A stretch of 14,535 bases of DNA from a virus (taxonomy: Duplodnaviria; Heunggongvirae; Uroviricota; Caudoviricetes). Below are positions 1 through 14,535 of the stretch, one piece after another (positions within the stretch are counted from its first letter, which is position 1; each line of letters begins with the position of its first letter). Both the position numbers and the translations under genes were made by a program. The notes beneath the pieces were generated by a model. It did not search any database. It saw nothing but the letters and a program-made list of their open reading frames with translations, and was not told the DNA's origin. Location of the stretch: the IMG/VR virus record IMGVR_UViG_2534681705_000018, positions 1 to 14,535 of that record. One strand, written 5' to 3'.

Positions 1-78
1 ATAAATCTCACTCTCGTTTTTTTTGATATCAAAATCATCTGTTTCAAAATCTTCCTCGTACTCAAAATGATCAGCCAT
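1..78 (-). CDS. 5' end of an unknown protein-coding gene running off the left edge; N-terminus MADHFEYEEDFETDDFDIKKNESEIY is strongly acidic
   Basis: ATG at 78-76 (minus) with AGAGGAG Shine-Dalgarno 6-7 nt upstream; frame stays open to position 1. Too short for the ORF track, so this is my own read. Confidence 0.3.
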   Translation of the reverse strand, partial: MADHFEYEEDFETDDFDIKKNESEIY

Positions 79-318
79 TTTTAACTCCTCTGGATAAATT
101 AAATCACAAATTTTTGTATTATAAATAACCGCATAAGCCAAATTATTTGAGATTAATAAAACATCACCAACTTCAATATCAACAAGACTTCTGTAACATG
201 TTTTACTAAATCCAATTACAAAATGAATGGACCAATATAATGATTTTTTGTCTAACACTGGAGCGTTTCCGTATTGGCAGACTGTGACTTTATCTAACCA
301 AAGATTCAATTCCCCTGT

Positions 319-684
319 TCATATTCTTATTAGTGGTTGAGCAGGGCTCAATACTCCATCAAATACTTTACCTACGTGCAAACGATTATATTTTAGTTCA
401 GGATGCTTTAGATTTAACGGGGAACTGGATAAACTGAGCCATTCCCCTATTAACCTTTCCGTTTCTGGCATTAAAGCCATCCCAGCGAGCTCAGATGAAA
501 TTAAGGGAAATATTTCTCCAAGCAATACCCATCCAGACCAGCTGCCACTCTCTTCTGCTATCGGTAACCATTTAGCACTAAATTCGGGCATTAATAATGC
601 AACATCTTCGCCATTTTCTTTCCAATTTTGAAAAGTGGTTTCAAACGTATGAGTGTTTCGATTTACTTTCCTCAGACCGAACAT
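319..684 (-). CDS. hypothetical 121-aa Trp-rich protein
   Basis: ORF-track ORF; ATG at 684 with AAGGA about 11 nt upstream; protein-like composition; no recognisable motif. Confidence 0.45.
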   Translation of the reverse strand: MFGLRKVNRNTHTFETTFQNWKENGEDVALLMPEFSAKWLPIAEESGSWSGWVLLGEIFPLISSELAGMALMPETERLIGEWLSLSSSPLNLKHPELKYNRLHVGKVFDGVLSPAQPLIRI

Positions 685-815
685 TAACTTTCATCCTTCT
701 GATCGTTTTCGAATTTGCTTTCATTTTCTTGCTCCTCATAAGGCTGATGTCGTTGTCCTTGTCGTTCATCTTGCTCAGTCAATACCCAACGTTGTGCTGT
801 AACTCATTATGAAAA

Positions 816-2426
816 CTATTTAATTCCCTCATCATTGATAAGGTTGGACATCTCTTTCAACATGAGAGTCATTGAAGCTTTCGACCAATTTAGCGGAATG
901 ATAGGGCTTGGCGCTTCATGCAAAGTTCCCGACTTGTGGATATAGTTATAGCTTTCGGGAAGTGCCATTTCAGGTACACTCCTGCCATTTGCACCAATCA
1001 TATTCTCGCCTGTTATTTGGGCCAATGATCTATTCATAAATTGCACTGAGTCATTCAAATACTCTTCCTTTCTTGATTCTTTATAAACAATTGCTGCTGA
1101 TTTTGCATACCATGAGTCAAAAAACCATTCTGCTTCTGTTGATGGAATGAAGCTCTTTTCTCTTTTCGCATGTGAATTTTGATCGGTATCGGTTTTAATA
1201 TCATTGAACCAAAAATTTGCCGACTGATAATTATCCTTCTCGTATCTTTTTATACCATACGGACCTGCTAGTTTTTTAACTATTTTTAGAACCTGCTCTT
1301 TTCTTCTGGTGTTTATCTTTGCAAGATTTGCAGGATAAATAACATTAAGTAAAGCCGCATCGGCTTCTCTGTAATGTTTATCTTTTTCCAGATAACCTGG
1401 GGATTCTCCCCCTAAATCAAGCTGTAACGTTATTCTTTCATAACCTTTATCTATGAGGTGGTTCAACCTCGTTGTTGAAAGAGGTTCATCCAGTTCATTG
1501 GCTTTAGCTTCGCGTAGTAAATCAGAGACAAAAACAGAGTCTTTCTTCGAGAGTAAGTTCGACAAACGTTCCAGTCCAGAGGTCACCAGTGCAACGGAAG
1601 ATGTGTTTAATCGGGCATCTTCTTCCCATGCTCCGGAATCTTCCATAACATAGAAATTGGCTTTATCCAGATAAGCAATCAGCAGCGCAACCGATTTTAA
1701 TCGGTCACCTTTTTGCCAATCTTCAGCGTTAATTGTATCAGTGTCGATTGCTTGTATAAGGAGATCAAGATAAAGACCTAACGCATCATTTTGTTTATGG
1801 TTCCACAGCTGCGGCTTGCCTTCTTCCTGCACATCTGCCATCACGGGGGAGTTGCTGTCAAATCGGATATGCACAACATTCATTTGCCCGGGAACTCCAT
1901 CCAGTCGTTTGGGGTTGCTAATGACGTCCTGCATTCGCTTAATCTGGTCGGGCGTAGACATATAATCCCACAGGGTGAGCAGAACCTTTTTTGCGGCTAC
2001 ACTATTTCCCTGATCTGATACTAATGCCATATAGCCCCATAAACTATCCCTCAGCCAGACAGCATCATAGTGGGTTTCTGCCGCTGTTTTGTCATCTTCG
2101 AAAGTAGAAGCAAGAATAAACGTTCCCCAGGGTTTCTCCGTCAACGTTAACTTTCGTGTGTTTTCTGTTAATGTTAGCAATCCTTGAATTTCGTCTTTGG
2201 TATAGTGGCTCTTTATTTCATTTTGTAATTTGGCTGAGTGAATCAAAAGACGATAATTAGGATACTTATCTGGATTTAACGATAAATAACTTTTATCTGT
2301 TGCTGCCCCCGTGGAATTAAGAATGTTAAATACAGATTCACTCGTCACTTCTGCCCCTGTCGCCTGGCATGTGCCGCACGAAAATATACCAGCGAGCAGA
2401 AGAGTTAATGCAGATTTCCCTTTCAT
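816..2426 (-). CDS. secreted glycoside hydrolase family 15 (glucoamylase-like) enzyme with N-terminal signal peptide
   Basis: ORF 816..2468; likely start at MKGKSALTLLLAGIFSCGTCQATG (ATG 2426; alternative ATG 2438). Matches recalled GH15 signatures: VWLRDSLWG (WxRDS), GKPQLWNHKQNDALG (GxPQ...D.AL) and SGAWEED (general-acid WEE). AT-rich gene unlike the rest of the window. Confidence 0.7.
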   Translation of the reverse strand: MKGKSALTLLLAGIFSCGTCQATGAEVTSESVFNILNSTGAATDKSYLSLNPDKYPNYRLLIHSAKLQNEIKSHYTKDEIQGLLTLTENTRKLTLTEKPWGTFILASTFEDDKTAAETHYDAVWLRDSLWGYMALVSDQGNSVAAKKVLLTLWDYMSTPDQIKRMQDVISNPKRLDGVPGQMNVVHIRFDSNSPVMADVQEEGKPQLWNHKQNDALGLYLDLLIQAIDTDTINAEDWQKGDRLKSVALLIAYLDKANFYVMEDSGAWEEDARLNTSSVALVTSGLERLSNLLSKKDSVFVSDLLREAKANELDEPLSTTRLNHLIDKGYERITLQLDLGGESPGYLEKDKHYREADAALLNVIYPANLAKINTRRKEQVLKIVKKLAGPYGIKRYEKDNYQSANFWFNDIKTDTDQNSHAKREKSFIPSTEAEWFFDSWYAKSAAIVYKESRKEEYLNDSVQFMNRSLAQITGENMIGANGRSVPEMALPESYNYIHKSGTLHEAPSPIIPLNWSKASMTLMLKEMSNLINDEGIK

Positions 2427-2734
2427 AAAATATTCCATCAATCGTTTGTTAAAAGCGTAGATAACCACTTATTTAACAACTTGAAAATAAGGTGTTTTAC
2501 CTGGGTTGTTACAAAAGGATTGCATTGCGTAAACGCTTTTTATTTACAACAAAATGGGGAAGTATTACGGCGATTGCGAAAAGTCTGAAGCGATTGAATT
2601 AAGATAATATAGAAAATCAGATACAGCAAAAATGGCAGATTGATCAGGTGAAGATAAATTGGAGCGGCGAAGGGAACAACACAACAAGCCACAAGACCAG
2701 TAATAAAGGCGCATTCGCGAGTTCTAAAATAAAT

Positions 2735-2758
2735 TCTATACACATTTCTATACACATT
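2735..2758. repeat. perfect tandem direct repeat TCTATACACATT x2
   Basis: Read directly at 2735-2746 and 2747-2758. Confidence 0.8.
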
Positions 2759-2770
2759 TATCACTCGCTT

Positions 2771-2850
2771 GGGGATTACACATCCCCTGTTAACCGTGAT
2801 CAAGCTGGTGGATGATCACGGATAAACCGATATGGGAATCCCCATATCGG
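2771..2850. promoter_or_regulatory. three consecutive perfect dyad symmetries: GGGGAT-N5-ATCCCC (2771-2787), CCGTGATCA-N10-TGATCACGG (2794-2821), CCGATATGGG-N4-CCCATATCGG (2827-2850)
   Basis: Inverted repeats read directly; non-coding; sits where composition changes from AT-rich cargo to element-like DNA. Confidence 0.6.
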
Positions 2851-2855
2851 CATCG

Positions 2856-2967
2856 CGTAGTTAATCGTAGTGGCTACCGTAGTAGCCTCCGTAGTTGAGT
2901 AGCAGGATGTAACCTGCCAGGAAGGAAATGATCGTGACTCGCCGTGACATGGCGTGATTAATCGTGA
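2856..2967. repeat. helically phased short direct repeats: CGTAGT x4 (2856, 2866, 2878, 2890) with embedded palindrome GGCTAC-cgta-GTAGCC, then CGTGA x4 at exact 10-bp spacing (2933, 2943, 2953, 2963)
   Basis: Read directly; the 10-12 bp phasing puts the motifs on one face of the helix, typical of multimeric protein-binding sites (integrase arm sites, TerS sites, iterons). Confidence 0.6.
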
Positions 2968-3000
2968 CACCAAACAAAAATCCTTACCCGTAGGCTTAAT

Positions 3001-3023
3001 GTAAGGCTTGGCTGTAGCCTTAC
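3001..3023. other. perfect 8-bp inverted repeat GTAAGGCT-N7-AGCCTTAC
   Basis: Read directly. Confidence 0.6.
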
Positions 3024-3035
3024 CGAACGCGCCGC

Positions 3036-3215
3036 TCACCGTCGCGGCCTGTCCGGTTTCCGCCACTGATACGGCCTCACATCATCATGCTGGTGGCGCT
3101 CCTGTTGCAGCACAACGGAAACAGGCGCTGAACACCTGTTAATTTTGCTTGCTGGTTGTTTGATTCCGGCAATGCTGCGGATCATCTCCAGCAAATCGGC
3201 TTCGGTGATGGTCAT
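3036..3215 (-). CDS. possible small ORF (59 aa, MTITEADLLEMIRSIAGIKQ...), unknown function
   Basis: ATG at 3215 with AAGGTG 7 nt upstream; stop at 3036-3038; not in the ORF track (under 60 aa); low support. Confidence 0.25.
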   Translation of the reverse strand: MTITEADLLEMIRSIAGIKQPASKINRCSAPVSVVLQQERHQHDDVRPYQWRKPDRPRR

Positions 3216-3245
3216 GATTTACACCTTAGGAAATCTTAGGGGGCT

Positions 3246-3518
3246 GGTTGACACTTTCCGGCTTAAGACCTTAATAAATCTTAATATCGTAGGTTGACAC
3301 ACTTGACACTTTTTCGGGAAAAACCTTAACAAAACTTAACCATCCCTGGCATTTCTAAGCATGGCAACTTGACACTTTTCGCTATTTTTTCGGCTTTTTG
3401 ACGTGGTAAATCTGGCGAAAGGCCAGTAATGGCGTGGCTTACAGCGAGGTTGACACTTTTTCGCGTTCAGAGTGTAAAGTGTCAACCTGGCAAGCTGCTC
3501 AACTTGACACTTTTTGAG
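3246..3518. repeat. array of six direct copies (one inverted) of about 14 bp, (G/C)TTGACACTTTT(T)CG
   Basis: TTGACAC at 3248, 3294, 3303, 3369, 3450, 3504 and inverted GTGTCAA at 3479; non-coding, directly 3' of the HTH gene at 3520-4047. Confidence 0.7.
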
Positions 3519-3519
3519 G

Positions 3520-4047
3520 TCATTGATGGCCTGATTTTTCCCACTCAGCCAGGGCGTTTAGTCCGGCTTCACTCCAGTTATCCAGCTCATCGGGACAATC
3601 ACCTGCAACATAGCAGAGCTCACAACGCAGCATACGAATTGCCAGCCTGGCATTTTCCCGAAAATCATACTGCTCAAAGTAATATTGCCCAGCATAATCC
3701 TCAAGGCAGATAGCACCATCATCAAGAAATTGCACTTCACAGCATAATTCCCCGGCTGCATCCTGCACACGCTGCTGTATGTCATCGTCCGTTACTGGTG
3801 CAGGGATTTTACCGTCTCTGGCCTTAACTGCTTTCCAGAACTCGCCCCACGTCATTTCCAGCGTTCTCTCTGGCCACATTTCAGAAACGGGGTTTTTTCC
3901 CTGTGCTGGTGGGCTGTTCCGCTGCTCTGTCGCTTCCACATCAATTTTTTTGCCAGACATGATCACTTCGCCTTTCTCGATCCAGTCGTAAACTGTCTGG
4001 CGGCTTACGCCTTTGTGTTTGGCATATTCTGCCTTGCTCATCAGCAT
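3520..4047 (-). CDS. HTH DNA-binding protein, 175 aa; N-terminus resembles lambda Nu1/terminase-small-subunit winged HTH; Cys-rich C-terminus; candidate packaging-redirecting or regulatory protein
   Basis: N-terminal KAEYAKHKGVSRQTVYDWIEKGE parallels recalled Nu1 KKQLADIFGASIRTIQNWQEQGMPV; C-terminal RCELCYVAGDC; ATG 4047 (or 4041) follows the upstream stop by 6 nt with GGGTGAG Shine-Dalgarno. Confidence 0.6.
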   Translation of the reverse strand: MLMSKAEYAKHKGVSRQTVYDWIEKGEVIMSGKKIDVEATEQRNSPPAQGKNPVSEMWPERTLEMTWGEFWKAVKARDGKIPAPVTDDDIQQRVQDAAGELCCEVQFLDDGAICLEDYAGQYYFEQYDFRENARLAIRMLRCELCYVAGDCPDELDNWSEAGLNALAEWEKSGHQ

Positions 4048-4053
4048 TATGAC

Positions 4054-4725
4054 TCACCCTTCTTTTTCCAGTTGAGCCAGCCGCCCGGATATTTCTTCCA
4101 GTTTTTCCAGGGCTGGCTTGCAGGCCGCATCAATAACATCCCGGACCATTCCGGCAAGCTGCTCTTCTGCTGTCGGCGTTGTTACTTCCACACCCGATGG
4201 TTTCCCTCCCTTATCCCATACACCCAGCGGTACGAGGGCAACGTGATCGATAAGAAATGGCGTACCCTCAATGACAAAATTGTCCTCGCCCATTACATCA
4301 GGAACTTCTGCCCCACCGGACGCACCACAAAACACAACCGACGGGCTGGTGGATACCTCCCCCCGGGCTTTCTGGATGTAATCGATGATTTCCTGCCCGT
4401 AAATCCGGCATACGCCCCACACCTCGTCATCGCGAATATACGGCAACATAACGGTGCCAATAATGCGCGACCGTTCGCCCACGTCTTCAATGGTTTTGCC
4501 TTCGGGATGGTCGATAATGACGGGTACTCCGGCGCAACGTTCCAGGAACTGCGGATTGAGATAAGTTTGCGGTGAACGCCAGACAAATTCTTTTTCTTCG
4601 GCGCGGTAGGCCATTCCGGTTCCTGTGATACGCAGGTTAACCAGCCACATGTTGGAGAACTGATAAGGCGACGGTAGCTGACCGTCCCGAATCTGCTTCG
4701 CCGCCTCAATTTCTGTTAAAAGCAT
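4054..4725 (-). CDS. hypothetical 223-aa protein with coiled-coil C-terminus
   Basis: ORF-track ORF; same operon and strand as neighbours; no motif recognised. Confidence 0.55.
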   Translation of the reverse strand: MLLTEIEAAKQIRDGQLPSPYQFSNMWLVNLRITGTGMAYRAEEKEFVWRSPQTYLNPQFLERCAGVPVIIDHPEGKTIEDVGERSRIIGTVMLPYIRDDEVWGVCRIYGQEIIDYIQKARGEVSTSPSVVFCGASGGAEVPDVMGEDNFVIEGTPFLIDHVALVPLGVWDKGGKPSGVEVTTPTAEEQLAGMVRDVIDAACKPALEKLEEISGRLAQLEKEG

Positions 4726-4789
4726 AATGTTATCCGGTTATAAGCAATAAGCCCCGCCAAATCCGGCAGGGCTGAACTCAGCACGTTTT

Positions 4790-5368
4790 TCATGCCCCCG
4801 CGAGGCTTGCAGTGTTAATTTTGACCAGGCGACGGGGAGGGATTTTGAAGGCGTTCAGCCAGACGTTCGGATCGCCCTGATATTCAGTAATACGACGACC
4901 AGCTTCATCCATTCTTACGGTTTTACCCAAATGGCCCGGCGTGTTTTCCACGGCCCACTGAGCACTTTCCTGAGCAGCCTTGTAAATCTGATCTTCCAGC
5001 ACCGCCAGCGTTGCAGAATCTGAAACGGAACGAATATCCACATCACTGAATTTTTTAGCCAGCTTCTGTGCGCCAATTAATGCACGCTTGCGGTAATCCA
5101 TCGACTTTTCACCAGCAAACGGGGCCGGAGCTCGACGGCCCATATTGCTGTATGCGGAATCCGCTTTAGCCTGGGCTTCTGCCAGTGAGGATTCATCTTC
5201 GACTGACGCGACGATGTTTTGATTAGCGTTATCCTCTTTTATGAAATCCTGTGCGGGGATCGCATTCAGAATTTCGATAATCTCCTGCGGAGTGCTGCCC
5301 TGCGACTCTGACAGAGCGTTAACCACCTCCATCAGTTTTAATCGCAAATCTTCTTTGCTTGCTGGCAT
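4790..5368 (-). CDS. hypothetical 192-aa protein
   Basis: ORF 4790..5377 opens on GTG; in-frame ATG at 5368 has a better Shine-Dalgarno (GAGAGGTGG). Confidence 0.55.
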   Translation of the reverse strand: MPASKEDLRLKLMEVVNALSESQGSTPQEIIEILNAIPAQDFIKEDNANQNIVASVEDESSLAEAQAKADSAYSNMGRRAPAPFAGEKSMDYRKRALIGAQKLAKKFSDVDIRSVSDSATLAVLEDQIYKAAQESAQWAVENTPGHLGKTVRMDEAGRRITEYQGDPNVWLNAFKIPPRRLVKINTASLAGA

Positions 5369-5407
5369 TTTTACCACCTCTCTTTTTTCACCAAAAAATC
5401 ACGACCA

Positions 5408-5587
5408 TCAGGCCGGACGTTCTACGGGATAAAGCGCCCGCTGCATTAAACGCCGGGCGACCTCATGAATGCTCGGAGCAATCCCCAGCGGAGAATTGCG
5501 GCGTTCCTCGTCCTGGATGCGCTGTAATGCTTCAATCTGATCACGAGCGAGTAAAACGGGTTTCACGCTGGCTTTTCTCATAGTCAT
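5408..5587 (-). CDS. small 59-aa protein (MTMRKASVKPVLLARDQIEALQRI...), possible small DNA-binding regulator
   Basis: ATG at 5587 with AGGAGA Shine-Dalgarno; first gene after the tandem terminators; assignment is tentative. Confidence 0.45.
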   Translation of the reverse strand: MTMRKASVKPVLLARDQIEALQRIQDEERRNSPLGIAPSIHEVARRLMQRALYPVERPA

Positions 5588-5605
5588 ATCTCCTGAACAA
5601 AACAA

Positions 5606-5700
5606 TGATTATGATTGCACAAACTGAAATGACGATCTACATCGTTGCAATTTATGAAACGATAACGCATGATGATCGCGTTCTTCCCATTGACTTCAAT
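5606..5700 (-). promoter_or_regulatory. promoter/operator region for the 5587->3520 operon with repeated ACGAT/ATCGT dyads and a CATAAT -10-like hexamer
   Basis: Between terminators and the first gene of the next operon; dyads GACGATctacATCGT and AACGC-N8-GCGTT read directly. Confidence 0.4.
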
Positions 5701-5704
5701 CACC

Positions 5705-5745
5705 TGAAAAACAAAGCCCGCAACACTTCTGGCTGCGGGCTTTTT
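5705..5745 (-). terminator. second, bidirectional intrinsic terminator
   Basis: 8-bp stem AGCCCGCA/TGCGGGCT (5715-5722, 5734-5741), 11-nt loop, T-runs on both sides. Confidence 0.6.
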
Positions 5746-5753
5746 ACTGGCAC

Positions 5754-5777
5754 AAAAAAGCCGGGAAAAATCCCGGC
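5754..5777 (-). terminator. Rho-independent terminator right after the PerC-like gene
   Basis: 7-bp GC stem GCCGGGA/TCCCGGC with 4-nt loop, followed on the minus strand by a 6-T run. Confidence 0.7.
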
Positions 5778-5782
5778 CTCCG

Positions 5783-6070
5783 TCACTGACTGCAATTTTT
5801 CGATCCAGGGTATTTCCTGAATGCCTTACCATTGGGCTGATGTAATCCCATCCCGGCATGTGCCCGGCTGATGGTTTCGCGCATCTCCCCGAAATTATCC
5901 TGCCGTGCTGGTGGGCGTGCTGCCTTGCGGATACATTCCGCGCGACGTTTTGCCGCCTGTTCCCGTGCCTTGTCATCATTCGCCAGCATGATGACCTCAG
6001 CCCACCGCGCCGCCGCTCTCCGGTACAGACCACGCGCTTCCAGTGCTTCCGCTTTGCTGTCGTGAATCAT
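5783..6070 (-). CDS. PerC/Pch-family transcriptional activator-like protein (95 aa)
   Basis: AEALEARGLYRRAAARWAEVIM matches the recalled PerC-family core (AEELE.KGLWRRAAARWLEVM); ATGA start/stop overlap with the upstream gene. Confidence 0.55.
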   Translation of the reverse strand: MIHDSKAEALEARGLYRRAAARWAEVIMLANDDKAREQAAKRRAECIRKAARPPARQDNFGEMRETISRAHAGMGLHQPNGKAFRKYPGSKNCSQ

Positions 6071-6609
6071 GCGCCTGTTTTCTCCCTGGCTGCCCGGCGC
6101 TGACGTTTGCGCTTCTCATTCAGCGCTACCAGCCGCGTTTCTGCGTCCTGTTGTTCCTGTGGTGTCACCTCGCCGCACGGCTGGCCTTTCAGGTCGTAGC
6201 GTACCCCACCAGCCATTAAGGCGCGGTAATAGCGCGGACACTGCGCATAAGATGCCAGCGTCGCACGTAATGCCCCTGGCCCGAATGCCAGCCCCCTGAC
6301 GGCGAGATCCTGCATCAGGTCGTCGAATATCCCCACCTTAAGCGGCTTCGGTGCTTCCCGGCTGAATAATTCAGGCCACAACTCAGTGAGGCGGTTAACG
6401 CGCCTGCGGTTTTTGCGCTGGCGCTTGGTCATATGCCGCCACGGTGTCGCCCCTGTGGGCTTCTGCTGCGCTTTCTGGTTACCGGGCATCACTTTATGCG
6501 CCGACGTGGTTTTATCCTGCTCCTGTGCCGCCTGCGTCGTTTTCTGCGGCGTGCCATAAATGCCTTTCGGTTTTCTGTTAATGGTCAGCTTAGTCATGCT
6601 TTGCCCCAT
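6067..6609 (-). CDS. ProQ/FinO-domain RNA-binding protein with a basic N-terminal extension
   Basis: LTELWPELFSREAPKPLKVGIFDDLMQDL ... YYRALMAGGVRYDLKGQPCGEVTPQEQQDAETRL parallels recalled ProQ N-terminal domain ([22 protein letters not shown] ... RVDLDGNPCGEL); likely true start ATG 6597. Confidence 0.65.
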   Translation of the reverse strand: MGQSMTKLTINRKPKGIYGTPQKTTQAAQEQDKTTSAHKVMPGNQKAQQKPTGATPWRHMTKRQRKNRRRVNRLTELWPELFSREAPKPLKVGIFDDLMQDLAVRGLAFGPGALRATLASYAQCPRYYRALMAGGVRYDLKGQPCGEVTPQEQQDAETRLVALNEKRKRQRRAAREKTGA

Positions 6610-6937
6610 CGTTTTTACTGATTATTTCATGCCCGGAACTTTCATCTACCGGATACCACGCAAATGATCCAGGTTCATCAGAAAGAATGAATTTTGTGTT
6701 TGGCAAATACATGCATTCGTAAAAACCATCTTCCTGATGATACGGTGCCATTCCATACTCACCAGTAAGAATCGGTAATATTTCAGAATAAATTTCTGAA
6801 TCACCAGAATAAAACACATCACAAATCGCCCATGCTGCAATCGGACTATACCAGTCGTTGCCATTATCATTCCTGAATTTTGCCCACCAACCCTGAACCG
6901 CTGGCGAAATATTTTTGGGTATAGCTTCAAGAAACAT
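6590..6937 (-). CDS. hypothetical 115-aa Trp/Tyr-rich protein, first gene of the ProQ/PerC operon
   Basis: ATG 6937 with strong AAGGGGG Shine-Dalgarno; 3' end overlaps ProQ-like start. Confidence 0.55.
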   Translation of the reverse strand: MFLEAIPKNISPAVQGWWAKFRNDNGNDWYSPIAAWAICDVFYSGDSEIYSEILPILTGEYGMAPYHQEDGFYECMYLPNTKFILSDEPGSFAWYPVDESSGHEIISKNDGAKHD

Positions 6938-6987
6938 ACAACCCCCTTTGCAACTCTATTTCTATAATTTCGTGATAAAAATTCCAA

Positions 6988-7290
6988 TTATTCACACTAT
7001 TCCATTTTGATTGTGAACAGTCGTGAATAGTTAGTGAACAGTTTTTTAATAACTGTTCACTATGTTTTTTAGTTTAAAATCATATGGTTATTTTGTTTCA
7101 GTGAACAGTTGAACAGTTACCCCCTATAGAATTTAATTTGCAGTGAAAATGATTCACTGTTACAAGTTACAATGCGTTTTAAAAGTTTTAGCCGAAACTG
7201 TTCACGGCGTTCATTTCGTCGATGAATCCAGTAATGACGCAGCTTTTAGAGGTGAACACTACTGTTCACCACTGTTCACCACTGTTCACT
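6988..7290. repeat. replication-origin-like iteron region: about 10 direct and inverted TGTTCAC(C) copies, an AT-rich spacer, and a perfect tandem ACTGTTCACC x3
   Basis: Direct copies at 7054, 7199, 7263, 7273, 7283; inverted at 7013, 7034, 7101, 7252; palindrome TAGTGAACAGTT/AACTGTTCACTA (7032-7062). TGTTCACC is the P4 alpha-protein type I iteron as I recall; location just 3' of the primase gene. Confidence 0.65.
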
Positions 7291-9058
7291 TTTCATGGAT
7301 TTTTGGCACAGCGGGTAACCATTCATTAGCACTGTCAGCCAGCTCCATGTTGTAGCGCATTCCGACATTGGTCTTTGCCTTCTTATACTCAGCCCCATAT
7401 TCTTTCATCACTTTTGGGAAATCTTTGCCAAAATTAGTTAGATTTAATGGCTTATCGAAACCATAAGCATCCATATATGCAAGATATGCATGGTAAAGAT
7501 AAATTCGAGGGGCTCTTGGATATATATTCAGGTTTCCCATGAACATTCCTACAGCTTCACCAAGTTCGACAATATGGTTACAAAAAGCATATAGCGGATC
7601 AGTATGGCGTTTTACTTCCATTGCTTCTTCACCATCACGTTGCTCGAGCAGTAATGTTCTTGCTTTTTCGGGATCTGAAAAATTTACCAACAGCCTACGG
7701 ACTATTACCGGAATTTCCGCTGCAATTTTTTTGGGTAAACATGTGTCCTTGTTTTCTTCCGCTATCGGATTATTGAACTGAAAAATAACCCTACGGCGTG
7801 AAATACCTCCCGCTCTTTCTGTAAAAACCATCGGTTTATTATTTGTTATCAAAACAACTGAGCGTAAGACAGTGGTGTATCTTTTTTCATATTTCGGGTT
7901 AATTTGCAGAGGATCCCCACCTGTTATAGCTTTAATACCATTACCTTCACCAAAATATTTAGGTTGGTCCGGTAAAATAATCAGACTTTTACCAACTAGT
8001 TGCTCACGTCCACCAGCATCATCTAACGCTTTCATATCACTGCCTGCGGTGTTCTGCTCACCCGCCAACATTCTGGCAATTTGAGTAAACATACTTTTAC
8101 CACTTCCACCTTCGCCAGTTGCTTCAATGAATAATTGCCAGTCGTAGCGATTAGCCAAAACCATAAACAGAGCAGCACATATCCGCTTCATCTTTGATGA
8201 ATCGTATCCTGCTGCATGTGACAGCCAACGATGAAAATGGGGCGCATGGTCATGAATATTTTCACCAGGCGCAGGTGGCGTATAATAAATTCCATTATGC
8301 GAAGTGATCCAGTGCTCTGGTGAATGAGGTAAAAATCTACCACTTGTTATGTCATAAACTCCATTTTCAAAAGGTATTATGGTGTCACTCTGTTCTCTCA
8401 TTACGGGTACAGATATTTTTAAAGCATCAACCGCATTACTAATTGCCCGCTTACTGAAATTTGTCTTGTTTTTTTCGTAAATTGATACCATTTTACGACT
8501 CAACTCCATATCAGATATTTTTTCCCACACTCCAGAACAGTATGCATAAGCAAAATTGTTACCAGGGTGAACAGCTATTTCCTCAAAGCATTCAGCCAAA
8601 AGTGAAGCTCGCTCGTTATCCGCCATTCTGGAAAGAGAGATTTTGTGTTTTTTCTCAGTCCTTCCTGACAGAATATCCCCGCGCTCTGCCTGTTCGCGGA
8701 TCCGTTGCAGGTAATCGCGCCAGTTCTCCGGTTCCCGGTCGGTGATGCCTTTGTATAATTTCGCCTCCTGTACGCCAGCCAGCGCCAGCTTTTCAGCGAT
8801 AGCATTGATCTGGATTGGTTCGATCTCCCCCGCGAGATAGACACGCGCAAAGCGGCGTTTCTCGTCAATAATGCGGATATTCGCCAGGTCTGCCAGTTGC
8901 TTTGGCCCCAGGTAAACAGGTGGTACGTTATCGCCGTGTTTTCGTCCTTCGCTTTCAATCCAGTGTTGAGCATGGGAGTAAGCGTCCGTCCCGGCAAAAA
9001 TGATTACCTCGGTGAATTTATCCTTCGGCTGATATTTTAAATTCGGTGCGTTTTTCAC
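7286..9058 (-). CDS. P4-family primase / D5-like SF3 helicase replication protein (590 aa)
   Basis: Walker A GEGGSGKS in mid-protein; overall organisation of phage/plasmid primase family; GTG start at 9058 overlaps upstream stop (GTGA). Confidence 0.8.
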   Translation of the reverse strand: MKNAPNLKYQPKDKFTEVIIFAGTDAYSHAQHWIESEGRKHGDNVPPVYLGPKQLADLANIRIIDEKRRFARVYLAGEIEPIQINAIAEKLALAGVQEAKLYKGITDREPENWRDYLQRIREQAERGDILSGRTEKKHKISLSRMADNERASLLAECFEEIAVHPGNNFAYAYCSGVWEKISDMELSRKMVSIYEKNKTNFSKRAISNAVDALKISVPVMREQSDTIIPFENGVYDITSGRFLPHSPEHWITSHNGIYYTPPAPGENIHDHAPHFHRWLSHAAGYDSSKMKRICAALFMVLANRYDWQLFIEATGEGGSGKSMFTQIARMLAGEQNTAGSDMKALDDAGGREQLVGKSLIILPDQPKYFGEGNGIKAITGGDPLQINPKYEKRYTTVLRSVVLITNNKPMVFTERAGGISRRRVIFQFNNPIAEENKDTCLPKKIAAEIPVIVRRLLVNFSDPEKARTLLLEQRDGEEAMEVKRHTDPLYAFCNHIVELGEAVGMFMGNLNIYPRAPRIYLYHAYLAYMDAYGFDKPLNLTNFGKDFPKVMKEYGAEYKKAKTNVGMRYNMELADSANEWLPAVPKIHEK

Positions 9059-9345
9059 TTCTTACCTCCCGCAACCAACATTGCCCGGATTTTTTTAATA
9101 TTCGTGGCTGCACGTCTCGCCACCGCCTGTTGTTTGTTTTCCACCAGAATAAAATCACGCTCAAACTGACGGCGCGGCATTACGCAGTCATATTCGTAAG
9201 CCTCACGGCGGTAGGTGATATTGCCTGGCGTAACGTGACGAATAACCACTCGTCCCCCACGTCTGGTGTCGCGGTAAATATCTCCGTGTCTGATTTCAGG
9301 CCGAGCGGGGCCGCTGGCAGTAAAGCCAGAATTTTTCTTTTTCAT
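9055..9345 (-). CDS. hypothetical 96-aa basic protein, coupled to the primase gene
   Basis: ATG 9345 with AGGAAA upstream; stop overlaps primase start. Confidence 0.5.
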   Translation of the reverse strand: MKKKNSGFTASGPARPEIRHGDIYRDTRRGGRVVIRHVTPGNITYRREAYEYDCVMPRRQFERDFILVENKQQAVARRAATNIKKIRAMLVAGGKK

Positions 9346-9349
9346 GGTT

Positions 9350-9550
9350 TTATTTTCCTGTCAGCAGTTCCGGTTTTATTTCCGCACGAATACAGAGTTC
9401 AGAAAAAAATTCAGGAGAACCAACAATCTCATTACTTTTCAGTCGGCATTGTGATTTCACTTTTCCTTTATCCAGGTAAACCAGTATGCGTCCGGTGAAA
9501 TCATCTGGCGCACTCAGGGTAATTGTCATTGTTGCTTGCTGATTATCCAT
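9350..9550 (-). CDS. small 66-aa protein with one copy of an FTGxxLVxxxxGxV motif; paralog of the gene at 9543-9908
   Basis: PDDFTGRILVYLDKGKV; start overlaps upstream stop by 8 nt. Confidence 0.5.
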   Translation of the reverse strand: MDNQQATMTITLSAPDDFTGRILVYLDKGKVKSQCRLKSNEIVGSPEFFSELCIRAEIKPELLTGK

Positions 9551-9908
9551 GATTCACCCCCTGAATAACCTGATAACCGCAACTGGTCAGCAATTCGATA
9601 AATTCCGGCAATGTGCCGAAACAGTAATCATCACGCAGACGTTCGCGGGATACTTCAACGCCGTTTTCGTAGTGACTCACCATGCGTCCGGTAAAATGCA
9701 GATCATCATCGTGATGGCACGTTAACGGCTTAATCAGTCGCGCACGTTCTGCCAGTTCCAGCAATGCTTCAACGCTTCCGGCAATTGCACCATCCGGCAG
9801 GTTGTAATTACGCACTATGCGCCCGTTCTCCACATGGACCAGTAGCTGCCCGGTAAATTTCTCGTCAAACTGAATGCGGTTAAGGTCGGTAAGTGACAGG
9901 TTAATCAT
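9543..9908 (-). CDS. 121-aa protein carrying two tandem copies of the same small domain
   Basis: FDEKFTGQLLVHVENGRIV and LHFTGRMVSHYENGVEV; ATG 9908 overlaps upstream stop. Confidence 0.55.
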   Translation of the reverse strand: MINLSLTDLNRIQFDEKFTGQLLVHVENGRIVRNYNLPDGAIAGSVEALLELAERARLIKPLTCHHDDDLHFTGRMVSHYENGVEVSRERLRDDYCFGTLPEFIELLTSCGYQVIQGVNHG

Positions 9909-10104
9909 GGCGTACCTCCTGACGAATACGGGCGGCGAATACCATCACGCAGCCATCAGGAGATTGCTGGCGTGCTTCCTGTTCGCTGGTGGCCTCGATG
10001 TGAATCACGCGCGGTTGTGCCGTGCTCAGAGCGATAAAACGCCAGATGTATTTATTCAGGTTGTGCGAGTCCCGCCCTTGCGGGTGTGTGGTATGATTTC
10101 TCAT
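9901..10104 (-). CDS. small 67-aa protein, first gene of the leftward operon; tentatively Icd/Kil-like
   Basis: ATG 10104 with GAGGT Shine-Dalgarno; IWRFIALSTAQ...VMVFAARIRQEV resembles my recollection of Icd-like proteins (unverified); in frame with the C-terminus of the 402-aa track ORF. Confidence 0.4.
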   Translation of the reverse strand: MRNHTTHPQGRDSHNLNKYIWRFIALSTAQPRVIHIEATSEQEARQQSPDGCVMVFAARIRQEVRHD

Positions 10105-10297
10105 AGCTACCTCGATAATCTTGCTATCGTTGGTGGTTAGAAGCTCTGCGAGTGGTAACGACACTTGCGGGGCTTTGCCTTTAAGGTGCAAGTCACCTTT
10201 GAGGGTTATGCTACTTTTAGGTGACTTGCACTTCAAGCCTTTTTTTATTTTTTTTTCTACGTATACTGAACGCCACCTAACAGTAAGGAGGCCAGTA
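10105..10297. promoter_or_regulatory. divergent promoter/operator region with 13-bp inverted repeat AGGTGCAAGTCACCT (10184-10198) / AGGTGACTTGCAC (10219-10231) and a T-rich tract (10241-10257)
   Basis: Read directly; lies between the leftward operon and a rightward gene with AAGGAGG Shine-Dalgarno; candidate -35/-10 (TTGAAG-N17-TAGCAT) on the minus strand overlaps the repeat. Confidence 0.55.
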
Positions 10298-10477
10298 ATG
10301 CCAACGGGTACAACCAACAACAAATCACAACAAAAAACGGCTAGAATCCCTCTAGAAGTTTTAAGCGAAATGAATTTGGTCAAAGAGGAAAACGAAACAG
10401 ACGCGCAGTTTATCGTTACAGCCATGCGTGGCGAGATCAAACGCCGCCAGCGCCGCAAGGCCAAAGAACAGGAGTAA
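10298..10477 (+). CDS. small 59-aa basic protein, possibly ribbon-helix-helix-like; candidate element repressor
   Basis: Near-consensus Shine-Dalgarno AAGGAGG 6 nt before ATG 10298; strand-helix-helix pattern (ARIPLEV / LSEMNLVKEEN / AQFIVTAMRGEIKRR); only clear plus-strand gene in the element. Confidence 0.5.
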   Translation: MPTGTTNNKSQQKTARIPLEVLSEMNLVKEENETDAQFIVTAMRGEIKRRQRRKAKEQE

Positions 10478-10534
10478 CCATCACCAGCGCCGTGGTGTGA
10501 GGAACTACGGTGCATCGTTTTACAGGGCAGCGCC

Positions 10535-10714
10535 ATGACCAACAAAGAATCAACCAAAACACCATCACCAACTCGTAAGAGACGACGCAAAAATATAGCG
10601 CATGAACATGAATCAGAAAGATTCGCACCTTGTTCGTTTGCTCTTGAGAAATTCCTTAAAGAGCACAGGAAAAAGCTCTCGTTGCAAACCTTGGAACGAA
10701 CCAAATCTGACTGA
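10535..10714 (+). CDS. possible 59-aa Lys/Arg-rich ORF downstream of the RHH-like gene
   Basis: ATG 10535, weak Shine-Dalgarno; followed by a plus-strand terminator; not in ORF track. Confidence 0.3.
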   Translation: MTNKESTKTPSPTRKRRRKNIAHEHESERFAPCSFALEKFLKEHRKKLSLQTLERTKSD

Positions 10715-11109
10715 TCACATTGCCCACCAGCCGCAAATGTGGCATTGTTGGTGATGCGTTCAAGTATGTAGCTTTTCCACTGGCGGCTCTCTGCGGTCGC
10801 CTTTGTTTTATCCAGAACGAAATCAGACATCAGATTGATCAGCACCTGGCGACCTGACAAAATCGCATCAGTCGCGCCACCAGCAAAATTTTTTGCTTTC
10901 CGGACAGCGTGGCCAACGATATTTTGCAGCAAAATATTCTGCATTTCTGGCGTGCTGTGGCGACGGTGATCAGCGCCTTCACATTGAACGAACTTGTCGC
11001 TAAAATTCACCCACATAGCAAACATCGCGGTGCTGTAGGTAATTCGTTCACAAAGGCGCTCCGGCAACGGGGCGCTTTCTCTTTTTGTAACGGTCAGAGC
11101 GTTACACAT
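10715..11109 (-). CDS. N-terminal part of the 402-aa track ORF (9901..11109); plausible gene of unknown function whose true 3' end is unresolved
   Basis: ATG 11109 overlaps the AntA stop (ATGTGTAA); first ~130 residues protein-like, but the middle of the 402-aa frame looks non-coding and is antisense to the plus-strand module. Confidence 0.3.
10782..10809 (+). terminator. candidate Rho-independent terminator for the rightward transcript
   Basis: GGCGGC-tctctgc-GGTCGCC stem-loop followed by TTTGTTTT. Confidence 0.4.
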
Positions 11110-11950
11110 GGCTGTTTTCCTCCATGCGACGGGCTAACCAACGCTGCGAAAGACGAATTAATTCAGCCTTCCGCTGGTGGTAGTCCTGGCCTAACTCAAT
11201 CAGCGTGATATTGCTCTGCTCAAGGTAAGAAAGGTGCTCAAGCTGCAACGTGCTCATGTGGTCGCGTGGTTCGCCTGTAATGCCGTTCGCCAGTGCCCAC
11301 TGTTTTGCAGTCATGCCACCCAGCACGATACGCGCCAGCATGTTCGCTTCCGTGGTGTAGTGGTGCTGGAGTGTGTTTTTACCCAGTTCAGCCCGGTACG
11401 CCTCCAGCGCGGCACACATTGGCTTAAAGTAGCTGGCAACTGTGATACGGGCTTTCAGTTCCCGGCGTAACGCTGCGGAACGCACTGGCGCTACCTTGTG
11501 TAGCTCCTCCTCGCATTTGATAAAGTACTGGCGAACGGCGCGGCCCTGTTCGGTACGTTCGACCATCGCCAGTTCTTTCGCCATGTTCGTGGAGATCAAA
11601 TAGTCTTCACTGCGACGATCACCGCCGCGCTTTGTTGTCCAATCAAAATCAAACTGTTCAATATTTACACTTTGGTTCCCCCGTTTCGGGGAATCAAAGT
11701 ACAAATTTTCTACAACTTCAAAATCCACGCCATTTTTAAATCCGTACTCATCAATACGTCCTTTAATCCAGGTAGTGAAATCACGGCCTACCCCGAGCGC
11801 CTTATGCAACGCTCTGGCGCTAACAATATTGGTTTCACGCCCGCCAATAACGCCGGAAATAACCGGGATAATTTCGCCAAAATTTTGCAGATTCTGGTTT
11901 TCAGGCCGAACGAAGCCCTGCCCCTGTACGGGCGTTTTTCGCAGTTTCAT
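11102..11950 (-). CDS. phage antirepressor, AntA/AntB-type N-terminal domain (282 aa)
   Basis: IPVISGVIGGRETNIVSARALHKALGVGRDFTTWIKGRIDEYGF matches recalled AntA domain pattern; AGGAG Shine-Dalgarno before ATG 11950. Confidence 0.7.
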   Translation of the reverse strand: MKLRKTPVQGQGFVRPENQNLQNFGEIIPVISGVIGGRETNIVSARALHKALGVGRDFTTWIKGRIDEYGFKNGVDFEVVENLYFDSPKRGNQSVNIEQFDFDWTTKRGGDRRSEDYLISTNMAKELAMVERTEQGRAVRQYFIKCEEELHKVAPVRSAALRRELKARITVASYFKPMCAALEAYRAELGKNTLQHHYTTEANMLARIVLGGMTAKQWALANGITGEPRDHMSTLQLEHLSYLEQSNITLIELGQDYHQRKAELIRLSQRWLARRMEENSHV

Positions 11951-12028
11951 AAAAACTCCTGCTATCGAATTAAGTTACTTTTATTTGCTGGTGGATAGCT
12001 GGGGGCTTCTGGCCCCGTAGCCATTTAA

Positions 12029-12226
12029 TCAGGTAGCTGTTCCGCGTGATTCAGCAATACGCTGATTAATCCACTCGTCAATTTCACTCTCAACGAAAGC
12101 AATCGCTCGCGAGCCAATTTTAACTGATGCAGGAAATTTACCTTGCCCCATAAGGCGATAAATCCATGCCTTGCTATATCCAGTTCTACGCTGAACTTCC
12201 GTTAAACGAATAAGCGTATTTGACAT
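12029..12226 (-). CDS. alpA: AlpA/Vis-family phage transcriptional regulator or excisionase-like HTH protein (65 aa)
   Basis: IRLTEVQRRTGYSKAWIYRLMGQGKFPASVKIGSRAIAFVESEIDEWI is the typical AlpA-family winged HTH; GAGGT Shine-Dalgarno; family-level assignment only. Confidence 0.8.
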   Translation of the reverse strand: MSNTLIRLTEVQRRTGYSKAWIYRLMGQGKFPASVKIGSRAIAFVESEIDEWINQRIAESRGTAT

Positions 12227-12294
12227 ATATTTACCTCATAACGTCTACTCAATTTGACGAGGTAATCATGGCACAGAAATAACGAATATTTTCA

Positions 12295-12444
12295 TACCCT
12301 CAGGCCTAATGGTAATCGGGAATATTTTTACCCTAAGGGTAATAGTAAAATTGATGGGAAAGCATACAAAAATACCCTAAGGGTGAGGTCTGATTACCCT
12401 TAGGGTGAGACGCGAACAAAACATGAGATACCACTAGGGTAAGG
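12295..12444. promoter_or_regulatory. array of five copies of palindromic motif TACCCT(A/T)AGGGT(A/G) immediately upstream of alpA
   Basis: Copies at 12295 (degenerate), 12328-12343, 12373-12385, 12394-12410, 12429-12444; each an inverted repeat TTACCC-N3-GGGTAA. Confidence 0.7.
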
Positions 12445-12446
12445 CT

Positions 12447-13193
12447 TCATCGTTTGATAGGACAGGCGACAAGCTCAATAGATGCGGCCTGTCGGGAGGT
12501 AAAACCTCGTTTTTCAAGCTCAGTAGTAATCGCGCCCTGGTTTCCCCTGGTGGCGCGCTCATTTTCCGGATCGTAATTGGCCCACTCTCTGTTTCTAATC
12601 TCGATAGCCAGATACAATGGGTCATCATCTCTGTATTTATTTAATAGAATTGGACGTTCGCTTTCGAGTTTGCGGATTTGCTCTTTAAGTGAAGAAATTT
12701 CCGCAAGTAACACTTCAATATTCTGTTCATCATCCAGAAACTCATTATCAACCACATCAGAAGTTGGTAGAGTTATTTCACTTAATGGTAAAAATAAATC
12801 AATGCCTATTTTCTCTGCAAATTCTTTAAGTTCTGCACGACGAAACCCATGCTTATCAAAAAGGCTTGCCGACCATCTTACATCACAATTTTGAAAAGGT
12901 GCGAATAATGCTATAGGCACACTATTTCTTTCACGAATAACTTCCAGGAGGTCTGTTAAAGTAGGGGCACTATTATATTGATTGGAAAGATCGACATATG
13001 TTGATTCAATAGTACCGGCAATACCTTGCTTAACCCATTCAGGAAGTTCAATCGCACATTCTTTCAAGTAAAGAAAATCTGCAATCTGTGAATAACTAAC
13101 ATGCGGTTGATGTAATTGAATACGAGTTATCAACTCCCTCAGGCTAATAAACTCCCACTCCCTTGCTTTAAGCACTTCGGCAATATCAATCAT
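12447..13193 (-). CDS. hypothetical 248-aa protein between integrase and alpA, coiled-coil near C-terminus
   Basis: Track ORF 12447..13274 opens on GTG; ATG 13193 has GAGGTG Shine-Dalgarno 7 nt upstream; no motif recognised. Confidence 0.55.
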   Translation of the reverse strand: MIDIAEVLKAREWEFISLRELITRIQLHQPHVSYSQIADFLYLKECAIELPEWVKQGIAGTIESTYVDLSNQYNSAPTLTDLLEVIRERNSVPIALFAPFQNCDVRWSASLFDKHGFRRAELKEFAEKIGIDLFLPLSEITLPTSDVVDNEFLDDEQNIEVLLAEISSLKEQIRKLESERPILLNKYRDDDPLYLAIEIRNREWANYDPENERATRGNQGAITTELEKRGFTSRQAASIELVACPIKR

Positions 13194-13320
13194 ACGCACA
13201 CCTCGGCGTCCTCTGTAGTGGTGGCTGTGCCAGCCCGCAGAGGTGTACGGGTTTTCAGGAGCGACCCTAGACACAGCCTTTTCTTAATCGCTCAAAGTCT
13301 ACTACTGTATACTCAACCAG

Positions 13321-14535
13321 TCACCCGCATTTTCCGAACTCACCATGCACCACATTTCCGCCATGCTCGAGCGAATCCATATAGTCGGCATACCACTGGA
13401 GCATCTCCCGGCGACCATCCAGATATTGCGCATGGTTGTATGTGCCACGAATTGAGTTTTTATCGACGTGTGCGAGCTGTGTCTCTATCCACGCGGTGTT
13501 ATAGCCCTGCTCATGCAAAATGGTGCTCATGGTGTGCCGGAATCCATGACCAGTAACGCGCCCGGCATAGCCGATACGACGAATGAGCACATTCATCGCC
13601 ATTTCACTCATTGGCTTACTGTGGTGAATACGACCGGGGAAAATAAACTGATACTGGCCTGTCATGTTTTTTAACTGCTCCAGTATTTTTATCGCCTGTT
13701 CTGGTAATGGCACACAATGCGGACGGCGCATCTTCATTCGTTCTTTAGGCACTTCCCACAAACGATTATCAAAATCGATCTCCAGCCATTCTGCCTGCCG
13801 TAATTCCCCGGGTCTGACACCTGTCAGAATTAATAGCCGCATTGCCAGTTTGACGATCTGGCTTCCGGTGTACGTATTAAAAACGCGGAAAAATTCCGGC
13901 AGTTCGTCGGCTTTCAAATAGGCGTAATGCTCTTTTTTATGTGGAGCAAATGCGCTCACCAGGTCAGGGGCTGGATTATATTCGGCGCGTCCGGTGATGA
14001 TTGCGTACCGGAACACCTCGCCGCATCGCTGGCGAACCTTACGCAATTTTTCAGTCGCACCACGGTCATTAAGACGGGAAAGAACCGCCAGCAATTCCAT
14101 CGGCTTAATTTCTGCGATCGGCCTACCGCCAATGTACGGAAAAACATCTTTTTCAAACGTCTCGATCATTTCCTCGGCGTATGACGATGACCACCTGTCG
14201 ATCCGCTTTTCGTACCATTCGCGAGCAATACCCTCAAAAGTATTGCCAAATTTGCTCGCCTGTTCTCGCTTTTGGGCTTTTCTGGCCTCACTTGGATTTA
14301 TACCACCAGCAAGAAGCCTTTTAGCCTCATCCCTTGCCGCCCTGGCATCAGACAGAGACACATCAGGGTATACCCCCAACGACAACATTTTGGGCTTTCC
14401 TGCAAACCTGTAGCGCAGTCGCCACCCTTTCGAACCGTTCGGCTCAATGAGCAACGAAAGCCCGTTACCGTCATTGAGTGTATAAGCCTTTTCTTTCGGC
14501 TTCGCGCGCCTGATGGCAAGGTCTGAAAGCAGCAT
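13321..14535 (-). CDS. int: P4-type tyrosine integrase (site-specific recombinase), 404 aa, start at or just beyond the right edge
   Basis: N-terminal arm-binding-like region (LSDLAIRRAKPKEKAYTLNDGNGLSLLIEPNGSKGWRLRYRF); C-terminal catalytic boxes HGFRHT and RGTYNHAQY (tyrosine nucleophile). Confidence 0.9.
   Translation of the reverse strand: MLLSDLAIRRAKPKEKAYTLNDGNGLSLLIEPNGSKGWRLRYRFAGKPKMLSLGVYPDVSLSDARAARDEAKRLLAGGINPSEARKAQKREQASKFGNTFEGIAREWYEKRIDRWSSSYAEEMIETFEKDVFPYIGGRPIAEIKPMELLAVLSRLNDRGATEKLRKVRQRCGEVFRYAIITGRAEYNPAPDLVSAFAPHKKEHYAYLKADELPEFFRVFNTYTGSQIVKLAMRLLILTGVRPGELRQAEWLEIDFDNRLWEVPKERMKMRRPHCVPLPEQAIKILEQLKNMTGQYQFIFPGRIHHSKPMSEMAMNVLIRRIGYAGRVTGHGFRHTMSTILHEQGYNTAWIETQLAHVDKNSIRGTYNHAQYLDGRREMLQWYADYMDSLEHGGNVVHGEFGKCG

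Follow-up and report, generated by a model that had tools for sequence, protein, structure and literature searches.

The glyU-proximal gene of the E. coli ETT2 island, pkgA (ygeQ), encodes a divergent GH15-clade protein with a Sec-type N-terminus

The open reading frame at 816-2426 (minus strand) of the window, by which we mean the whole 14,535-nucleotide stretch that was analysed, is pkgA (ygeQ), with which the ETT2 type III secretion island of E. coli ends on its glyU side. In the reading that we favour and consider moderately probable, this gene encodes a Sec-exported GH15-clade enzyme, predicted to be an inverting exo-glycosidase, that is inherited together with ETT2-like islands. pkgA is already known and annotated and is not a new discovery, and as a known gene its remaining interest is modest. 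Its published names are ECs3736/ECs3737 in O157 Sakai, where it is annotated as two ORFs (PMC3977695), EC042_3075 in EAEC 042 and ygeQ (b2863) in K-12 (PMC2808357, PMC3977695). Passages in these two papers, citing Pallen 2003, note the resemblance of the product to glucoamylase and phosphorylase kinase and speculate that it is an effector of ETT2.

Identity and setting of the gene

The ORF as delimited mechanically (816-2468, minus strand, 550 codons) is a real gene, and its 5' limit is a GTG at 2468. RefSeq places the start at the ATG at 2426, which gives a product of 536 aa and is the likely start, since a typical signal peptide then begins at residue 1. DNA identity to E. coli GH15/YgeQ genes in RefSeq that lie beside ETT2 genes is 99-99.9%. 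Gene order in related loci places pkgA between the eiv/epa type III secretion system (T3SS) genes and tRNA glyU, in DNA of low G+C content. The features of the locus are as follows.

1-811, minus strand: ETT2 remnant, consisting of an epaO (SpaO/YscQ-like) pseudogene and a short eivJ fragment, equivalent to 3001-3812 of comparison locus L002 and identified from its annotations
803-811, no strand: junction left by a deletion of 3.7 kb in ETT2, where the two flanks have 9 bp in common (blastn against L002)
816-2426, minus strand: pkgA/ygeQ coding sequence, 536 aa plus stop, from the RefSeq start
2427-2659, no strand: native 234-bp ygeQ-glyU spacer, where the pkgA promoter presumably lies and which remains collinear as far as the tRNA with sequence of the E. 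coli 042 type
2660-2676, minus strand: 17-nt 3' remnant of tRNA-Gly glyU with one base missing, the distal attachment-site repeat of the adjoining element (alignment with comparison locus L008)
2677-14535, minus strand: glyU-integrated P4/PICI-like satellite element, recognised by gene content and GC and separate from the pkgA unit

Most E. coli carry ETT2, the function of which is a matter of continuing debate. In the E. coli loci inspected its erosion was widespread, and the present copy is no exception. By blastn against L002, positions 1-811 of the window correspond to 3001-3812 and positions 803-2854 to 7546-9597. The 3.7-kb deletion between them took out the eivJ to eivF remnants together with a GhoT/OrtT-like gene; 5 bp separate the end of its junction from the stop codon of pkgA, which is left intact. 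A scan of positions 600-2900 gave no promoter-like match at 2427-2676, upstream of pkgA, and the five matches found elsewhere were not above shuffled expectation.

The original prediction described the gene as AT-rich cargo, acquired separately, beside a mobile element. Such an element does adjoin it, with genes for an HTH protein, DUF2213, PerC, ProQ/FinO, a D5-type primase, AntA and, at 13321-14535, a P4-type integrase. It also holds an int-alpA RNA motif at 13210-13277, the sole Rfam match in the window, with none in or near pkgA. The contrast in composition was confirmed as well, with 40.8% GC in the pkgA ORF against 47.6% in the element (2678-14535). Although adjacency and this difference in GC could speak for cargo, the glyU 3' remnant is the end of the element and the native spacer is intact up to 2659, so pkgA lies outside the element. 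L008 has an annotated tRNA-Gly 234 bp from ygeQ; no intact tRNA was found in the window, and ARAGORN detected none in L001-L003 either. pkgA stands directly beside glyU in an element-free strain, and in other strains different elements occupy glyU next to it. Carriage by the element is thereby ruled out.

Separate acquisition as an island of its own fares no better. The GC content of pkgA fits that of ETT2, which is 35.8% across window positions 1-815, including the remnant, and 36.9% in the literature (PMC3977695), so the gene was not acquired separately from ETT2. In E. albertii the gene order is the same and pkgA is in the same place. Taken together, we give cargo or separate acquisition next to no probability. 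The part of the horizontal-acquisition claim that stands is that pkgA lies in AT-rich, horizontally acquired DNA, which is supported.

Catalytic motifs, fold and export signal

The features of the coding sequence that bear on function are listed below.

2361-2426, minus strand: predicted Sec-type signal peptide, residues 1-22, MKGKSALTLLLAGIFSCGTCQA (sequence features and hydropathy)
2376-2387, minus strand: candidate lipobox IFSC (Cys17), which fits a relaxed pattern only
2043-2075, minus strand: GH15 conserved region 1, THYDAVWLRDS, in which Y120, W124, R126 and D127 are the predicted subsite -1 residues (conservation and alignment)
1776-1820, minus strand: GH15 conserved region 2, GKPQLWNHKQNDALG (invariance and alignment)
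1620-1628, minus strand: WEE motif (W267, E268, E269), invariant and aligned, with E268 as the predicted general acid
945-962, minus strand: LPESYN, of which P490, E491 and S492 are invariant, with E491 as the predicted general base

The GH15 signatures named in the original prediction are all present, as WLRDS (residues 124-128, window 2043-2057), GKPQ (residues 203-206) and WEE. They are not chance matches, since W124, R126, D127, Q206, W267, E268 and E269 do not vary among 36 homologues with 38-76% identity; the invariant set comprises Y120, W124, R126, D127, W267, E268, E269 and E491 and, within region 2, Q206, W208, H210, Q212, N213, D214 and A215. In an hhalign comparison with a hand-entered sequence of A. 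niger glucoamylase, which gave E=0.011 and a formal probability that was low, Y120/W124/R126/D127 aligned to Y48/W52/R54/D55, region 2 to W120..D126 and WEE to W178-E179-E180. W208 of region 2 thereby pairs with Trp120, a further subsite -1 residue of the A. niger enzyme. Region 1 also aligned to WVRD of PhK alpha and region 2 to the W-H-Q-DA motif of PhK alpha/beta. From motif resemblance only, we infer that E491 is equivalent to glucoamylase E400 (SEQYD).

A GH15 hit in an HMM search was obtained narrowly. Pfam PF00723 matched residues 94-401 marginally, at E=5.9e-5 and 22.6 bits against a cut-off of 22 bits; other members of the PkgA family scored 16.6-55.6 bits and one member scored nothing. 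The NCBIfam GH15-type model TIGR01577 gave PkgA 15.4 bits, far under its cut-off of 820.7 bits. Only 852 representative clusters came within reach of the family profile, and a sequence search of the PDB with the family found PhK alpha/beta only, without reaching the classical GH15 enzymes. In the AF2 model (pLDDT 90.5), the predicted (alpha/alpha)6-barrel is unambiguously most similar to GH15 structures when compared with the PDB using Foldseek. We conclude that PkgA is a divergent GH15-clade (alpha/alpha)6-barrel glycoside hydrolase-like protein to which the PhK alpha/beta N-terminal domains are closest by sequence. Its specificity could differ from that of classical GH15 enzymes, because no catalytic activity is known for PhK alpha/beta, the only proteins that sequence reached in the PDB.

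The predicted signal peptide also held up to inspection. The N-terminus reads MKGK, then comes a hydrophobic core of 11 residues, and a candidate site for SPase I lies between CQA and T; Kyte-Doolittle hydropathy reaches its maximum of 2.26 at residues 7-17, and AF2 pLDDT is low at residues 1-24. Comparable signals were seen on inspection in most Gram-negative homologues. A lipid anchor is less clear-cut. The reference pattern, [LVI][ASTVI][GAS]C as the last residues of a signal peptide, is fitted by IFSC in its relaxed version only, and Cys17 is kept in E. albertii (VLAC) and missing from the closer relatives P0004-P0011. Many distant homologues have clear lipoboxes.

These features suggest how the protein may work. 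The Sec signal peptide would carry PkgA across the inner membrane, after which it would be either soluble in the periplasm, following cleavage after CQA, or lipid-anchored at Cys17. It would then act as an inverting, exo-acting glycosidase, with E268 as general acid and E491 as general base, while Y120, W124, R126 and D127 would bind a glucose at the non-reducing end in subsite -1. Alpha-glucosides or alpha-glucan oligosaccharides, such as maltodextrin or glycogen fragments and isomalto- and related disaccharides, would be the likeliest substrates. Starch, dextran and trehalose-type compounds, as originally put forward, are reasonable candidates.

Distribution, selection and the loci of relatives

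The original prediction took such enzymes to be uncommon in enterobacterial accessory regions, which was not borne out for this gene. The ORF was matched, always on the chromosome, in 3987 of 5426 complete E. coli genomes and was near full length (at least 80% coverage) in 2969 of them, and E. albertii has it too. A tblastn search of plasmids (PLSDB) returned only three chromosome-sized records labelled E. coli (4.8-4.9 Mb) and one 26%-identical match from Embleya. The T3SS ATPase gene eivC was found in only 1287 genomes, so that at least 1682 genomes hold a near-full-length pkgA and no T3SS ATPase gene. Among E. coli copies the dN/dS of pkgA was about 0.24, and against E. albertii, with dS close to saturation, it was 0.085. 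These values indicate purifying selection, and pkgA is kept under it in many E. coli that lack the T3SS machinery, including the strain examined here. Selection is not universal, since 45% of the 5426 genomes are without a near-full-length copy.

The truncation of pkgA in K-12-type strains, the partial copies in some other strains and the wide erosion of ETT2 might suggest that its product is decaying along with the island, or that it is a non-catalytic, carbohydrate-binding pseudo-enzyme like PhK alpha/beta. The latter are its closest relatives by sequence and are not known to have hydrolase activity. However, the catalytic and subsite residues are all invariant down to 38% identity, the dN/dS values are low, and the 90%-identity cluster that P0001 (536 aa) represents has 13,903 member sequences. 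We therefore regard a relic or pseudo-enzyme as improbable.

In every contig examined that was long enough (loci L009, L011, L092, L094, L095, L096, L003 and L085), close relatives (44-76% identity) are located within or close to T3SS gene sets of the SPI-1/ETT2 kind. Their position with respect to the T3SS genes varies, and they are usually followed by a gene for a GhoT/OrtT-like small membrane protein. The loci of distant relatives have a different character. None of 79 contained T3SS genes, whereas a MalK-type ABC ATPase was present in 13, a sugar-binding protein plus permeases in six and a GH14 beta-amylase in five; the Francisella and Clostridiales relatives have MFS sugar transporters in the locus. 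The papers on ETT2 and pkgA that were consulted, among them PMC2808357 and PMC3977695, contained no mention of the T3SS/GhoT linkage, the Sec signals or the distant sugar loci.

This pattern bears on the idea that ETT2 injects PkgA as a type III effector into host cells, where it would perturb glycogen metabolism, a speculation attributed to Pallen 2003 in the passages that discuss it (PMC2808357, PMC3977695). The gene stands at the end of a T3SS island, its close relatives are tied to T3SS gene sets, and its nearest solved relatives by sequence are eukaryotic (PhK alpha/beta). Against this, a type III effector is expected to have a non-cleaved, non-hydrophobic N-terminus that is free of a Sec signal, while residues 1-22 of PkgA appear to be classically Sec-type, with a charged n-region and the hydrophobic core, after which comes either a cleavage site of small residues or a lipobox. 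A Sec-type signal was present in every T3SS-linked relative whose N-terminus was inspected, which again argues against injection. Retention of the gene in genomes without the ATPase gene, and the association of distant relatives with sugar uptake instead of T3SS genes, point the same way, and we think injection very unlikely. pkgA is the only enzyme-like gene of ETT2 known to have been proposed as an effector, and we know of no ETT2-encoded effector shown so far. With the Sec signal, constraint in the absence of a T3SS and remote relatives in sugar-uptake loci, the hypothesis shifts from an injected effector to an exported glycosidase.

An exported protein could still serve the secretion island. 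PkgA might be an envelope-remodelling accessory, a periplasmic or outer-membrane-anchored glycosidase whose target would be a glycan of the cell's own envelope, for instance periplasmic glucans or alpha-glucosyl residues in the LPS core, much as the island's lytic transglycosylase IagB acts on peptidoglycan. Sec export and the possible lipobox are in keeping with such a role, as is the conserved inheritance of the gene together with ETT2-like islands, which encode further Sec-dependent helpers such as IagB and InvH, and one Planctomycetota homologue, situated among MdoG (OpgG), GT2 and PF10091 genes, hints at a periplasmic-glucan substrate. That linkage was seen in a single genome, however, with no OPG-type gene family among the recurrent neighbour clusters, and pkgA is constrained where the T3SS is gone. 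Moreover, GH15 enzymes are specific for alpha-glucosides, whereas the periplasmic glucans of E. coli are beta-linked. On balance this role seems unlikely.

Under the preferred reading, an exported glycosidase would travel within ETT2-like islands, normally with the GhoT/OrtT-like gene after it. In a speculative reading, to which we attach a low likelihood, PkgA is neither injected nor simply a nutritional enzyme but belongs to a conserved two-gene module that moves with ETT2/SPI-1-family T3SS islands across Enterobacterales and consists of a Sec-exported, possibly lipid-anchored GH15-like glycosidase and, after it, a GhoT/OrtT-like membrane peptide. The site of action would be the envelope or the cell surface. 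There the enzyme would remodel a glycan to suit the secretion machine or, released with the aid of the small membrane protein, attack host or dietary alpha-glucans such as glycogen.

Comparison with known systems

The gene is the same as the known E. coli PkgA/YgeQ, with DNA identity of 98-99.9%, in the same place between the ETT2 T3SS genes and glyU and with the same GH15 family annotation. The present copy is full length, unlike the truncated K-12 copy and the two-ORF annotation of Sakai, and is flanked by the 3.7-kb ETT2 deletion on one side and the glyU-integrated satellite on the other.

PhK alpha/beta (PDB 8jfk) occur in the eukaryotic cytosol, exceed 1000 aa in length and form part of a kinase holoenzyme, whereas PkgA is bacterial, has 536 aa and carries a Sec-type signal; the aligned stretches of PhK alpha/beta read WER where PkgA keeps WEE. 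The PkgA subfamily is the closest bacterial relative of the GH15-like domains of PhK alpha/beta, so the biochemical activity of PkgA would inform the long-standing enigma of these domains. The GH15 isomaltose glucohydrolase of Kribbella flavida (PDB 5z3a/7c25), a 371-residue chain with 15% identity to PkgA, lacks the N-terminal beta/alpha extension of about 90 residues, the insertions and the signal peptide of PkgA, and shared specificity cannot be assumed. Identity to the classical glucoamylases and glucodextranase (A. niger 3eqa/1dog, Clostridium 1lf6, Arthrobacter 1ulv) is 10-14%, and PkgA differs from them in having neither a starch-binding domain nor a large N-terminal beta-sandwich. Legionella pneumophila GamA is a type II-secreted, eukaryotic-type classical GH15 glucoamylase of demonstrated activity, and as a pathogen-encoded, Sec-exported GH15 enzyme it may serve as a parallel for a factor that is exported to degrade glycogen or starch.

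The pkgA gene and its position beside the glyU element

The 550-codon ORF beside the mobile element is the known pkgA/ygeQ gene of ETT2, the degenerate second type III secretion (T3SS) island of E. coli. A megablast search of 5,426 complete E. coli genomes returned 99-99.9% identical genes labelled 'glycoside hydrolase family 15 protein' or 'protein YgeQ', chromosomal in every case and adjoining ETT2 genes. In RefSeq annotation the identical gene begins with the ATG at position 2426 (536 aa), which gives the protein an N-terminal signal peptide of typical form, MKGKSALTLLLAGIFSCGTCQA. The GH15 signatures of the original prediction are all present together with this signal peptide: WLRDS (WxRDS, residues 124-128), GKPQ (GxPQ, 203-206) and WEE (267-269). 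Its proposed HMM search narrowly cleared the Pfam GH15 threshold (E=5.9e-5, 22.6 bits, curated cut-off 22); NCBIfam models gave no informative match. A real gene for a GH15-like, predicted exported protein in AT-rich foreign DNA was correctly recognized, but it is widely distributed and already named, neither novel nor rare cargo.

Features of the window
803-811: junction of an ETT2 deletion, 9 bp common to both flanks
816..2468, minus strand: pkgA ORF
2660-2676: TGGAGC-GGCGAAGGGAA, glyU 3'-end match with one base missing
2677-14535: glyU-integrated P4/PICI-like satellite with AntA antirepressor, D5-type primase-helicase, ProQ/FinO-family, DUF2213 and HTH proteins
5783-6070: PerC-family activator of the satellite
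13210-13277, minus strand: Rfam int-alpA RNA motif
13321-14535: P4-type integrase of the satellite

In an element-free strain, 234 bp separate the pkgA start from tRNA-Gly glyU, with actS and xdhABC beyond it; the gene order in E. albertii is the same (actS, GH15, GhoT/OrtT-like, eivF, eivG onwards). Collinearity between the window and the element-free strain spans pkgA, the entire native spacer and 17-18 nt of the glyU 3' end, where homology ends. The glyU match is the partial tRNA repeat that elements integrated at a tRNA usually leave at their far end, and the intact copy of glyU must be outside the window. Since the native spacer and the glyU remnant separate pkgA from the element, and other strains carry different elements or none at this site, pkgA lies outside the element. 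The element-free strain, the intact spacer and the remnant refute its status as cargo of the satellite. The predicted contrast in composition was confirmed (40.8% GC for the ORF versus 47.6% for 2678-14535), but separate acquisition does not follow, the low GC being shared with ETT2; window 1-815 has 35.8% and the upstream spacer 34.7%.

The whole window is covered at 80% or more in only 3 of the 5,426 genomes. In EPEC and EHEC, LEE T3SS genes are under the control of PerC-family regulators, which makes the satellite's place beside ETT2 curious. The int-alpA motif, just downstream of the integrase gene, scored 47 bits (gathering score 35.8). On the other side of pkgA, a 3.7-kb deletion relative to strain 08-00022, whose junction ends 5 bp short of the stop codon of pkgA, has removed eivJ..eivF remnants and the GhoT/OrtT-like gene; strain WGI31CT has the same junction.

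Fold, with predicted catalytic residues and export

Structure comparison placed PkgA among GH15-type enzymes and the phosphorylase kinase (PhK) regulatory subunits, and a Foldseek search was concordant.

Structure comparison scores for PkgA
Kribbella isomaltose glucohydrolase 5z3a: 30.1
PhK alpha and beta: 27.8
Dextran dextrinase: 26.1
Bacterial glucoamylase 1lf6: 24.8
A. niger glucoamylase: 23.6
Glucodextranase: 22.9
Methylmannose polysaccharide hydrolase (rank 8): 22.1
Rest, except two more glucoamylases: 19.8 or below

By sequence, PhK alpha/beta were the sole relatives detectable in the PDB (E=0.008 with a single sequence, 1e-7 with a profile). Y120, W124, R126, D127, W208, W267, E268, E269 and E491 are invariant across 36 homologues of 38-76% identity. 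In hhalign, conserved regions 1-3 align with A. niger glucoamylase Y48/W52/R54/D55, W120..D126 and W178-E179-E180, the numbering for that enzyme being provisional. On the strength of the fold matches, invariant residues and this alignment we accept membership of the GH15 clade, in which the PkgA family, with just 852 representative clusters out of the 1.84 billion proteins searched, forms a deep branch of small size. PkgA would be an inverting exo-glycosidase with E268 as acid and E491 as base, the latter assigned by motif resemblance only.

Sec export is a well supported prediction, based on an N-terminal segment with two lysines, a hydrophobic core of 11 residues (hydropathy peak 2.26) and small amino acids at -3/-1 (CQA|T). 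Alternatively, PkgA could be a candidate lipoprotein with IFSC as its lipobox, anchored at Cys17. E. albertii shares this Cys (VLAC), and many of the distant relatives are clearly lipoproteins, but the relatives next in closeness show ordinary SPase I sites and lack the Cys. The signal is absent from Gram-positive and several Elusimicrobiota homologues.

Distribution and selection in E. coli

Matches among 5,426 genomes (any; at least 80% coverage)
pkgA ORF: 3,987; 2,969
eprH: 3,105; 3,033
eivC (T3SS ATPase): 1,305; 1,287

These counts contradict the expectation that such enzymes are uncommon, and the suggested presence/absence check showed that the gene is not core either. At least 1,682 genomes combine a near-full-length pkgA with absence of the T3SS ATPase gene; K-12-type strains retain the N-terminal part alone, about 70% of the gene. 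Nei-Gojobori dN/dS is about 0.24 between E. coli alleles and 0.085 against E. albertii, where dS is near saturation. The gene is common and constrained, and its invariant catalytic residues and low dN/dS make it unlikely that PkgA is a pseudo-enzyme or a decaying relic.

The E. albertii comparison (8001-9617 of its locus, L009, against window 816-2426) gave 76% amino-acid identity and a dS of about 1.9. By general expectation, orthologues of sister species would be far less divergent. The difference suggests that the alleles split long ago or that ETT2 variants were acquired independently.

Relatives of PkgA and its possible role

Close relatives (44-76% identity) occur in seven further contexts, each with ETT2/SPI-1-type genes within 10 kb and in differing arrangements.

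L002, L009 and the seven further contexts, with ghoT-like gene positions
L002 (strain 08-00022): ghoT-like 7313-7492
L009 (E. albertii): ghoT-like 9687-9866
L003 (Y. enterocolitica): ghoT-like (about 11696) downstream of GH15; SipD-family gene at 10 kb
L011: GH15 adjoins prgH-prgK-orgA; ParA/SopB and SopD/pentapeptide effector on the contig
L085: decayed GH15 copy adjoining decayed T3SS cluster
L092: hilA-like and iagB at 9 kb
L094: invH, ghoT-like (3144-3317), GH15
L095: ghoT-like (about 8307) downstream of GH15; invF-like and TPR_3 chaperone close by
L096: GH15, ghoT-like (5502-5669), invH-like, hilA-like, iagB ... prgH; TraI relaxase alongside

A further relative (P0035 at L098, 44% identity) has just a weak EspG-family match and an AraC-type regulator nearby. 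In E. coli, E. albertii, Y. enterocolitica and two relatives from metagenomes, GH15 is followed 46-115 bp downstream by a same-strand GhoT/OrtT-family gene (ECs3735, ydcX-like) for a small membrane protein of 55-59 aa; a third metagenomic contig, L094, has this gene upstream of GH15. This suggests a conserved two-gene unit.

In the Y. enterocolitica contigs, two conserved divergently oriented genes (L003 5748-9440; 848 aa and 326-332 aa), neither with a Pfam match, precede GH15, and an invasin-like gene lies further upstream. CP182557.1, a record labelled Shigella flexneri SFBU0723, contains at L085 10001-21583 a pkgA-like sequence that is divergent (49% identity in its best segment) and has no ORF of 100 aa or more on its strand; most tblastn matches of the T3SS set have 32-57% identity to ETT2-type components; both look pseudogenised. 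The species label may be wrong, since the record is its own GTDB species representative.

Distant relatives came from Commensalibacter, Bdellovibrionota, Planctomycetota, Omnitrophota, Francisella, cyanobacteria and others. Not one of 79 loci of these relatives gave a T3SS hit; MalK-type ABC ATPases occurred in 13, a sugar-binding protein with permeases in six, GH14 beta-amylase in five, and MFS sugar transporters at Francisella and Clostridiales XIII loci. Given these neighbours, the family overall looks like one of carbohydrate catabolism with an alpha-glucan flavour, of which one enterobacterial clade is a fixture of ETT2-like islands. In a Planctomycetota MAG (DAIOFH010000009.1, L097 3619-11611), a 47%-identical homologue adjoins MdoG (OpgG), a 688-aa GT2 and a PF10091 'Glycoamylase' protein, a periplasmic-glucan-like cluster, in this one genome only.

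A review table lists ECs3736/pkgA as 'phosphorylase kinase and glucoamylase' and the protein is 'speculated to be a ETT2 effector' with host glycogen metabolism as its target (PMC3977695); the part of the EAEC 042 genome paper treating EC042_3075 repeats this, crediting Pallen 2003 (PMC2808357). Conserved linkage to T3SS islands and homology to PhK favour an effector, but the predicted Sec signal is conserved across the island-linked relatives inspected, the gene is kept in T3SS-null genomes, and the wider ecology of the family points elsewhere. An envelope-remodelling helper with a role like that of IagB is possible, if thinly supported. The best supported explanation is that PkgA would be a GH15-like exo-glycosidase, exported by Sec and most likely active on alpha-glucosides or on fragments of alpha-glucans, its gene inherited with ETT2 yet kept independently of the T3SS. 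The new content is modest and comprises three points not found in the literature consulted, which did not cover Pallen 2003 and Ren 2004: the sugar-uptake context of remote relatives, the recurrent pairing of pkgA with a ghoT-like gene within ETT2-like islands, and the Sec signal as an argument against effector status.

Follow-up and report, generated by a model that had tools for sequence, protein, structure and literature searches.

What kind of site is formed by the dense cluster of palindromes and phased repeats at about 2735-3030 of the window, the whole stretch of 14,535 nucleotides of viral DNA analyzed here? The repeats on which the original prediction was built are present: TRF returned the 12-mer TTCTATACACAT at 2.2 copies with 100% matches (2734-2759), CGTAGT starts at 2856, 2866, 2878, and 2890 (spacings of 10, 12, and 12 bp), and CGTGA starts at 2933, 2943, 2953, and 2963, at a spacing of exactly 10 bp. 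When the window was simulated 300 times with a first-order Markov model, CGTAGT and CGTGA never reached four copies within 40 bp, the maxima being two and three copies; both arrays, like the dyads and the tandem 12-mer, exceed chance. The four dyads, which had been described as perfect, all lie where they had been placed; however, the arms of the one at 2794-2821 contain one mismatch, and perfection is specific to the allele, with the dyads in other alleles of the same module being imperfect and their changes uncompensated. A promoter consensus scan of 2450-3550 found none, and an Rfam search of the repeat region returned no known RNA. The best explanation of the whole, which we hold with moderate confidence, is that the cluster is a stack of four unrelated layers at the integrase-distal end of a PICI (phage-parasitic island), and most of the region is a variant of already known kinds of site.

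On its left side, the window consists of chromosomal DNA, in which the ORF at 816..2468 on the minus strand encodes the GH15 protein YgeQ and adjoins the ETT2 secretion-system genes. The comparison of empty and occupied sites, which had been proposed as a check, maps the end of the element to about 2676, at tRNA-Gly: in more than 5200 complete E. coli genomes with an empty site, the match to the window ends there and overlaps the annotated tRNA. The sequence TGGAGCGG-CGAAGGGAA at 2661..2677 (minus strand) is a displaced 3'-end fragment of this tRNA-Gly (glyU), and empty-site alignments together with identity blocks show that it marks the distal boundary and att core of the element. The repeat region is therefore the distal att arm, as originally suggested, with the integrase at the opposite end (13321-14535), and the ends mapped by the empty sites place the start of the repeat cluster approximately 60 bp inside the integrase-distal end. 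The predicted composition boundary also exists, with the GC content increasing from approximately 0.36-0.41 to 0.53 across 2700-3150, but its AT-rich side is the chromosomal ygeQ-glyU segment and not cargo. The window is ygeQ chromosome followed by a PICI-type phage satellite of approximately 12 kb that is integrated at the E. coli tRNA-Gly gene glyU and extends from about 2678 to just past 14535. In strain SA31-1, which is 93% identical to the window over 2500-3500 and 98% identical over the aligned three-quarters of the integrase region, the intact tRNA lies 165 bp past the integrase start.

The gene order of the satellite is that of a Gram-negative PICI, and its layout matches the PICI zones as described (PMC10111431). 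It encodes a tyrosine integrase with an N-terminal Arm-DNA-bind_3 domain (13321..14535, minus strand; Pfam PF13356, PF22022, and PF00589), AlpA (12029..12226), a D5/DUF927-type primase-helicase (7286..9058), an AntA/Bro-type protein, DUF4222, and ProQ/FinO, and Rfam places an int-alpA RNA motif at 13210-13277. Just downstream of the primase gene, at 7013-7289, lies the satellite's own origin, in which P4-type iterons (ACTGTTCAC, eight exact and four with one mismatch) surround AT-rich DNA, an arrangement that has also been described for PICI origins (PMC6092414). None of these iterons occurs in 2735-3030, and the array region was ruled out as the satellite's own replication origin. The late zone ends with a 175-aa ORF and a 59-aa ORF (3036..3215, minus strand), the latter being its last gene, annotated in relatives, and sharing a C-terminal WRKP..RR motif with homologues of 61-62 aa in Klebsiella and Pantoea. 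The N-domain of the 175-aa protein was modeled (pLDDT 89.7 for the protein) as an excisionase/Xis/BldC winged-helix fold matching Pukovnik Xis and BldC. Searches of this protein against solved structures gave no sequence match and a fold match confined to the N-domain, and its identification as Rpp or TerS was rejected on these grounds. TTGACAC/TTTACAC repeats at 3218-3420 travel with the 175-aa protein across genera, whereas the CGTAGT and CGTGA arrays do not, and in the Klebsiella and Pantoea relatives of this protein, neither the module nor the arrays were seen to have a counterpart downstream of the small ORF.

The layer closest to the core, 58 bp from its edge, is specific to the integrase. 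It consists of a leader, AAAATAAATT, followed by the doubled 12-mer (2726..2759, plus strand), which TRF and a comparison of arms make a probable set of arm-type (P') sites for the integrase. In SA31-1, the same leader and a CTATAC(A/G)C doublet (AAAATAAATT..CTATACGCATTACTATACAC) are found in the arm next to int, and beside int this strain carries CTATACGCAT and CTATACACTT as well as an inverted TGTGTATAG that overlaps the int ATG; the glyU-type doublet of the distal arm thus recurs beside int. At the distal position of other types, different doublets are found, namely, ATTAACTACACC twice at abgR/smrA, GGATACCTATAGGATACC at tRNA-Ile, ACTGACCACACA twice at thiM, and GTACCCCCAA twice at the site in strain RM9088. 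The abgR/smrA and tRNA-Ile types carry the identical doublet beside their own int (exact matches of 26 and 24 nt). There are five doublet sequences for five att types, and three types, those whose int-side arm was read, were confirmed on both arms. Measured between centers, with that of the core taken from the identity block, the distance to the core is 78 bp for the distal doublet and 128 bp for the one beside int.

The doublet is probably the P'-arm set of integrase arm-type sites, to which the integrase would bind, and in sequence comparisons it agrees, unlike CGTAGT and CGTGA, with every comparative criterion for such sites. With a matching doublet on the int side, an integrase tetramer would link four half-sites to the core through its Arm-DNA-bind_3 domains. 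Since each PICI type has its own integrase-matched doublet, integrase-arm recognition in this family is directly testable, and the comparison dissects a PICI attachment arm cleanly.

Between the doublet and the second layer, a small hairpin-type dyad, GGGGAT-N5-ATCCCC (at 2771-2787, in the segment 2770..2787), appears in the alignments in glyU-type arms only. Rightwards from about 2790, the DNA is no longer integrase-specific and is common to elements with at least five att types. A 65-bp stretch with both large dyads was found in more than 300 genomes, at many att sites and always distally, in PICIs that differ greatly from one another, among them classical cos PICIs that carry TerS and capsid genes, PICIs that form capsids and carry TerL, and the window's own family; the module also lies near one end in 18 IMG/VR satellite contigs. 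The first half of the module is the dyad TTAACCGTGATCA / TGATCACGGATAA (2790..2825), within which the 13-nt arms of CCGTGATCA-N10-TGATCACGG (2794-2821) are found and the spacer of which contains an exact Chi octamer (GCTGGTGG, 2804-2811, plus strand); the second half is the perfect palindrome CCGATATGGG-AATC-CCCATATCGG (2827..2850). An alignment of 26 distinct PICI ends, in all of which the first dyad is conserved, reads TATCCG..AT.A-AGCTGGTGG-ATGATCACGGATAA-CCG.TATGGG.ATCCCCATATCGGCATC. Chi is near-invariant across these ends and changed in four alleles, but 18 source loci were retrieved by a 22-mer (the pattern containing Chi) inside the aligned stretch, and conservation there is therefore partly by construction. 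The element contains 13 Chi sites against 0.37 expected.

Both large dyads are built from a 9-mer, CCGWKATSR, in alternating orientation, with four copies in the module and none elsewhere in the element. The left arm of the 2790..2825 dyad varies without compensation in the 26-end alignment, and since the other alleles are imperfect and uncompensated, a protein site is likelier than a hairpin; the CCGWKATSR copies probably bind a protein that is common to PICIs. The two large dyads are conserved as an end module of many E. coli PICIs whatever the integrase. Variants of the palindrome also occur in phage B2 and in PPompW prophages. These phage copies are intergenic and not at cos, and the palindrome was ruled out as a phage cos site. 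In cos PICIs, the cos site lies directly to the right of the module, which itself lies just outside cosN. By what is established on RecBCD and lambda packaging, the Chi of the module is there oriented such that it would be recognized by RecBCD entering at the unpackaged, terminase-cut end and would stop it, and it may have a protective role. A conserved Chi in the end module suggests that satellites guard cut DNA ends against RecBCD.

The rightmost layer comprises terminator-like hairpins with a T-run (GGATTTTTGTTTGG) at 2968..3035 on the minus strand, downstream of the 59-aa ORF. The T-run occupies 2968-2976, and the dyad GTAAGGCT-N7-AGCCTTAC (3001-3023) and its neighbor follow just after this ORF on the same strand, with alleles keeping one hairpin or the other. 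The fold energy of the putative terminator was not significant, and a terminator consensus scan of 2450-3550 gave one terminator-like match, which was outside the repeat region. A late-operon terminator at 2968..3035 is plausible, albeit weakly so.

The remaining layer is formed by the two arrays. The CGTAGT array (2856..2895, plus strand) is iteron-like and includes a small dyad, GGCTAC-CGTA-GTAGCC; the spacer that follows (2896..2931) contains another, GCAGG-N6-CCTGC, and tolerates indels, with variants of +1 and +3 nt; and the CGTGAY array (2932..2969, plus strand) reads TCGTGACTCGC-CGTGACATGG-CGTGATTAAT-CGTGACA, with four units at exactly 10 bp and the motif and phasing of lambdoid ori iterons. 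No other clusters of CGTAGT or CGTGA occur elsewhere in the element. A BLAST comparison of the array region with phages and plasmids showed no homology, there being no match in 50,697 phage records, and a 14-mer scan of genome contigs gave chance matches only. The ORF at 2800..3066 (minus strand) was ruled out as coding by indels among alleles.

The alleles of related elements indicate what kind of place the arrays occupy. Strain ECamp52 (L002) shares the att site and the flanking genes but has a sieB cassette where the window has 2855-2966. In three relatives (L012, L013, and L048), a different 150 bp replaces the CGTGA array and one CGTAGT unit is missing; L053 has the CGTAGT array alone, the CGTGA array having been swapped out; and in L011 a SEFIR-domain gene starts within the slot. 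The CGTAGT array was found with five att types and in some relatives that lack the CGTGA array. Since siblings hold sieB, a SEFIR gene, or other DNA in this slot, the arrays are accessory and outside the integration machinery, and the comparison of alleles shows them to be optional cargo in a variable slot beyond the putative late-operon terminator.

What such cargo might do is suggested by the origins of lambdoid phages. We scanned viral contigs for CGTGAY-N4-CGTGAY-N4-CGTGAY, and the dominant class among the matches listed was lambdoid, ...TTATCTTTATCTG-TCGTGACTCG-TCGTGACATGTG-CGTGACATTT-CGTGACGCGC-CGTGAC..., which, among these matches, is embedded in the gene for the replication initiator, with a cII-like gene on one side of it and a P-like or DUF977 gene on the other. 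This position corresponds to that of ori-lambda within gene O. In or beside an O-like gene were 67 of the 120 viral matches listed; seven sequenced E. coli phages have the array (Tritos, Evi, 689R5, and others), with four records annotating "DNA replication protein O," and the phage CGTGAC module is present in 2036 of 5426 E. coli genomes (38%). The four CGTGAY units of the window at 10 bp fall within the iteron signature (at least three to five CGTGAC direct repeats at 10-11 bp) and agree with the phage arrays in motif, phasing, and number of copies. The best local alignment with the phage arrays looks close, but approximately 20% of arrays with randomized spacers matched 154 phage arrays equally well, and common descent is therefore unproven. 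The statistics do not support a phage origin as the ancestor of the CGTGAY array, the spacer similarity falling short of significance once the 154 phage arrays are taken into account; the array shares its signature with phage origins, and we do not claim descent. No counterpart of the CGTAGT iterons was found in E. coli phages or plasmids, and viral scans for a source of this array mostly returned coding repeats or unrelated metagenomic iteron-like arrays. The O-like initiator gene of one non-E. coli prophage contains CCGTAGTGACTA three times at 12 bp. Non-coding CGTAGT arrays were also observed in many metagenomic phages.

By analogy with these origins, we tentatively propose that the CGTGAY array, and perhaps the CGTAGT array as well, is an initiator decoy or origin mimic, a reading that is favored because the slot otherwise holds anti-phage genes and because CGTGAY fits the definition of phage iterons as well as real ones do. 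The origins mimicked would be those of lambdoid phages whose O-type initiator gene holds five CGTGAC units at 10-11 bp. The satellite amplifies upon induction, and the arrays would then sequester the phage initiator, an interference by titration comparable to iteron incompatibility, and the neighboring CGTAGT array would act likewise on a second type of initiator. Alternatively, the arrays may recruit the phage initiator for the satellite's own benefit. As a precedent, a plasmid-borne copy of oop and the ori-lambda iterons has been reported to exclude rep-lambda phages (Hayes et al., 2012, PMC3349717). With somewhat greater reserve, the same analogy may be extended to the slot itself, which in this allele would hold a protein-free defense, a non-coding iteron copy that titrates the initiator or else uses it as a signal or engine for the satellite, with CGTAGT serving in the same manner. 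The idea is directly testable, and, to our knowledge, non-coding iteron mimics have not been described as satellite cargo against the replication of helper or rival phages. If this is true, a satellite would be able to shut down phage replication without a protein by targeting a module that is present in 38% of E. coli genomes.

Several other explanations for the arrays need to be weighed against a decoy. They may be a relic without function, a remnant of phage or satellite origin that drifts in a slot prone to recombination. Their rarity agrees with this idea, both arrays (2855-2966) being present in 25 of the 5426 genomes, as do the highly variable content of the slot among elements, the decay of the arrays in L010 and L011, and the lack of significant likeness to phage arrays beyond the motif. 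In SA31-1 some positions of the motifs carry mutations; CGTGA is altered in two of its four units (CATGA and GATGA) both there and in strain 357900, and purifying selection is therefore not evident, a point that, like the missing TTATCT-rich flank of phage origins, also speaks against a decoy. On the other hand, the arrays have spread to at least five att types, the CGTGA units keep an exact 10-bp register without indels next to a spacer that has them, and the CGTAGT array, in which one of 40 positions differs in SA31-1, is better conserved than the region overall (approximately 9% divergence). We consider a relic rather doubtful.

A packaging function is unlikely. The arrays may represent a pac- or cosB-like site on which a protein with a winged helix, resembling a small terminase and encoded by the satellite or its helper, assembles and directs cleavage between the two arrays or next to them, for which the neighboring 175-aa protein, with its excisionase/Nu1-type wHTH N-domain, would be at hand. 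Two clusters of repeats on either side of a spacer resemble the P1 pac site. Classical cos PICIs carry four to five GTCAC units at 10 bp beside cosN, so that a site for a packaging protein would explain such an array just as naturally. The arrays are situated as cos is in classical PICIs, on the inner side of the shared end module (PMC10111431). However, most relatives in which the 175-aa and 59-aa genes are preserved do not have the arrays, and the 175-aa protein co-varies with the TTGACAC/TTTACAC repeats, not with the arrays. Moreover, no cosN like that of the helper (GGGCGGCGACCT or the PICI variant) was found with two to three mismatches allowed, none of the phage records shared the sequence, and the classical PICI cos region showed no significant similarity to the arrays. 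A lambda, P2, or PICI cos in the region was ruled out for want of a cosN-like sequence, and an inverted classical PICI cosB for want of significant similarity.

It is quite improbable that the arrays are head-to-tail sites for a wHTH directionality or regulatory protein, AlpA or the 175-aa protein, by which an extended P' arm would be bent or, in the circular form, transcription across attP into int regulated. Four direct repeats at 10-12 bp are the pattern bound by proteins of the Xis/BldC fold, two of which are encoded by the element, and in the excised circle a single strand carries, in colinear order, the 59-aa ORF, the arrays, attP, and int. While this phasing is also that of Xis/AlpA arrays, the position is not: the arrays lie 180-300 bp from the core, beyond the doublet and outside the arm-type sites rather than between these and the core. 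Siblings that share int and alpA also do not have them, whereas an Xis/AlpA array would be present in all elements that share the factor, and neither motif clusters elsewhere in the element. The original assignment of CGTAGT and CGTGA to integrase arm-type sites, which short phased direct repeats in an att arm and an integrase with an arm-binding domain had made reasonable, is the least credible of all, since the arrays are identical or nearly so across at least five att and integrase types and are therefore neither arm-type sites nor needed for integration, are absent from every int-proximal arm read, give way to sieB in elements whose integrase is the same, and are surpassed by the 12-mer doublet on every comparative criterion.

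Compared with known systems, the CGTGAY array, read tentatively as an origin mimic, resembles lambdoid O-gene origins in its four direct repeats, their helical phasing, and a CGTGAC motif identical to the iterons of Tritos, Evi, and 689R5. It differs from them in being non-coding, in having neither the TTATCT/AT-rich flank nor an oop-like RNA, and in belonging to an element without an initiator gene of the O type. P4-like satellites are known to have variable hotspots of anti-phage cargo. The slot is similar to these in that one flanked position holds alternative cargo (sieB or a SEFIR-domain gene) in otherwise similar elements, but differs in that the allele of the window holds non-coding repeat arrays only. 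EcCICFT073-type PICIs have a cos site with a divergent cosB that is read by Rpp-TerS (PMC6092414, PMC6739421). The present region has in common with that site its location at the distal end of the element just inside the shared module and its short phased repeats beside the module; in contrast, it has no resemblance to cosN or cosQ and no Rpp or DUF1441 gene, and its arrays are dispensable in siblings.

The closest parallels are those of the 12-mer doublet. As in the attP of lambda and P4, short direct repeats are present in both arms and separate from the core, they are presumably recognized by an N-terminal arm-binding domain, and an inverted copy lies over the int start, as in autoregulated int genes. 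Unlike the P1/P2/P'1-3 layout of lambda, the spacing and tandem pairs follow the PICI pattern. A doubled motif, tgTGTATTGCantgTGTATTGCa, has been described at 81 and 132 bp from the attP center of HE-PICIs (Tommasini, Mageeney and Williams, 2023, PMC10111431), and the doubled attP motif was reported as unique to these helper-embedded elements (PMC10111431). The glyU-type doublet shares with this motif (PMC10111431) a unit of 11-12 bp doubled in tandem and two co-oriented copies that flank the core at approximately 80 and 130 bp, and it is close in sequence, the reverse strand of the window reading ATGTGTATAGAAATGTGTATAGAA, with ATGTGTATAGAA twice against tgTGTATTGCa twice. The difference is that analogous doublets of five different sequences occur in chromosomal PICIs, at glyU, abgR/smrA, tRNA-Ile, thiM, and one more site, which suggests that the doubled attP motif extends from helper-embedded to several chromosomal PICI types, with its sequence matched to each integrase.

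The repeat-bearing intergenic region past the gene for the 175-aa wHTH protein (window 3218-3420) contains four copies of TTGACAC(TTT) and one of TTTACAC, in addition to CTTAA repeats, and the equivalent region in Klebsiella, Pantoea, and Serratia relatives is occupied by the motif GTT(G/T)ACACTT in both orientations (comparison loci L039 4517-4700, L042 4529-4700, and L043 4526-5030). The 175-aa protein probably has its binding field at 3218-3420, which would act as an operator or as a packaging site.

Regarding packaging in classical cos-type E. coli PICIs (loci L020, L035, L044 at about 4420-4455, and L045), four to five GTCAC repeats are spaced exactly 10 bp apart in an array that follows cosN and an AT-rich stretch and immediately precedes the last ORF, while GCGGGTTA repeats take the place of this array in other PICIs. 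The GTCAC arrays are candidate cosB elements of PICIs, which would be read by Rpp-TerS. CGTGAC iterons are found in phage origins (L100 7200-7300; L071 6386-6440 and 6667-6720), and 38% of complete E. coli genomes carry an origin of this type inside an O-type initiator gene. In some phages, the same gene contains a second iteron cluster, approximately 281-306 bp off, which includes one CGTAGTGAC unit.

Unrelated E. coli phages, namely, phage B2 (L007 2490-2545) and the PPompW prophage (L008 2495-2530), carry near-copies of the palindrome CCGATATGGG..CCCATATCGG between genes. Since a direct repeat of approximately 25 bp is present on both sides of the palindrome in phage B2, it appears there as if it had been inserted.

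The replication origin of the satellite is located at 7013-7289, just 3' of the primase-helicase gene, and consists of ACTGTTCAC copies (eight exact and four with one mismatch) in two sets that flank AT-rich DNA; these repeats correspond to the P4 type-I iteron core, TGTTCACC. Just downstream of int, an int-alpA RNA motif was found on the minus strand at 13210-13277 (Rfam RF02996; 47 bits, exceeding the gathering score). Two neighboring minus-strand ORFs, 4054-4725 and 4790-5377, match separate parts of a single PHROG profile of 545 positions, phrog_6216; either one gene has been split or the genes are arranged differently here. The former ORF additionally has a match to DUF2213 and a weak one to a head-maturation-protease family.

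All 13 exact Chi sites of the window are confined to the satellite (2804-14310; eight on the plus strand and five on the minus strand), a density of approximately one per 0.9 kb, against 0.37 expected from shuffles. At the glyU junction, the displaced tRNA fragment (2661-2677) has one G fewer (GCGG-CG) than the intact tRNA and a metagenomic copy (L054 3394-3412). This copy is 99.6% identical, and its satellite end adjoins another island instead of ygeQ; therefore, this may be a tandem array at glyU.

In three Klebsiella loci (L038-L040), the homologue of the 175-aa protein is placed among phage tail and capsid genes, and in one of these loci it adjoins a fragment of a major-capsid gene. This arrangement looks like the helper-embedded PICI configuration described in PMC10111431; tail-tip genes (Dit-like, Pam3_gp18, and Apex) are present in these loci as well.

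Follow-up and report, generated by a model that had tools for sequence, protein, structure and literature searches.

An E. coli phage satellite ends its late genes with a gene for a two-domain winged-HTH protein of 175 aa, which we term HTH175, and this gene is followed directly by a 300-bp array of short repeats. We see about an even chance that the protein and the array together form a packaging-specificity module, that is, a counterpart of Rpp and cosB that is adapted to a non-lambda helper, probably a phage of the Rac-SA53 type. This proposal comes from comparative analysis and is supported by the synteny with a known Rpp/cos module, by the TerS/Rpp-type head of the protein, by the strict coupling between the protein and its sites, and by the lack of any other packaging determinant in the island. 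The main rival explanation is that HTH175 is a transcription factor, and we weigh it and three other alternatives below.

The island

We analysed a window of 14,535 nt (the whole stretch of DNA in IMG/VR record IMGVR_UViG_2534681705_000018). Judged from its sequence, the element in the window is a Gram-negative PICI of the EcCICFT073 lineage, that is, a tRNA-Gly-integrated phage satellite of E. coli. It has an integrase, AlpA, a primase with an adjacent ori, co-oriented late genes, a length of about 12 kb, and site-specific integration, as Gram-negative PICIs do. All of the genes from the integrase through the 59-aa ORF are on the minus strand (Table 1), and their order is integrase, AlpA-like HTH, AntA/B protein, Icd-like peptide, DUF4222, primase, ProQ/FinO protein, PerC, 195-aa protein, DUF2213 protein, HTH175, the array, and the 59-aa ORF.

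In a near-identical island from strain ETEC1747, the integrase abuts tRNA-Gly. Beyond the 59-aa ORF, the 3' end of this tRNA is repeated imperfectly, so the island probably ends there, which places the GH15 gene (816-2468) outside the island. Two groups of short repeats lie nearer to this att repeat than the array does: CGTGAY occurs four times at 2933-2968, with an exact 10-bp phasing, and CTATACAC occurs twice at 2734-2759.

Table 1. Features of the island and of the repeat array (window coordinates)
Feature	Position	Strand	Remarks
Integrase	13321-14535	minus	
AlpA-like HTH	12029-12226	minus	adjoins int
Primase-helicase, 590 aa	7286..9058	minus	D5/P4-alpha-type (Pfam, PHROG)
Replication origin of island	7010..7290		about 11 GTGAACAGT/ACTGTTCAC iterons; P4-like; AT-rich; directly downstream of primase gene
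PerC-family activator	5783..6070	minus	Pfam; backbone gene common with EcCICFT073; upstream of late/hijack genes
195-aa protein	4790..5377	minus	PHROG 6216 positions 409-545; C-terminal part of phage head gene family
DUF2213 protein, 223 aa	4054..4725	minus	Pfam DUF2213, PHROG 6216/530; N-terminal half of scaffold/protease-like head gene of Rac-SA53-type phages
HTH175 gene, 175 aa	3520..4047	minus	ATG start; two-domain protein
Repeat array	3218..3517		nine RSTTKACACTTT sites, interleaved with CTTAR-N5-CTTAR elements
CTTAR-N5-CTTAR, second conserved motif	3225-3239, 3270-3284, 3325-3339	plus	half-inverted variant at about 3344-3360
Small ORF, 59 aa	3036..3215	minus	starts directly past array; common to EcCICFT073, Klebsiella, Pantoea, and Serratia relatives
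Probable island end, att repeat	2660..2677		TGGAGCGGCGAAGGGAAC, imperfect copy of tRNA-Gly 3' end

The repeat array

The heptamer TTGACAC occurs seven times in the whole window, and every copy lies within 263 bp (3248-3510), with six copies in direct orientation and one inverted (3479-3485). Only 1.76 copies would be expected by chance, and none of 200 shuffles reached seven. Thus, the six direct copies and the one inverted copy that were reported in a preliminary description of this DNA are confirmed for the core, but the repeat was mis-sized at 14 bp. The exact 14-mer, TTGACACTTTTTCG, is present at only two places (3303 and 3450), and allowing for up to three mismatches gives five plus-strand matches against a mean of 2.06, which is weakly above chance (5 of 200 shuffles reached five). 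With two TTTACAC variants, at 3220-3226 on the plus strand and at 3472-3478 on the minus strand, the array has nine sites in all. A position matrix that we built on 116 distinct sites of related loci describes an asymmetric motif of about 12 bp, R-S-T-T-K-A-C-A-C-T-T-T (RSTTKACACTTT). The cores in the window are at 3220, 3248, 3294, 3303, 3369, 3450, and 3504 on the plus strand and at 3472-3478 and 3479-3485 on the minus strand, so that the sites have mixed orientation and are 9-81 bp apart.

Interleaved with these sites is a second motif, CTTAR-N5-CTTAR. The window contains three copies, all at 3225-3339, where 0.12 would be expected, and none of 200 shuffles reached three. This motif was absent from the preliminary description.

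The array and its flanks had no blastn matches to phage DNA, and the window has no IHF consensus. An RNA element was also considered and was rejected, as there was no Rfam match at E ≤ 1.

The HTH175 protein

The 175-aa protein that had been described from the open reading frames is real. Its winged HTH takes up aa 1-45 at the N-terminus and is joined through a disordered linker (about aa 46-58) to an alpha/beta domain at the C-terminus (aa 61-170). Its homologues form 104 clusters, all of them from Enterobacterales (Escherichia, Citrobacter, Klebsiella, Enterobacter, Pantoea, Serratia, Yersinia, and relatives) and annotated as hypothetical. By tblastn, we found no homologue among 50,697 phage records. 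Conservation is uneven along the protein: it is 82% for residues 1-41, 19% for the linker, and 47% for the C-terminal domain. V14, S15, R16, Q17, and Y20 are invariant. (In the source databases, two Pantoea homologues are labelled "Repressor"; the basis for this label is not given there.)

HTH175 had been called Nu1-like, which is correct only at the level of the fold and for the first 42 residues. PHROG 57, which is a TerS family, matches residues 1-42 (E = 3.9e-7), and in a structural model the N-terminal domain adopts the winged-HTH fold of lambda TerS and RppC. But no Pfam terminase family supports the label: the Pfam TerS families gave no match at E ≤ 0.1, and the top Pfam match is HTH_17, which is under the family threshold. 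The matches to PHROG 57 and PHROG 3218 are restricted to residues 1-44. Among known structures, the top matches to the head domain are proteins of the Xis/BldC/AlpA type (HTH_17, MerR-like). Also, HTH175 does not look like a terminase small subunit as a whole, as it has no TerS match over the oligomerisation or TerL-binding regions and its neighbours are the DUF2213 gene and the small ORF, with no adjacent terL.

The alpha/beta C-terminal domain is variable and is restricted to this family. An exhaustive phmmer search with this domain against 1.84 billion representatives returned 18 proteins, nearly all of them family-sized (about 50-185 aa) and one of 837 aa, and gave no link to a phage protein. 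The C-terminal half of the window's protein does contain six cysteines, and to call it Cys-rich is correct for this sequence, but this is not a feature of the family: C145 recurs in 29 of 43 sequences, C151 in 13 of 43, and the remaining cysteines in 1-4 of 43. Because the cysteines are not conserved, they do not define a metal site, and we rejected a Cys-based metal site for this protein.

Protein and motif are coupled across related loci

We examined loci from Klebsiella, Pantoea, Serratia, Enterobacter, and Citrobacter and 79 loci from IMG/VR, of which 73 have downstream sequence. The HTH protein and the motif were found together in every related locus that we examined. In all 73 loci with downstream sequence, the 340-400 bp downstream of the HTH175 homologue contain 1-9 copies of TTKACAC, versus 0-5 copies in the remaining 4-20 kb. 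Both the recognition helix and the TTKACAC motif are essentially invariant from E. coli to a subfamily with about 40% identity. The second motif is also concentrated at this place: across 40 related loci, CTTAR-N5-CTTAR has 52 matches in the 18 kb downstream of the gene versus 3 matches in the 550 kb elsewhere, which is a several-hundred-fold enrichment (overlapping matches on both strands are included in these counts). The number, spacing, and orientation of the array sites differ by lineage, and a doublet with a 9-bp spacing recurs.

The genes around the HTH-array unit vary. The upstream genes differ with the lineage and with the likely helper: they are scaffold-like in E. coli and are Dit-like, baseplate hub, and Apex genes in Klebsiella, Pantoea, and Serratia, and the downstream genes are variable cargo. 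The unit itself does not change in this way: it is always at the end of the late block, and a cargo/defence hotspot follows. Past the array, defence-type cargo is found in several relatives (TIR/SEFIR in L015, AIPR in L069, and M78-HTH in L006). In the subfamily with about 40% identity (L069), the same arrangement comes after a lambda tail-I-like gene and before the AIPR abortive-infection gene. In L016, cargo has been inserted between the array and the small ORF, and the array remains attached to the HTH gene; in a Klebsiella locus (L002), the gene after the array is not the small ORF. The array motif is conserved over islands whose integrases and att sites differ.

We also considered the ends of IMG/VR metagenome contigs as packaging termini. 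This was rejected because the ends are inconsistent (about 340 nt after the gene in L041 and 11 nt before the gene in L025).

The unit lies in the slot of Rpp and cos

When the proteins of EcCICFT073 were compared to the window by tblastn, we recovered int (26% identity), AlpA (36%), Icd (94%), DUF4222 (52%), primase (55%), PerC (53%), and the terminal small ORF. The capsid, decoration, and RppA proteins of EcCICFT073 were not found. In the window, the capsid genes, RppA, and the lambda-type cos of EcCICFT073 are replaced by the scaffold-like genes of Rac-SA53 type, the HTH protein, and the array. In CFT073, rppA (144 aa) is the last late gene and is followed by the conserved small ORF, and two copies of lambda cosN flank it (L097, 2559-2570 on the plus strand and 3298-3309 on the minus strand), inside a 77-nt inverted repeat. 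The window has HTH175 in this last position among the late genes, and the space between it and the same small ORF is taken up by the array. The 59-aa ORF is similar to the 93-aa ORF that follows CFT073 rppA (BLASTP, E = 2e-6; tblastn also recovered it), and a C-terminal P..W.KP..RR is invariant in the alignment of the 59-aa ORF.

What Rpp (RppA/B/C) does was shown experimentally by Fillol-Salom et al. (2019): it redirects packaging, by binding the helper's TerS, blocking phage packaging, and directing packaging to the cosB of the PICI (PMC6739421). Rpp and the cosB of cos1 are both required for packaging of the PICI, and residues R21/T22 of the recognition helix of Rpp are needed for packaging specificity (PMC6739421). 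Given the synteny with EcCICFT073 and the proven role of Rpp, the HTH175-array module sits in the slot of a proven packaging module.

HTH175 shares some features of Rpp. Its N-terminal domain is a winged HTH of the lambda TerS fold, and it is encoded in a Gram-negative PICI after the ori or late genes and, by synteny with EcCICFT073, beside a putative packaging site. It does not have the C-terminal three-helix domain of Rpp, with its long, homodimerising coiled-coil helix. At the level of sequence, BLASTP aligns HTH175 with CFT073 RppA over 25 aa of the HTH alone (36% identity, pairwise E = 0.001), and R16-Q17 of HTH175 is opposite R21-T22 of RppA in this alignment. No Rpp match was obtained when PDB sequences, including RppC (6hn7_A), were searched with phmmer (E ≤ 1) and with hmmsearch using the profile of the family (E ≤ 10).

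A probable helper

The two genes before HTH175 point to a helper. The 195-aa protein matches the C-terminal part of the same family as the DUF2213 protein, so we view them as a phage gene that has been split in the island: they are the two halves of one head gene from phages of the Rac-SA53/Chronis/PdC23 type. In the phages, this gene sits between the portal/MuF-like genes and the major capsid gene. The DUF2213 protein is 53% identical to Rac-SA53 by tblastn, and the 195-aa gene is 67% identical by blastn. Of 5426 complete E. coli genomes, 88 have Rac-SA53-like head genes. Among the 15 best PICI-bearing genomes, at least 4 have them against an expectation of about 0.24, and strains JNU, A17, 52F4, and PapRG-04-4 are examples of hosts of both elements. 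The PICI and Rac-SA53-like head genes also share a source genome in five cases in IMG/VR. The helper of the island is therefore probably a Rac-SA53-type phage. The TerS of phages of the Rac-SA53/Chronis/PdC23 type belongs to Terminase_2 (PHROG 370-type); the accessions of the Rac-SA53 TerS and TerL are ALP46876.1 and ALP46869.1.

There is no TTKACAC cluster near terS in Rac-SA53, Chronis, or PdC23, and the array has no DNA similarity and no meaningful 12-mers in common with these terS regions. A recognition site that is private to the satellite, as with Rpp, would explain why the array is unlike the terS regions of the helpers. Because of this unlikeness, no cleavage site can be identified by the comparison. 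Known sites did not provide one either: we found no lambda cosN (at ≤ 2 mismatches) and no P2 cos in the island, and there is no lambda cosQ beside HTH175. Hence, the search for a cos or pac cleavage site, with lambda cosN, P2 cos, and the 12-mers in common with the three terS regions, yielded none. The island has no other TerS-like gene.

A proposed model for packaging

We propose that HTH175, whose gene closes the late operon, would be produced upon induction of the island by the helper. The winged HTH of the protein, which is nearly invariant, would bind the array of about nine asymmetric RSTTKACACTTT sites just downstream of the gene, probably jointly with a factor that recognises the interleaved CTTAR-N5-CTTAR elements, and so would place a nucleoprotein mark on the replicated island DNA. 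Candidates for this factor are the 59-aa protein, PerC, the TerS of the helper, and host factors. The C-terminal alpha/beta domain, which is on a flexible linker, would contact the terminase of the helper (TerS or TerL), so that packaging would be initiated on island DNA; at the same time, HTH175 might interfere with the helper by inhibiting its packaging. That a TerS-like protein and its cognate sites serve to hijack packaging was already suggested in the preliminary description, and by position, fold, and co-occurrence this appears to be the best-supported reading; what did not survive is the idea that the protein belongs by sequence to TerS (or to Rpp), and no cos or pac was found.

A more far-reaching idea, which we regard as possible but doubtful, is that HTH175 acts as a modular "universal adaptor." The invariant head and the private array would be kept throughout a PICI lineage, and the C-terminal domain would evolve to dock unrelated helper terminases, including headful terminases of the Terminase_2 type. 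If so, then one satellite protein that is not homologous to TerS would create a pac site de novo for different helper families, which would be without precedent for pac-type helpers in Gram-negative bacteria.

Several observations count against a role in packaging. HTH175 is not a member of Rpp, Nu1, or the Pfam TerS families by sequence, and its C-terminal domain is not of the helical dimerisation type of Rpp. The failure to find a cosN or pac cleavage site, or DNA similarity of the array to the terS regions of Rac-SA53, Chronis, and PdC23, also counts against it. The head fold is equally that of excisionases and of MerR-like regulators. A constant DNA-binding head in combination with very different presumed helpers could equally fit a function that is independent of the helper, such as regulation. 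Also, packaging of EcCIMP1 does not require an AlpA-like gene that lies at the far end of that island (PMC11773190).

Alternative explanations

The most serious alternative is that HTH175 is a transcription factor (a repressor or an activator) and that the array is a multi-operator region that controls the small ORF and the cargo/defence hotspot, with no role in packaging. Heads of the HTH_17/Xis/AlpA/MerR/BldC type are typical of regulators, BldC-like proteins bind arrays of direct repeats, and the array is directly upstream of the small ORF, with its last CTTAR element abutting the ribosome-binding site of that ORF. Defence-type cargo follows the array in L015, L069, and L006, the label on the two Pantoea homologues would agree (its basis is not stated), and the constancy of the head and the motif despite presumably different helpers fits a helper-independent function. 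However, neither strand of the array has a predicted sigma-70-type promoter, and nine sites over 300 bp with a second, interleaved motif would be unusual for an operator. If the array controlled the small ORF and the cargo, it is not obvious why it stays with the HTH gene when cargo is inserted after it (L016) or why another gene follows it in Klebsiella (L002). Furthermore, the syntenic region of EcCICFT073 is a packaging site, and regulation leaves the fast-evolving, family-restricted C-terminal domain unexplained. Overall, we consider a purely regulatory role to be unlikely, but it is a serious contender.

The fold of the head also matches that of recombination directionality factors (excisionases), in which case the repeats could be architectural sites in an att arm. 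This is quite improbable. Excisionases have 50-80 aa and act at sites in the att arm by the core, whereas HTH175 is about three times the size of Xis and about 540 bp separate the start of the array from the probable att core (2660-2677); in relatives, kilobases of cargo lie between the array and the island end. The island already has AlpA adjoining int, and the CGTGAY and CTATACAC repeats near the att repeat are better-placed candidate sites. That the motif is conserved across islands with different integrases and att sites is also not expected for an excisionase. Even less probable is a role of the array in replication or partition of the excised island, in which the repeats would be iterons or a centromere and HTH175 would act as the initiator or the centromere-binding protein. 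The classical iteron origin is beside the primase gene (about 11 P4-like iterons; GC of 0.31-0.38), which argues that the TTGACAC array is not an origin; the array lacks the features of an iteron origin, as its GC content is 0.44-0.46 and so it is not AT-rich, and there is no ParA-like or Rep-like partner. Finally, the repeats might be a chance or compositional feature or, as had been raised from the presence of TTGACA in the motif, a bank of -35-like hexamers without a cognate protein. The 14-mer TTGACACTTTTTCG by itself would not speak strongly against this. But on neither strand is there a usable -10 partner for any TTGACA of the array, so the idea of a -35 bank has to be dropped. Also, no shuffle reached the seven cores, which here all lie in 263 bp, and the motif is conserved after the gene in every one of the 73 loci, which span several genera. 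This clustering and conservation exclude both versions of this explanation, and we give it next to no credence.

Significance

Many Gram-negative PICIs have no recognisable packaging module, and their route of packaging is unknown, which was stated for EcCIMP1 itself (PMC11773190). In the searchable literature, we found no equivalent of the HTH175 family or of the array. That a satellite protein can redirect helper packaging to a private site is known already; HTH175 with its array would be a structurally distinct version that is tied to non-lambda helpers. The protein-array unit is found in roughly 100 protein clusters and always at the boundary of the hijack genes and the defence/cargo hotspot. 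If it is the packaging determinant, then the Rpp principle would extend beyond lambda-like cos helpers, the gene together with the RSTTKACACTTT array would be a simple annotation signature for such satellites, and those who engineer DNA delivery by satellites would have a compact pair of cis and trans components. If it instead regulates the defence hotspot, then it would newly connect the induction of a satellite with the expression of its anti-phage cargo.

Comparison with known systems

The closest structural matches to the head of HTH175, the Xis/BldC/AlpA-type proteins, bind direct repeats, as HTH175 may do. They are single domains of 50-80 aa that act at att sites or promoters, whereas HTH175 has an additional domain of 115 aa and its sites are far from att.

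In function, the putative role of HTH175 is like that of the TerS of SaPIs, a satellite-encoded specificity factor that directs the headful terminase of the helper to satellite DNA (PMC6739421); HTH175 would likewise direct a helper terminase to satellite DNA. The SaPI protein is a true TerS homologue, whereas the TerS match of HTH175 (PHROG 57) is to a 42-residue HTH alone.

The layout of the module resembles that of lambda gpNu1 and the R3-R2-R1 sites of cosB (as described in PMC6739421). In both cases, a protein with a winged-HTH head would bind several short, asymmetric sites that have mixed orientation, are tens of bp apart, and lie beside its own gene. In contrast to gpNu1, HTH175 has no Phage_Nu1 match in Pfam, no adjacent terL or cosN, and an unrelated C-terminal domain, and its array is downstream of the gene while the lambda sites are upstream.

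Among these systems, Rpp of EcCICFT073 is the one that shares a genomic context with HTH175. There is no detectable full-length homology between the two, and the C-terminal domain is alpha/beta in HTH175 but a three-helix coiled-coil dimeriser in Rpp. EcCICFT073 has a lambda cos where the window's island has a 300-bp array of about nine sites and neither cosQ nor cosN of lambda, and the presumed helper has a TerS of Terminase_2 type rather than Nu1. Nevertheless, both proteins are encoded on the same backbone by the last late gene before the conserved small ORF, both have a head with a lambda-TerS-like fold, and HTH175, like Rpp, is specific to satellites and absent from sequenced phages.

Head gene and small ORF

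The island contains one phage head gene that is broken into two ORFs, of 223 aa (with a DUF2213 domain) and 195 aa. Compared with the single 430-aa gene of Rac-SA53, the phage type that is the probable helper, the two ORFs show 53% identity at the protein level and 67% at the DNA level. Several genomes carry both the island and Rac-SA53-like prophages. The split gene probably functions in capsid assembly or size redirection.

In EcCICFT073 (the experimentally studied PICI with the same backbone) and in every lineage that we examined, the packaging/array region is followed by the gene for a small protein (3036-3215 in the window). In this protein and its relatives the C-terminus keeps the motif P-x-(Y/W)-x-W-(R/K/Q)-K-P-x-x-R-R; the protein might be the partner for CTTAR-N5-CTTAR, the second motif of the array. 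Also, EcCICFT073 has four dispersed repeats (TAACCCGTTGATATTTTCG and variants, 48-54 bp apart, at 3653-3820 of the CFT073 locus L097) in the stretch that separates the small ORF from the end of the island. These are loosely reminiscent of the window's GTTGACACTTTTTCG sites and belong to neither cos site.

Probable island end, flank and replication origin

Both the first 808 nt of the window and the GH15 gene (816-2468) are outside the island. In ETEC1747, a strain with a near-identical island at tRNA-Gly, the counterpart of 1-808 lies about 3.7 kb farther from the GH15 gene; the window's genome therefore has a deletion in its ETT2 flank.

Features of the window and of related loci
Feature	Locus	Position	Evidence or detail
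ETT2 type III secretion region (YscQ and needle-length genes)	window	1-808	match to strain ETEC1747
Probable att repeat (damaged tRNA-Gly 3' end)	window	2660-2677	
TTCTATACACAT x2, tandem	window	2734-2759	
Palindrome CCGATATGGGAATCCCCATATCGG	window	2827-2850	
CGTGAY x4	window	2933-2968	exact 10-bp phasing
DUF2213 ORF (223 aa) and 195-aa ORF	window	4054-5377	both match PHROG 6216
Replication origin of the island	window	7010-7290	about 11 copies of GTGAACAGT/ACTGTTCAC, both orientations, AT-rich DNA
Icd-like peptide	window	about 9913-10104	94% identity with its EcCICFT073 counterpart
SEFIR/TIR cargo	L015	8794-10230	
AIPR cargo	L069	11036-12796	
HTH and M78 peptidase cargo	L006	10648-11733	

About 255 bp inward of the probable att repeat is the phased CGTGAY array, which occurs nowhere else in the window (0.01 expected) and is a plausible candidate for a binding platform for AlpA/RDF or integrase. 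The tandem TTCTATACACAT copies, whose counterparts adjoin the integrase in the related locus L001, may be arm-type sites. The palindrome has a counterpart close to the end of EcCICFT073 (L097 3976-3997).

The origin repeats are directly 3' of the primase gene, and the last three iterons, spaced by 10 bp, overlap the stop region of that gene. (The iteron resembles the TGTTCACC repeats in the ori/crr of phage P4.) Finally, a 402-aa ORF at 9901-11109 is probably spurious; in its place, annotated relatives have the Icd-like peptide and opposite-strand YlcI/YnfO-family genes.

Late modules and cargo in related islands

Two Klebsiella pneumoniae islands (L002 and L003, 1-16516) encode an identical HTH protein and differ in their late modules: that of L002 has Dit-like, baseplate hub and Apex proteins, and that of L003 has two unknown proteins. 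For a satellite, encoding a baseplate or Dit homologue seems unusual. Directly after both islands is a prophage remnant, which starts with a DUF5681 gene in L002 and a truncated major capsid gene in L003; in both, genes for connector, sheath, tube and tape measure follow. This layout looks like the "helper-embedded PICI" configuration (PMC10111431).

In relatives, cargo of the defence type occupies the slot 3' of the array and small ORF, and this slot behaves like the defence hotspots of P4 and other satellites.

Follow-up and report, generated by a model that had tools for sequence, protein, structure and literature searches.

Tandem terminators and a putative operator-controlled promoter at a module boundary of an Escherichia coli phage-inducible chromosomal island

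The window analysed here, that is, the whole stretch of 14,535 nucleotides of the IMG/VR record IMGVR_UViG_2534681705_000018, is an E. coli phage-inducible chromosomal island (PICI) of the EcCICFT073 type, whose minus strand carries every gene of the window in the order int, alpA, antA, a primase together with an iteron origin of replication (ori), ProQ/FinO, PerC and a packaging or interference module. The PICI hallmarks found in it comprise an integrase, the int-alpA RNA motif, alpA, a D5-type primase, ori iterons and genes placed on a single strand. In this line, the features by which Gram-negative PICIs have been defined (Fillol-Salom 2018; PMC6092414) were recovered here as int, alpA, a primase-rep with an iteron ori, one-directional genes and no lysis or tail genes, with a size criterion of about 12-15 kb for an island that ends at or beyond the window edge. 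The island is chromosomal in 188 E. coli genomes, and the region between PerC and the packaging or interference module, which is the subject of this work, gave no match in either the phage or the plasmid collection. The coordinates of all the features considered are collected in Table 1.

Table 1. Features of the module boundary and of its surroundings (window positions)
Feature	Position	Strand	Remarks
Iteron ori	7012-7290		Lies away from the boundary region
ProQ/FinO-domain gene	6067..6609	-	Pfam PF04352, E = 8e-24; 4-nt overlap with PerC start
PerC-family gene	5783..6070	-	Pfam PF06069, E = 2.2e-32; RefSeq annotation of the 99%-identical relative L001
T1, putative intrinsic terminator	5751..5778	-	Stem GGCCGGGA/TCCCGGCT (5778-5759), 4-nt loop, then TTTTTTGTG; one-directional
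T2, putative intrinsic terminator	5704..5745	both	A-tract (5745-5741) and stem of 12-13 bp (5743-5713); the minus strand continues with GTTTTTCAG
op1, conserved dyad site	5645..5659	-	TTTCATAAATTGCAA; at most 2 mismatches in 33/33 loci retrieved without the motif
ACGAT-ctac-ATCGT dyad	5632-5645		In the 15-bp spacer between op2 and op1; not conserved
Sigma-70 promoter-like site	5608..5635	-	TCGTCA (5635-5630), 16-nt spacer, CATAAT (5613-5608); 9/12 match
op2, second conserved dyad site	5615..5629	-	TTTCAGTTTGTGCAA; starts exactly 30 bp after op1, between promoter-like -35 and -10
p57, predicted ribbon-helix-helix protein (57 aa)	5408..5581	-	First gene of the downstream operon; RBS AGGAG 5594-5590, ATG 5581-5579
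Late module remainder	3520..5377	-	195-aa and 223-aa (DUF2213) proteins, then 175-aa HTH protein

PerC, with its stop codon TGA at 5785-5783, is the last gene of the upstream unit, which is devoted to replication and regulation, and it is preceded by the ProQ/FinO gene, which matches the FinO and ProQ models of NCBIfam under the model cut-offs. On the other side of the boundary, the 195-aa and 223-aa proteins each match a protease/scaffold-like PHROG, and the 175-aa HTH protein resembles either a small terminase or Rpp. A first-pass annotation made from the letters of the sequence had placed a PerC/ProQ module upstream and packaging-like genes downstream, and all these profile matches agree with it. 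The PHROG label of transcriptional repressor for the C-terminus of a 402-aa ORF was discarded, as this region is Icd-like and NCBIfam assigns it to a cell-division-inhibitor family. The lambda cosN is not present in the window. The gap between PerC and p57 was also rejected as coding sequence, because open frames occur there, on both strands, in only one of the related satellite families (family A) and are broken in the other ones.

Immediately downstream of PerC we find two hairpins in tandem. T1 begins 5 nt past the stop codon and consists of 8 pairs followed by a U-tract, and T2 reads, on the minus strand, AAAGCCCGCAGCC...GTTGCGGGCTTT at 5743-5713 and then GTTTTTCAGG. Folding of the 91-nt T1-T2 stretch gave -41.4 kcal/mol in comparison with -25.7 +/- 3.3 for shuffled sequences (z = -4.8, equalled by 0/200 shuffles), so the two strong terminator hairpins that had been noticed right after the PerC-like gene are real by folding and have their U-tracts. 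Separately, T2 folds at -20.9 kcal/mol (z = -5.3, 0/200 shuffles equal it) and T1 at -18.3 kcal/mol (z = -3.1). A scan with the terminator consensus reports T2 alone (12 pairs, 7 of them G-C), and T1 was found by folding together with a scan for hairpins plus T-tracts. The first-pass annotation took one of the hairpins as bidirectional, and it is T2 that fits this description: its minus strand reads AAAAA-stem-TTTGTTTTT and its plus strand the same stem followed by TTTTTACT, so that a 5' A-tract and a 3' T-tract provide a stem plus T-run in both directions, whereas the plus-strand T-run (CTTTTTACTGG) that follows T2 has no equivalent after T1. Both elements show what is usual for intrinsic terminators, namely a G+C-rich hairpin with a U-tract, a location just past a stop codon and a pairing that is kept despite sequence change; T1 and T2 may stop transcription efficiently.

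The T1-T2 block is also conserved. In an alignment it proved homologous across three related families of satellites, A, B and D; the stems have changed yet still pair, and the invariant columns comprise GCCGG, the T-run, the A-run, CC and GGG. The spacing from op1 is fixed as well (about -120 to -100 for T1, about -85 to -52 for T2). Family A has GCCCGCA/TGCGGGC as its T2 stem where family D has GCCCGATAAG/CTTATCGGGC, so that the upper stem has been swapped but still pairs in family D and in EcCICFT073, and two loci (L026 and L028) carry a compensatory double change from G-C to A-T in T2. Hairpins of the T1 kind occur 3' of either PerC or SSB in other satellites (the SSB case being that of L004 and L005), and the anatomy of the boundary is kept across satellite families that differ both in the upstream gene, PerC or SSB, and in the downstream module. 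T2 is decayed in three loci (L002, L024 and L029), and family C has lost T2 and shows a weakened U-tract in T1; the tandem arrangement is therefore not obligatory.

FinO-domain proteins bind terminator hairpins having flanking single strands, and the island encodes a FinO/ProQ protein 300 bp upstream of the hairpins. The hairpins could be mainly RNA elements, with T2 (A-tract, GC stem and U-tail) as a 3' handle for this protein, or else with T2 terminating a short RNA that a divergent promoter in op1 would initiate on the plus strand, since TTGCAA-17-CATGAT at 5645-5673 on the plus strand would yield an RNA of ~70 nt with its 3' end at T2. Families A, B and D do retain the A-tract 5' of T2. 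However, families B and D have no ProQ/FinO gene and yet conserve the T1-T2 block equally well, and the divergent -10 is not conserved, since family D has CCGATC at the same place and family B has CCGTGG (read by eye). Moreover, an Rfam search of the whole window at a permissive threshold gave nothing real at the boundary (the two-terminator-hairpin model ncr1175 reached 32.1 bits in comparison with a gathering score of 60), and the 129 nt from T2 to the start codon of p57 fold no better than shuffled sequences (z = -0.2 and -0.4). An RNA role as the main function of the hairpins is, in our opinion, highly improbable.

Beyond the terminators, the first-pass annotation had described a control region with ACGAT/ATCGT dyads. 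They do exist in the sequence, as a dyad with a four-nucleotide spacer and as a looser pair at 5659-5680, and three of these pentamers are found inside 32 bp (5632-5663), a local density that speaks for them as the operator of the downstream operon. Nevertheless, ACGAT occurs 29 times in the window against 26.4 expected, which is the level of chance, and of 71 distinct related control regions 2.8% keep arm 1, 14% keep arm 2 and 1.4%, that is, the window alone, keep both. Any perfect 5-4-5 dyad at the same position is found in 7% of these 71 regions, the 99%-identical relative has already lost one of the arms, and the nearest relatives have AATGATGTAGATCGT in place of the dyad. The reading of these pentamers as the operator is already contradicted by the comparative data and can hardly be credited.

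The conserved elements of the control region, which take the place of those dyads as candidate control elements, are instead two 15-bp sites with the consensus TT(T/G)CA-N5-TGCAA (op1 and op2), placed 30 bp apart and overlapping the promoter-like hexamers. Perfect sites of this kind number 3 in the window against 0.26 expected. Most IMG/VR loci with the op pair were retrieved using the op pattern itself, and the unbiased sample is consequently restricted to 33 loci obtained independently of the motif, 27 by the T1 pattern and 6 by BLAST; the pair is present in 33/33 of them, perfect in 29 and with 1-2 mismatches in the remaining 4. In ~95 satellite contigs the pair is always located after the primase/DUF4222 module and 30-70 nt ahead of the first late gene. 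A species-level scan with a strict op pair detected Escherichia ruysiae only, plus ~11 likely chance matches in unrelated taxa; the op cassette is essentially an Escherichia feature. The op dyads would be protein-binding sites. AlpA was considered as the protein that binds them and rejected, since the alpA promoter has a different palindrome.

A promoter-like region of its own had also been attributed to the next operon. The hexamers TCGTCA and CATAAT with their 16-nt spacer are there, but as a weak site; the window has 14 sites of this 9/12 type in comparison with 22 in shuffled sequences, and because of this the match alone carries no statistical weight. Stronger versions of the promoter are seen in families B and D, where the left half of op2 is itself the -35 (TTGCAA/TTGCAC), 16 nt from TAAAAT/TATAAT. 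The core promoter is overlapped by op2 in every family, although the best position of the -10 relative to op2 varies between families.

The first gene of the downstream operon encodes p57. Its AlphaFold model (pLDDT 84) matches ribbon-helix-helix (RHH) DNA-binding domains, with the expected beta-alpha-alpha fold, and its N-terminal strand VKPVLL is near-invariant among homologues. The protein gave no match in Pfam, PHROG or NCBIfam, and no relation at the sequence level to any solved RHH. In families A, C, E and H, as in two further loci (L068 and L129), the operon that follows the op pair encodes a p57 homologue. The PutA RHH domain recognises GTTGCA, and op1 has this hexamer on its opposite strand (GTTGCAAT). 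Small RHH autorepressors such as those of the P22 immI region (Arc and Mnt), CopG, ParD, omega and PutA are likewise encoded first in their operons and act at repeated short sub-sites over their own promoter, and in the window the repeated sub-sites op1 and op2 overlap the putative promoter of the p57 operon. In contrast to those systems, two dyads 30 bp apart are a layout of their own, and the RHH assignment of p57 is a predicted one. From the model and from this layout, p57 can tentatively be put forward as the op1/op2 binder, a possibility to be taken seriously although it falls short of being probable.

The comparative support for p57 is weakened by families B and D, in which the sites persist although no RHH protein can be demonstrated. 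Their first late gene encodes instead a 68-aa protein (phrog_3255) with the N-terminal strand GVSVYIS, whose model (pLDDT 71) has no RHH fold match and which aligns to p57 with an hhalign E value of 0.12. As B and D keep identical half-sites in front of a different first gene, the op binder may be common to all families, and it could then be a host regulator, a late-timing protein of the helper phage, or either PerC or DUF4222/RgdR from the island. Regarding the host, families A, B and D have a Fur-box-like stretch (13-14/19 positions) across the -10; however, none of nine consensus sequences (Fur, LexA, CRP, FNR, IHF, ArcA, CytR, PurR and Cra) scored above the 95th percentile of shuffled sequences, and Fur, LexA and CRP attained this percentile without passing it, each in one to four families. 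A helper timing protein would also be at odds with lambdoid helper phages, where late genes are timed through Q antitermination and not through a promoter activator. Family B and many loci of family D, in turn, lack PerC. The DUF4222 protein and the primase are the only proteins common to nearly all the op-pair loci, and the 96-aa DUF4222 protein of the window is probably the counterpart of RgdR (99 aa, ECs1581/C1493), which is reported in all the analysed E. coli PICIs (Fillol-Salom et al.; PMC6092414) and alters host gene expression with weak DNA binding (PMC3378721; PMC6092414). This binding was, on the other hand, reported as low-affinity and non-specific (PMC3378721). On balance, a common factor different from p57 is rather unlikely.

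The anatomy described so far is that of a transcription-unit boundary, conserved across satellite families, and to this extent it bears out the two transcription units of the first-pass annotation, whose separation by termination is deduced from sequence. A terminator-insulated boundary with a separate, operator-controlled promoter is probable, and the reading as a whole, an insulated boundary between early and late modules with a promoter of the repressor type, also appears likely to us, if with somewhat less assurance. Transcription of the upstream unit (from alpA through primase and ProQ/FinO to PerC) would end at the tandem Rho-independent T1 and T2, the latter being presumably able to stop antisense transcription as well, and a weak sigma-70 promoter ~50 bp beyond the terminators, with a putative transcription start, would drive the packaging/interference operon. 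The two conserved 15-bp dyads, three helical turns apart, would overlap this late promoter. Repression fits better than activation because the geometry of the op sites covers the region from -35 to -10, and in the window's family the likeliest candidate binder is the first product of the operon, p57, which would act as an autorepressor. With such an anatomy, the PerC/ProQ module would be regulated independently of the downstream operon.

Gram-negative PICIs are currently seen as elements transcribed one way and switched on through AlpA, an activator needed for induction (PMC6092414; bioRxiv 2022.09.08.507074). It could accordingly be argued that the island is one long AlpA-dependent operon, with its halves co-regulated and with T1 and T2 as conditional barriers that are passed by processive antitermination. 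A Pseudomonas aeruginosa protein also named AlpA is in fact a Q-like processive antiterminator, which in E. coli reads past tandem lambda tR' terminators (PMC7969949); the name and the HTH family are common to both proteins, and the terminators of the island stand where a regulator could act. The Pseudomonas antiterminator has its HTH at ~residues 128-142 and needs an N-terminal segment ringing the RNA exit channel (PMC9371919), whereas the AlpA of the window is a protein of 65 aa with the PF05930 HTH only and was discarded as an antiterminator on account of this absent segment. Moreover, the repeats upstream of alpA are ACCCTTAGGGT palindromes with nothing like them at the late promoter, the terminators close an operon instead of standing in a promoter-proximal leader as they do in AlpA and lambda Q modules, and a separate conserved promoter-operator cassette past the terminators would be superfluous under antitermination. 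A link between PICI AlpA and antitermination was not found in the literature searched. Such a single antiterminated operon is quite unlikely.

The closest known system is EcCICFT073, the prototype E. coli PICI (Fillol-Salom et al. 2018, 2019), which is the same type of element and has the same T1-T2-op1-op2 boundary. In this island the PerC stop is followed by T1 (AGCCGGAGCAATCCGGCT + T6), then by T2 (A7-GCCCGATAAG...CTTATCGGGC-T4) and, ~50 bp past T2, by op1 (TTTCATAATTTGCAA) and op2 (TTGCTCAAAATGCAA), 30 bp apart, before the late genes. The late modules differ, with the 68-aa protein and lambda-E-like capsid and decoration genes in EcCICFT073 and with p57, the protease-like pair and the small-terminase-like protein in the window, and the leader of EcCICFT073 contains an extra 14-bp hairpin with a T-run. 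The word terminator does not occur in the texts of PMC6092414, PMC6739421 and PMC11773190, where neither the boundary terminators nor the op sites are described, and no terminators or transcript maps of EcCICFT073 were found in the literature searched.

Other satellites offer more distant parallels. Operon I of the SaPIs, which is LexA-controlled (Ubeda et al. 2007, as far as it is cited in PMC6092414), is a PICI packaging/interference operon with its own repressor-controlled promoter apart from the master-regulator circuit; here, in contrast, unrelated genes and different operators are found in a Gram-negative host, and the best match to the LexA SOS box CTGT-N8-ACAG is 10/20 in the control region of the window and 13/20 elsewhere, at the level of shuffled sequences. 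In satellite P4, the Psid and PLL promoters, which are activated by P2 Ogr or P4 Delta, switch a late capsid-size/packaging operon apart from the replication genes. The P4 dyad TGT-N12-ACA lies at about -55, whereas the sites of the island cover the core promoter; this dyad is not present in 5584-5790 (the sole match in the window is at 13697), and no Ogr/Delta zinc-finger gene was seen.

The boundary is, in summary, of an ordinary gene-boundary type that is conserved in this satellite family, including EcCICFT073, and for which no description was found in the literature. A conserved terminator block and a separate promoter before the capsid/packaging genes, also in EcCICFT073, suggest that early and late functions are timed separately, a situation that would resemble those of phages, P4 and SaPIs. 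A bolder and, for the moment, unlikely proposal is that Gram-negative PICIs have an undescribed second induction checkpoint, in which the capsid or packaging-interference operon would be sealed by terminators from AlpA-driven early transcription, repressed at the op sites (by p57 in the window's family) and freed by a helper-phage cue other than that of alpA. The terminator stack of such a checkpoint may consist of T1, T2 and, in EcCICFT073, a third hairpin formed only by read-through RNA. General principles are unchanged by these observations, and two hairpins, two 15-bp sites and one 57-aa protein offer short targets to learn how a satellite times its interference with the helper, in a boundary that would also be useful for the engineering of PICIs as delivery vehicles.

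The element is a phage-inducible chromosomal island (PICI), as its gene content, the layout of its replication origin, its chromosomal distribution and its abgR/smrA site together indicate. Every long ORF of the window lies on the minus strand, and between the primase and the next gene (7012-7290) at least ten iterons (GTGAACAGT) form two inverted sets flanking an AT-rich core, in an origin region that includes a palindrome with 15-bp arms (7032-7062) and whose layout is that reported for Gram-negative PICIs (PMC6092414). The 801 bp around the boundary studied here are chromosomal in 188 of 5,426 complete E. coli genomes, with no plasmid location among those genomes and no match in phage or plasmid collections, and abgR and smrA flank the island in a 99%-identical relative. 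In some E. coli genomes (RefSeq records H9-H12) the annotation of this 801-bp query includes a 'NUDIX hydrolase' or an extra 'hypothetical protein'; long open frames across the gap between the PerC and p57 genes are not conserved between satellite families. Elsewhere in the island, a probably spurious 275-aa ORF overlaps the int-alpA RNA motif, and the far end holds a 550-aa ORF (816-2468, minus strand), possibly an accessory gene, which matches glycosyl hydrolase 15 weakly (E = 7e-5, at the gathering score). The 195-aa and DUF2213 proteins (4054-5377, minus strand) match the C-terminal and middle parts of a single 545-aa PHROG (6216, related to head maturation protease), with the gene order swapped relative to the PHROG parts. 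Within the late operon, their two genes are separated by a terminator-like hairpin of 10 pairs, 7 of them G-C, whose T-run is poor (4750-4773, minus strand).

Features of the island and of the boundary between its PerC and p57 genes
Feature	Positions	Strand	Details
Tyrosine integrase	13321-14535	-	
int-alpA RNA motif (Rfam RF02996)	13210-13277	-	47 bits, gathering score 35.8; between int and alpA
AlpA	12029-12226	-	65 aa
AntA-type antirepressor		-	
ORF with Icd-like C-terminus		-	
DUF4222 protein		-	
D5-type primase	7286-9058	-	
ProQ/FinO-domain protein	6067-6609	-	
PerC-family protein	5783-6070	-	
PerC stop	5785-5783	-	TGA
T1, predicted terminator	5778-5751	-	GGCCGGGA-tttt-TCCCGGCT then TTTTTTGTG; begins 5 nt past PerC TGA
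T2, predicted terminator	5745-5704	-	after AGTAAAAA: AAAGCCCGCAGCC...GTTGCGGGCTTT then GTTTTTCAG
op1, putative operator	5659-5645	-	TTTCATAAATTGCAA
op2, putative operator	5629-5615	-	TTTCAGTTTGTGCAA
Promoter-like site	5635-5608	-	TCGTCA-16-CATAAT; 9/12 match
Ribosome-binding site	5594-5590	-	AGGAG (good); ATG at 5581; both follow the promoter-like site
p57, predicted ribbon-helix-helix (RHH) protein		-	57 aa; beyond the studied gap
Two proteins after p57		-	each matches a protease/scaffold-like PHROG
HTH protein		-	175 aa; small-terminase-like

The first-pass annotation had placed two strong hairpin terminators, one of them bidirectional, right after the PerC gene, and both statements hold for the hairpins. 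The 91-nt stretch comprising T1 and T2 folds at -41.4 kcal/mol, against -25.7 +/- 3.3 in dinucleotide shuffles (z = -4.8), with 0 of 200 shuffles folding as well; folded separately, T2 reaches z = -5.3 and T1 z = -3.1. T2 is followed by a T-run on both strands, T1 on the minus strand only. These hairpins are real, strong and maintained in evolution. Related loci came from three collections, namely 6 from E. coli found by BLAST, 27 IMG/VR contigs found by the T1 sequence and more than 100 contigs found by the repeat pattern of the op sites, from which chance hits in coding repeats were dropped to leave about 95 satellite-sized contigs. In each of these, an op site stands immediately ahead of the late module, with a D5 primase and DUF4222 gene 2.4-5 kb upstream of the site. 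The contigs sort into several sequence families, A being the type of the window; the late module opens with a p57 homologue in C, E and H, and in B and D its first genes encode a 68-aa protein and a lambda-E-like capsid protein. The whole T1-T2 block can be aligned across families A, B and D, the invariant parts being GCCGG and its partner, the T-run, the A-run and the base of T2, and relative to the first repeat T1 occupies about -120 to -100 and T2 about -85 to -52 in A and D alike. T1 of family D (GCCGGA/TCCGGC) is 1 bp shorter, and the upper stem of T2 is wholly different yet paired (GCCCGCA/TGCGGGC in A, GCCCGATAAG/CTTATCGGGC in D); loci L026 and L028 carry a double change from G-C to A-T at the base of T2, and in family B the T-run of the second hairpin (TCCCCCGG/CCGGGGGA) is poor. 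In two loci (L004 and L005) an SSB gene, not PerC, precedes the same T1, and therefore it is the boundary, not PerC, that the block accompanies. As judged from these alignments, the terminator block is ancestral and maintained. The tandem arrangement is not universal, with T2 decayed in L002, L024 and L029 and family C keeping only T1, which abuts the promoter and has a weakened U-tract. The E. coli CFT073 locus, which carries the prototype PICI EcCICFT073, has the same layout behind its PerC gene, in a region that folds at z = -4.4. In a 58-kb IMG/VR contig (L068, 10098-11260), the op pair and homologues of p57 and the 195-aa protein stand directly behind tail-like phage genes and a strong terminator, as either a satellite inserted beside a prophage or a phage carrying the module.

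Other roles for the hairpins can be considered. T1 and T2 might be read through by design, as tandem terminators in E. coli are bypassed by a processive antiterminator from Pseudomonas that also bears the name AlpA (PMC7969949); this is unlikely here, since the Pseudomonas protein carries its HTH at about residues 128-142 and inserts an N-terminal segment into the RNA exit channel (PMC9371919), whereas the AlpA of the island is a 65-aa HTH only, and the literature searched gave no link between PICI AlpA and antitermination. We would give very little credence to binding of the hairpin RNAs by the ProQ/FinO protein encoded next to them, or to T2 ending a divergent small RNA: T2 does combine an A-tract, a GC stem and a U-tail, and TTGCAA-17-CATGAT on the plus strand could be a divergent promoter, but its -10 is not conserved, the terminator block is equally conserved in loci lacking a ProQ gene, and the one Rfam match, to a model of two terminators, is below threshold.

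Beyond T2, the promoter-like region assigned to the downstream operon is real, but its conserved elements are the op pair and not the ACGAT/ATCGT dyads that had been named as control elements. These pentamers are present at 5632-5645 and 5659-5680, at chance frequency window-wide, and the window is alone among 71 distinct control regions in having both arms, the commonest family-A sequence at this place being AATGATGTAGATCGT. Promoter-like hits of this kind are fewer in the window than in shuffles, and the 9/12 site has no statistical weight alone. A Fur-box-like stretch (5601-5619, minus strand; 13-14/19) overlaps the -10 region, as do stretches at the corresponding position in families B and D; it is probably AT-rich promoter sequence, since it only reaches the 95th percentile of shuffles.

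The conserved element consists of two 15-bp sites, TT(T/G)CA-N5-TGCAA, with starts exactly 30 bp apart, and the window holds 3 perfect sites where 0.26 are expected. Most contigs were fetched by the op pattern itself, and the fair test is given by the 33 loci retrieved without it: the pair is perfect in 29 and stands at the same place with 1-2 mismatches in the other 4. They can be parsed equally well as four hexamers (TTTCAT, TTGCAA, TTKCAN, RTGCAA) whose centres are 9, 21 and 9 bp apart. Families B and D have a good -35 in the left half of op2 (TTGCAA or TTGCAC), with TAAAAT or TATAAT 16 nt away; in the window and family H, a weak -35 and a CATAAT or TATAAT flank op2, which takes up the spacer. 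Most families have a second candidate promoter, in which the left half of op1 is paired with a TATCAT immediately ahead of op2; the window has CGTCAT at that place. The op sites cover the core promoter in every case, with a geometry typical of repression. A third perfect copy, TTTCAGATTCTGCAA (5011-5025, minus strand), lies within the 195-aa ORF. Sixteen related loci retain it, at +634/+640 from op1, and it may serve as an auxiliary site or simply reflect conserved coding sequence.

With regard to what binds these sites, p57 is a candidate small repressor. A serious rival is a factor common to all families, since the half-sites are unchanged in families B and D (EcCICFT073 included), where the first late gene product is the 68-aa protein. 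The latter has a different N-terminal strand and aligns with p57 collinearly though non-significantly (hhalign E = 0.12), and its model (pLDDT 71) shows strands followed by two helices and retrieved no RHH folds. AlpA is an unlikely binder because the repeats at the alpA promoter are different, and so is PerC because many loci lack it; of nine consensus sequences of host regulators, none scored above the 95th percentile of shuffles. Upstream of alpA (about 12290-12410, minus strand), three or four palindromes ACCCTTAGGGT(A), a repeat set differing from the late-promoter sites, are plausibly where AlpA or a helper-derived inducer acts.

In CFT073 (L151, 404-435) and family D, a hairpin with a 14-bp stem and a T-run (z = -5.6) lies between TATAAT and the ribosome-binding site of the first late gene, and its arms co-vary between loci (TCATAAC/GTTATGA versus TCAGGAC/GTCCTGA); it is absent from the family of the window. 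It would be complete only in RNA arriving from upstream, as a third terminator against read-through; if the promoter lay further upstream, it would instead be a leader attenuator. The EcCICFT073 control region is directly followed by RefSeq-annotated genes for a major capsid protein and a head decoration protein (L151, 463-2071), in contrast with the description of EcCICFT073 as lacking capsid morphogenesis genes (PMC6092414).

Among known systems EcCICFT073 is the closest, with an identical and apparently undescribed boundary; the PICI literature searched makes no mention of terminators at boundaries of this type. The SaPI packaging operons (LexA) resemble it in their separate control, and P4 (Delta/Ogr) in its separately controlled packaging operon, but the defining sequence features of both are missing here, which weakens late control of the LexA or P2/P4 type. 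RHH-controlled phage operons such as P22 immI resemble it in the layout and in the predicted fold of p57. The boundary is thus of an ordinary regulatory kind, at which we may reasonably infer the two transcription units first proposed, now with added strength from the comparison, and where op1 and op2 would form a specific, conserved and apparently unreported pair of putative operators.

What the first reader, a model, noticed from the sequence alone, without database searches (positions are those of the whole stretch)
5705..6937. Self-contained operon of unknown protein, ProQ/FinO-domain RNA chaperone and PerC-family activator
Three translationally coupled genes are closed by two intrinsic terminators. 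A ProQ/FinO RNA-binding protein combined with a PerC/Pch-type activator (known for prophage-to-host virulence regulation in pathogenic E. coli) inside a satellite suggests a module that reprogrammes host or helper gene expression post-transcriptionally and transcriptionally.
Basis: partly seen in the sequence, partly recalled or inferred. Interest (0 to 1): 0.65.

Follow-up and report, generated by a model that had tools for sequence, protein, structure and literature searches.

The report
Satellite operon: orphan, FinO-like, PerC-like genes
A phage satellite (PICI-type island) of Escherichia carries a real three-gene unit encoding an orphan protein, a FinO/ProQ-type RNA-binding protein and a PerC/PchE-type small regulator. 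It is a variant of an operon already mapped in E. coli O157, so it is mostly ordinary, although the satellite FinO-like protein is common and unstudied.

Summary
Three minus-strand genes lie at 6937-5783, joined by start/stop overlaps (ATGACTAA and ATGA) and followed by two intrinsic terminator hairpins. Both profile assignments are strong: ProQ/FinO PF04352 at E=8e-24 and PerC PF06069 at E=2e-32. The element is a PICI-type satellite with integrase, AlpA, a primase and an iteron origin directly upstream of the unit.

- The unit fills a known slot. In O157 Sp7/EcCIEDL933 and in EcCICFT073 the same position holds hypothetical-SSB-PerC(PchE). The Sp7 version was shown by 5'RACE to be one polycistronic RNA with its own start site.
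- The three genes are not an obligate system. Each occurs in the slot without the others, and E. albertii has SSB-ProQ-PerC.
- The sign of regulation is not predictable. The closest characterised PerC relatives do not activate LEE1 (PchE, 51% identity) or repress it (EcCIMP1_025, 46%).
- The FinO-like protein has a FinO-type architecture, keeps the essential RNA-binding residues and belongs to a satellite-specific subfamily. Related DNA occurs in 1170 of 5426 complete E. coli genomes, and I found no functional study of it.
- The 115-aa protein has a confident all-beta model with no structural relatives.

Verdict: a new member of a known kind, of moderate interest.

The parts
6590..6937 (-). 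First gene: 115-aa orphan protein with an all-beta predicted fold. It belongs to a small family that is always the first gene after the primase/ori in PICI-like elements.
6067..6597 (-). Second gene: FinO-domain RNA-binding protein of 176 aa from the conserved ATG (an upstream in-frame ATG at 6609 gives 180 aa). It has a basic N-terminal extension, a FinO domain (about residues 63-165) and a short basic tail, with no Tudor-like C-terminal domain.
   Evidence: PF04352 at E=8.2e-24. Matches to solved ProQ NTD 5nb9 (E=5.6e-12), FinO 1dvo, NMB1681 and RocC. ProQ R58/Y70/R80 align with R115/Y127/R137. Below the NCBIfam cutoffs for FinO (64 vs 136 bits) and ProQ (57 vs 127 bits). The start overlaps the upstream stop. 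The N-terminal extension is as conserved as the domain.
5783..6070 (-). Third gene: PerC-family small regulator of 95 aa, PchE-type.
   Evidence: PF06069 at E=2.2e-32, full length. 51% identical to PchE of O157 Sakai and 46% to EcCIMP1_025. ATGA overlap with the ProQ-like stop.
5757..5781 (-). Terminator T1: GCCGGGA-UUUU-UCCCGGC followed by UUUUUUG, beginning right after the PerC stop. It is part of the conserved ProQ-PerC block.
   Evidence: RNA fold. The homology block with L003 and L021 starts at window 5752.
5713..5743 (-). Terminator T2: a 12-bp stem followed by a U run, with an A-run on its 5' side, so it reads as a terminator on both strands. It lies outside the block shared with L003 and L021.
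   Evidence: Terminator scan, RNA fold, blastn block limits.
6938..6990 (-). 5' leader and candidate promoter: Shine-Dalgarno AAGGGGG at 6948-6942, and a weak TTGGAA (6987-6982)-N15-TATAGA (6966-6961).
   Evidence: Read. It falls below the 9/12 threshold of the promoter scan. An analogous TATAAA-like box precedes the mapped start site upstream of ECs1586 in Sakai. This is inference, not proof.
7013..7290 (.). Context: satellite replication origin directly upstream of the unit, with iterons GTGAACAGT / ACTGTTCAC in both orientations around an AT-rich core.
   Evidence: Repeat families D1-D3. GC is 29.5%. The layout is as described for E. coli PICI origins (PMC6092414).

Best explanation
The region is a compact transcription unit in the accessory slot between the replication origin and the packaging genes of an enterobacterial PICI-type phage satellite. 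It is the local version of a slot that carries [small variable gene]-[SSB and/or FinO-domain protein]-[PerC-type protein] in related satellites.

It most likely behaves as a moron-like regulatory cassette. It would be transcribed on its own from just downstream of the ori (inferred from the mapped Sp7 homologue), translated by coupling, and insulated from the packaging genes by terminators.

Inferred roles of the products:
- The PerC-type protein acts as other Pch proteins do, by remodelling H-NS-silenced promoters in the host and possibly on the AT-rich satellite itself. The sign and targets cannot be predicted.
- The FinO-domain protein binds terminator-type hairpins with 3' U tails through its conserved R115/Y127/R137 pocket. 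Its basic N-terminal extension may serve as a chaperone arm, as in FinO. It would tune the stability or pairing of a small set of RNAs; candidates are the cassette's own T1/T2 3' end, other satellite RNAs and helper transcripts.
- The 115-aa protein is an independent, exchangeable occupant of the slot with unknown activity.

Shown here: gene structure, domains, residues, terminators, synteny, mosaic distribution. Inferred: promoter, RNA ligands, PerC targets.
For: - Domains and residues. R58, Y70 and R80 are the essential RNA-binding residues of ProQ (PMC10168233).
- FinO domains bind intrinsic terminators (PMC12001967; PMC9977716).
- Coupling and terminators.
- Syntenic operons: Sp7 and CFT073 have hyp-SSB-PerC after the primase/ori. 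E. albertii has SSB-ProQ-PerC. E. ruysiae and other E. coli have ProQ-PerC.
- The Sp7 tricistron is one RNA with its own start site in uninduced cells, and SMX-TM lowers its expression (PMC7369912).
- ProQ-PerC-T1 is a separate homology block of 58-64% GC between flanks of 30-40% GC.
- Pch proteins act by relieving H-NS silencing (PMC4764244).
- PchE changes flagella, curli and adhesin expression (PMC7369912).
- The subfamily is satellite-specific. It is absent from 50,697 phage records apart from 6 distant hits, and only distant relatives occur on true plasmids.
- Both synonymous and non-synonymous changes are seen, consistent with real coding genes under constraint.
Against: - No convincing sigma-70 promoter lies upstream of 6937, and no minus-strand terminator lies between the primase stop and the unit. 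Read-through from the AlpA/primase operon therefore cannot be excluded.
- The terminators are not conserved in more diverged cassettes (L004, L016).
- No RNA ligand was identified. Synonymous-site analysis gave no sign of an overlapping RNA element in the ProQ-like gene.
- The Rfam hit on the terminators is below threshold.
- The FinO gene's most conserved neighbour is the primase/ori rather than PerC (Serratia). This fits a replication role as well as a regulatory one.
Confidence: 0.55

Rival explanations
1. Life-cycle module of the satellite. The FinO-domain protein, like the SSB it accompanies or replaces, serves replication at the adjacent ori. It could do so by binding primer or antisense RNA or single strands, in the way plasmid FinO-family proteins control replication. 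PerC would switch on the downstream packaging operon.
For: - The primase/ori -> ProQ order is kept even at 42% identity in Serratia oryzae, where no PerC is detectable.
- SSB and ProQ share or exchange the same position.
- Plasmid FopA stabilises the antisense RNA Inc that controls repZ, and the family's most pervasive association is DNA metabolism (PMC9977716).
- A promoter-like site (5635->5608) for the next operon lies just after the terminators.
Against: - The Sp7 homologous operon is expressed from its own start site in uninduced cells, and an SOS-inducing drug reduces it.
- PerC is truncated in the commonest E. coli variant, although that element type is very widespread.
- Many satellites with the same slot have no ProQ.
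- No antisense RNA was found.
Confidence: 0.25
2. One reading: a dedicated two-layer module, with the RNA chaperone and the transcriptional activator working together to reprogramme host virulence (LEE/T3SS-type) or helper gene expression.
For: - PerC/Pch proteins of prophages activate LEE1, and the satellite OI-51 influences T3S (PMC3378721).
- The two genes are translationally coupled and travel as one block.
Against: - The closest characterised relatives do not activate LEE1 or repress it (PMC11773190).
- The OI-51 effect on T3S maps to RgdR, not PchE.
- The genes occur independently of each other.
- The cassette also occurs in E. ruysiae, a uropathogenic strain's relatives and commensal-type strains.
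Confidence: 0.12
3. Anti-phage or helper-interference cargo. The slot after the ori is a cargo hotspot, and the orphan 115-aa protein, possibly with its neighbours, blocks competing phages or the helper.
For: - The first gene of the slot is highly variable between otherwise similar satellites.
- The 115-aa family is restricted to this slot.
- PICIs are known carriers of defence genes (PMC13612085).
Against: - None of the three proteins hits PADLOC.
- There is no enzymatic or toxin-like fold match.
- ProQ and PerC are regulators by family.
Confidence: 0.08

Closest known systems
ECs1586-ECs1587(SSB)-pchE operon of prophage-like element Sp7 / OI-51 (= cf-PICI EcCIEDL933) in E. coli O157:H7, and its counterpart in EcCICFT073
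   Same: It occupies the same slot: RgdR-like DUF4222 gene, primase, ori, then a small hypothetical gene, a single-strand nucleic-acid-binding protein, and a PerC-family gene followed by the packaging genes. PerC is 51% identical to PchE. The Sp7 unit is experimentally polycistronic (PMC7369912).
   Different: The middle gene here is a FinO-domain protein, not an SSB (no similarity). The first gene is unrelated (hhalign probability 0.04%). The window's satellite has a different packaging and cargo set.
FinO of F-like plasmids (with plasmid relatives FopA and PcnR)
   Same: Both have a basic, probably disordered N-terminal extension followed by a FinO domain and a short tail, encoded on a mobile element. 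The solved FinO structure 1dvo matches at E=2e-10. The conserved concave-face residues are present.
   Different: It is below the NCBIfam FinO cutoff (64 vs 136 bits). It is chromosomal and satellite-borne, never on true plasmids at more than about 45% identity. No cognate antisense RNA is known or was found.
Chromosomal ProQ of E. coli/Salmonella
   Same: The FinO domain gives the best structural-sequence match (5nb9, E=5.6e-12). R58, Y70, R80, K35 and R69 are conserved.
   Different: There is no linker or Tudor-like C-terminal domain. It is below the ProQ equivalog cutoff (57 vs 127 bits). K54 and R62 are not conserved (P111, A119).
PerC of EPEC pEAF, PchA/B/C of EHEC prophages, and EcCIMP1_025
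   Same: It gives a full-length PF06069 match. It is a small protein encoded on a mobile element.
   Different: It belongs to the satellite PchE-like branch. Members of that branch are reported not to activate LEE1, or to repress it (PMC11773190), so 'activator' is not established.

Membership tests
ProQ/FinO family (PF04352) | FinO-domain profile match above the curated threshold | tested here: met
   84.1 bits against a cutoff of 27, E=8.2e-24, model positions 5-108 of 109.
ProQ/FinO family (PF04352) | Conserved concave-face RNA-binding residues (ProQ R58, Y70, R80) | tested here: met
   The alignment to 5nb9 places R115, Y127 and R137 at these positions, and K91 and R126 at K35 and R69. Their essentiality is shown in PMC10168233.
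ProQ/FinO family (PF04352) | Binding of terminator-type RNA hairpins | not testable with these tools
   Needs gel shift, three-hybrid or CLIP experiments.
FinO proper (NF010317) / ProQ proper (NF003434) | Score above the NCBIfam subfamily or equivalog cutoff; for ProQ, also a C-terminal Tudor-like domain | tested here: not met
   64.3 bits against 136 (FinO) and 57.5 against 127 (ProQ). The protein ends about 15 residues after the FinO domain.
PerC family (PF06069) | Full-length profile match above the curated threshold | tested here: met
   111.6 bits against 22.6, E=2.2e-32, positions 1-89 of 90.
PerC family (PF06069) | Transcriptional activation of LEE1/ler (the activity that named the family) | not testable with these tools
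   The nearest characterised relatives differ. PchE-type proteins of PICIs are cited as having no effect on LEE1, and EcCIMP1_025 represses it (PMC11773190). Identities are 51% and 46%.
PICI-type phage satellite (Gram-negative) | Integrase, AlpA regulator, primase-replicase followed by an iteron origin, and no tail or lysis genes | tested here: met
   Integrase, AlpA, D5/P4 primase. Iterons flanking an AT-rich core. Only TerS-like and protease-like morphogenesis genes. The 98% identical locus sits next to tRNA-Gly.
PICI-type phage satellite (Gram-negative) | Induction and packaging by a helper phage | not testable with these tools
   Requires experiments.
Rho-independent terminators | GC-rich hairpin followed by a U run at the operon's 3' end | tested here: met
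   T2 by scan. T1 and T2 by folding, z=-4.9.
Moron-like autonomous cassette | Own promoter, own terminator, and base composition different from the flanks | tested here: inconclusive
   Terminator and composition are met. The promoter is only weak by sequence and is inferred from the mapped start site of the Sp7 homologue.

The most novel reading that the evidence does not exclude
Satellite-borne FinO-domain proteins would be a widespread second RNA chaperone of Escherichia. Related genes are found in about 22% of complete E. coli genomes, with up to 9 copies, and are absent from K-12-type models. In this reading the protein governs satellite replication or induction through a cis-encoded structured RNA, such as the int-alpA RNA motif or an ori-proximal transcript. 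That would be an RNA-based copy-number or induction control of the FinO/FopA/PcnR kind, operating in a phage satellite and interchangeable with SSB.
Probability: 0.15. Interest if true: 0.7.

Novelty: new member of a known kind. Interest (0 to 1): 0.38.

Why it matters
PerC-type genes in E. coli satellites are already known, and the syntenic operon has been mapped, so the finding as stated adds little.

The point worth keeping is the FinO-domain gene. Satellites carry a distinct subfamily with a FinO-like architecture, found in roughly one fifth of complete E. coli genomes, often in several copies. I found no paper that studies its function.

ProQ/FinO interactome work as I know it was done in strains without such satellites, so this protein may compete with or extend the host ProQ regulon in natural isolates. 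It may also provide the first RNA-level control in PICI biology.

The finding further shows that the post-ori slot swaps SSB and FinO-domain proteins. That gives a testable hint about what the slot is for.

Tried and rejected
- PADLOC gave no defence-system hit for any of the three proteins or for seven other satellite ORFs.
- I looked for an RNA element overlapping the ProQ-like gene. DNA identity is highest in its 5' third, but synonymous changes are as frequent there as in the domain. That is protein-level constraint, not an RNA. The weak plus-strand terminator-like hairpins inside the gene are unsupported.
- Rfam gave nothing at the finding except a sub-threshold match caused by the terminators.
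- The Sp7 'ssDNA-binding protein' is not a mis-annotated ProQ. It is a true SSB (PF00436) with no similarity to the window protein.
- The first genes of the slot in Sp7 and Serratia are not remote homologues of the 115-aa family.
- The promoter alignment across satellites was uninformative beyond a shared TATAAA-like box.
- EcCIMP1 has PerC elsewhere in the island and no ProQ, so it does not inform the pairing.
- Porter et al. 2005 could not be read. Its result is cited second-hand from PMC11773190.

Full report
**1. What is in the sequence**

All long ORFs of the window lie on the minus strand. The finding's span, 5705-6937, holds three of them:
- 6590-6937 (115 aa).
- 6067-6609 (180 aa as listed). 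The conserved start, which PGAP uses in a 98% identical E. coli locus, is the ATG at 6597, giving 176 aa.
- 5783-6070 (95 aa).

Read directly, the ATG at 6597 overlaps the TAA of the first gene (ATGACTAA). The TGA of the second gene overlaps the ATG of the third (ATGA). Each start has a purine-rich stretch upstream.

After the third gene come two hairpins with U runs:
- T1 (about 5781-5757): GCCGGGA/UCCCGGC followed by U6.
- T2 (5743-5713): a 12-bp stem followed by a U run.

T2 is reported by the scan. Both appear in the RNA fold of 5800->5690, at -44.6 kcal/mol and z=-4.9 against 200 shuffles.

**2. Domain assignments**

- *Second protein.* It matches PF04352 ProQ/FinO at 84.1 bits (cutoff 27, E=8.2e-24), and the third matches PF06069 PerC at 111.6 bits (cutoff 22.6, E=2.2e-32) over model positions 1-89 of 90.
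- *Solved relatives.* The FinO-domain protein matches E. coli ProQ NTD (5nb9, E=5.6e-12), FinO (1dvo), NMB1681 and RocC. In that alignment ProQ R58, Y70 and R80 correspond to R115, Y127 and R137. These three are the residues found essential for binding all tested RNAs (PMC10168233). K35 and R69 are also kept, while K54 and R62 are not.
- *Subfamily.* It scores below the NCBIfam cutoffs for FinO proper and ProQ proper and lacks ProQ's C-terminal domain. It has a basic N-terminal extension of about 60 residues, as FinO does.
- *Constraint on the extension.* It is as conserved at the protein level as the domain. Synonymous changes are not depleted there (10/58 codons against 22/103 in the comparison with E. 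albertii). The constraint is therefore on the protein, not on a hidden RNA.
- *115-aa protein.* It has no Pfam, NCBIfam or PADLOC match and hits only an unknown-function PHROG.

**3. Context**

Gene order on the minus strand:
- integrase (13321-14535)
- 275-aa ORF
- AlpA (12029-12226)
- AntA/B antirepressor
- 402-aa ORF with an Icd/repressor-like C-terminus
- two small phrog_340 genes
- a DUF4222 protein
- a D5/P4-type primase (7286-9058)
- an AT-rich stretch (29.5% GC) with at least 11 copies of GTGAACAGT in both orientations (7013-7290)
- the three-gene unit
- a small gene, a protease/scaffold-like pair (phrog_6216/DUF2213), a TerS-like HTH protein and cargo

This is the layout described for Gram-negative PICIs, including the iteron origin downstream of pri-rep (PMC6092414). 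A 98% identical copy in E. coli ETEC1748 lies next to tRNA-Gly.

**4. The slot is known, and its content is mosaic**

Slot content in related satellites:

| Element | After the primase/ori |
|---|---|
| O157 Sakai Sp7 (OI-51, the cf-PICI EcCIEDL933) | ECs1586 (hypothetical) - ECs1587 (true SSB, PF00436) - pchE |
| EcCICFT073 | same arrangement |
| E. albertii | SSB-ProQ-PerC |
| E. ruysiae and some E. coli | ProQ-PerC |
| Commonest E. coli variant (protein indexed in about 4000 blocks of the collection) | SSB-ProQ, then a 138-aa AT-rich insertion that has truncated PerC |
| Serratia oryzae satellite | primase - 140-aa gene - ProQ, with no detectable PerC |

- The window's PerC is 51% identical to PchE.
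- The 115-aa family (22 representatives in 1.84 billion proteins) is always the first gene after the primase/ori. It sits upstream of ProQ-PerC at 63-64% identity or directly upstream of capsid genes with neither.
- At the DNA level, ProQ-PerC-T1 is a discrete block (window 5752-6613, 94% identity to E. ruysiae) between unrelated flanks. It has 58-64% GC against 30-40% around it. T2 lies outside that block.
- More diverged cassettes lack comparable terminators.

The three genes are thus independent occupants of one slot, not an obligate system. ProQ-PerC, however, often moves as a pair.

**5. Distribution**

- DNA related to the ProQ-like gene alone occurs in 1170 of 5426 complete E. coli genomes, at 1652 places (up to 9 per genome), all on chromosomes.
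- 161 genomes have a place covering at least 80% of the ProQ-PerC-terminator query.
- Only 9 genomes match at least 80% of the 5600-7100 query; six of them (97.7-98.3% identical) span the 115-aa gene, and in three the match ends within it.
- PGAP already labels the two genes 'ProQ/FINO family protein' and 'PerC family transcriptional regulator'.
- Among 50,697 phage records there are only 6 distant ProQ hits and one PerC fragment.
- On true plasmids only distant relatives occur.

**6. What is known from experiments on relatives**

- 5'RACE and RNA-seq in O157 place the pchE start site 10 nt upstream of ECs1586. The result is one RNA for ECs1586-ECs1587-pchE. A promoter fusion is active in uninduced cells, and SMX-TM lowers it (PMC7369912).
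- PchE alters expression of flagellar, curli and adhesin genes (same paper).
- Pch proteins act by relieving H-NS/StpA/Hha/YdgT silencing (PMC4764244).
- PICI PerC homologues of EDL933 and CFT073 are reported to have no effect on LEE1, and EcCIMP1_025 represses LEE1 (PMC11773190). The window protein is 46% identical to EcCIMP1_025.
- The T3S effect of OI-51 maps to RgdR, not PchE (PMC3378721).
- For FinO-domain proteins, binding of intrinsic terminators is the rule (PMC9977716, PMC12001967).
- I found no study of a satellite-encoded member. The only mentions are annotations in an E. cloacae survey (PMC13612085).

**7. Most likely mechanism**

*Shown:* a coupled three-gene unit with terminators; intact FinO-domain RNA-binding residues; a full-length PerC fold family match; a conserved slot; mosaic exchange.

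*Inferred:*
- The unit is expressed on its own, like its Sp7 homologue. Sequence support is only a weak TTGGAA-N15-TATAGA at 6987-6961 with a good Shine-Dalgarno. Read-through from the primase is not excluded, because no minus-strand terminator separates them.
- The PerC-type protein modulates H-NS-silenced promoters.
- The FinO-domain protein binds terminator hairpins. T2 has an A-run 5' of the stem and U-runs after it, so it reads as a terminator on both strands. From my own recollection of the ProQ literature, that pattern is typical of ProQ-type ligands. The cassette's own 3' end is therefore a plausible ligand.

*Main rival.* The FinO-domain protein may belong functionally with the ori and SSB, in replication control as for the plasmid proteins FopA and PcnR, while PerC turns on the packaging operon. 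The conserved primase-ProQ linkage favours this. The expression data from Sp7 and the decay of PerC in the commonest variant argue against it.

**8. The orphan protein**

**9. Verdict**

The unit is a new member, with a FinO-domain protein in place of or in addition to SSB, of a known and partly characterised PICI accessory operon. It is not a special virulence-reprogramming device. The satellite FinO-domain subfamily is common, conserved and uncharacterised, which makes it a reasonable target for RNA-binding studies.

Noticed in passing
window 13210-13277 (-): Rfam int-alpA RNA motif (RF02996) at 47 bits against a gathering score of 35.8. It lies just downstream of the integrase stop and overlaps the listed start of the 275-aa ORF (12447-13274). 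It is a structured RNA of unknown function carried by the same satellite that encodes a FinO-domain protein.
   Followed up: partly
window 9055-9345 (-): The DUF4222 protein upstream of the primase is a homologue of RgdR (ECs1581), the OI-51 regulator of type III secretion and motility, at 49% identity. RgdR itself matches PF13973. Residue 20 of the RGD motif, shown to matter for activity, is H here (HGD).
   Followed up: partly
window 7013-7290: Replication origin with at least 11 copies of the 9-mer GTGAACAGT/ACTGTTCAC in both orientations. These include three tandem 10-nt repeats next to the primase stop and a palindrome at 7032-7062, around a 29.5% GC core.
   Followed up: yes
L010 4479-5129 (E. 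coli CP057154 and many others): In the most widespread E. coli version of the slot (SSB-ProQ), a 138-aa AT-rich ORF with no family match sits where the PerC N-terminus should be. Only a frameshifted or truncated PchE-like remnant follows. PerC has decayed while ProQ stays intact.
   Followed up: partly
window 5800-6600 versus flanks: The ProQ-PerC block has 58-64% GC inside an element of 30-45% GC. Together with the sharp homology breakpoints at 5752 and about 6613, this indicates a cassette of separate origin.
   Followed up: yes
window 5408-5640 (-): A promoter-like site (TCGTCA-16-CATAAT, 5635->5608) lies right after the terminators. It precedes a 57-65-aa ORF with no family match that heads the protease/scaffold-like and TerS-like genes. 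This may be the start of the packaging operon.
   Followed up: no
window 9901-11109 (-): A 402-aa ORF has only its last ~80 residues matching Icd/repressor-like PHROGs (phrog_6196, E=5.5e-52). In the 98% identical E. coli locus the Icd-like gene is annotated as a separate 121-aa protein. The window may carry a fusion or a different N-terminal part.
   Followed up: no
window 816-2468 (-): A 550-aa ORF at the cargo end has only a marginal Pfam match to glycosyl hydrolase family 15 (22.4 bits against a cutoff of 22) and no PHROG or PADLOC hit. The corresponding region of the closest E. coli locus differs.
   Followed up: no

Follow-up and report, generated by a model that had tools for sequence, protein, structure and literature searches.

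The replication origins of the phage-inducible chromosomal islands (PICIs) of Escherichia coli are located immediately 3' of the replication gene, and consist of two sets of iterons around an AT-rich region (Fillol-Salom et al. 2018, PMC6092414). In the type element, EcCICFT073, a segment comprising rep and ori maintains a temperature-sensitive plasmid at the restrictive temperature (PMC6092414), and this maintenance is abolished or reduced when either ori or rep is deleted (PMC6092414). Experimental proof of autonomous replication of the pri-ori segment, and of induction and packaging by a helper phage, exists for EcCICFT073 only (PMC6092414). Four alleles of the Pri-Rep protein are distinguished among E. 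coli PICIs, and the protein has distant homology to the alpha protein of P4 (PMC6092414). The GenBank record of P4 itself lists sixteen "ori type 1 repeats", distributed over its ori and crr regions, which upon extraction read (C)TGTTCACC.

The locus described here is part of a window (the entire stretch of DNA analysed, 14,535 nucleotides) which spans an island from int to beyond the PerC and DUF2213 genes. The genes around the locus are all on the minus strand, in the order int, int-alpA RNA, AlpA, AntA, DUF4222, initiator, gap, hypothetical protein, ProQ, PerC. They encode a P4-type tyrosine integrase (13321-14535), the int-alpA RNA (13210-13277, minus strand; Rfam RF02996, 47 bits versus a gathering score of 35.8), AlpA (12029-12226), a DUF4222 protein (9055-9345), an initiator of 590 residues related to Pri-Rep and P4 alpha (7286-9058), a protein of 115 residues that is annotated as hypothetical in relatives and is the first one downstream of the proposed origin (6590-6937), and PerC (5783-6070); a ProQ/FinO protein and DUF2213-type morphogenesis genes are also present in the window. 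Judged from its predicted genes, the element has the layout of a Gram-negative PICI. A close relative is an island of E. coli ETEC1748 adjoining tRNA-Gly, in which the gap and the initiator gene are 99% identical. No matches to sid, psu, delta or epsilon were found in Pfam and PHROG scans of a subset of the ORFs. We consider it very likely that the element is an E. coli PICI integrated beside tRNA-Gly and that the 348-bp intergenic gap after the initiator gene (6938-7285, as delimited by the ORF boundaries) serves as its origin of vegetative replication, a reading based on repeat statistics, domain homologies, identity of the repeat word to that of P4, position, and conserved spacing.

The region carries a set of direct and inverted repeats. 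The stretch from 7013 to 7289 contains ACTGTTCAC eight times exactly and three times with a single mismatch, on either strand, which agrees well with the roughly ten TGTTCAC(C) copies announced in the original prediction; two further, degenerate copies are found at 6989-6995 and 7143-7149. The heptamer TGTTCAC occurs nine times in 6988-7290, where 0.04 occurrences are expected from the local base composition (Poisson P ~2e-21), versus only once in the other 14.2 kb, at position 8567 inside the initiator gene. When up to one mismatch is allowed, CTGTTCAC has 28 matches in the window, 11 of which lie within 7013-7289, versus 10.1 +/- 3.1 matches in dinucleotide shuffles of the window, and the observed count was equalled in 0 of 200 such shuffles. 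Since these counts exceed both the composition expectation and all of the shuffles, the repeats are real and well above chance. Their consensus is aACTGTTCAC. A full-text search of the literature for TGTTCACC returned unrelated primer sequences only.

The iterons are organized in a core module and additional copies. The core module (7013-7117) is defined by an orientation pattern and a spacing that are common to relatives, and contains, in the orientation of the gene, two direct copies before an AT-rich spacer (7109-7117 and 7101-7109), an inverted copy directly after it (7052-7060), and three direct distal copies (7034-7042, 7023-7031 with one mismatch, and 7013-7021). This core is distal to the gene. 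A lone exact copy of ACTGTTCAC is present on the plus strand at 7197-7205, followed by an additional block close to the stop codon of the initiator gene (7251-7289), which has one inverted copy (7251-7260, reading TGTTCACC on the minus strand) and three tandem copies of ACTGTTCAC with a period of 10 bp (7261-7269, 7271-7279 and 7281-7289). The tandem triplet had been described as perfect, which is correct for the 9-mer ACTGTTCAC but not for a 10-mer, of which there are two copies, ACTGTTCACC, the third being ACTGTTCACT and ending in T.

The AT-rich spacer (7061-7100) is presumed to be the DNA-unwinding element on the grounds of its composition, its stability, and a position as in EcCICFT073. 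Its 40 bp are roughly 80% A+T, and the predicted AT-rich character is borne out by the 82% A+T of 7063-7100. Of all 40-mers in the window, the spacer belongs to the 0.15% with the lowest stability, and the area 7046-7100 represents the third least stable 40-mer region. It is flanked by the iterons of 7013-7060 and 7101-7117, with more iterons continuing up to 7289. At the distal edge of the origin, TTATTCACA (6988-6996, plus strand) can be read as a degenerate iteron and equally fits the DnaA-box consensus TTWTNCACA. Such a match is also seen at the edge of the P4 crr and in one other relative (L040), with near-matches in CFT073 and in the Symbiopectobacterium locus, and is absent in most relatives; DnaA boxes are thus inconsistently present across relatives, and the one in the window is of uncertain relevance. 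In P4, a perfect TTATCCACA is located near position 4288, at the distal edge of crr. Neither GATC clusters nor IHF consensus sites were identified at the origin region.

EcCICFT073 is among the closest known systems. Its gene order (int, alpA, Icd-like, DUF4222, "DNA primase family protein", a gap of 288 bp, PerC) is the same as in the window, and its Pri-Rep protein is 55% identical to the window initiator over residues 1-581, including the N-terminal module. As in the window, the gap that follows the gene of EcCICFT073 on its 3' side holds the origin, in which blocks of iterons surround an AT-rich spacer, and the spacing of a core of six iterons is nearly identical. There are also several distinct differences. 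The iteron word is ACTGTTCAC in the window and TGTCTACC in EcCICFT073, and the C-terminal binding domain has diverged between the two proteins, in line with this word change. The core module is gene-distal in the window, whereas it is gene-proximal in EcCICFT073. Downstream of the origin, EcCICFT073 encodes an SSB and the window a ProQ/FinO protein. Finally, the integration sites differ: the ETEC1748 relative of the window is found at tRNA-Gly, while EcCICFT073 is located in the CFT073 chromosome beside roxA, near phoQ.

A broader comparison was made with relatives of the initiator at 59 loci in other genomes, of which the DNA after the gene was examined, and for ten of these an iteron consensus was derived. 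In all ten, between 5 and 14 iterons follow the initiator gene, and the iteron word differs with the protein. The word is TGTTCACC in P4, vB_KppS-Ant, Rahnella, Kluyvera and Enterobacter, TGTGCACC in Proteus, TGTACAC or TATACACC in Xenorhabdus, TGTCTACC in EcCICFT073 and E. ruysiae, and CTCTACC in Symbiopectobacterium. All words of the alpha/Pri-Rep family can be described as variants of TGTNNACC or CTCTACC with a fixed spacing, as was observed at loci L003 (4833-5170), L035 (4391-4645) and L066 (12010-12240). The six-iteron core, with the pattern "+ + spacer - + + +", is shared by the window, EcCICFT073, vB_KppS-Ant (L002), Rahnella (L004) and Symbiopectobacterium (L035) with near-equal start-to-start spacing, i.e. 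8/47/20/11/10 nt in the window, 9/49/19/11/9 nt in EcCICFT073, 10/44/20/11/8 nt in vB_KppS-Ant, 8/45/20/11/10 nt in Rahnella and 9/47/22/11/10 nt in Symbiopectobacterium. The long gap in this pattern (~45-49 nt) corresponds to the AT-rich spacer. The order of the two origin halves relative to the gene in the window is unlike that in EcCICFT073, vB_KppS-Ant and Rahnella.

Four close E. coli relatives have invariant core iteron 7-mers, but as they are 93-99% identical across the gap they provide little information on the constraint of individual iterons. Most of the substitutions among them are found in the stop-proximal tandem block (7259-7280). In E. coli RM9088, three tandem TGAACAGT units are present versus two in the window at 7101-7117, i.e. 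an extra unit of 8 bp; even close relatives can thus differ in the number of their iterons.

The locus also resembles P4. The P4 type 1 word is identical to the window word, with a consensus of CTGTTCACC in ori and crr versus aACTGTTCAC in the window. Moreover, crr is located directly 3' of the alpha gene, the position that the iteron cluster has in the window, and the two initiators have a homologous SF3 helicase and C-terminal origin-binding domain. A part of the P4 crr repeat can be aligned to the window core module, and this shared arrangement comprises a degenerate TATTCAC copy. In contrast, the window has a single cluster whereas P4 has a separate ori and crr, 4.5 kb apart, and as P4 requires both of these the analogy is incomplete. 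The 120-bp direct duplication and the type 2 repeats of P4 are not found in the window, and, unlike in P4, no terminator is predicted between the gene and the repeats. Despite these differences, the shared word and position, and the architecture in common with the validated ori of EcCICFT073, give good support to the original assignment of the region as an iteron origin that directly follows the initiator gene and belongs to the P4 crr or PICI ori type.

The dependence of P4 on two elements raises the alternative that the window cluster is a crr-like cis-acting enhancer alone and that initiation takes place at a separate ori elsewhere in the island, the more so as it is crr, and not ori, that lies directly 3' of alpha and aligns with the core module. 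A second iteron cluster, equivalent to the P4 ori, was however absent from the 14.5-kb window, where the only other TGTTCAC copy is the lone one within the initiator gene. In EcCICFT073, the region tested 3' of rep served as ori together with rep (PMC6092414). We therefore regard a function as enhancer alone as unlikely.

Alternatively, the repeats could be operators and not an origin, and be used by the initiator, or by a different regulator of the island, to control transcription into the downstream ProQ, PerC and morphogenesis genes. The two genes on either side of the cluster indeed have the same direction, autoregulation is common in initiators that bind iterons, and the inverted iterons at 7032-7062 can pair into a hairpin of 12 bp, the sole substantial one in this region. 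This hairpin, with its T-run, is however on the non-coding strand, where it constitutes the sole terminator-like element of the gap, and promoter prediction for 6800-7450 gave nothing sigma-70-like on the coding (minus) strand. Scans of the gap also gave no terminator on the coding strand and no RNA family (Rfam). In addition, some 11 sites with a conserved spacing around an AT-rich spacer, as in a validated origin, represent the architecture of an origin, and a regulatory side role of the repeats would be compatible with origin function. An exclusively regulatory role thus appears very unlikely. We hold it hardly credible that the repeats are a decaying, non-functional relic or tandem repeats made by slippage, even though the stop-proximal block is variable in close relatives, one of which gained an 8-bp unit, and the island may be defective, as the initiator ORF is intact, the core 7-mers are invariant in four relatives, and the architecture is kept across genera at 34-62% protein identity with a word that co-varies with the binding domain.

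Two structural details of the original prediction could not be upheld for the proposed origin. Firstly, the three tandem copies had been thought to overlap the last codons of the initiator gene, thereby tying coding and origin function together. The stop codon is at 7286-7288 on the minus strand, and the gene is reached by the third tandem copy alone, with an overlap of 4 nt (the stop codon and one nucleotide of the final Lys codon), while the other two copies are wholly 3' of it. In relatives, the position of the first iteron ranges from overlap with the stop codon to ~45 nt past it. The finding that the stop-proximal block carries most of the substitutions likewise argues against coding-origin coupling at the stop. 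Secondly, a 12-bp palindrome had been reported, whereas perfect palindromes in 6950-7320 do not exceed 8 bp; the longest is TTTTAAAA at 7177-7184, and the best 12-mers carry one mismatched pair, e.g. TTCGTCGATGAA at 7215-7226.

The initiator is named "DNA primase family protein" in its RefSeq relatives, and its Pfam matches are D5_N, DUF5906 (the SF3 helicase core) and Pox_D5. The D5_N and SF3 helicase core (PF08706, PF19263) covers residues 178-470 (7649-8527, minus strand). It is followed by a C-terminal winged-helix origin-binding domain (residues 486-582; 7313-7603, minus strand), identified by a phmmer match (E 1.9e-21) to PDB 1KA8, the origin-binding domain of P4 alpha. The protein is 45% identical to residues 327-769 of P4 alpha. 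It had been suggested that the initiator is shorter than P4 alpha and may lack its C-terminal iteron-binding domain. The difference in length is evident (590 versus 777 residues), but the match to 1KA8 contradicts the loss of this domain; the deficit is instead N-terminal, where Zn_Ribbon_Prim and Toprim_3, the Pfam matches of residues 1-326 of P4 alpha, are absent.

In place of the Zn-ribbon/Toprim primase of P4 alpha, the window initiator has an N-terminal module of ~125 residues (8684-9058, minus strand). No Pfam family was matched by residues 1-148 at E<=1, and profile comparison of the N-terminus with residues 1-326 of P4 alpha (hhalign) gave a probability of only 1.7%. The fold of the module is weakly Toprim-like, albeit without the canonical acidic motifs. 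According to the inferred placement, the positions of the Toprim Glu and DxD would be occupied by a conserved Ala-Gly and a variable Ala-Gly-x, respectively. Judged by canonical motifs, primase activity of the initiator is unlikely. The name used by NCBI most likely stems from TIGR01613 ("primase_Cterm"), a model that covers the helicase part and for which the initiator scores below the cut-off. Since a catalytic primase domain cannot be recognised, the initiator is poorly served by the name "DNA primase family protein", and the replicon cannot be claimed to be self-sufficient. The same module also occurs elsewhere in E. coli islands, fused to helicases of the AAA_25/RepA type and the DUF927 type, and it is invariably preceded by a DUF4222 gene (P0004, P0011, P0018; H52, H71). 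It looks like a shuffled, portable domain.

The initiator also resembles the Rep protein of the SaPIs in being a self-loading helicase of the SF3 type, with a distant match to the SaPI5 primase-helicase 7OLA (E 3e-13). This homology is remote and confined to the helicase core, the iterons are unrelated, and so is the host range. The similarity concerns organisation and does not imply membership.

Domain-wise comparison of the initiators suggests that iteron word and binding domain are linked. The E. ruysiae initiator, which is followed by TGTCTACC iterons, is 93% identical to that of the window in the N-terminal module but no more than 47% in the binding domain. Conversely, the P4-like alpha protein of Rahnella is 81% identical in the binding domain, does not share the N-terminal module, and has TGTTCAC iterons. 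Because identities are split by domain in these two proteins, origin specificity, as far as alignments can tell, travels with the C-terminal domain, and the window initiator may be a mosaic of a PICI-type N-terminal module with a binding domain and an origin that have the specificity of P4, the module perhaps being an adaptor; we put this forward tentatively, and consider it a possible but rather doubtful interpretation. Both the wing and the recognition helix of winged-helix proteins make contacts with DNA (PMC2777425). When the binding domains are aligned, a wing of the form [IM][RQ]xN pairs with TGTTCAC, Y[YS]YN with TGT(G/A)CAC and TATACAC, and the V/T-x-T-N type with ..CTACC words. The wing segment thus seems to track the central iteron bases, a pattern that is suggestive but no proof, given that the independent groups number only about six.

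For the proposed origin at 6938-7285, the following sequence of events can be envisaged. After induction, the C-terminal winged-helix domain of the initiator would bind the ~11 ACTGTTCAC(C) iterons, which are 8-11 bp apart in blocks on either side of the 40-bp AT-rich spacer. With a tandem spacing of 10-11 bp, consecutive sites would point to the same side of the helix, which fits cooperative loading, and the bound initiator would assemble into an SF3 hexameric helicase. This helicase would then melt and enter the DNA at the spacer (7061-7100), driving theta-type replication of the excised circle. Binding by the initiator, melting of the spacer and replication at this locus are all inferred from sequence, through homology to P4 alpha and to the Rep proteins of PICIs and SaPIs. 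As the initiator has no recognisable primase domain, priming is probably supplied either by DnaG of the host or by a putative activity of the N-terminal module.

Overall, we classify the locus as an ordinary PICI Pri-Rep/ori that belongs to the P4-alpha lineage and had not been described before. It adds an allelic variant to the known initiator-plus-iteron replicons of PICIs and P4 without changing a concept, and its value for annotation is that the origin can be placed precisely. It is apparently mildly novel in two respects, namely a P4-type iteron specificity in a PICI backbone, and a portable N-terminal module that does not seem to be a primase. If the mosaic interpretation is true, P4-type satellites and PICIs residing in the same cell could fire or compete for each other's origins, and the N-terminal module could be a portable adaptor that recruits the priming machinery of the host or helper, rather than a primase. 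A TGTNNACC word that varies with the wing at fixed spacing would provide a simple rule for predicting origin specificity, and also possible cross-talk between co-resident satellites.

Some other features of the island are of minor interest. The int-alpA RNA is just downstream of the integrase gene and overlaps the start of an ORF at 12447-13274. An ORF of 402 residues at 9901-11109 (minus strand) is probably spurious, and the annotation of its counterpart in the near-identical ETEC1748 island has a short Icd-like gene together with a YlcI/YnfO gene in the opposite orientation. In the left part of the window, a protein of 550 residues (816-2468, minus strand) has a marginal match to glycosyl hydrolase family 15 (22.4 bits versus a cut-off of 22). 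The ETEC1748 island has a lytic transglycosylase gene and a NUDIX gene here instead, and this dissimilarity of the left part suggests either variable cargo or an island boundary.

Follow-up and report, generated by a model that had tools for sequence, protein, structure and literature searches.

Gram-negative phage-inducible chromosomal islands (PICIs), it is believed, await a helper phage passively. Two small genes between an Icd-like gene and the primase of such an element, an E. coli phage satellite, raise the question of whether this holds throughout; their products, P121 and P66, carry three copies of one domain. What do these proteins do? We addressed this in the window, a 14,535-nt stretch of DNA of a Caudoviricetes virus (IMG/VR record IMGVR_UViG_2534681705_000018), by comparative analyses in silico.

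The carrier is a PICI-type satellite

Judged by its predicted gene products, the carrier is a PICI-type satellite encoding int, AlpA, AntA, an Icd-like protein, primase, ProQ and PerC, as well as a DUF2213 protein. It displays the order of int, alpA and pri(-rep) expected of Gram-negative PICIs, is small and has no lysis or tail genes. Together with its synteny to the model PICI EcCICFT073, this confirms the satellite context that the earlier note had assumed. A homologous island (locus L001) adjoins tRNA-Gly. AlpA activates the PICI cycle of EcCICFT073 (PMC6092414). The following features were found upstream of the gene cluster under study:

10105-10297, no strand: intergenic control region separating the Icd-like operon from the divergent ylcI/ynfO-like gene
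10298-10477, plus: divergent YlcI/YnfO-family small protein, named by the RefSeq label of its homologues in L001 and EcCICFT073
11102-11950, minus: AntA/AntB-type antirepressor-family protein, 282 aa (Pfam PF08346 AntA, E 8.8e-24)
12029-12226, minus: AlpA-family regulator (Pfam PF05930, E 2.4e-19)
13210-13277: int-alpA RNA motif (Rfam RF02996, 47 bits)
13321-14535, minus: tyrosine integrase (Pfam Phage_integrase, Arm-DNA-bind_3); the ORF reaches the window edge

Within the control region, an inverted repeat of 18 nt (10181-10198 / 10219-10236) is accompanied by a third, related half-site at 10267-10285. An Rfam scan of 10105-10297 matched no family, no LexA box was found in the region upstream of the Icd-like/P121/P66 operon, and the YlcI/YnfO-like protein had no match in the Pfam copy scanned.

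Four packed genes precede the primase

The cluster comprises five genes, listed here in the order of transcription:

9901-10104, minus: Icd-like gene, first of the cluster, 67 aa (NF033153, phrog_6196)
9543-9908, minus: P121, 121 aa, two tandem FsoA/GfoA/Rem-type antirepressor domains (assigned by homology)
9350-9550, minus: P66, 66 aa, a single FsoA/GfoA/Rem-type antirepressor domain (likewise)
9055-9345, minus: DUF4222 protein, 96 aa (Pfam PF13973, E 1.4e-19)
7286-9058, minus: P4/D5-type primase-helicase, 590 aa (Pfam D5_N, DUF5906, Pox_D5)

Where four overlapping small genes had been described ahead of the primase, we indeed see four packed genes, but one junction does not overlap. The stop of the Icd-like gene and the start of P121 share 8 nt (ATGATTAA), as do the P121 stop and the P66 start (ATGGATAA), whereas P66 and the DUF4222 gene are separated by a 4-nt gap. 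The DUF4222 stop in turn overlaps the GTG start of the primase by 4 nt (GTGA), and a GGAGG ribosome-binding site lies upstream of this start. Such overlapping or near-abutting stop and start codons across the cluster fit a predicted translational coupling. The same five genes are called by RefSeq at an E. coli locus that is 95% identical. Against the P4-family primase model TIGR01613 the primase scored E 4.4e-29, but its 101.3 bits stay below the 108.7-bit cut-off.

The tentative naming of the first gene as Icd-like proved sound: it matched NCBIfam NF033153 (phage_ICD_like) with E 3.8e-20 and 71.7 bits (cut-off 25) and phrog_6196 with E 1e-44, and its RefSeq homologues carry the label 'host cell division inhibitor Icd-like protein'. 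The P121 and P66 genes are labelled 'hypothetical protein' in all homologous records examined. Of 5,426 complete E. coli genomes, 375 (~7%) have a close match to them at the DNA level. Comparison with orthologues from E. coli and Salmonella gives the two genes a dN/dS of ~0.4 (from small counts), as expected of fast-evolving coding genes.

One domain occurs three times in P121 and P66

Three copies of a domain of about 45 aa, split 2+1 over the two genes, had been noticed earlier, and a proper alignment bears them out, at ~45-50 aa. P66 gave two significant BLASTP alignments with P121 (E 3e-8 with 41% identity over 44 aa, and 2e-5), and one half of P121 aligned with the other at 1e-6. The family HMM found exactly three domains, located at 9729-9878 (P121 domain 1), 9552-9698 (P121 domain 2) and 9356-9550 (P66). 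At the DNA level the only recognisable remnant is a 37-nt core, present in 3 copies with 68-70% identity.

Among the PHROGs, P121 matched phrog_340 in two stretches (E 4.6e-29) and P66 matched it with E 1.6e-16; phrog_340 and phrog_2512, both without assigned function, were the only PHROGs found on the two proteins. Scans of the NCBIfam, Pfam and PADLOC copies used returned nothing for either protein. Sequence searches of the PDB, with single sequences as well as a profile, gave noise only (designed armadillo repeats and RNF4). The AlphaFold model of P66 is confident (mean pLDDT 86.7) and consists of a beta-hairpin and a helix; that of P121, built from a shallow alignment, is poor (pLDDT 46). 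The predicted fold of the repeat domain matched no solved structure, and hence the fold lends no independent structural support to an antirepressor reading.

The domain belongs to the FsoA/GfoA/Rem antirepressor family

Sequence comparison showed all three domains to be homologous to experimentally characterised antirepressors, which places P121 and P66 in the FsoA/GfoA/Rem family of small prophage antirepressors. The nearest described systems are FsoA of Salmonella phage Fels-1 together with GfoA (Gifsy-1), GfhA and GftA of the Gifsy prophages (Lemire, Figueroa-Bossi and Bossi 2011, PMC3121763), as well as Rem (Ragunathan et al. 2023, PMC10448788). We took FsoA as the Fels-1 ORF STM0898.2n, whose ends match the authors' primers le154 (MNSQQMM...) and le162 (...EAGIRFEEISNVG). 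It aligned with P66 (BLASTP 2e-8) and with each half of P121 (4e-7), and it reached an hhalign probability of 97.7% (E 2e-12) with a profile made from the repeats of the window plus close homologues of these. Against a broader family profile, clear values were obtained for Rem of E. coli K-12 (94%, E 1e-7) and for a GfoA-like protein encoded beside dinI in phage mEp237 (96.7%, E 4e-10), which served as a stand-in for GfoA itself; the gfoA primer was not found among the viral contigs. GftA was barely detectable with the family profile (12.9%, E 2e-3).

When the window-repeat profile was run in an exhaustive HMMER search, the FsoA-like proteins P0136 and P0137 were recovered with E-values near 1e-7. 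Among 1.84 billion proteins, ~96 library clusters matched at E <= 1e-3, a minority of them long, repeat-rich proteins that may be spurious. The precomputed PF27490 'Rem' tag was found on four homologues, marked 'faint' on P0024 and P0107 and without a strength mark on P0022 and P0201. The Pfam copy that we scanned gave no match for Rem itself either, and the PF27490 model is apparently absent from it.

What the two proteins share with FsoA, GfoA and Rem is a domain of ~50 aa with the core (F/Y)(T/S)G-x(6)-(E/D/K)-x-G, then L-x(2-3)-(D/E), then a helix resembling F-x-E-L-A-x-x-A-G (hereafter the FTG domain). They are likewise small, acidic and encoded by a mobile element, presumably in an early or induction-linked operon. 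The relatives with experimentally shown antirepressor activity are single-domain proteins, 23-37% identical to the window domains. P66, with 66 aa, fits their range of ~65-85 aa, unlike the two-domain fusion P121, and a tblastn search of deposited phage genomes found no such fusion. The window also differs in carrying the domain three times, in two genes with overlapping stop and start codons, and in being a phage satellite instead of a prophage. The genes adjoin no phage CI gene; an Icd-like ORF precedes them, and DUF4222 and primase genes follow. They fall outside the induction-linked expression of the family, by LexA control (gfoA, gftA) or in a phage early-left operon (fsoA), and, unlike gfoA and gftA, they have no LexA box.

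FsoA, GfoA and GftA bind repressors and free them from DNA, probably as A2B2 complexes, and cross-react with heteroimmune repressors (PMC3121763). Rem, from the E. coli K-12 prophage Qin, derepresses the DicA-controlled dicBp 165-fold (PMC10448788). The characterised relatives of the repeats are prophage antirepressors and not the housekeeping structural family that the earlier note had named as the contrary outcome. In that note, early-operon small proteins of satellites were described as often being host-takeover or anti-helper factors. A family with three experimentally shown antirepressors points to a pro-induction role instead, which favors prophage derepression over interference with the helper.

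The duplication is old

The three copies are mutually 35-41% identical, and each lies at a similar distance from FsoA of Fels-1. P121 domain 1 has its nearest counterpart in domain 1 of distant two-domain proteins, P121 domain 2 in domain 2 of one such protein (P0109), and P66 belongs to a separate subfamily of 65-66 aa that adjoins DUF4222 in other satellites. As each copy has its own orthologues elsewhere, the duplication is old; a recent, local duplication, one way to take the earlier suggestion, does not agree with these data.

We sampled gene context from contigs encoding homologues. Two-domain relatives occur in other satellites (P0107, P0109, P0111), and the number of FTG domains varies from 1 to 3 among otherwise similar islands. 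Fusion partners of other relatives are antirepressor-type modules, namely Bro-N in P0134 and AntA in P0051, and a DnaG-type CHC2 zinc finger in P0170. Single-domain relatives in Fels-1-like prophages lie in the early-left operon, as fsoA does. In locus L023 the interval from alpA to the primase is filled with antirepressors of classical families (AntA, Bro-N, Rha and Ash). A search of genome contigs for related loci with P121 confirmed nothing, and no report of the FTG-domain family in satellites was found in the open-access literature (a weak negative).

In all examined satellite loci that extend past the FTG gene, DUF4222 comes next, directly or closely before the replicase; FTG gene and DUF4222 are adjacent in L001, L004, L005, L018 and L020-L023. 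The replicase itself varies (D5 primase, AAA_25 RepA or DUF927) and follows DUF4222 immediately or, in L023, two small ORFs later. As a counterpoint to the antirepressor reading, this adjacency and the zinc-finger fusion of P0170 could mean a replication-linked role.

Proposed function of P121 and P66

Since the FTG domain is a proven antirepressor in prophages of Salmonella and E. coli, the satellite probably switches on resident helper prophages. We thus propose, with a probability of roughly 60% and by homology, that P121 and P66 are satellite-borne antirepressors of the FsoA/GfoA/Rem type that derepress resident or helper prophages by acting on their repressors. Once the early operon is turned on (in the model PICI by AlpA and the helper phage), the three domains would be made along with the replicase; dependence of the P121/P66 operon on AlpA and helper is presumed from PMC6092414. 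Each domain would then bind a lambdoid prophage's dimeric CI-like repressor, be that prophage resident or incoming, and remove this repressor from its operators, short non-cleavable repressors of the DicA/GfoR/GtgR class being the likely targets. Derepression of the helper would make capsids and packaging functions available to the satellite, and division inhibitors of cryptic prophages, such as dicBF, may be derepressed as well. Three diverged domains would broaden the range of repressors and hence of helpers, and P121, with two domains in one chain, may imitate the dimer that seems to be the acting form of the single-domain proteins.

A bolder extension of this proposal is put forward tentatively, and we would sooner expect it to fail than to hold. 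The island would be phage-inducing and not merely phage-inducible: its three-domain, polyvalent antirepressor battery would derepress several heteroimmune resident lambdoid prophages of the DicA/GfoR type and so make its own helpers, as a lambdoid counterpart of P4 epsilon, with the number and alleles of its domains shuffled among islands by recombination within the repeat core to track the prophage repressors present locally.

If P121 and P66 are antirepressors of prophage repressors, islands of this group are able to set off or strengthen the induction of resident prophages. Among such prophages of E. coli are some that carry virulence genes, as well as the division inhibitors DicB and DicF of cryptic prophages. 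What Lemire et al. called 'bacteriophage crosstalk' would then extend to satellites and phrog_340 would gain a functional label. The islands would also offer a natural system for studying what encodes the specificity of antirepressors, since the 50-aa module comes in one, two or three copies and in natural hybrid forms.

Comparison with P4, P1 and EcCICFT073

Epsilon of satellite P4 is a helper derepression protein that inactivates the C repressor of P2, and the helpers of P4 are P2-type. PICIs of the present type have lambdoid helpers (PMC6092414). P121 and P66 resemble epsilon as small early-operon proteins of a satellite, encoded between an immunity or Icd-like ORF and the primase, and, by analogy, in their proposed task of derepressing a helper prophage. 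The ORF upstream of epsilon is Icd-like (NF033153, E 7.7e-21) and shares 8 nt with it, just as the Icd-like ORF of the window does with P121. Unlike the FTG-domain array, epsilon is a single gene. Epsilon was rejected as a distant relative of the FTG domains (hhalign probability 0.06%), and so was Tum of phage 186 (0.6%); nor was there a match to Pfam Phage_ASH, the model for the Ash proteins of P4-like elements.

The immI operon of phage P1 consists of the c4 antisense RNA, icd and ant. The end of icd overlaps the start of ant, and the antirepressor is made only upon translation of icd. Likewise, an Icd-family ORF in the window overlaps a downstream antirepressor-family gene, by the same 8 nt given above for P121. 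The antirepressor of P1 presumably belongs to a different family. Unlike in immI, no C4-like RNA was found upstream of the Icd-like gene: C4/CI-type RNA had no Rfam match when the entire window was scanned at the gathering threshold, and none in 10000-12400 at E <= 1 either.

EcCICFT073 (Fillol-Salom et al. 2018, PMC6092414) shares with the window int, AlpA, the divergent YlcI/YnfO gene, the Icd-like gene, small genes, DUF4222, primase and PerC. In its slot between the Icd-like gene and DUF4222 there are instead four unrelated proteins, helical and 73-77 aa long, and the FTG family is not among them. The absence of the family there makes its function accessory and not core.

Alternative explanations

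P121 and P66 could be replication accessory factors, for example adaptors that bring host or helper proteins to the primase-helicase, with the antirepressor similarity reflecting a generic protein-binding fold. The succession of DUF4222 and replicase after the FTG gene in the examined satellite loci extending that far, the start and stop codons that overlap or nearly abut up to the primase, and the CHC2 fusion in P0170 would agree with this. We give it a slight chance, as the prophage members lie in the early-left operon or beside dinI, far from replication genes, the other fusions (P0134, P0051) join antirepressor-type Bro-N and AntA, and EcCICFT073 replicates without FTG proteins.

Equally, antirepressor-like binders might act on the satellite's own control circuit instead of the helper, their targets being the divergent YlcI/YnfO-like protein or whatever binds the inverted repeat at 10181-10236, and positive feedback would lock the island in the replicative state. 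Directly upstream there is indeed a divergent promoter region, which contains the 18-nt inverted repeat and the third half-site, the divergent ylcI-like/Icd-like arrangement is kept in EcCICFT073, and Gram-negative PICIs are without a known master repressor (PMC6092414). We nevertheless consider this improbable. EcCICFT073 has the control region but no FTG gene, so the circuit works without FTG proteins; the characterised relatives all target Xre/CI-type phage repressors and not RHH-like small proteins; and 1 to 3 domains per island fit variable external targets better than a fixed internal one.

Anti-helper interference, in which the proteins bind a Cro-, CII- or late-activator-like regulator of the helper and cut its reproduction to the satellite's benefit, appears quite improbable. 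Interference genes are common in satellites, and the moderately high dN/dS (~0.4) and mosaic slot would suit an arms-race gene. However, the genes for interference and packaging in PICIs are located downstream, not upstream, of the replicase (PMC6092414), phage inhibition has been shown for no family member, and induction is the activity known for the family.

Finally, chance similarity of the repeats, or ORFs that are not genuine genes, might be suspected from the small size and the lack of a match in the Pfam and NCBIfam copies scanned, but can practically be dismissed in view of the significant pairwise E-values, a dN/dS below 1, the ~96 matching library clusters, the 375 of 5,426 complete E. 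coli genomes that carry the genes, and the confident AlphaFold model (pLDDT 86.7).

Gene cluster ahead of the primase

The genes upstream of and including the primase are all carried on the minus strand and are ordered for transcription as follows:

9901-10104, minus: Icd-like protein, 67 aa (NCBIfam NF033153, E 3.8e-20, well over the cut-off)
9543-9908, minus: P121, 121 aa, two FTG domains
9350-9550, minus: P66, 66 aa, one FTG domain
9055-9345, minus: DUF4222 protein, 96 aa (Pfam PF13973, E 1.4e-19)
7286-9058, minus: primase, 590 aa (Pfam D5_N, DUF5906 and Pox_D5 domains)

The primase has a GTG start codon with GGAGG just ahead, and scored 101.3 bits against TIGR01613 (P4-family primase), under the cut-off of 108.7. 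The Icd-like gene overlaps P121 by 8 nt (ATGATTAA), P121 overlaps P66 by 8 nt (ATGGATAA), and the DUF4222 gene overlaps the primase by 4 nt (GTGA). With a 4-nt spacer between P66 and the DUF4222 gene, the description of four overlapping genes in the earlier note was nearly exact, and its Icd-like assignment of the first gene is borne out by NF033153. Such a compact, overlapping layout would be compatible with translational coupling. The RefSeq annotation of a 95%-identical E. coli locus (L001) contains the same gene calls, with the P121 and P66 counterparts named 'hypothetical protein'.

At the protein level, two BLASTP alignments were obtained between P66 and P121 (E 3e-8 over 44 aa with 41% identity, and 2e-5), and the two halves of P121 aligned with each other (E 1e-6). 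Both proteins matched phrog_340, a PHROG of unknown function, P121 in two stretches. The family HMM located three domains:

9729-9878, minus: FTG domain 1 of P121
9552-9698, minus: FTG domain 2 of P121
9356-9550, minus: FTG domain of P66

These results confirm the earlier observation of three copies of one domain split over two paralogous genes of the cluster. At the DNA level only a 37-nt stretch coding for the FTG...NG core is still recognisable (three copies, 68-70% identity). The dN/dS ratio of about 0.4 versus E. coli and Salmonella orthologues, obtained from small counts, is compatible with real, fast-evolving coding genes.

Relationship to known antirepressors

No matches to P121 or P66 were found in the local Pfam, NCBIfam or PADLOC copies or in PDB sequence searches, and nothing beyond close enterobacterial 'hypothetical proteins' came from word-indexed protein searches. 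A profile combining the three repeats of the window with close single-domain homologues was run with HMMER exhaustively against 1.84 billion cluster representatives and gave 96 clusters at E <= 1e-3, mostly proteins of 60-90 aa, a count that takes in a few long, multi-stretch proteins. The consensus of most matches was ...L-x-V-x-P-x-FTGRV-L-V-x-V-E-N-G-x-V-x-S-x(3)-L-x-D-D-E-H-I-A-T-L-x-x-F-L-E-L-A-x-x-A-G-Y-x-V. A precomputed 'faint' tag, PF27490 'Rem', attached to some homologues pointed to E. coli K-12 Rem (b1561, Qin prophage), residues 38-80 of which aligned with the family profile (hhalign 94%, E 1.2e-7). Rem is an experimentally proven DicA antirepressor, which derepresses dicBp 165-fold and leads to DicB/DicF-dependent filamentation; it was discovered by iterated searches begun with the Salmonella antirepressors GfoA and FsoA (PMC10448788).

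A tblastn search with a member of the FTG family matched phage Fels-1 at ORF STM0898.2n, inside the left-operon interval where fsoA was mapped. The translation of this ORF begins with MNSQQMM and ends with EAGIRFEEISNVG, exactly the sequences coded by the fsoA-construct primers le154 and le162 (Table S1, PMC3121763); STM0898.2n is therefore FsoA. FsoA aligned with P66 at 2e-8 and with each P121 half at 4e-7 (BLASTP), and with the profile of window repeats and close homologues at 97.7%, E 2e-12 (hhalign). Judged by these alignments, FsoA provides the decisive link between the FTG domain and known antirepressors. The GfoA-like gp49 of mEp237, encoded beside dinI and agreeing at its C-terminus with the gfoA primer, also matched the family profile (96.7%, E 4e-10), while GftA of Gifsy-2 aligned in the same register only weakly (E 2e-3). 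Proteins of the FsoA/GfoA/GftA type bind the non-cleavable repressors of the Gifsy prophages and release these from DNA, with A2B2 complexes being probable, and cross-react with repressors of heteroimmune phages (Lemire et al., PMC3121763). Sequence comparison thus places P121 and P66 in the FsoA/GfoA/Rem antirepressor family.

The AlphaFold model of P66, built with 95 diverse homologues, was confident (mean pLDDT 86.7) and predicts a beta-hairpin across the FTG...NG core followed by a helix. Nothing alike was found among the solved or viral predicted structures searched, so the structure speaks neither for nor against the antirepressor assignment. The model of P121 rested on a shallow alignment and was of low quality (pLDDT 46). 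A 240-aa homologue, P0175, has a helical middle part and one FTG domain at either end.

Age of the triplication

The interpretation in the earlier note is partly supported. It took the paralogs as a sign of local duplication and diversification, but the triplication is not a recent local event. Identity among the three copies is 35-41%, and none of them is nearer to another than to FsoA. By normalised pairwise score, P121 domain 1 has its closest distant relatives in the first domains of P0107 and P0109, both two-domain proteins, and P121 domain 2 has its closest one in the P0109 second domain. P66 falls into a distinct group of proteins 65-66 aa long (P0110, P0114-P0118), and the two members with checked context both precede DUF4222 in other islands. 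As each copy has distant relatives of its own, the duplication that formed P121 and its split from the P66 lineage are old. The reshuffling of units, by contrast, is recent: E. coli genomes contain in-frame collapse products with junctions within or near the conserved core, such as P0048 (67 aa), in which the N-terminus of domain 1 runs into domain 2 at the FTG motif, and others of 83, 87 and 91 aa, which show that FTG units are modular.

A variable slot in a PICI-like element

The window encodes an integrase, a 275-aa protein, AlpA, an AntA-type antirepressor-family protein, a divergent YlcI/YnfO-like gene, the cluster, the primase, ProQ/FinO, PerC and a DUF2213 protein, and the homologous island in a complete genome (L001) adjoins tRNA-Gly. 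The gene order agrees with EcCICFT073, the model Gram-negative PICI, in which AlpA switches on island genes in response to helper phage (PMC6092414). The Icd-like gene and the DUF4222-primase pair of EcCICFT073 are nearly identical to those of the window, but the interval between them (E. coli CFT073, NC_004431, 10853-12245) codes for four unrelated helical proteins of 73-77 aa and contains no FTG-family gene. This makes the stretch from the Icd-like gene to DUF4222 a variable, mosaic cassette slot. Certain database ORF calls (P0004, P0068) run FTG domains on into homologues of the EcCICFT073 helical proteins.

Three FTG domains occupy the slot in the window, L001 and L023; other satellites have two (L004/L005, L017, L018) or one (L020-L022). 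In prophages, in contrast (Fels-1-like, with S24-type CI repressors), FsoA-like members with a single domain belong to the early-left operon, and by tblastn the two-domain form was not found in any deposited phage genome. Megablast detected the P66 and P121 DNA cassette in 375 of 5,426 complete E. coli genomes, many of these matches being partial or with insertions; copies were always chromosomal, up to four per genome.

DUF4222 was the next gene after the FTG gene in every satellite locus reaching far enough, and was followed directly by a replicase of varying type (in L023 two small ORFs intervene). This constant linkage leaves room for a replication-linked role of the FTG proteins, as does P0170, a fusion of the FTG domain to a DnaG-type CHC2 zinc finger, whereas two more natural fusions, with Bro-N (P0134) and AntA (P0051), both modules of antirepressor type, argue against it. 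In sum, the cluster is an array of FsoA/GfoA/Rem-type antirepressor domains, tandem and partly fused, that sits in the epsilon-like slot of a PICI.

The epsilon analogy comes from phage P4 (NC_001609). There, an ORF at 8168-8584, immediately upstream of epsilon, has an Icd-like C-terminus (NF033153, E 7.7e-21) and overlaps epsilon, the helper-derepression protein gene, by 8 nt, with the primase downstream; the window shows this same geometry. Epsilon and the FTG domain showed no homology (hhalign 0.06%), and the FTG genes may be a non-orthologous occupant of epsilon's functional slot. The Icd-then-antirepressor order also recalls the icd-ant coupling of the phage P1 immI operon; an Rfam search found no C4-like RNA in the window. 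The P4 ORF is annotated 'cI gene product / transcriptional repressor', and the Icd-like gene of the window (phrog_6196) may owe its PHROG label 'transcriptional repressor' to that old annotation.

Proposed mode of action

Alongside the documented family membership, compact overlapping layout, satellite context and positional analogy to P4 epsilon, we infer that the FTG domains would remove prophage repressors and so induce helpers. With the early operon on, their partners would be the dimeric, CI-like repressors of lambdoid prophages, whether resident or incoming, and binding would take these repressors off their operators. The likeliest targets would be short, non-cleavable repressors of the DicA/GfoR/GtgR type; a close homologue of dicA occurs in 851 of the 5,426 E. 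coli genomes. Repressor release would induce the helper without SOS, and might additionally derepress cryptic-prophage genes such as dicBF. No LexA box was found upstream of the operon, which counts somewhat against this reading. More speculatively, three diverged domains could widen the helper range, and the fused P121 could act as a covalent dimer. The open-access literature searched contained no antirepressor description of these satellite genes, and reporter strains that already exist would allow a direct test of the hypothesis.

Further features of the element

10181-10198 and 10219-10236: 18-nt inverted repeat, 89% complementary, 20-nt spacer
10267-10285: related third half-site
10478-11101: no convincing gene over about 620 bp, from the ylcI-like gene to antA
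13210-13277, minus: Rfam int-alpA RNA motif RF02996, 47 bits (gathering score 35.8)
4054-4725, minus: DUF2213 protein (RefSeq 'peptidase M41 family protein')
3520-4047, minus: 175-aa protein, weak N-terminal HTH_17 match
8684-9058: primase residues 1-125

The inverted repeat and half-site fall within the 193 bp that separate the Icd-like operon from the divergent ylcI/ynfO-like gene, and the hairpin is followed by a T-run on the plus strand. The region matched no Rfam family; the repeats may represent a set of operators or an RNA element. RF02996 overlaps the start of the 275-aa ORF (12447-13274), between the integrase and AlpA genes. The counterpart of the interval before antA is about 270 bp in L001 (10479-10745), some 350 bp shorter, and AntA there has 266 aa versus 282 aa in the window. 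The DUF2213 and 175-aa proteins, both encoded downstream of PerC, are candidates for the module that redirects packaging in this type of PICI.

The N-terminal ~125 residues of the primase are common to replicases with different C-terminal engines (phmmer E 1e-49 to 1e-64), each encoded directly 3′ of DUF4222 (coordinates below are those of the shared N-terminal part):

L004, 687-1061: AAA_25/RepA-type engine, as in L005
L018, 6691-7080: product cut off at the contig end, with no Pfam look-up
L022, 5501-5881: DUF927 engine

The island at L020 (1348-10201) contains a P66-subfamily member and is flanked by a truncated and a full major-capsid (Phage_cap_E) gene and by head-decoration genes, a layout resembling helper-embedded PICIs (PMC10111431).

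Follow-up and report, generated by a model that had tools for sequence, protein, structure and literature searches.

How can a single reading frame stay open for 402 codons across a region that is crowded with features of the opposite strand? The question is posed by ORF402, which lies in a 14,535-nt stretch of viral DNA, called the window here. Within this frame lie two plus-strand terminators, two antisense genes, a divergent promoter/operator region and an Icd-like gene. The original prediction for the locus held that such a frame cannot be one gene, and offered either a fusion or pseudogene formed after insertion of a repressor module, or a gene that is unusually long and overlapping. The features that bear on the question are as follows.

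7286-9058, minus: D5-type primase, closing the run of tightly packed genes after ORF121
9543..9908, minus: next ORF, 121 aa (ORF121), coupled to the ORF402 stop
9901..10104, minus: short nested gene for a 67-aa Icd/Kil-like protein, with its own Shine-Dalgarno (SD) sequence GAGG at 10113-10110 and ATG at 10104
9901..11109, minus: ORF402, a long read-through ORF (eta-like) of 402 codons, ATG to TAA, without an internal stop
10181..10236, no strand assigned: inverted repeat, candidate operator, arms 10181-10198 and 10219-10236, bracketing the -10 box
10208..10236, minus: predicted early sigma-70 promoter within ORF402, -35 TTGAAG at 10236-10231, 17-nt spacer, -10 TAGCAT at 10213-10208
10240-10256: T-tract
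10298..10477, plus: YlcI/YnfO-type small DNA-binding protein of 59 aa, candidate repressor (NCBIfam YlcI_YnfO_N, NF041551, 60.5 bits, cut-off 30)
10487..10513, plus: terminator-like hairpin between the two plus-strand genes
10535..10714, plus: second plus-strand gene, 59 aa, motif ERFAPCAF, no family match, antisense in ORF402 in the same register
10724..10731, minus: Chi site GCTGGTGG, encoding conserved 'AAGGQ' codons of ORF402
10782..10811, plus: intrinsic terminator of the plus-strand operon, hairpin then TTTGTTTTAT
11053..11088, plus: second plus-strand terminator, 11-pair hairpin then CTCTTTTTGT
11102..11123, minus: ORF402 start region, GGAGG 11123-11119, ATG 11109-11107, AntA stop TAA 11104-11102
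11102..11950, minus: AntA/AntB-family gene (Pfam AntA, 84.3 bits), same operon, upstream of ORF402
12029-12226, minus: AlpA (Phage_AlpA, 69.4 bits), further upstream than the AntA gene
13321-14535, minus: integrase-sized ORF; a tyrosine integrase occupies the same position in homologous loci

As far as its genes alone can tell, the element is an E. coli PICI/P4-like satellite island. Its content follows the zone order of a Gram-negative PICI or P4-like satellite, with integrase and AlpA, a Bro-type gene, the primase and late/packaging genes. Other island features are an int-alpA RNA and DUF4222, with DUF2213 and ProQ/FinO genes further on.

Much of what had been predicted for the frame itself proved accurate. 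It is open over its full length, contains the T-tract and the inverted repeat, and its start shows coupling to the end of the AntA gene: ATG and stop overlap (ATGTGTAA), and GGAGG lies 9 nt upstream of the ATG. At the other end, the stop TAA (9903-9901) overlaps the ATG of ORF121 (9908-9906; ATGATTAA). Pfam gave no match for ORF402, and scans of Pfam and NCBIfam gave no family match upstream of residue 354. Additionally, two further Chi sites lie within the frame, at 10877-10884 on the minus strand and 9985-9992 on the plus strand.

The C-terminus of ORF402 is Icd-like and has its own SD sequence, as the original prediction also held. Residues 354-397 match NCBIfam phage_ICD_like (NF033153, the Icd-like host cell division inhibitor family, a domain model of 48 positions with a curated cut-off) at 67.7 bits against a cut-off of 25. 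The internal ATG at 10104 follows GAGG by 5 nt and is in frame with the ATG at 11109, and an SD with its ATG recurs in each of the 39 cluster representatives that were suitable for examination. An N-terminal extension of this kind is common: among the best-scoring 150 of 168 Icd-like matches, which are representatives of 50%-identity clusters, the domain lies at the very C-terminus in 124, and 90 of these 124 have at least 100 aa upstream of it (median extension, 215 aa).

The middle of ORF402 is antisense to a real gene, which again agrees with the original prediction. The YlcI/YnfO-type gene is preceded by the SD sequence AAGGAGG (10285-10291), lies wholly within ORF402, and has third codon positions that coincide with those of the longer frame. 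Searching the PDB by sequence with its 59-aa product found no structure, so that a ribbon-helix-helix fold is an assumption, and a search of a phage collection with the same protein found no relative. Homologues of the second plus-strand gene are hypothetical proteins in PGAP annotation.

Upstream of the Icd gene, 36 of the 39 cluster representatives have a sigma-70-like consensus match 132-146 nt before its ATG. The consensus score is at least 9 of 12 in 30 representatives; the window's own match is weak, at 8 of 12, and the predicted early promoter of the window is absent from the promoter scan output. The candidate operator has arms of 18 nt that are 89% complementary. Relatives with other repressor types have different repeats at the same spot, also flanking the promoter.

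Both plus-strand terminators fold better on that strand. The hairpin at 10782..10811 folds at -12.0 kcal/mol on the plus strand versus -7.4 on the minus strand and shows compensatory stem changes among variants; its minus-strand reading supplies the 'KTKAT' codons of ORF402. The hairpin at 11053..11088 is situated 20-56 nt into ORF402 from its 5' end and folds at -22.3 versus -12.6 kcal/mol. Among the class A variants described below, the first 60 nt of ORF402, which include this hairpin, hold only one variable site.

We turned to relatives to learn whether the frame is peculiar to this element. A scan of species-representative genomes with the N-terminal 130 aa gave one locus only, in Escherichia ruysiae, and the comparison was therefore built on E. 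coli genomes and metagenome contigs. Searching a phage collection by tblastn with ORF402 gave one distant relative only. Called homologues of ORF402 are 402-503 aa long and 57-100% identical at 100% coverage. Full-length matches with few or no differences across the 402 aa come from many independent contigs, 74 in the case of one such protein, and one variant is recorded on 599 contigs. To avoid choosing loci by the long frame, 80 metagenome loci were sampled by the 68-residue Icd C-terminus alone; with the window and loci L001-L003, 71 loci were usable for stop counts.

In the window, the Icd frame has no stop over the 750 nt that precede the Icd core, compared to 4 to 18 in the other five frames. 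Of the 71 usable loci, 80% likewise have no Icd-frame stop there (mean 0.34 Icd-frame stops), while the other five frames average 6.4 to 16.4 stops. Clustering at 90% identity gave 39 clusters, and a stop-free run of 399-1623 nt lies upstream of the internal Icd ATG in all 39; the other two same-strand frames of these clusters have one stop per 14-20 codons. In about 4% of loci the run is short, at 92-146 codons. Base composition was considered as the cause of the openness and rejected, as the other two frames of the same strand hold 15-16 stops per 250 codons. We conclude that the openness of ORF402 exceeds chance.

The translation signals at the ends of the frame take several forms. In all class A relatives the start context is identical, with GGAGG, 9 nt, and an ATG overlapping the antA stop. 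Other variants have a stop, a G-rich SD and an ATG at 'M-x-H-KTKAT'; in further ones the frame continues from a Bro-N or AntA N-terminus (Bro-N, 54.3 bits, in L021), and several variants (L018, L040, L047) have no ATG close to where the open run begins. In most variants the ATG of the downstream gene overlaps the stop of the long ORF.

These data bear on the view that the frame is a recent accident, in which loss of a stop fused an N-terminal gene to Icd after the repressor module was inserted, leaving a pseudogene, a chimera or a sequencing frameshift. Although the middle of ORF402 is rich in Cys, Ser and Arg, a low-quality composition, and is mosaic among relatives, the near-identical proteins on independent contigs and the frame that is open in 39 of 39 diverged clusters, with many different repressor cassettes, are not what an accident would leave. 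The frame is even open in a 36%-identical relative from the induced particle genome vB_KppS-Ant, which is built alike and also encloses a repressor-type gene in antisense orientation. Moreover, the N-terminal part has no sign of having once been a constrained protein-coding gene. We consider an accident extremely improbable. The claim that the frame cannot be one gene is not supported either: homologues with a conserved full-length frame had been named as grounds for refuting it, and these exist, with the frame preserved in 26 of 28 length variants. The data favor the other option that had been offered, an unusually long and overlapping frame.

A frame can also be open without being translated. 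Stops upstream of the Icd start might be avoided for reasons of the plus strand or of the DNA itself, with gene callers simply over-extending Icd, and several observations on the overlapped parts agree with this. Few antisense stops are possible there because the plus-strand proteins contain little Tyr, His or Gln. Synonymous shuffling of the plus-strand genes gave a chance of antisense openness between 0.06 and 1.0 per gene; under E. coli codon usage the product over 23 distinct proteins was 10^-9.7, which is of moderate significance, and permuting each gene's own codons gave a chance of about 0.5 per gene. The openness of ORF402 over the plus-strand genes is thus only mildly surprising. K-12 ynfO, a gene that belongs to no such element, likewise stays open in the same antisense register, which weakens the argument for the coding-overlap parts, although as a control it is uninformative because only one site is at risk. 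Finally, PGAP is inconsistent on close relatives and calls Icd sometimes short and sometimes long.

The stronger evidence comes from the parts that no gene overlaps and from anchor distances. More than half of each run is uncovered by plus-strand genes and still has no in-frame stop: summed over the 39 representatives, the uncovered parts of the open runs amount to 19,266 nt (versus 13,890 nt covered) and include the A/T-rich promoter region, yet they hold no in-frame stop, compared to 434 and 497 in the other two frames. A measure that needs no ORF calling is how far the ATG of Icd lies from the terminator anchor AAAACAAAGGC. This distance has 28 distinct values between 432 and 1044 nt, of which 26 are divisible by 3 (binomial P = 7e-11); the two departures are loci whose frame ends before it reaches the anchor. 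Distances from the Chi anchor behave in the same way (22 of 24; P = 4e-9).

The regulatory boxes obey the frame as well. The -35 box, TTGAC or TTGAA, contains TGA, and in none of 78 loci is it in the phase that would place this TGA in frame. The nine -10 boxes that are in frame all start with TAT or TAC, whereas 28 of 30 out-of-frame boxes begin with TAA or TAG. These boxes are therefore phased so as to avoid in-frame stops. Past the end of the long frame, plus-strand ORFs hold 3-5 antisense stops. With the SD and ATG also conserved at the 5' end, we regard an untranslated frame as quite unlikely.

If the frame is kept open in order to be translated, its product might be what matters. By this account the 402-aa polypeptide would be a functional, multi-part protein whose N-terminal and middle parts have activities of their own, and both strands of the region would encode functional products. 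In favor of this, the long frame is conserved together with its start signals, in some variants it begins with a real Bro-N domain, and passages of the literature group P4 Eta with Bro-network proteins. The pattern of variation tells against a functional polypeptide. The short Icd gene has a clear excess of variable third positions (18, 19 and 33 variable sites at codon positions 1, 2 and 3), but outside the plus-strand gene overlap ORF402 shows none, either in its first 270 nt (25, 23 and 19) or in the 60 nt that precede the Icd ATG (9, 12 and 11). The corresponding counts are 32, 27 and 48 for the YlcI/YnfO-type gene and 37, 33 and 46 for the second plus-strand gene.

Over the YlcI/YnfO-type gene, pN/pS in the ORF402 frame is 0.65, which is below 1 as for a constrained protein, but a value of this kind is expected because the third positions are shared and pN/pS drops to 0.46 in the plus frame. 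Of the two, the plus-strand gene experiences the stronger purifying selection. Additionally, whole blocks of the region are exchanged for unrelated sequence among relatives while the frame is retained. An AlphaFold2 prediction, made from a shallow alignment of 13 sequences, had a mean pLDDT of 31, with values below 50 for residues 1-354 and of 53-67 in the Icd domain only. Like the lack of family matches before residue 354, this is a poor fit to a multi-part protein, and such a low-confidence model hints weakly that constraint is limited to the Icd part. We conclude that protein-level constraint is found only in the last 67 codons, and that the part upstream is kept open while its sequence is not conserved. 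A functional 402-aa protein appears unlikely to us. The doubt that this is a single gene was therefore well placed for the middle and N-terminal parts, which do not evolve as protein and face a more constrained plus-strand gene, but not for the frame itself, which is conserved.

The reading that we find probable is that ORF402 is the island's counterpart of the nested eta/kil genes of P4, with a proposed role in covering RNA with ribosomes. Transcripts from the early promoter inside the frame would have only the last 67 codons translated, from their own SD, to give the Icd/Kil-like protein. The inverted repeat that brackets this promoter is the likely site at which the divergent YlcI/YnfO-type protein would repress it; we infer both the activity of the promoter and its repression. 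On transcripts from the alpA-antA operon, ribosomes leaving antA would re-initiate at the overlapping ATG and translate all 402 codons. About 1 kb of RNA, otherwise untranslated and antisense to the repressor operon, would thus be kept covered. Such translation of the full frame would have an anti-termination role, in which ribosome cover would prevent a premature end by Rho-dependent termination or polarity, so that the replication genes could be reached whatever the state of the repressor. Selection would then act on the translatability of the frame and not on its product, leaving only the absence of stops conserved upstream of the Icd start.

Minus-strand transcription through the region meets no obvious block. 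Of the five terminator-like sites detected in 9500-12400, all belong to the plus strand and none to the minus strand, and both terminator hairpins in ORF402 fold far better on the plus strand. A point on the other side is the unremarkable C/G profile of the minus-strand RNA, in which no marked rut-like (C-rich, G-poor) stretch was found and the ratio rises to no more than 1.2-1.44, near 10220-9980. The proposed induction route, from alpA into the ORF402 frame, fits the AlpA-driven replication described in a passage of PMC6092414, in which helper phages of E. coli PICIs activate alpA and AlpA over-expression triggers pri-dependent replication.

A broader proposal is more tentative, and we would put it slightly short of an even chance. 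Satellites whose Icd C-termini are at least 91% identical to that of the window may house a complete repressor operon, with promoter, operators, one or two genes and terminators, within a translated frame of the opposite strand, so that ribosomes would read both strands in the register of shared third codon positions. The frame would serve as a pure 'ribosome track' along which helper-induced transcription from alpA passes the immunity cassette and enters the replication genes; cassettes of different specificity would have been exchanged many times, provided only that the track remained stop-free, and would constitute the missing repressor/immunity module of Gram-negative PICIs. A more exotic step beyond this, which we think very improbable, is that each repressor is the target of the peptide encoded antisense to it.

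The locus provides a clear and widely replicated case of an ORF that appears to be conserved for its translatability and not its product while it overlaps real genes on the opposite strand, and such frames test the rules of gene callers and of searches for overlapping genes. Annotation pipelines alternate here between a 400-500-aa 'Icd-like protein' and a set of three products, a short Icd, YlcI and a hypothetical protein, and each version hides half of the locus. If the broader proposal is true, the missing PICI repressor/immunity module has been hidden in annotation as a 'long Icd-like protein'. At the least, a candidate repressor/operator cassette is indicated for Gram-negative PICIs, the eta/kil device of P4 appears general among P4-like elements and PICIs, and a concrete, testable route can be proposed from helper-induced alpA expression to replication.

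The closest known system is P4 itself. In our scans the P4 eta ORF (NC_001609, 8168-8812, minus strand) matches phage_ICD_like at 73.1 bits over residues 161-208, which are Kil, as well as Phage_ASH (PF10554) at 82.2 bits, and it contains C4 (CI RNA) and isrK. According to passages of PMC10111431 that summarize Forti et al. 1999 (J Bacteriol 181:5225), eta contains a constitutive internal promoter, Kil is a truncated Eta, and translating Eta prevents premature termination. Judged by sequence, ORF402 is homologous to P4 eta/kil in its C-terminus and overall build. Each is a long ORF whose last ~65 codons form a separately initiated Kil/Icd-like protein, and each starts upstream of an early promoter, has an immunity element inside (in ORF402 a predicted promoter and a candidate element) and lies between integration genes and primase. 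Both starts also appear to be translationally coupled to the adjacent upstream gene in the alpA operon, which in P4 is the alpA homologue itself and in the island a full AntA gene after alpA.

The two differ in what they contain. ORF402 is about twice as long as P4 eta and lacks its Phage_ASH domain and same-strand immunity RNAs (C4/CI RNA, isrK/seqA). Rfam searches for C4 and isrK found none in the window, even with E up to 10 for 9850-11200, while both were found in P4 as a positive control; the search for a P4/P1-type RNA immunity element within ORF402 was thus negative even at lax thresholds. What ORF402 contains in place of such RNAs is a whole operon of two genes, encoded on the other strand together with its promoter, candidate operators and terminators. 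The candidate immunity element in ORF402 is not a CI RNA but a divergently transcribed repressor cassette, which lies on the opposite strand and shares third codon positions with the frame.

The immI operon of P1/P7 reportedly has the order c4, icd, ant, with a short icd, and transcription is said to reach the gene that follows only if icd is translated, so that repression of this translation ends in Rho-dependent termination. If so, both P1/P7 and the island place an Icd-family protein in one operon with an antirepressor-type gene. The island's order differs, with antA, the long ORF ending in Icd, and then the replication genes, and there is no C4 RNA in the ORF.

For Gram-negative PICIs, passages of PMC10111431 describe a 'Bro zone' in the order int and AlpA, Bro/AntA gene, primase, with which the island agrees. 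Passages of PMC10111431 and PMC6092414 describe Bro-zone immunity RNAs and call a global repressor of these elements unclear; the passages searched in these two papers make no mention of a repressor-type cassette antisense inside an Icd-ending frame. Where 'Icd' occurs in the passages of PMC10111431, it mostly denotes the isocitrate dehydrogenase integration site and not the phage protein. Finally, ORF402 resembles bacterial antisense overlapping gene pairs, with opposite conserved open frames, about 360 nt of plus-strand coding sequence and third positions that coincide. It differs from them in that one partner seems to be selected only for lacking stops and not for its amino-acid sequence.

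The window represents a satellite-type island of E. coli. Its features bearing on the 402-codon minus-strand frame (ORF402) are as follows.

Features of the window (strand in brackets)
13321-14535 (-): integrase-sized ORF; homologous loci have a tyrosine integrase at the same place
13210-13277 (-): int-alpA RNA (Rfam match, 47 bits; gathering score 35.8)
12029-12226 (-): AlpA
11102-11950 (-): AntA/AntB-family gene (antA)
11053-11088 (+): second hairpin
9901-11109 (-): ORF402, 402 codons
10782-10811 (+): hairpin and T-run at the end of the plus-strand operon, with compensatory stem changes
10535-10714 (+): second ORF, 59 aa, inside ORF402
10298-10477 (+): YlcI/YnfO-family gene, 59 aa, inside ORF402 (family match 60.5 bits; strong Shine-Dalgarno)
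10236-10231 and 10213-10208 (-): predicted sigma-70-like promoter (TTGAAG, 17 nt, TAGCAT)
9985-9992 (+), 10724-10731 (-), 10877-10884 (-): Chi sites inside ORF402
9543-9908 and 9350-9550 (-): small ORFs
9055-9345 (-): DUF4222
7286-9058 (-): D5-type primase

Minus-strand genes are tightly packed around ORF402: its ATG, with GGAGG 9 nt upstream, overlaps the antA stop (ATGTGTAA), and its TAA overlaps the ATG of the next ORF (ATGATTAA). No minus-strand terminator-like site was found in 9500-12400, all five sites detected being on the plus strand. Elsewhere in the island, the int-alpA RNA sits between the integrase and an ORF at 12447-13274, and is present also in two relatives (L003 and L041). 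A ProQ/FinO-family RNA-binding protein encoded at 6067-6609(-) (Pfam ProQ, 84.1 bits) may matter for an element whose sense and antisense transcripts overlap.

The original prediction described ORF402 as two genuine-looking ends with a middle antisense to a plus-strand gene, and its inventory of the parts is borne out. The frame has no stop from 11109 to 9901. Its C-terminus matches an Icd-like domain (residues 354-397, 67.7 bits), and the internal ATG at 10104, which begins the nested Icd short gene, is preceded by GAGG. The T-tract and the 18-nt inverted repeat are both present between the Icd and YlcI starts, and the antisense plus-strand gene is the YlcI/YnfO-family member. Separately, a 99-codon GTG-started frame at 10909-11208(+) runs antisense across antA's end and ORF402's beginning; it is open too in L001 and L002, which may reflect shared ancestry.

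What did not survive was the conclusion that ORF402 cannot be one gene. Proteins identical to the 402-aa product occur in E. coli records, and a protein search returned homologues that retain the full frame (402-503 aa, 57-100% identity, full coverage) and differ by large in-frame block replacements. Because called proteins are a biased sample, we drew an unbiased set of 80 metagenome loci, chosen by the last 68 residues alone. Clustering them at 90% identity gave 39 groups, with many unrelated repressor-type and second genes among them, and a stop-free run of 399-1623 nt precedes the internal ATG in all 39. In 71 usable loci from this sample, the window and L001-L003, we counted stops over the 750 nt preceding the Icd core. 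The Icd frame had none in 80% of them (mean 0.34), compared with means of 15.2 and 16.4 in the other two same-strand frames and 6.4 to 12.6 in the three opposite-strand frames. The parts overlapping plus-strand genes are only mildly informative on openness. A few variants have a short frame or no clear start.

Distances between anchors gave the same phasing independently of ORF calling. From a conserved plus-strand terminator anchor (AAAACAAAGGC) to the Icd ATG there are 28 distinct distances, 26 of them multiples of three (P = 7e-11); from a conserved Chi anchor, 22 of 24 are (P = 4e-9). The two non-multiple distances belong to loci whose frame ends short of the anchor. Promoter boxes are likewise phased relative to the long frame: the TGA of the -35 box (TTGAC or TTGAA) is never in frame, each of the nine in-frame -10 boxes begins TAT or TAC, and 28 of 30 out-of-frame -10 boxes begin TAA or TAG. 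Rather than a gene broken by loss of its stop, ORF402 is a single conserved frame with a nested gene, more regular than first supposed. As a side observation, ynfO of the K-12 Qin prophage (L086, 757-990), a YlcI/YnfO member, is free of stops in the antisense register with coinciding third positions, and has 3 and 7 in the other two; the family's amino-acid composition may predispose to such overlap.

Conservation of the frame does not extend to its protein. We counted variable sites per codon position (1/2/3) as a measure of protein-level constraint. The last 65 codons, encoding Icd, evolve as a protein (18/19/33), and both plus-strand genes show coding constraint (YlcI-type, 32/27/48; second gene, 37/33/46). 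Periodicity is absent from the 60 nt preceding the Icd ATG (9/12/11) and from the first 270 nt of ORF402 (25/23/19), and entire blocks of the N-terminal part are swapped among variants with the frame retained. Over the YlcI-type gene, the candidate repressor, pN/pS is 0.46 in the plus frame versus 0.65 in the long-ORF frame and 1.0-1.4 in the remaining two antisense frames. The intermediate value arises because third codon positions coincide across strands; in every variant the plus-strand genes occupy the sole antisense register in which they do. AlphaFold2 gave residues 1-354 no confident fold, which is weak evidence because the alignment was shallow. Together, these data indicate that the sequence upstream of 10104 is conserved as a frame and not as a protein.

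For 36 of the 39 representatives, a sigma-70-like promoter is predicted within the frame, 132-146 nt 5' of the Icd ATG, the window's own being weak (8/12 consensus). Repeats bracket it and differ among variants with different repressor types, the pattern expected of operator/repressor specificity pairs, judging from sequence. Both hairpins fold more stably on the plus strand (-12.0 versus -7.4 kcal/mol at 10782-10811; -22.3 versus -12.6 at 11053-11088) and are therefore predicted plus-strand terminators, which insulate antA against the repressor operon and should be a far smaller obstacle to minus-strand transcription.

Two further elements were noted. A leader hairpin predicted at 10141-10176(-), between the putative early promoter and the Icd Shine-Dalgarno, has counterparts in other variants whose stems differ yet pair (CCCGG...CCGGG, CGCCCCGCA...TGCAGGGCG, CCCCG...CGGGG), and may be an attenuator or processing site of the early transcript. 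The region's best promoter-like match, at 10978-11006(+) (TTCACA, 17 nt, TAAAAT; 10/12), is directed into the strong terminator at 11053-11088 and would yield an RNA of ~75 nt antisense to ORF402 codons 8-32; it falls in a block replaced in other variants.

By analogy with phage P4, we infer two modes of expression. In one, the internal promoter, controlled by the YlcI-type protein as candidate repressor, would give only the short Icd/Kil protein and downstream genes. In the other, ribosomes on the alpA-operon transcript would pass by coupling from antA to the long frame and escort RNA polymerase across the cassette, thereby preventing premature termination, possibly by Rho; convergent transcription would further dampen the repressor operon. 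No rut-like composition was found in the minus-strand RNA of the ORF402 region.

The island carries 13 exact Chi sites (GCTGGTGG; 8 plus, 5 minus) in 14.5 kb, where dinucleotide shuffles predict 0.37 and none of 200 reaches 13. Density is 1.11 per kb over all fetched related loci; phage P4 has none. One site encodes the conserved 'AAGGQ' codons, adjoining cassette-swap junctions. NCBI annotation of the locus is inconsistent: records of the L001/L002 type (RefSeq) give a short Icd-like CDS, YlcI/YnfO and a hypothetical protein with ~390 bp unannotated, and others, found by protein search, label the whole 402-503-aa frame 'host cell division inhibitor Icd-like protein'.

Many variants begin the long frame exactly past the first terminator, with a stop, a G-rich Shine-Dalgarno and an ATG ('M-x-H-KTKAT'); in others it runs on from a Bro-N or AntA N-terminus. 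Six loci with long ORFs of 430-471 aa start this way (L020, L021, L030, L048, L049 and L065; Bro-N score 54.3 bits in L021), so that a single ORF comprises the Bro-type gene together with the read-through frame, a likeness to P4 eta. In P4 (NC_001609), eta is the ORF at 8168-8812(-) and kil its end; an Icd-like C-terminus (73.1 bits) follows a Phage_ASH match, and the gene contains the CI RNA (Rfam C4) and isrK. According to the summary of Forti et al. (1999) in PMC10111431, eta has a constitutive promoter within it, Kil is a truncated Eta, and the translation of full-length Eta, coupled to the alpA homologue, occurs only from an upstream late promoter; Eta translation is said there to avert termination.

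ORF402 shares with eta/kil the C-terminal family, nesting, coupling and genomic position, and an internal promoter is predicted in it. Unlike eta, it has neither the Ash region nor either of the RNAs, and in their place houses a protein-repressor operon on the opposite strand. One relative, L077, has a C4 (CI-type) RNA just 3' of the Icd stop and outside the long frame (2855-2942(+), 73.1 bits), so the two kinds of immunity element may occur together in some islands. Proteins of the Icd-like family as a rule have long N-terminal extensions: among the 150 top-scoring representatives (clusters at 50% identity) of 168 matches, the domain is C-terminal in 124, with a median extension of 215 aa. 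A relative with 36% identity, encoded by the genome of the induced particle vB_KppS-Ant, has the same antisense arrangement. In Gram-negative PICIs, by the account in PMC6092414, helper phages turn alpA on and its product starts pri-dependent replication, the presence of any global repressor being left unclear; recent satellite surveys, as far as PMC13612085 indicates, treat Icd, AntA and YlcI/YnfO as mere accessory genes. ORF402 is best classed as a variant form of P4's eta/kil device.

Follow-up and report, generated by a model that had tools for sequence, protein, structure and literature searches.

A candidate Arc-like immunity repressor encoded antisense to a stop-free reading frame in a P4-like phage satellite of Escherichia coli

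The immI region of phage P22 combines two ribbon-helix-helix (RHH) repressors, Mnt and Arc, with the divergent promoters Pant and Pmnt and the sar antisense RNA. In phage P1, an Icd-family gene is translated first in the controlled operon, and downstream transcription is tied to translation. Among satellites, the eta/kil immunity mechanism of P4 has been summarised in a survey which describes P4-like immunity RNAs for some islands in the zone considered here and mentions no protein regulator (PMC10111431). Gram-negative islands are induced through AlpA, which in EcCICFT073 activates the gene following alpA (PMC6092414).

The window analysed here (the whole stretch of 14,535 nucleotides) is a Gram-negative phage-inducible chromosomal island, a P4-like satellite from E. 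coli. Along its leftward operon, alpA and an AntA-like gene are followed by a long ORF, in which an Icd-like gene is nested, and then by small genes, a DUF4222 gene and a primase gene. An earlier note on this DNA had described a rightward repressor-like unit as the exception in this leftward element; in the annotated relatives, ORF1 and ORF2 are indeed the only plus-strand genes. All the features it listed (both ORFs, the Shine-Dalgarno sequence, the plus-strand terminator and an inverted repeat) were found in the sequence. The same module occurs in EcCICFT073, a model island, and divergent pairs of YlcI-like and Icd-like genes occur in Escherichia, Klebsiella, Intestinirhabdus, Superficieibacter, Pectobacterium, Yersinia and Salmonella. 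The int-alpA RNA at 13210-13277 was the sole Rfam match in the window at gathering score. Neither at gathering score over the window nor at E<=10 over 9800-11200, where a permissive Rfam scan gave chance-level matches only, was a C4/isrK RNA detected. PADLOC assigned none of ORF1, ORF2, the long ORF and the two genes downstream to a defence system. A cos-related reading of the region was rejected, as a search that allowed up to 2 mismatches found no lambda cosN in the window. The genes of the module and those opposite to it are as follows.

10298-10477, plus strand: ORF1, 59 aa, an Arc-like RHH protein of the YlcI/YnfO family and the proposed immunity repressor.
10285-10291, plus strand: Shine-Dalgarno sequence AAGGAGG of ORF1, read from the sequence, 6 nt before the ATG.
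10535-10714, plus strand: ORF2, a basic 59-aa protein with two predicted helices and the conserved core ERFAPCxFxLEKFLKE.
10782-10811, plus strand: intrinsic terminator of the rightward unit, a hairpin at 10782-10801 followed by TTTGTTTT.
9901-11109, minus strand: long leftward, eta-like ORF of 402 aa, which crosses ORF2, ORF1 and the promoter/operator region in antisense before passing into the Icd-like gene.
9901-10104, minus strand: nested Icd-like (P4 Kil-like) gene, 67 aa, with the Shine-Dalgarno sequence GAGGT at 10113-10109 and the ATG at 10104.

The Shine-Dalgarno sequence of ORF1 was borne out, although the start had previously been called 1 nt away. The proteins of the module are not orphans. 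ORF1 belongs to the YlcI/YnfO family: it matched the corresponding HMM (NCBIfam NF041551) over residues 9-50 with 62.9 bits (E 2e-17), above the curated cut-off of 30 bits. PGAP gives its homologues the same name, and two PHROGs of unknown function are its only other family assignments. The RHH-like pattern suspected in this protein was supported by hhalign, which paired KSQQKTARIPLEVLSEMNLVKEEN of ORF1 with KMPQFNLRWPREVLDLVRKVAEEN of Arc (P=8e-4), a resemblance comprising the strand and helix A, and by weak Pfam matches to the RHH families PSK_trans_fac and CB_ParB_C; searched alone, ORF1 matched no Pfam family. A predicted N-terminal alternating-polar strand is followed by two helices within ~45 residues, as expected for the RHH fold, and the predicted DNA-reading strand corresponds approximately to residues 12-17 (QKTARI). 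The monomer model showed residues 8-16 as a helix at low confidence (pLDDT 55-69). Foldseek found no match to the ORF1 model in the PDB, and the AF2 model of ORF2 (two helices, pLDDT 71) was too generic for a structure search. A PDB sequence profile search with ORF1 gave nothing meaningful, none of 50,697 phage records was matched by ORF1 in tblastn, and literature searches on YlcI/YnfO/DUF3950 and on PICI combined with ribbon-helix-helix found no functional study. Homologues of ORF1 in Klebsiella, Pectobacterium, Yersinia and other genera stand alone, with no adjacent ORF2.

The region between ORF1 and the Icd-like gene contains the following putative control elements.

10186-10196, no strand assigned: putative operator O1, GTGCAAGTCAC, at offset -115 from the ORF1 ATG.
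10221-10231, no strand assigned: putative operator O2, GTGACTTGCAC, an inverted copy of O1, at offset -80 in 18/18 variants.
10266-10276, no strand assigned: putative operator O3, CTGAACGCCAC, a degenerate copy at offset -35 in all variants, the proposed autoregulation site.
10208-10236, minus strand: predicted promoter P_left, with the -35 element TTGAAG (10236-10231), 17 nt, and the -10 element TAGCAT (10213-10208).
10262-10267, plus strand: predicted -10 element TATACT of the rightward promoter, with a T-rich tract upstream (10240-10258).

The inverted repeat reported earlier has a perfect core of 13 bp (10186-10198 / 10219-10231), within arms (10181-10198 / 10219-10236) that are 89% complementary and separated by a 20-nt spacer. 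When the 1.3-kb region was simulated 200 times under a Markov model, the longest perfect inverted repeat never exceeded 11 bp (spacers of 3-60 nt counted). It had been read as a single operator. The comparison of variants revealed three sites instead, copies of an 11-bp pattern GTG-N5-CAC, two of which make up the inverted repeat and which in many variants are arranged as direct repeats. In the first 13 variants, an 11-mer with a variant-specific core was found at -80, -35 and -101 to -115 from the ORF1 ATG; sites at fixed offsets (-115/-103, -80 and -35) have now been seen in 18 variants from at least seven genera, and an out-of-sample test on five new loci recovered them in 5/5. In the window itself, O3 matches O2 at just 6/11 positions.

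The core of the sites covaries with the residues found 2 and 4 positions before the invariant Arg of the ORF1 homologues. These two strand positions are the most variable of the protein. Two of the new loci encode strand residues equal to those of an earlier variant, and the three sites fitted in 2/2 cases. In the Salmonella locus L031, whose protein has the strand residues of the window ORF1, O1 and O2 are exactly those of the window and O3 differs by one change (CTGAACACCAC), in different flanking DNA; in L034, the three sites are the same as in Pectobacterium L012. This comparative pattern is the one expected of repeated short sites whose specificity is set by the strand, and binding of ORF1 to them is predicted.

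The overlap of the repeat with the promoter of the leftward replication operon, also claimed earlier, was supported. P_left, which is predicted to drive the Icd-like gene and the replication genes, has its spacer filled by O2, and O1 lies just downstream of its -10 element and start site. The window promoter matches the consensus at 8/12 positions only. A promoter TTGAC(G/A)-17/18-TAnnnT scoring 8-10/12, with O2 within the spacer and O1 past the -10, was found in 11/12 variants, and in L006 the promoter TTGACG-17-TAAATT was called independently at this position by a scanner. On the other side, a -10 hexamer (TATACT, TATAGT or TATATT) occurs at a constant offset in 12 variants, directly followed by O3; its -35 element is weak and not convincing. 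These alignments support the view that the repeat behaves as a protein operator on the promoter of the replication operon.

On balance we think it probable that ORF1 is an RHH repressor which acts on the three sites and silences the replication operon, and that translation of the long ORF bypasses this lock. The Arc/Mnt-like repressor would be produced from the rightward promoter and would most likely bind the three GTG-N5-CAC sites. Both O2, in the spacer of the internal leftward promoter, and O1, over its start region, would be occupied, so that the Icd-like and replication genes would be off in the quiescent island. Since O3 lies just past the rightward -10, the repressor may also limit its own synthesis. 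Islands differ in matched pairs of strand residues and site core, which would constitute immunity types.

ORF1 could bind the same sites without locking replication, as a partition or centromere-type protein, or a packaging-related RHH protein, or it could activate the rightward unit. P22 Mnt acts both as a repressor and as an activator, K-12 ylcI adjoins the DLP12 cos site and is divergent from nohD, and one of the weak Pfam matches is to the centromere-binding, C-terminal RHH domain of ParB. However, the sites fall on core elements of the promoter that serves the Icd-like/replication operon (a promoter being scored in 11/12 variants), the window lacks a lambda-type cosN, and the module occupies the position of the P4 immunity determinant. 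We regard a role of this kind as unlikely.

The favoured reading, a repressor lock bypassed by translation, also concerns the opposite strand. The inverted repeat had been described as intergenic, but positions 10105-10297 are not simply so, because the 402-aa leftward ORF is open through the entire module. Its ATG (11109) overlaps the stop codon of the AntA-like gene (ATGTGTAA); the start is always on the stop codon of the upstream gene, and L006-L009 show the same 8-nt overlap as the window. The frame contains 0 stops in the window vs 7-26 in the other five frames. Across 12 long-ORF loci the figures are 0 vs 7-31 (2000 simulations per locus, P ~0); for the shorter P4 eta they are 0 vs 3-9 (P = 0.012). 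The ORF is open in mosaic variants, with lengths of 402-503 aa, and stays so despite insertions, allele swaps and a deletion-fusion in CFT073. The frame is selectively kept open. Six loci of Pectobacterium and Samsonia have the long ORF in a different frame; it is absent in 4/23 loci with the Icd motif (28 loci examined), and is absent or interrupted in 4/5 of the later loci; translation through the module is therefore not essential to every such module.

The last part of the frame is the Icd-like gene, which has its own internal start codon. Its product matched NF033153 with 71.7 bits, aligns with P4 kil and shows a codon-position profile of 8:9:27; in the phage collection (50,697 records) it had one match, in the Klebsiella satellite vB_KppS-Ant. 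As in P4, a C-terminal Kil/Icd-like domain with an internal start thus follows a coupled long-ORF start located upstream of the predicted promoter. The CI RNA with seqA/seqC of the P4 type was not found in the window. Over its first 130 codons the long ORF has position profiles of 10:7:6 and 16:12:8, with no third-position bias, and a protein domain in this part was rejected on this flat profile.

Could the 402-aa 'Icd-like / Bro-network' protein nevertheless be the real gene, with ORF1 and ORF2 as its shadow ORFs and the repeat as an RNA or recombination feature? The long ORF is strongly stop-free and annotated as a protein in many genomes, the wobble positions of both strands coincide by frame arithmetic, and P4 eta is treated as a Bro-network protein gene in PMC10111431. 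Against this, ORF1 has a consensus Shine-Dalgarno sequence, its family also exists without a long antisense ORF (K-12 ylcI, L012, L031, L034), and its variation concentrates at the two strand residues with which the operator core changes. In addition to the missing third-position bias, the sole conserved motif of the long ORF, 'KTKA', is the reverse complement of the rightward terminator. That terminator, GGCGGCC-N6-GGCCGCC-TTTTGTTTT, is kept across genera, as befits the rightward unit's own terminator which the earlier note had proposed. We find the shadow-ORF explanation decidedly improbable.

If ORF1 is a lock on P_left, the open frame suggests how it may be overcome. At induction, AlpA-dependent transcripts from upstream would be translated via the 402-aa ORF, whose start is coupled to the upstream gene's stop codon. 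Ribosomes would be kept on ~1 kb of RNA antisense to the repressor unit, so that Rho-dependent termination would be prevented and the lock bypassed, as by eta translation in P4. A frame free of stops yet with no codon-level constraint in its first 130 codons is indirect evidence for a Rho-dependent terminator masked in this way. The earlier proposal of the module as a candidate master switch is not supported; by analogy with P4, the lock is probably bypassed at induction from an AlpA-dependent upstream promoter.

Three further RNA features surround or lie within the module.

10140-10176, plus strand: conserved RNA hairpin with a U-rich tail to ~10186.
10487-10523, plus strand: hairpin with a short U run in the ORF1-ORF2 gap, -18.8 kcal/mol, called in L006 too.
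10978-11088, plus strand: candidate antisense sRNA of ~75 nt, antisense to codons 8-32 of the long ORF.

In the 10140-10176 hairpin, 98.2% of cells were paired with 6 compensatory pairs, and 0/500 shuffles scored as high. It is specific to the plus strand: 25/168 cells are G.U on this strand (A.C on the minus strand), and in every variant the plus-strand fold was more stable than that of the minus strand. The hairpin resembles a terminator acting in one direction. No promoter was called to its left by the scanner, and since only an extended -10-like element occurs there (TGgTATGAT at 10089-10097, in E. coli variants), an antisense RNA ending at this hairpin is a guess. The 10487-10523 hairpin is possibly a partial terminator. 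The candidate sRNA has a predicted promoter TTCACA-17-TAAAAT at 10978-11006 and a terminator (11053-11078) whose T run extends to 11088; three alleles have a strong -10 in the same place and the terminator in common.

The inverted repeat itself, with its 13-bp arms and 20-nt loop, could fold in either transcript as a leader structure, attenuator or terminator, and a true conserved RNA hairpin lies close by. As protein-independent RNA it would be hard to reconcile with the variants L001, L003, L012, L014, L017, L034 and L035, where the copies at the O1 and O2 positions are direct repeats unable to pair, with a third copy 45 bp off at the other promoter, and with the match of the sites to promoter spacer and start positions; we consider this very unlikely. 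A more elaborate form of the repressor reading, in which a hypervariable Arc-like maintenance repressor lies antisense in a stop-free 'translated spacer' ORF and is overridden by AlpA-driven ribosomes, with small RNAs adding locks, is conceivable, and we advance it tentatively. The absence of stop codons would be the sole selected property of this spacer, and the further locks would come from one or two small cis-antisense RNAs.

The second basic ORF of 59 aa was confirmed at its proposed position. Its only match was a PHROG of unknown function (phrog_21027, E 3e-15), and its codon-position bias is weak (24:23:33). The toxin-antitoxin pair offered earlier as an alternative, in which ORF1 would be an RHH antitoxin autoregulated via the repeat and ORF2 its small toxin partner, is scarcely credible: ORF2 occurs in 31 clusters, every one Escherichia, and is missing beside the ORF1 homologues that stand alone elsewhere, has no toxin, Pfam, NCBIfam or PADLOC family match and tolerates frameshifted C-termini, while ORF1 lacks a long C-terminal toxin-binding tail and 2/3 sites lie on the neighbour's promoter rather than its own.

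Satellites of Gram-negative bacteria were thought to have no repressor of this kind; ORF1 is a candidate for it, and the presence of the module in EcCICFT073 makes it directly testable. If ORF1 locks replication, the silence of islands without a CI-type RNA would be explained and island-island immunity groups could be read from sequence. The locus would also be a clean natural case of a gene antisense in an ORF selected purely for translatability.

The Stl/Str switch of staphylococcal islands had been proposed as the model for this layout. The immunity regions of P4 (eta/kil) and P22 (immI) are closer, because the module lies antisense in a selectively open ORF that ends as an Icd-like protein. 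Like Stl/Str, the module is divergent, with a candidate maintenance repressor facing a satellite replication operon (PMC6092414), but its proteins are unrelated to Stl and Str, ORF1 falling in YlcI/YnfO and PHROGs and ORF2 in a PHROG only. The lambdoid YlcI/YnfO (DUF3950) proteins share the NCBIfam family and the N-terminal pattern of ORF1, for instance K-12 YlcI TRNIRFPNQMIEQINIALEQ, but they are encoded beside cos and transcribed away from the small terminase gene. We know of no lambdoid member with an Icd-like neighbour or a long antisense ORF. The immI region of P1/P7 (c4 RNA, icd, ant) also has an Icd-family gene first and an Ant-family gene in the same region. In contrast, the window has no c4-type RNA, its Ant-like gene is upstream and its predicted regulator is a protein.

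The likeness to P22 immI lies in a small candidate RHH repressor gene divergent from its target operon, a putative operator overlapping back-to-back promoters, the resemblance of ORF1 to Arc in strand and helix A, and candidate small antisense RNAs close by. The differences are three 11-bp sites instead of one symmetric operator, a replication operon instead of an antirepressor as the target, the location of the ORF1 gene antisense within an ORF predicted to be translated, and the absence of homology beyond the RHH core.

Compared with P4, the window contains an opposite-strand RHH protein and predicted DNA operators in place of a same-strand CI RNA acting via seqA/seqC, has no C4/isrK covariance-model match, and is predicted to be controlled at transcription initiation rather than termination. 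The architecture is otherwise that of P4. The operons are syntenic: the alpA/vis-like gene is followed by a long ORF in which a Kil/Icd-like gene is nested, and this in turn by the primase gene. In both, the long ORF (214 aa for eta, with kil inside) begins on an upstream stop and reads across a promoter within it as well as the determinant of immunity, and the short gene nested in it starts at a codon of its own. Inside the eta-like ORF, the module takes the place of the P4 CI immunity RNA.

The rightward unit claimed in the earlier note was found in the sequence as described. ORF1 lies at 10298-10477 with a Shine-Dalgarno sequence (AAGGAGG) 6 nt upstream, ORF2 lies at 10535-10714, and the unit ends in its own plus-strand terminator (10782-10801, then TTTGTTTT), which is kept from Escherichia to Yersinia and Hafnia as GGCGGCC-N6-GGCCGCC-TTTTGTTTT. 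The inverted repeat (arms 10181-10198 and 10219-10236) has a perfect core of 13 bp and a gap of 20 nt; in 200 simulations of the region, no perfect inverted repeat was longer than 11 bp. At 95-97% identity, the 14.5-kb window matches chromosomal islands of E. coli. Annotated relatives carry a leftward series of genes, in the order integrase, hypothetical gene, AlpA-type HTH regulator, AntA/AntB-like gene, Icd-like gene, small genes, DUF4222, primase, ProQ/FinO, PerC and head-related genes, and ORF1 and ORF2 are their sole rightward genes. Judged from gene order, Gram-negative phage-inducible chromosomal islands and phage P4 share this layout. One known RNA family was also found:

13210-13277, minus strand: int-alpA RNA (Rfam RF02996), scoring 47 bits (gathering score 35.8) and flanked by the integrase and a 275-aa ORF that lies upstream of alpA

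ORF1 scored 62.9 bits with the NCBIfam YlcI/YnfO model (cut-off 30) and also matched phrog_949, so that by these matches it is not an orphan; our literature search found no functional paper on this uncharacterised family. The ribbon-helix-helix (RHH) character attributed to ORF1 in the earlier note was supported. A profile of 32 ORF1-family sequences aligned with P22 Arc over the DNA-reading strand and helix A (segments KSQQKTARIPLEVLSEMNLVKEEN and KMPQFNLRWPREVLDLVRKVAEEN, P=8e-4), RHH families appeared as weak Pfam matches among family members, and both RHH helices are present in an AF2 model (pLDDT 80). The N-terminal part of this model is of low confidence, as expected of a strand formed only in the dimer. 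Foldseek and a PDB sequence search with ORF1 gave no match. The name-giving member of the family, K-12 ylcI (NC_000913.3 574000-582000, locus positions 6252-6840), and nohD are divergently oriented across a 390-bp gap that contains the DLP12 cos site; CACGTCAA-type motifs also occur upstream of ylcI.

We compared the regions from the ORF1 start to the Icd-like start in E. coli relatives, a Klebsiella satellite phage record and 18 further loci gathered via the Icd-like domain, with one genome per species. All follow one plan, which reads rightward: Icd-like start and Shine-Dalgarno sequence, GC-rich hairpin, O1, O2, GTCAAG or TTCAAG, T-rich tract, TATACT, O3, Shine-Dalgarno sequence and ORF1 ATG. 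O1, O2 and O3 are copies of GTG-N5-CAC, starting 101-115, 80 and 35 nt upstream of the end of the ORF1 ATG, respectively. On the leftward strand, a -35 element CTTGAC(G/A) is followed after 17-18 nt by a TAnnnT -10 element (8-10 of 12 matches in 11 of 12 variants), and the corresponding promoter of one comparison locus (L006) was called independently by a promoter scanner. In the window it reads:

P_left, minus strand: predicted leftward promoter, TTGAAG-17-TAGCAT, 8/12 match

In the variants compared, O2 occupies the spacer of P_left and O1 comes after its -10, while O3 is directly 3' of the conserved rightward -10. The sites at fixed offsets and their overlap with the promoter thus suggest that the repeat, taken in the earlier note for a single inverted-repeat operator over the leftward promoter, is part of a three-site operator. 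Because O1 and O2 are direct repeats in many variants, an RNA hairpin is ruled out as their shared function.

The site core varies among variants with two ORF1 residues, those at -4 and -2 relative to the invariant Arg16. The equivalent strand positions of Arc read bases.

ORF1 residues at positions -4 and -2 relative to Arg16, and site core
Q, T (window): GTGCAAGTCAC
Q, N (L012, Pectobacterium): GTGAATCGCAC
Q, N (L011): GTGAATAGCAC
R, D (L003, L014): GTGTCGGACAC
S, T (L002, L013): GTGTAAGACAC
A, K (L001, L008): GTGTGGCCCAC

This rule was tested on five further loci picked by their ORF1 variant alone, and repeated sites were present at fixed offsets in all five. A Salmonella locus (L031) with the strand residues of the window has O1 and O2 exactly as in the window and a near-identical O3, despite different inter-site DNA. 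Another locus (L034) combines the residues of L012 with its sites, and two new residue pairs each came with a new core.

A long leftward ORF had been missed in the earlier note:

9901-11109, minus strand: long ORF, 402 aa; its ATG overlaps the AntA-like stop and it ends as the Icd-like protein

It is antisense to ORF2, ORF1 and the promoter/operator region. In 13 loci its frame contains no stop, against 7-31 stops for every one of the five remaining frames, or 3-9 in the case of P4 eta, which is shorter. With 2000 simulations per locus, a stop-free frame never arose for the 12 non-P4 loci and arose in a fraction of 0.012 for P4 eta. The frame stays open in mosaics of 402-503 aa despite insertions and allele replacements, and in EcCICFT073, where a deletion joined an AntA-like N-terminus to it in frame. 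Variation by codon position is even over its first 130 codons (10:7:6 and 16:12:8), a flat profile on which we rejected a protein domain there; the corresponding counts are 8:9:27 in the Icd-like part and 18:9:32 in the next gene. The one 'motif' that the long ORF conserves widely, KTKA, corresponds to the rightward terminator read in reverse complement. Taken together, these features argue that the frame is selected to be translatable, not for its product. The ORF is in frame with Icd in Escherichia, Klebsiella, Intestinirhabdus, Superficieibacter, Yersinia, Hafnia and P4, out of frame in six Pectobacterium and Samsonia loci (L014, L015, L017, L023, L024, L027), missing in four Pectobacterium loci, and absent or interrupted in four of the five test loci. 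It is common, not universal. The out-of-frame version covers the whole Icd-like gene and ends about 175 nt past its stop in five of the six loci; in L027 it ends within that gene.

Several small features accompany the module:

10487-10523, plus strand: hairpin between ORF1 and ORF2, -18.8 kcal/mol, short U run, kept in L006
10978-11006 and 11053-11088, plus strand: promoter (TTCACA-17-TAAAAT, 10/12) and terminator of a predicted ~75-nt sRNA, opposite long-ORF codons 8-32

Because of the first, ORF2 might be expressed only in part or only under certain conditions. A conserved core (ERFAPCxFxLEKFLKE), two predicted helices and weak codon bias characterise ORF2, and some of its variants have frameshifted C-termini. 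The alternative, that ORF1 and ORF2 form a toxin-antitoxin pair, is not supported: ORF2 is restricted to Escherichia and missing beside ORF1 homologues elsewhere, and it has no toxin or defence family match. The promoter and strong terminator of the second feature predict an RNA antisense to the 5' part of the long ORF. In three alleles with differing 5' halves, the position of a strong -10 (TATAAT, or TGaTATAAT in EcCICFT073) is unchanged and the terminator is shared; no Rfam family matched this candidate.

A further hairpin (10140-10176) is conserved, with 98.2% of cells paired and six pairs with compensatory changes, and none of 500 shuffles reached its score. It is plus-strand-specific: G.U accounts for 25 of 168 cells, which would read A.C on the opposite strand, and the plus-strand fold is the more stable in every variant. 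With the U-rich tail directly after it (10140-10186), it resembles a terminator that works in one direction, on RNA antisense to the Icd-like leader; no convincing promoter for such an RNA was found. An 88-aa ORF (9874-10140, plus strand) lies antisense to the Icd-like gene, codon opposite codon, and ends 4 nt before this hairpin; we judged it a shadow ORF, as its end varies among E. coli variants.

The most likely mechanism is that ORF1 is an Arc/Mnt-like repressor that would use O1 and O2 to shut off the internal leftward promoter and O3 to limit its own, taking the place of the P4 CI RNA. This lock would be bypassed by AlpA-dependent transcripts that come from upstream and are translated along the long ORF. 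We infer binding, repression, a role of Rho and the bypass itself. The module is directly testable, being carried by the model island EcCICFT073 (NC_004431.1 1374000-1385300, locus positions 5526-7053), with a 428-aa long ORF, an ORF2-like gene, YlcI and an Icd-like gene. AlpA activates the gene after alpA in this island, and the founding paper on Gram-negative islands called the existence of a repressor 'unclear' (PMC6092414). The 428-aa ORF is probably the 'ORF3' of the published AlpA reporter fusion.

In P4, eta (214 aa) holds kil as its C-terminal 65 codons, as the long ORF does its Icd-like part, and P4 kil aligns with the Icd-like protein; the arrangement matches that of P4. P4 eta covers an internal constitutive promoter and the CI immunity RNA, is coupled to an upstream alpA homologue and, when translated from the late promoter, prevents termination (PMC10111431). 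C4/isrK gave no Rfam match in the window at the gathering score, nor in a permissive scan of 9800-11200. The combination of a protein immunity determinant at the P4 CI position, lying antisense inside a translated ORF, with immunity-type allelic pairs appears undescribed in the literature searched. Taken singly, its components have precedents: in P22 immI an RHH repressor is paired with operators, and in P4 a Kil/Icd-like gene is nested within a long ORF.

Follow-up and report, generated by a model that had tools for sequence, protein, structure and literature searches.

Gene organization of the early region

The window, i.e., the whole stretch of 14,535 nt that was analyzed, was identified as an EcCIMP1-like E. 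coli PICI by its gene order (int, alpA, antA, Icd-like, primase), and its features are listed in Table 1. PICI membership is known here from the genes alone (int, alpA, primase, and PerC) together with a chromosomal flank, which lies left of about position 2500 and includes a glycoside hydrolase family 15 gene; for the related EcCIMP1, helper-dependent induction, excision, and packaging have been shown by experiment (PMC11773190). Compared with E. coli 08-00022, the window was 97% identical across 90% of its length.

An AntA-type gene had been reported in the initial annotation to lie in the satellite directly downstream of alpA. Such a gene was indeed present 78 nt from alpA, preceded by the ribosome-binding site AGGAG 5 nt before its start codon. 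Direct adjacency to alpA was observed in this element and its closest relatives; many other related elements instead have approximately 0.5 kb, with another small gene, between alpA and antA. No terminator was called on the minus strand when the alpA-antA spacer was scanned, and antA is probably co-transcribed with alpA, the relatives of which are annotated as HTH regulators in RefSeq. The gene is not a chance ORF, because 956 database proteins match it at E ≤ 1e-5; many of them are 97–98% identical, and close homologues already bear the name 'antA/AntB antirepressor family protein'. Downstream of antA and the long ORF coupled to it, the junctions of the operon up to the primase were, in order, ATGATTAA, ATGGATAA, a 4-nt gap, and GTGA; ProQ/FinO and PerC genes come after the primase.

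Table 1. Features of the early region and its surroundings in the window
Feature	Positions	Strand	Basis or remark
Integrase	13321-14535	-	
Variable 275-aa ORF (orf275)	between int and alpA	-	
alpA, 65 aa, PICI master-regulator/excisionase family	12029..12226	-	Pfam Phage_AlpA E=2.4e-19
alpA-antA spacer, 78 nt	11951..12028	-	antA ribosome-binding site AGGAG at 11960-11956
antA-family gene, 282 aa, ATG start	11102..11950	-	ORF list, Pfam AntA, homologues
AntA domain, residues 43-133	11552..11824	-	Pfam, alignments, model
Hypervariable disordered loop inside AntA domain, residues 84-112	11615-11701	-	
Long helix (134-188) and C-terminal helical bundle (195-281)	11105..11551	-	no Pfam family
Coupling junction GGAGG-N9-ATGTGTAA, antA stop overlapping next start	11102..11123	-	sequence
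Long 402-aa ORF coupled to antA, P4 eta/kil counterpart	9901..11109	-	NF033153, PHROGs
Intrinsic terminator, 11-bp stem and T-run, convergent	11053..11088	+	terminator scan
59-aa ORF, antisense inside eta-like ORF	10535..10714	+	hypothetical protein in RefSeq relatives
ylcI/ynfO-family gene, entirely within eta-like ORF, antisense	10298..10477	+	NF041551 E=1.1e-16, phrog_949
Rest of coupled early operon, orf121 to primase	7286..9908	-	Pfam and NCBIfam matches
orf121	9543-9908	-	
orf66	9350-9550	-	
DUF4222 gene	9055-9345	-	
D5/P4-type primase	7286-9058	-	

A 2.5-kb region was matched in 1573 of 5426 complete E. coli genomes. When one genome per species was scanned, 66 loci were returned, and the order int, alpA, antA, Icd-like, primase was repeated in approximately 50 of them, covering more than 30 genera of Enterobacterales plus Aeromonas and Pasteurellaceae. 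Across genera, antA was about as conserved as Int and AlpA. Searches of phage genomes with tblastn revealed a full-length antA homologue in one phage only, Edwardsiella EPP-1, other phages sharing the N-terminal AntA domain alone; the two-domain protein is therefore largely satellite-specific. A profile search of 1.8 billion representatives yielded 10,544 relatives, most of which had the AntA domain fused to other domains, and fusion to such varied domains is typical of Bro-network shuffling.

The gene belongs to a class that has already been described. Gram-negative PICIs have been divided into Integration (Int, AlpA), Bro, Replication, and Late zones, with AntA listed among the Bro-network domains (PMC10111431, 2023). 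Here, antA encodes a Bro-network Pfam domain, is situated between int/alpA and the primase, and is co-oriented with them; it is thus a 'Bro zone' gene of Gram-negative PICIs, a known feature. An 'antirepressor' was drawn after alpA in EcCIMP1 by Pick et al. (2025) and was strongly conserved among EcCIMP1-like elements, and AntA/AntB, Icd, and YlcI/YnfO were recorded in Enterobacter PICIs and cf-PICIs in a 2026 survey. EcCIMP1 (PMC11773190) carries a gene of the same antA/AntB family, 277 aa in length and with an 8-nt overlap with the next gene, which is found after Int/AlpA and before the primase as in the PICI 'Bro zone' and in the window. The differences from our element included 1) a 143-aa ORF between alpA and antA in EcCIMP1, where none is present here; 2) coupling of antA to a DUF4222 gene, whereas here it is coupled straight to the eta/Icd-like ORF; and 3) a TOPRIM/DUF927 primase in place of the D5/P4-type enzyme. 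PICIs of the EcCIMP1 type are carried by a large proportion of E. coli genomes, and antA is among the best conserved genes of these elements.

Domain content and predicted fold of the AntA protein

A Pfam profile search, by which the initial annotation had proposed that the assignment be checked, showed a match to AntA (PF08346) at residues 43–133 with E = 8.8e-24; the match covered the full profile (1–68) and scored 84.3 bits, compared with a gathering cut-off of 27 bits. PHROG 'anti-repressor Ant' families were also matched by the protein (best E = 3e-37). The KilA-C domain that had been proposed alongside AntA was absent: the C-terminal 151 aa gave no Pfam domain even at E ≤ 10, KilAC/ANT included, and the C-terminal half gave no match in an NCBIfam search. 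The protein contained no P22_AR domain, and its BLASTP comparison with P1 Ant1 gave E = 0.41. The families of P4 epsilon (phrog_10016/3688) were matched by neither AntA nor the neighboring ORFs.

Conservation was unevenly distributed over the protein, with pairwise identities of 0.39 in the loop, 0.66 in the AntA core, and 0.74–0.78 in the helix plus C-domain, the latter being the best conserved part. The C-terminal tail was variable among loci apart from the coupling junction. The AntA core was slightly acidic, with a net charge of -1 and a pI of 5.7.

A first AlphaFold model, based on 27 close homologues, had a low pLDDT of 57 (below 50 in the N-domain) and was replaced by one from a 37-sequence alignment with added divergent homologues, for which pLDDT was 84.7. 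This model displayed a beta-hairpin and winged-helix-like N-domain, a 55-residue helix, and a C-terminal helical bundle. In a Foldseek search, it was aligned with full-length DdrC of Deinococcus radiodurans (PDB 7qvb, 7udi, 8u0g) over 246–264 columns at E = 6e-6, and no other structure was found at E < 0.3. The predicted model thus has the elements of the DdrC fold, namely hairpin and wHTH, long connecting helix, and helical bundle; the comparison is between a predicted AntA structure and DdrC at 15–16% identity. Two profiles were used to search PDB sequences; they returned chance matches only, with no sequence-level link to DdrC. DdrC is a domain-swapped DNA-binding dimer in which both domains contribute to two DNA-binding grooves and by which circular DNA is compacted, and its winged helix equivalent to the AntA core is not the surface in contact with DNA (PMC9303277). 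Its authors stated in 2022 that it had no known structural homologue (PMC9303277). DdrC is a chromosomal DNA-damage-response protein, which is different from the satellite-borne AntA.

Coupling of antA to a long eta-like reading frame

As noted in the initial annotation, the start of the downstream ORF overlaps the antA stop. The sequence ATGTGTAA was found at this position, with the ATG at 11109–11107 and the TAA at 11104–11102 forming an 8-nt overlap, and GGAGG was located before it at 11123–11119. The suggestion that the two are coupled partners was borne out by comparison, an overlapping ATG being observed in 55 of 61 related loci (37 with ATGNNTAA, 8 with ATGA, and 10 with TAATG), and an SD-like motif was found upstream of the overlapping ATG in 50 of the 61-locus set.

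The Icd-like domain of the 402-aa partner ORF is limited to residues 320–401 (about nt 9907–10152), and this C-terminus was matched by NF033153 (E = 6.7e-19) and by phrog_1743/6196. An Icd-like domain is thus present at the end of an ORF coupled to an ant gene, as in an icd-ant module. The ORF could have been spurious, because only its last ~80 aa fall into families and, in the three loci for which the RefSeq annotation was examined, just a 3′ part of 67–158 aa is called. This reading was rejected on the basis of a stop-free frame in 15 loci, in frame with the Icd-like domain, and of long versions of 283–333 aa that are annotated as 'Icd-like' or 'ash family' in many genomes. In the window, the frame of the 402-aa ORF contained 0 stops; 16 were expected, and the other two frames had 14–24. 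In 15 divergent loci, the stretch from the coupling ATG to the Icd-like part measured 480–1224 nt and contained 0 stops in this frame, versus 4–34 in the other frames and 8–21 predicted by shuffles. Of 32 loci with a recognizable Icd-like domain, 16 had the Icd frame uninterrupted from the antA stop onward; most of the remaining loci had either a DUF4222 gene of approximately 59 aa or a Bro-N gene coupled to antA, with the long ORF starting at the stop of that gene. These reading frames show that the long ORF is kept open by selection. The C-terminus of P4 Eta (214 aa, with its start inside vis/orf88) matches the same Icd-like families and, on the basis of this match together with the open frame and the overlap, the partner of antA was set as an eta/kil counterpart.

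Three features were found on the strand opposite the eta-like ORF. The terminator, a strong one, is situated inside codons ~8–19 of this ORF, just past the antA stop; it was conserved in the four Escherichia loci examined, and a similar hairpin was observed in Dryocola. The first ~20 codons of the ORF are alike in Escherichia and Dryocola because of this conserved antisense hairpin, which explains the likeness better than protein conservation of the N-terminal peptide, an explanation that was considered and rejected. In each of the 12 loci that have ylcI, the eta-like ORF stayed open across this embedded gene, and the relative phase of the two was the same. Searches for immunity RNA of the C4/CI/isrK type detected none in the whole window at E ≤ 1 or in the region 9800–12500 at E ≤ 10.

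The early (left) operon of P4 has the order vis(orf88), eta/kil with the CI RNA, epsilon, orf151, orf106, and alpha. It resembles the operon described here in having 1) an AlpA-family gene upstream; 2) a long ORF with an Icd-like C-terminus, phrog_1743 and NF033153 matching both; and 3) successive gene overlaps, with a primase at the operon end. For P4 eta, also counted as a Bro-zone gene, translational coupling to the alpA homologue has been described, together with prevention of termination by its translation (PMC10111431). In contrast to our element, vis and eta of P4 are not separated by an AntA gene. P4 has the CI RNA, which was not detected in the window; in our element, ylcI/ynfO genes lie antisense inside the long ORF. 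The P4 operon includes a helper-directed function, epsilon, a helper derepressor of 95 aa that belongs to families unrelated to AntA.

Similar arrangements are known in P1 and N15. In P1 immI (c4 RNA, icd, ant1/ant2), the stop and start codons of the Icd-like and Bro-network 'Ant' genes overlap as here, and an overlapping stop and start are also found in the N15 anti-immunity operon (gp32 icd/ash-like, gp31, gp30 Bro-N). The order in both is icd-like followed by ant, whereas ant comes before the icd-like ORF in the window. In addition, P1 Ant1 carries KilAC/ANT (PF03374, E = 1.2e-30) and N15 gp30 carries Bro-N, while the AntA protein is without either.

Possible roles of AntA

We tentatively regard AntA as a DNA-binding early protein of the Bro zone, the gene of which would also stand at the head of a coupled series of cistrons extending to the replication genes; this reading is plausible but far from secure. 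AntA would probably bind DNA as a dimer and be made when AlpA switches on the early operon of the satellite. Its likeliest role may be to bind the satellite's own DNA or that of the helper, tuning transcription or replication after induction, and sequestration of a repressor is less likely than such DNA binding. The genes antA, eta/kil(Icd)-like ORF, orf121, orf66, DUF4222, and primase would form a chain of translationally coupled genes; because antA is the first of them, its translation would supply the long eta-like ORF with ribosomes. On the model of P4 eta, translation of this ORF might then carry expression over the immunity/antisense region into the replication genes, so that read-through would be gated by translation as described for P4. 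Any such anti-termination effect of translation is an analogy only, because no RNA of the C4/CI/isrK type was detected here.

The gene order in approximately 50 loci matches the published Integration/Bro/Replication zoning (PMC10111431) and, like the agreement with EcCIMP1, the DdrC-like fold, and the conserved helix and C-domain, supports the DNA-binding reading; so do the AntA domain of AriS, described below, and the Bro-network protein CapR of the satellite PLE, a DNA-binding repressor of a helper gene (as cited in PMC10111431). The conservation of AntA, similar to that of Int and AlpA, is easier to reconcile with a conserved target than with helper repressors, which are diverse, although this argument is weak because broad-range antirepressors exist. 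Several points speak against DNA binding: the fold is that of a predicted model only, the AntA core is acidic, and the winged helix of DdrC, to which the core would correspond, is off the DNA surface. By analogy, the genuine antirepressors that occur near icd-like genes in the equivalent operons of P1, N15, and P4 would also count against it. If AntA is a DNA-binding early regulator, as the evidence suggests, thousands of genomes carry a misleading 'antirepressor' annotation. Through the coupled eta-like ORF, it would become possible to study how the satellite proceeds to replication once AlpA has been switched on.

Just one AntA domain has been studied in detail by experiment, that of AriS from Listeria phage phi10403S (PMC9043618). 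AriS has the same N-terminal Pfam domain as the antA product and is likewise annotated as 'anti-repressor'. Its C-domain is KilAC, which damps the SOS response and to which the C-domain of the AntA protein is unrelated. After induction, the AntA domain of AriS reduces both transcription and replication of the phage that encodes it, with induction itself being unaffected, and the function of 'antirepressor' domains is unclear according to its authors (PMC9043618).

A stronger version of this reading, which we consider rather unlikely, holds that the 'antirepressor' label is wrong for the whole PICI family, that AntA is a DdrC-like DNA-binding dimer and its gene a ribosome-loading cistron, and that read-through is gated by translation of the eta-like ORF and not by its product. 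Read-through would in that case run from an AlpA-dependent promoter, past the antisense ylcI/ynfO and the convergent terminator, to the replication genes. Such a system might represent a protein- or antisense-based version of the translation-controlled immunity of P4, conserved across satellites of Enterobacterales. DdrC would in that case gain a large family of relatives in mobile elements.

Unlikely, too, is that AntA is a true antirepressor that binds and disables the repressor of a helper prophage already in the cell, in the manner of P4 epsilon acting on P2 C, either as positive feedback once AlpA is on or when the satellite enters a new lysogen. Derepression of a helper prophage was the role assigned to the gene in the initial annotation, and, per the evidence in the window, this identity comes from the family name only, i.e., AntA and the PHROG 'anti-repressor Ant' matches. 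Precedents do exist in like operons, including P4 epsilon, P1 icd-ant1/2 (with an Ant/C1 complex), and N15 gp32-gp30, and the hypervariable loop of the N-domain could determine specificity. The protein, however, has neither P22_AR nor the KilAC/ANT domain that characterizes P1 Ant1/2, a proven antirepressor, and shows no homology to epsilon; its predicted fold is that of the DNA-binding DdrC, and a literature search returned no experimental report of an AntA-domain protein acting in this way. The AntA domain of AriS was without effect on induction (PMC9043618), which also argues against an antirepressor. Timing is a further difficulty: PICI alpA is switched on by a helper that has already been induced (PMC11773190), and an AlpA-dependent antirepressor would therefore act too late, except on arrival in a new lysogen. 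EcCIMP1 was reported to aid its helper, though the effect was assigned to alpA_1; deletion of EcCIMP1 alpA left helper titers unchanged, which counts against strong AlpA-dependent helper induction in that element. If AntA were a true helper-inducing antirepressor, these islands could trigger prophages, Stx phages included, and not merely respond to them.

It is quite unlikely that AntA acts against the helper in the way of CapR, by binding its promoters and repressing or redirecting its late or capsid genes in favor of satellite packaging, or by contributing to superinfection immunity. CapR of the satellite PLE, as far as it is described where cited in PMC10111431, is a DNA-binding repressor of the Bro network that acts on the helper capsid promoter, and the fold predicted for AntA is also that of a DNA-binding protein. 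AntA is nevertheless highly conserved over PICIs that have differing late zones and presumably differing helpers, and antA is situated in the early replication operon, not among late or interference genes.

A role in DNA handling similar to that of DdrC, in which AntA would bind nicks, ends, or supercoiled DNA of the excised satellite and compact or protect it while it is replicated or packaged, with no sequence-specific regulation, appears very unlikely: its full-length fold matches DdrC only, DdrC compacts circular DNA through two DNA-binding grooves (PMC9303277), and antA lies immediately before the replication genes, but the match comes from a model at 15–16% identity and other AntA and Bro-network domains are tied to gene regulation.

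Returning to AntA as a DNA-binding early protein, DNA repeats were searched for possible AntA sites, and no candidate could be tied to the protein. Palindromes upstream of alpA were rejected, as they follow the variable orf275 and not antA. Only weak repeat candidates were observed, comprising two A/T-rich palindromes at 10881–10945 and an inverted repeat at 10181–10236.

Antisense genes and a convergent terminator beside antA

The eta/Icd-like ORF is a 402-aa frame on the minus strand that is coupled to the stop of the AntA-domain gene antA and carries an Icd-like domain at its C-terminus. Its antisense overlap with the ylcI/ynfO-family gene and the 59-aa ORF (see the table) is unusual in length and conservation. 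The sense frame was found to be open across ylcI in all 12 related loci that bear this gene, and the relative phase of the two frames was identical throughout.

Positions of the features described, in the window unless another locus is named
Feature	Position	Strand	Remarks
ProQ/FinO- and PerC-family genes	5783-6609	-	Neighbouring; E = 8e-24 and 2e-32, respectively
Inverted repeat, 18 nt	10181-10236		89% complementary, spacer 20 nt
ylcI/ynfO-family gene	10298-10477	+	Fully antisense inside eta/Icd-like ORF
59-aa ORF	10535-10714	+	Fully antisense inside eta/Icd-like ORF
A/T-rich palindrome pair, GCAAAAnnTTTTGC type	10881-10899 and 10927-10945		46 nt apart
Strong intrinsic terminator	11053-11088	+	11-bp stem, -18.5 kcal/mol, T-run; opposite to antA
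antA	11102-11950	-	AntA family
ACCCTNAGGGT palindromes	12330-12442		Three exact copies and a fourth degenerate
275-aa ORF, as listed	12447-13274	-	Variable gene between int and alpA
int-alpA RNA motif (RF02996)	13210-13277	-	47 bits, E = 3e-7
GAAGGTTTTTCGGAnATCACnACGCGAG repeats	L012, 6044-6353		At least five iteron-like copies of about 32 nt

Directly 3' of the antA stop lies the terminator, which was kept in the 4 of 4 Escherichia loci examined (L001-L004), with a similar hairpin in Dryocola. The terminator implies that a convergent transcript ends against antA, and the origin of this transcript is probably the ylcI side.

Annotation of the Icd-like gene is inconsistent among relatives, since PGAP calls it at just 67-158 aa in three RefSeq E. 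coli loci (L001, L002, and L003), whereas versions of 283-333 aa are annotated in other genomes. In the PGAP annotation of these three loci, approximately 400-1000 nt after antA are without a minus-strand gene. The full Icd-like frame of 403-435 aa is open in L001 and L002; in L003, a 371-aa ORF from the antA stop is distinct from the Icd-like ORF.

The region between int and alpA

The palindrome ACCCTNAGGGT occurs three times in exact form between the 275-aa ORF and alpA, where chance alone would give 0.12 copies. Exact copies were also present at the same position in L002, L003, L018, and L027, where a gene homologous to the variable 275-aa ORF is likewise present; no exact copy was present in L021 and L058, in which the homologue of this ORF is 30% identical. 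The copies may serve as a set of operators for the alpA promoter.

Immediately following int, a match to the Rfam int-alpA RNA motif exceeded the gathering score of 35.8 and covered the first 22 or so codons of the 275-aa ORF. Conservation of this ORF across many related loci was limited to those same codons; because only the codons overlapping the motif are conserved, the true start of the gene is probably an internal Met near 13193.

AntA model and accessory genes

The sole PDB match of the AntA-family model was Deinococcus DdrC, spanning both domains; according to its authors, DdrC has no structural homologue (PMC9303277). This predicted-model match hints that DdrC descends from a Bro-network protein of mobile elements, or that the two have a common ancestor.

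The satellite also carries neighbouring ProQ/FinO- and PerC-family genes. On the EcCIMP1 map, a PerC-family gene is shown as a virulence gene, and the same paper describes a putative repressor silencing LEE virulence genes (PMC11773190).

Other repeats

The inverted repeat, with the Icd-like part on one side and the divergent ylcI gene on the other, overlaps a promoter-like TTGAAG-17-TAGCAT on the minus strand; it may belong to the immunity region, either as an operator or as an RNA hairpin. The post-antA stretch holding the GCAAAAnnTTTTGC-type palindromes shows conservation of nearly 100% in a comparison of the window with L001, against approximately 94% identity in its flanks. In the Buttiauxella izardii element (L012), the GAAGGTTTTTCGGAnATCACnACGCGAG repeats sit inside the eta-like ORF and may form an origin or a protein-binding array inside a translated region.
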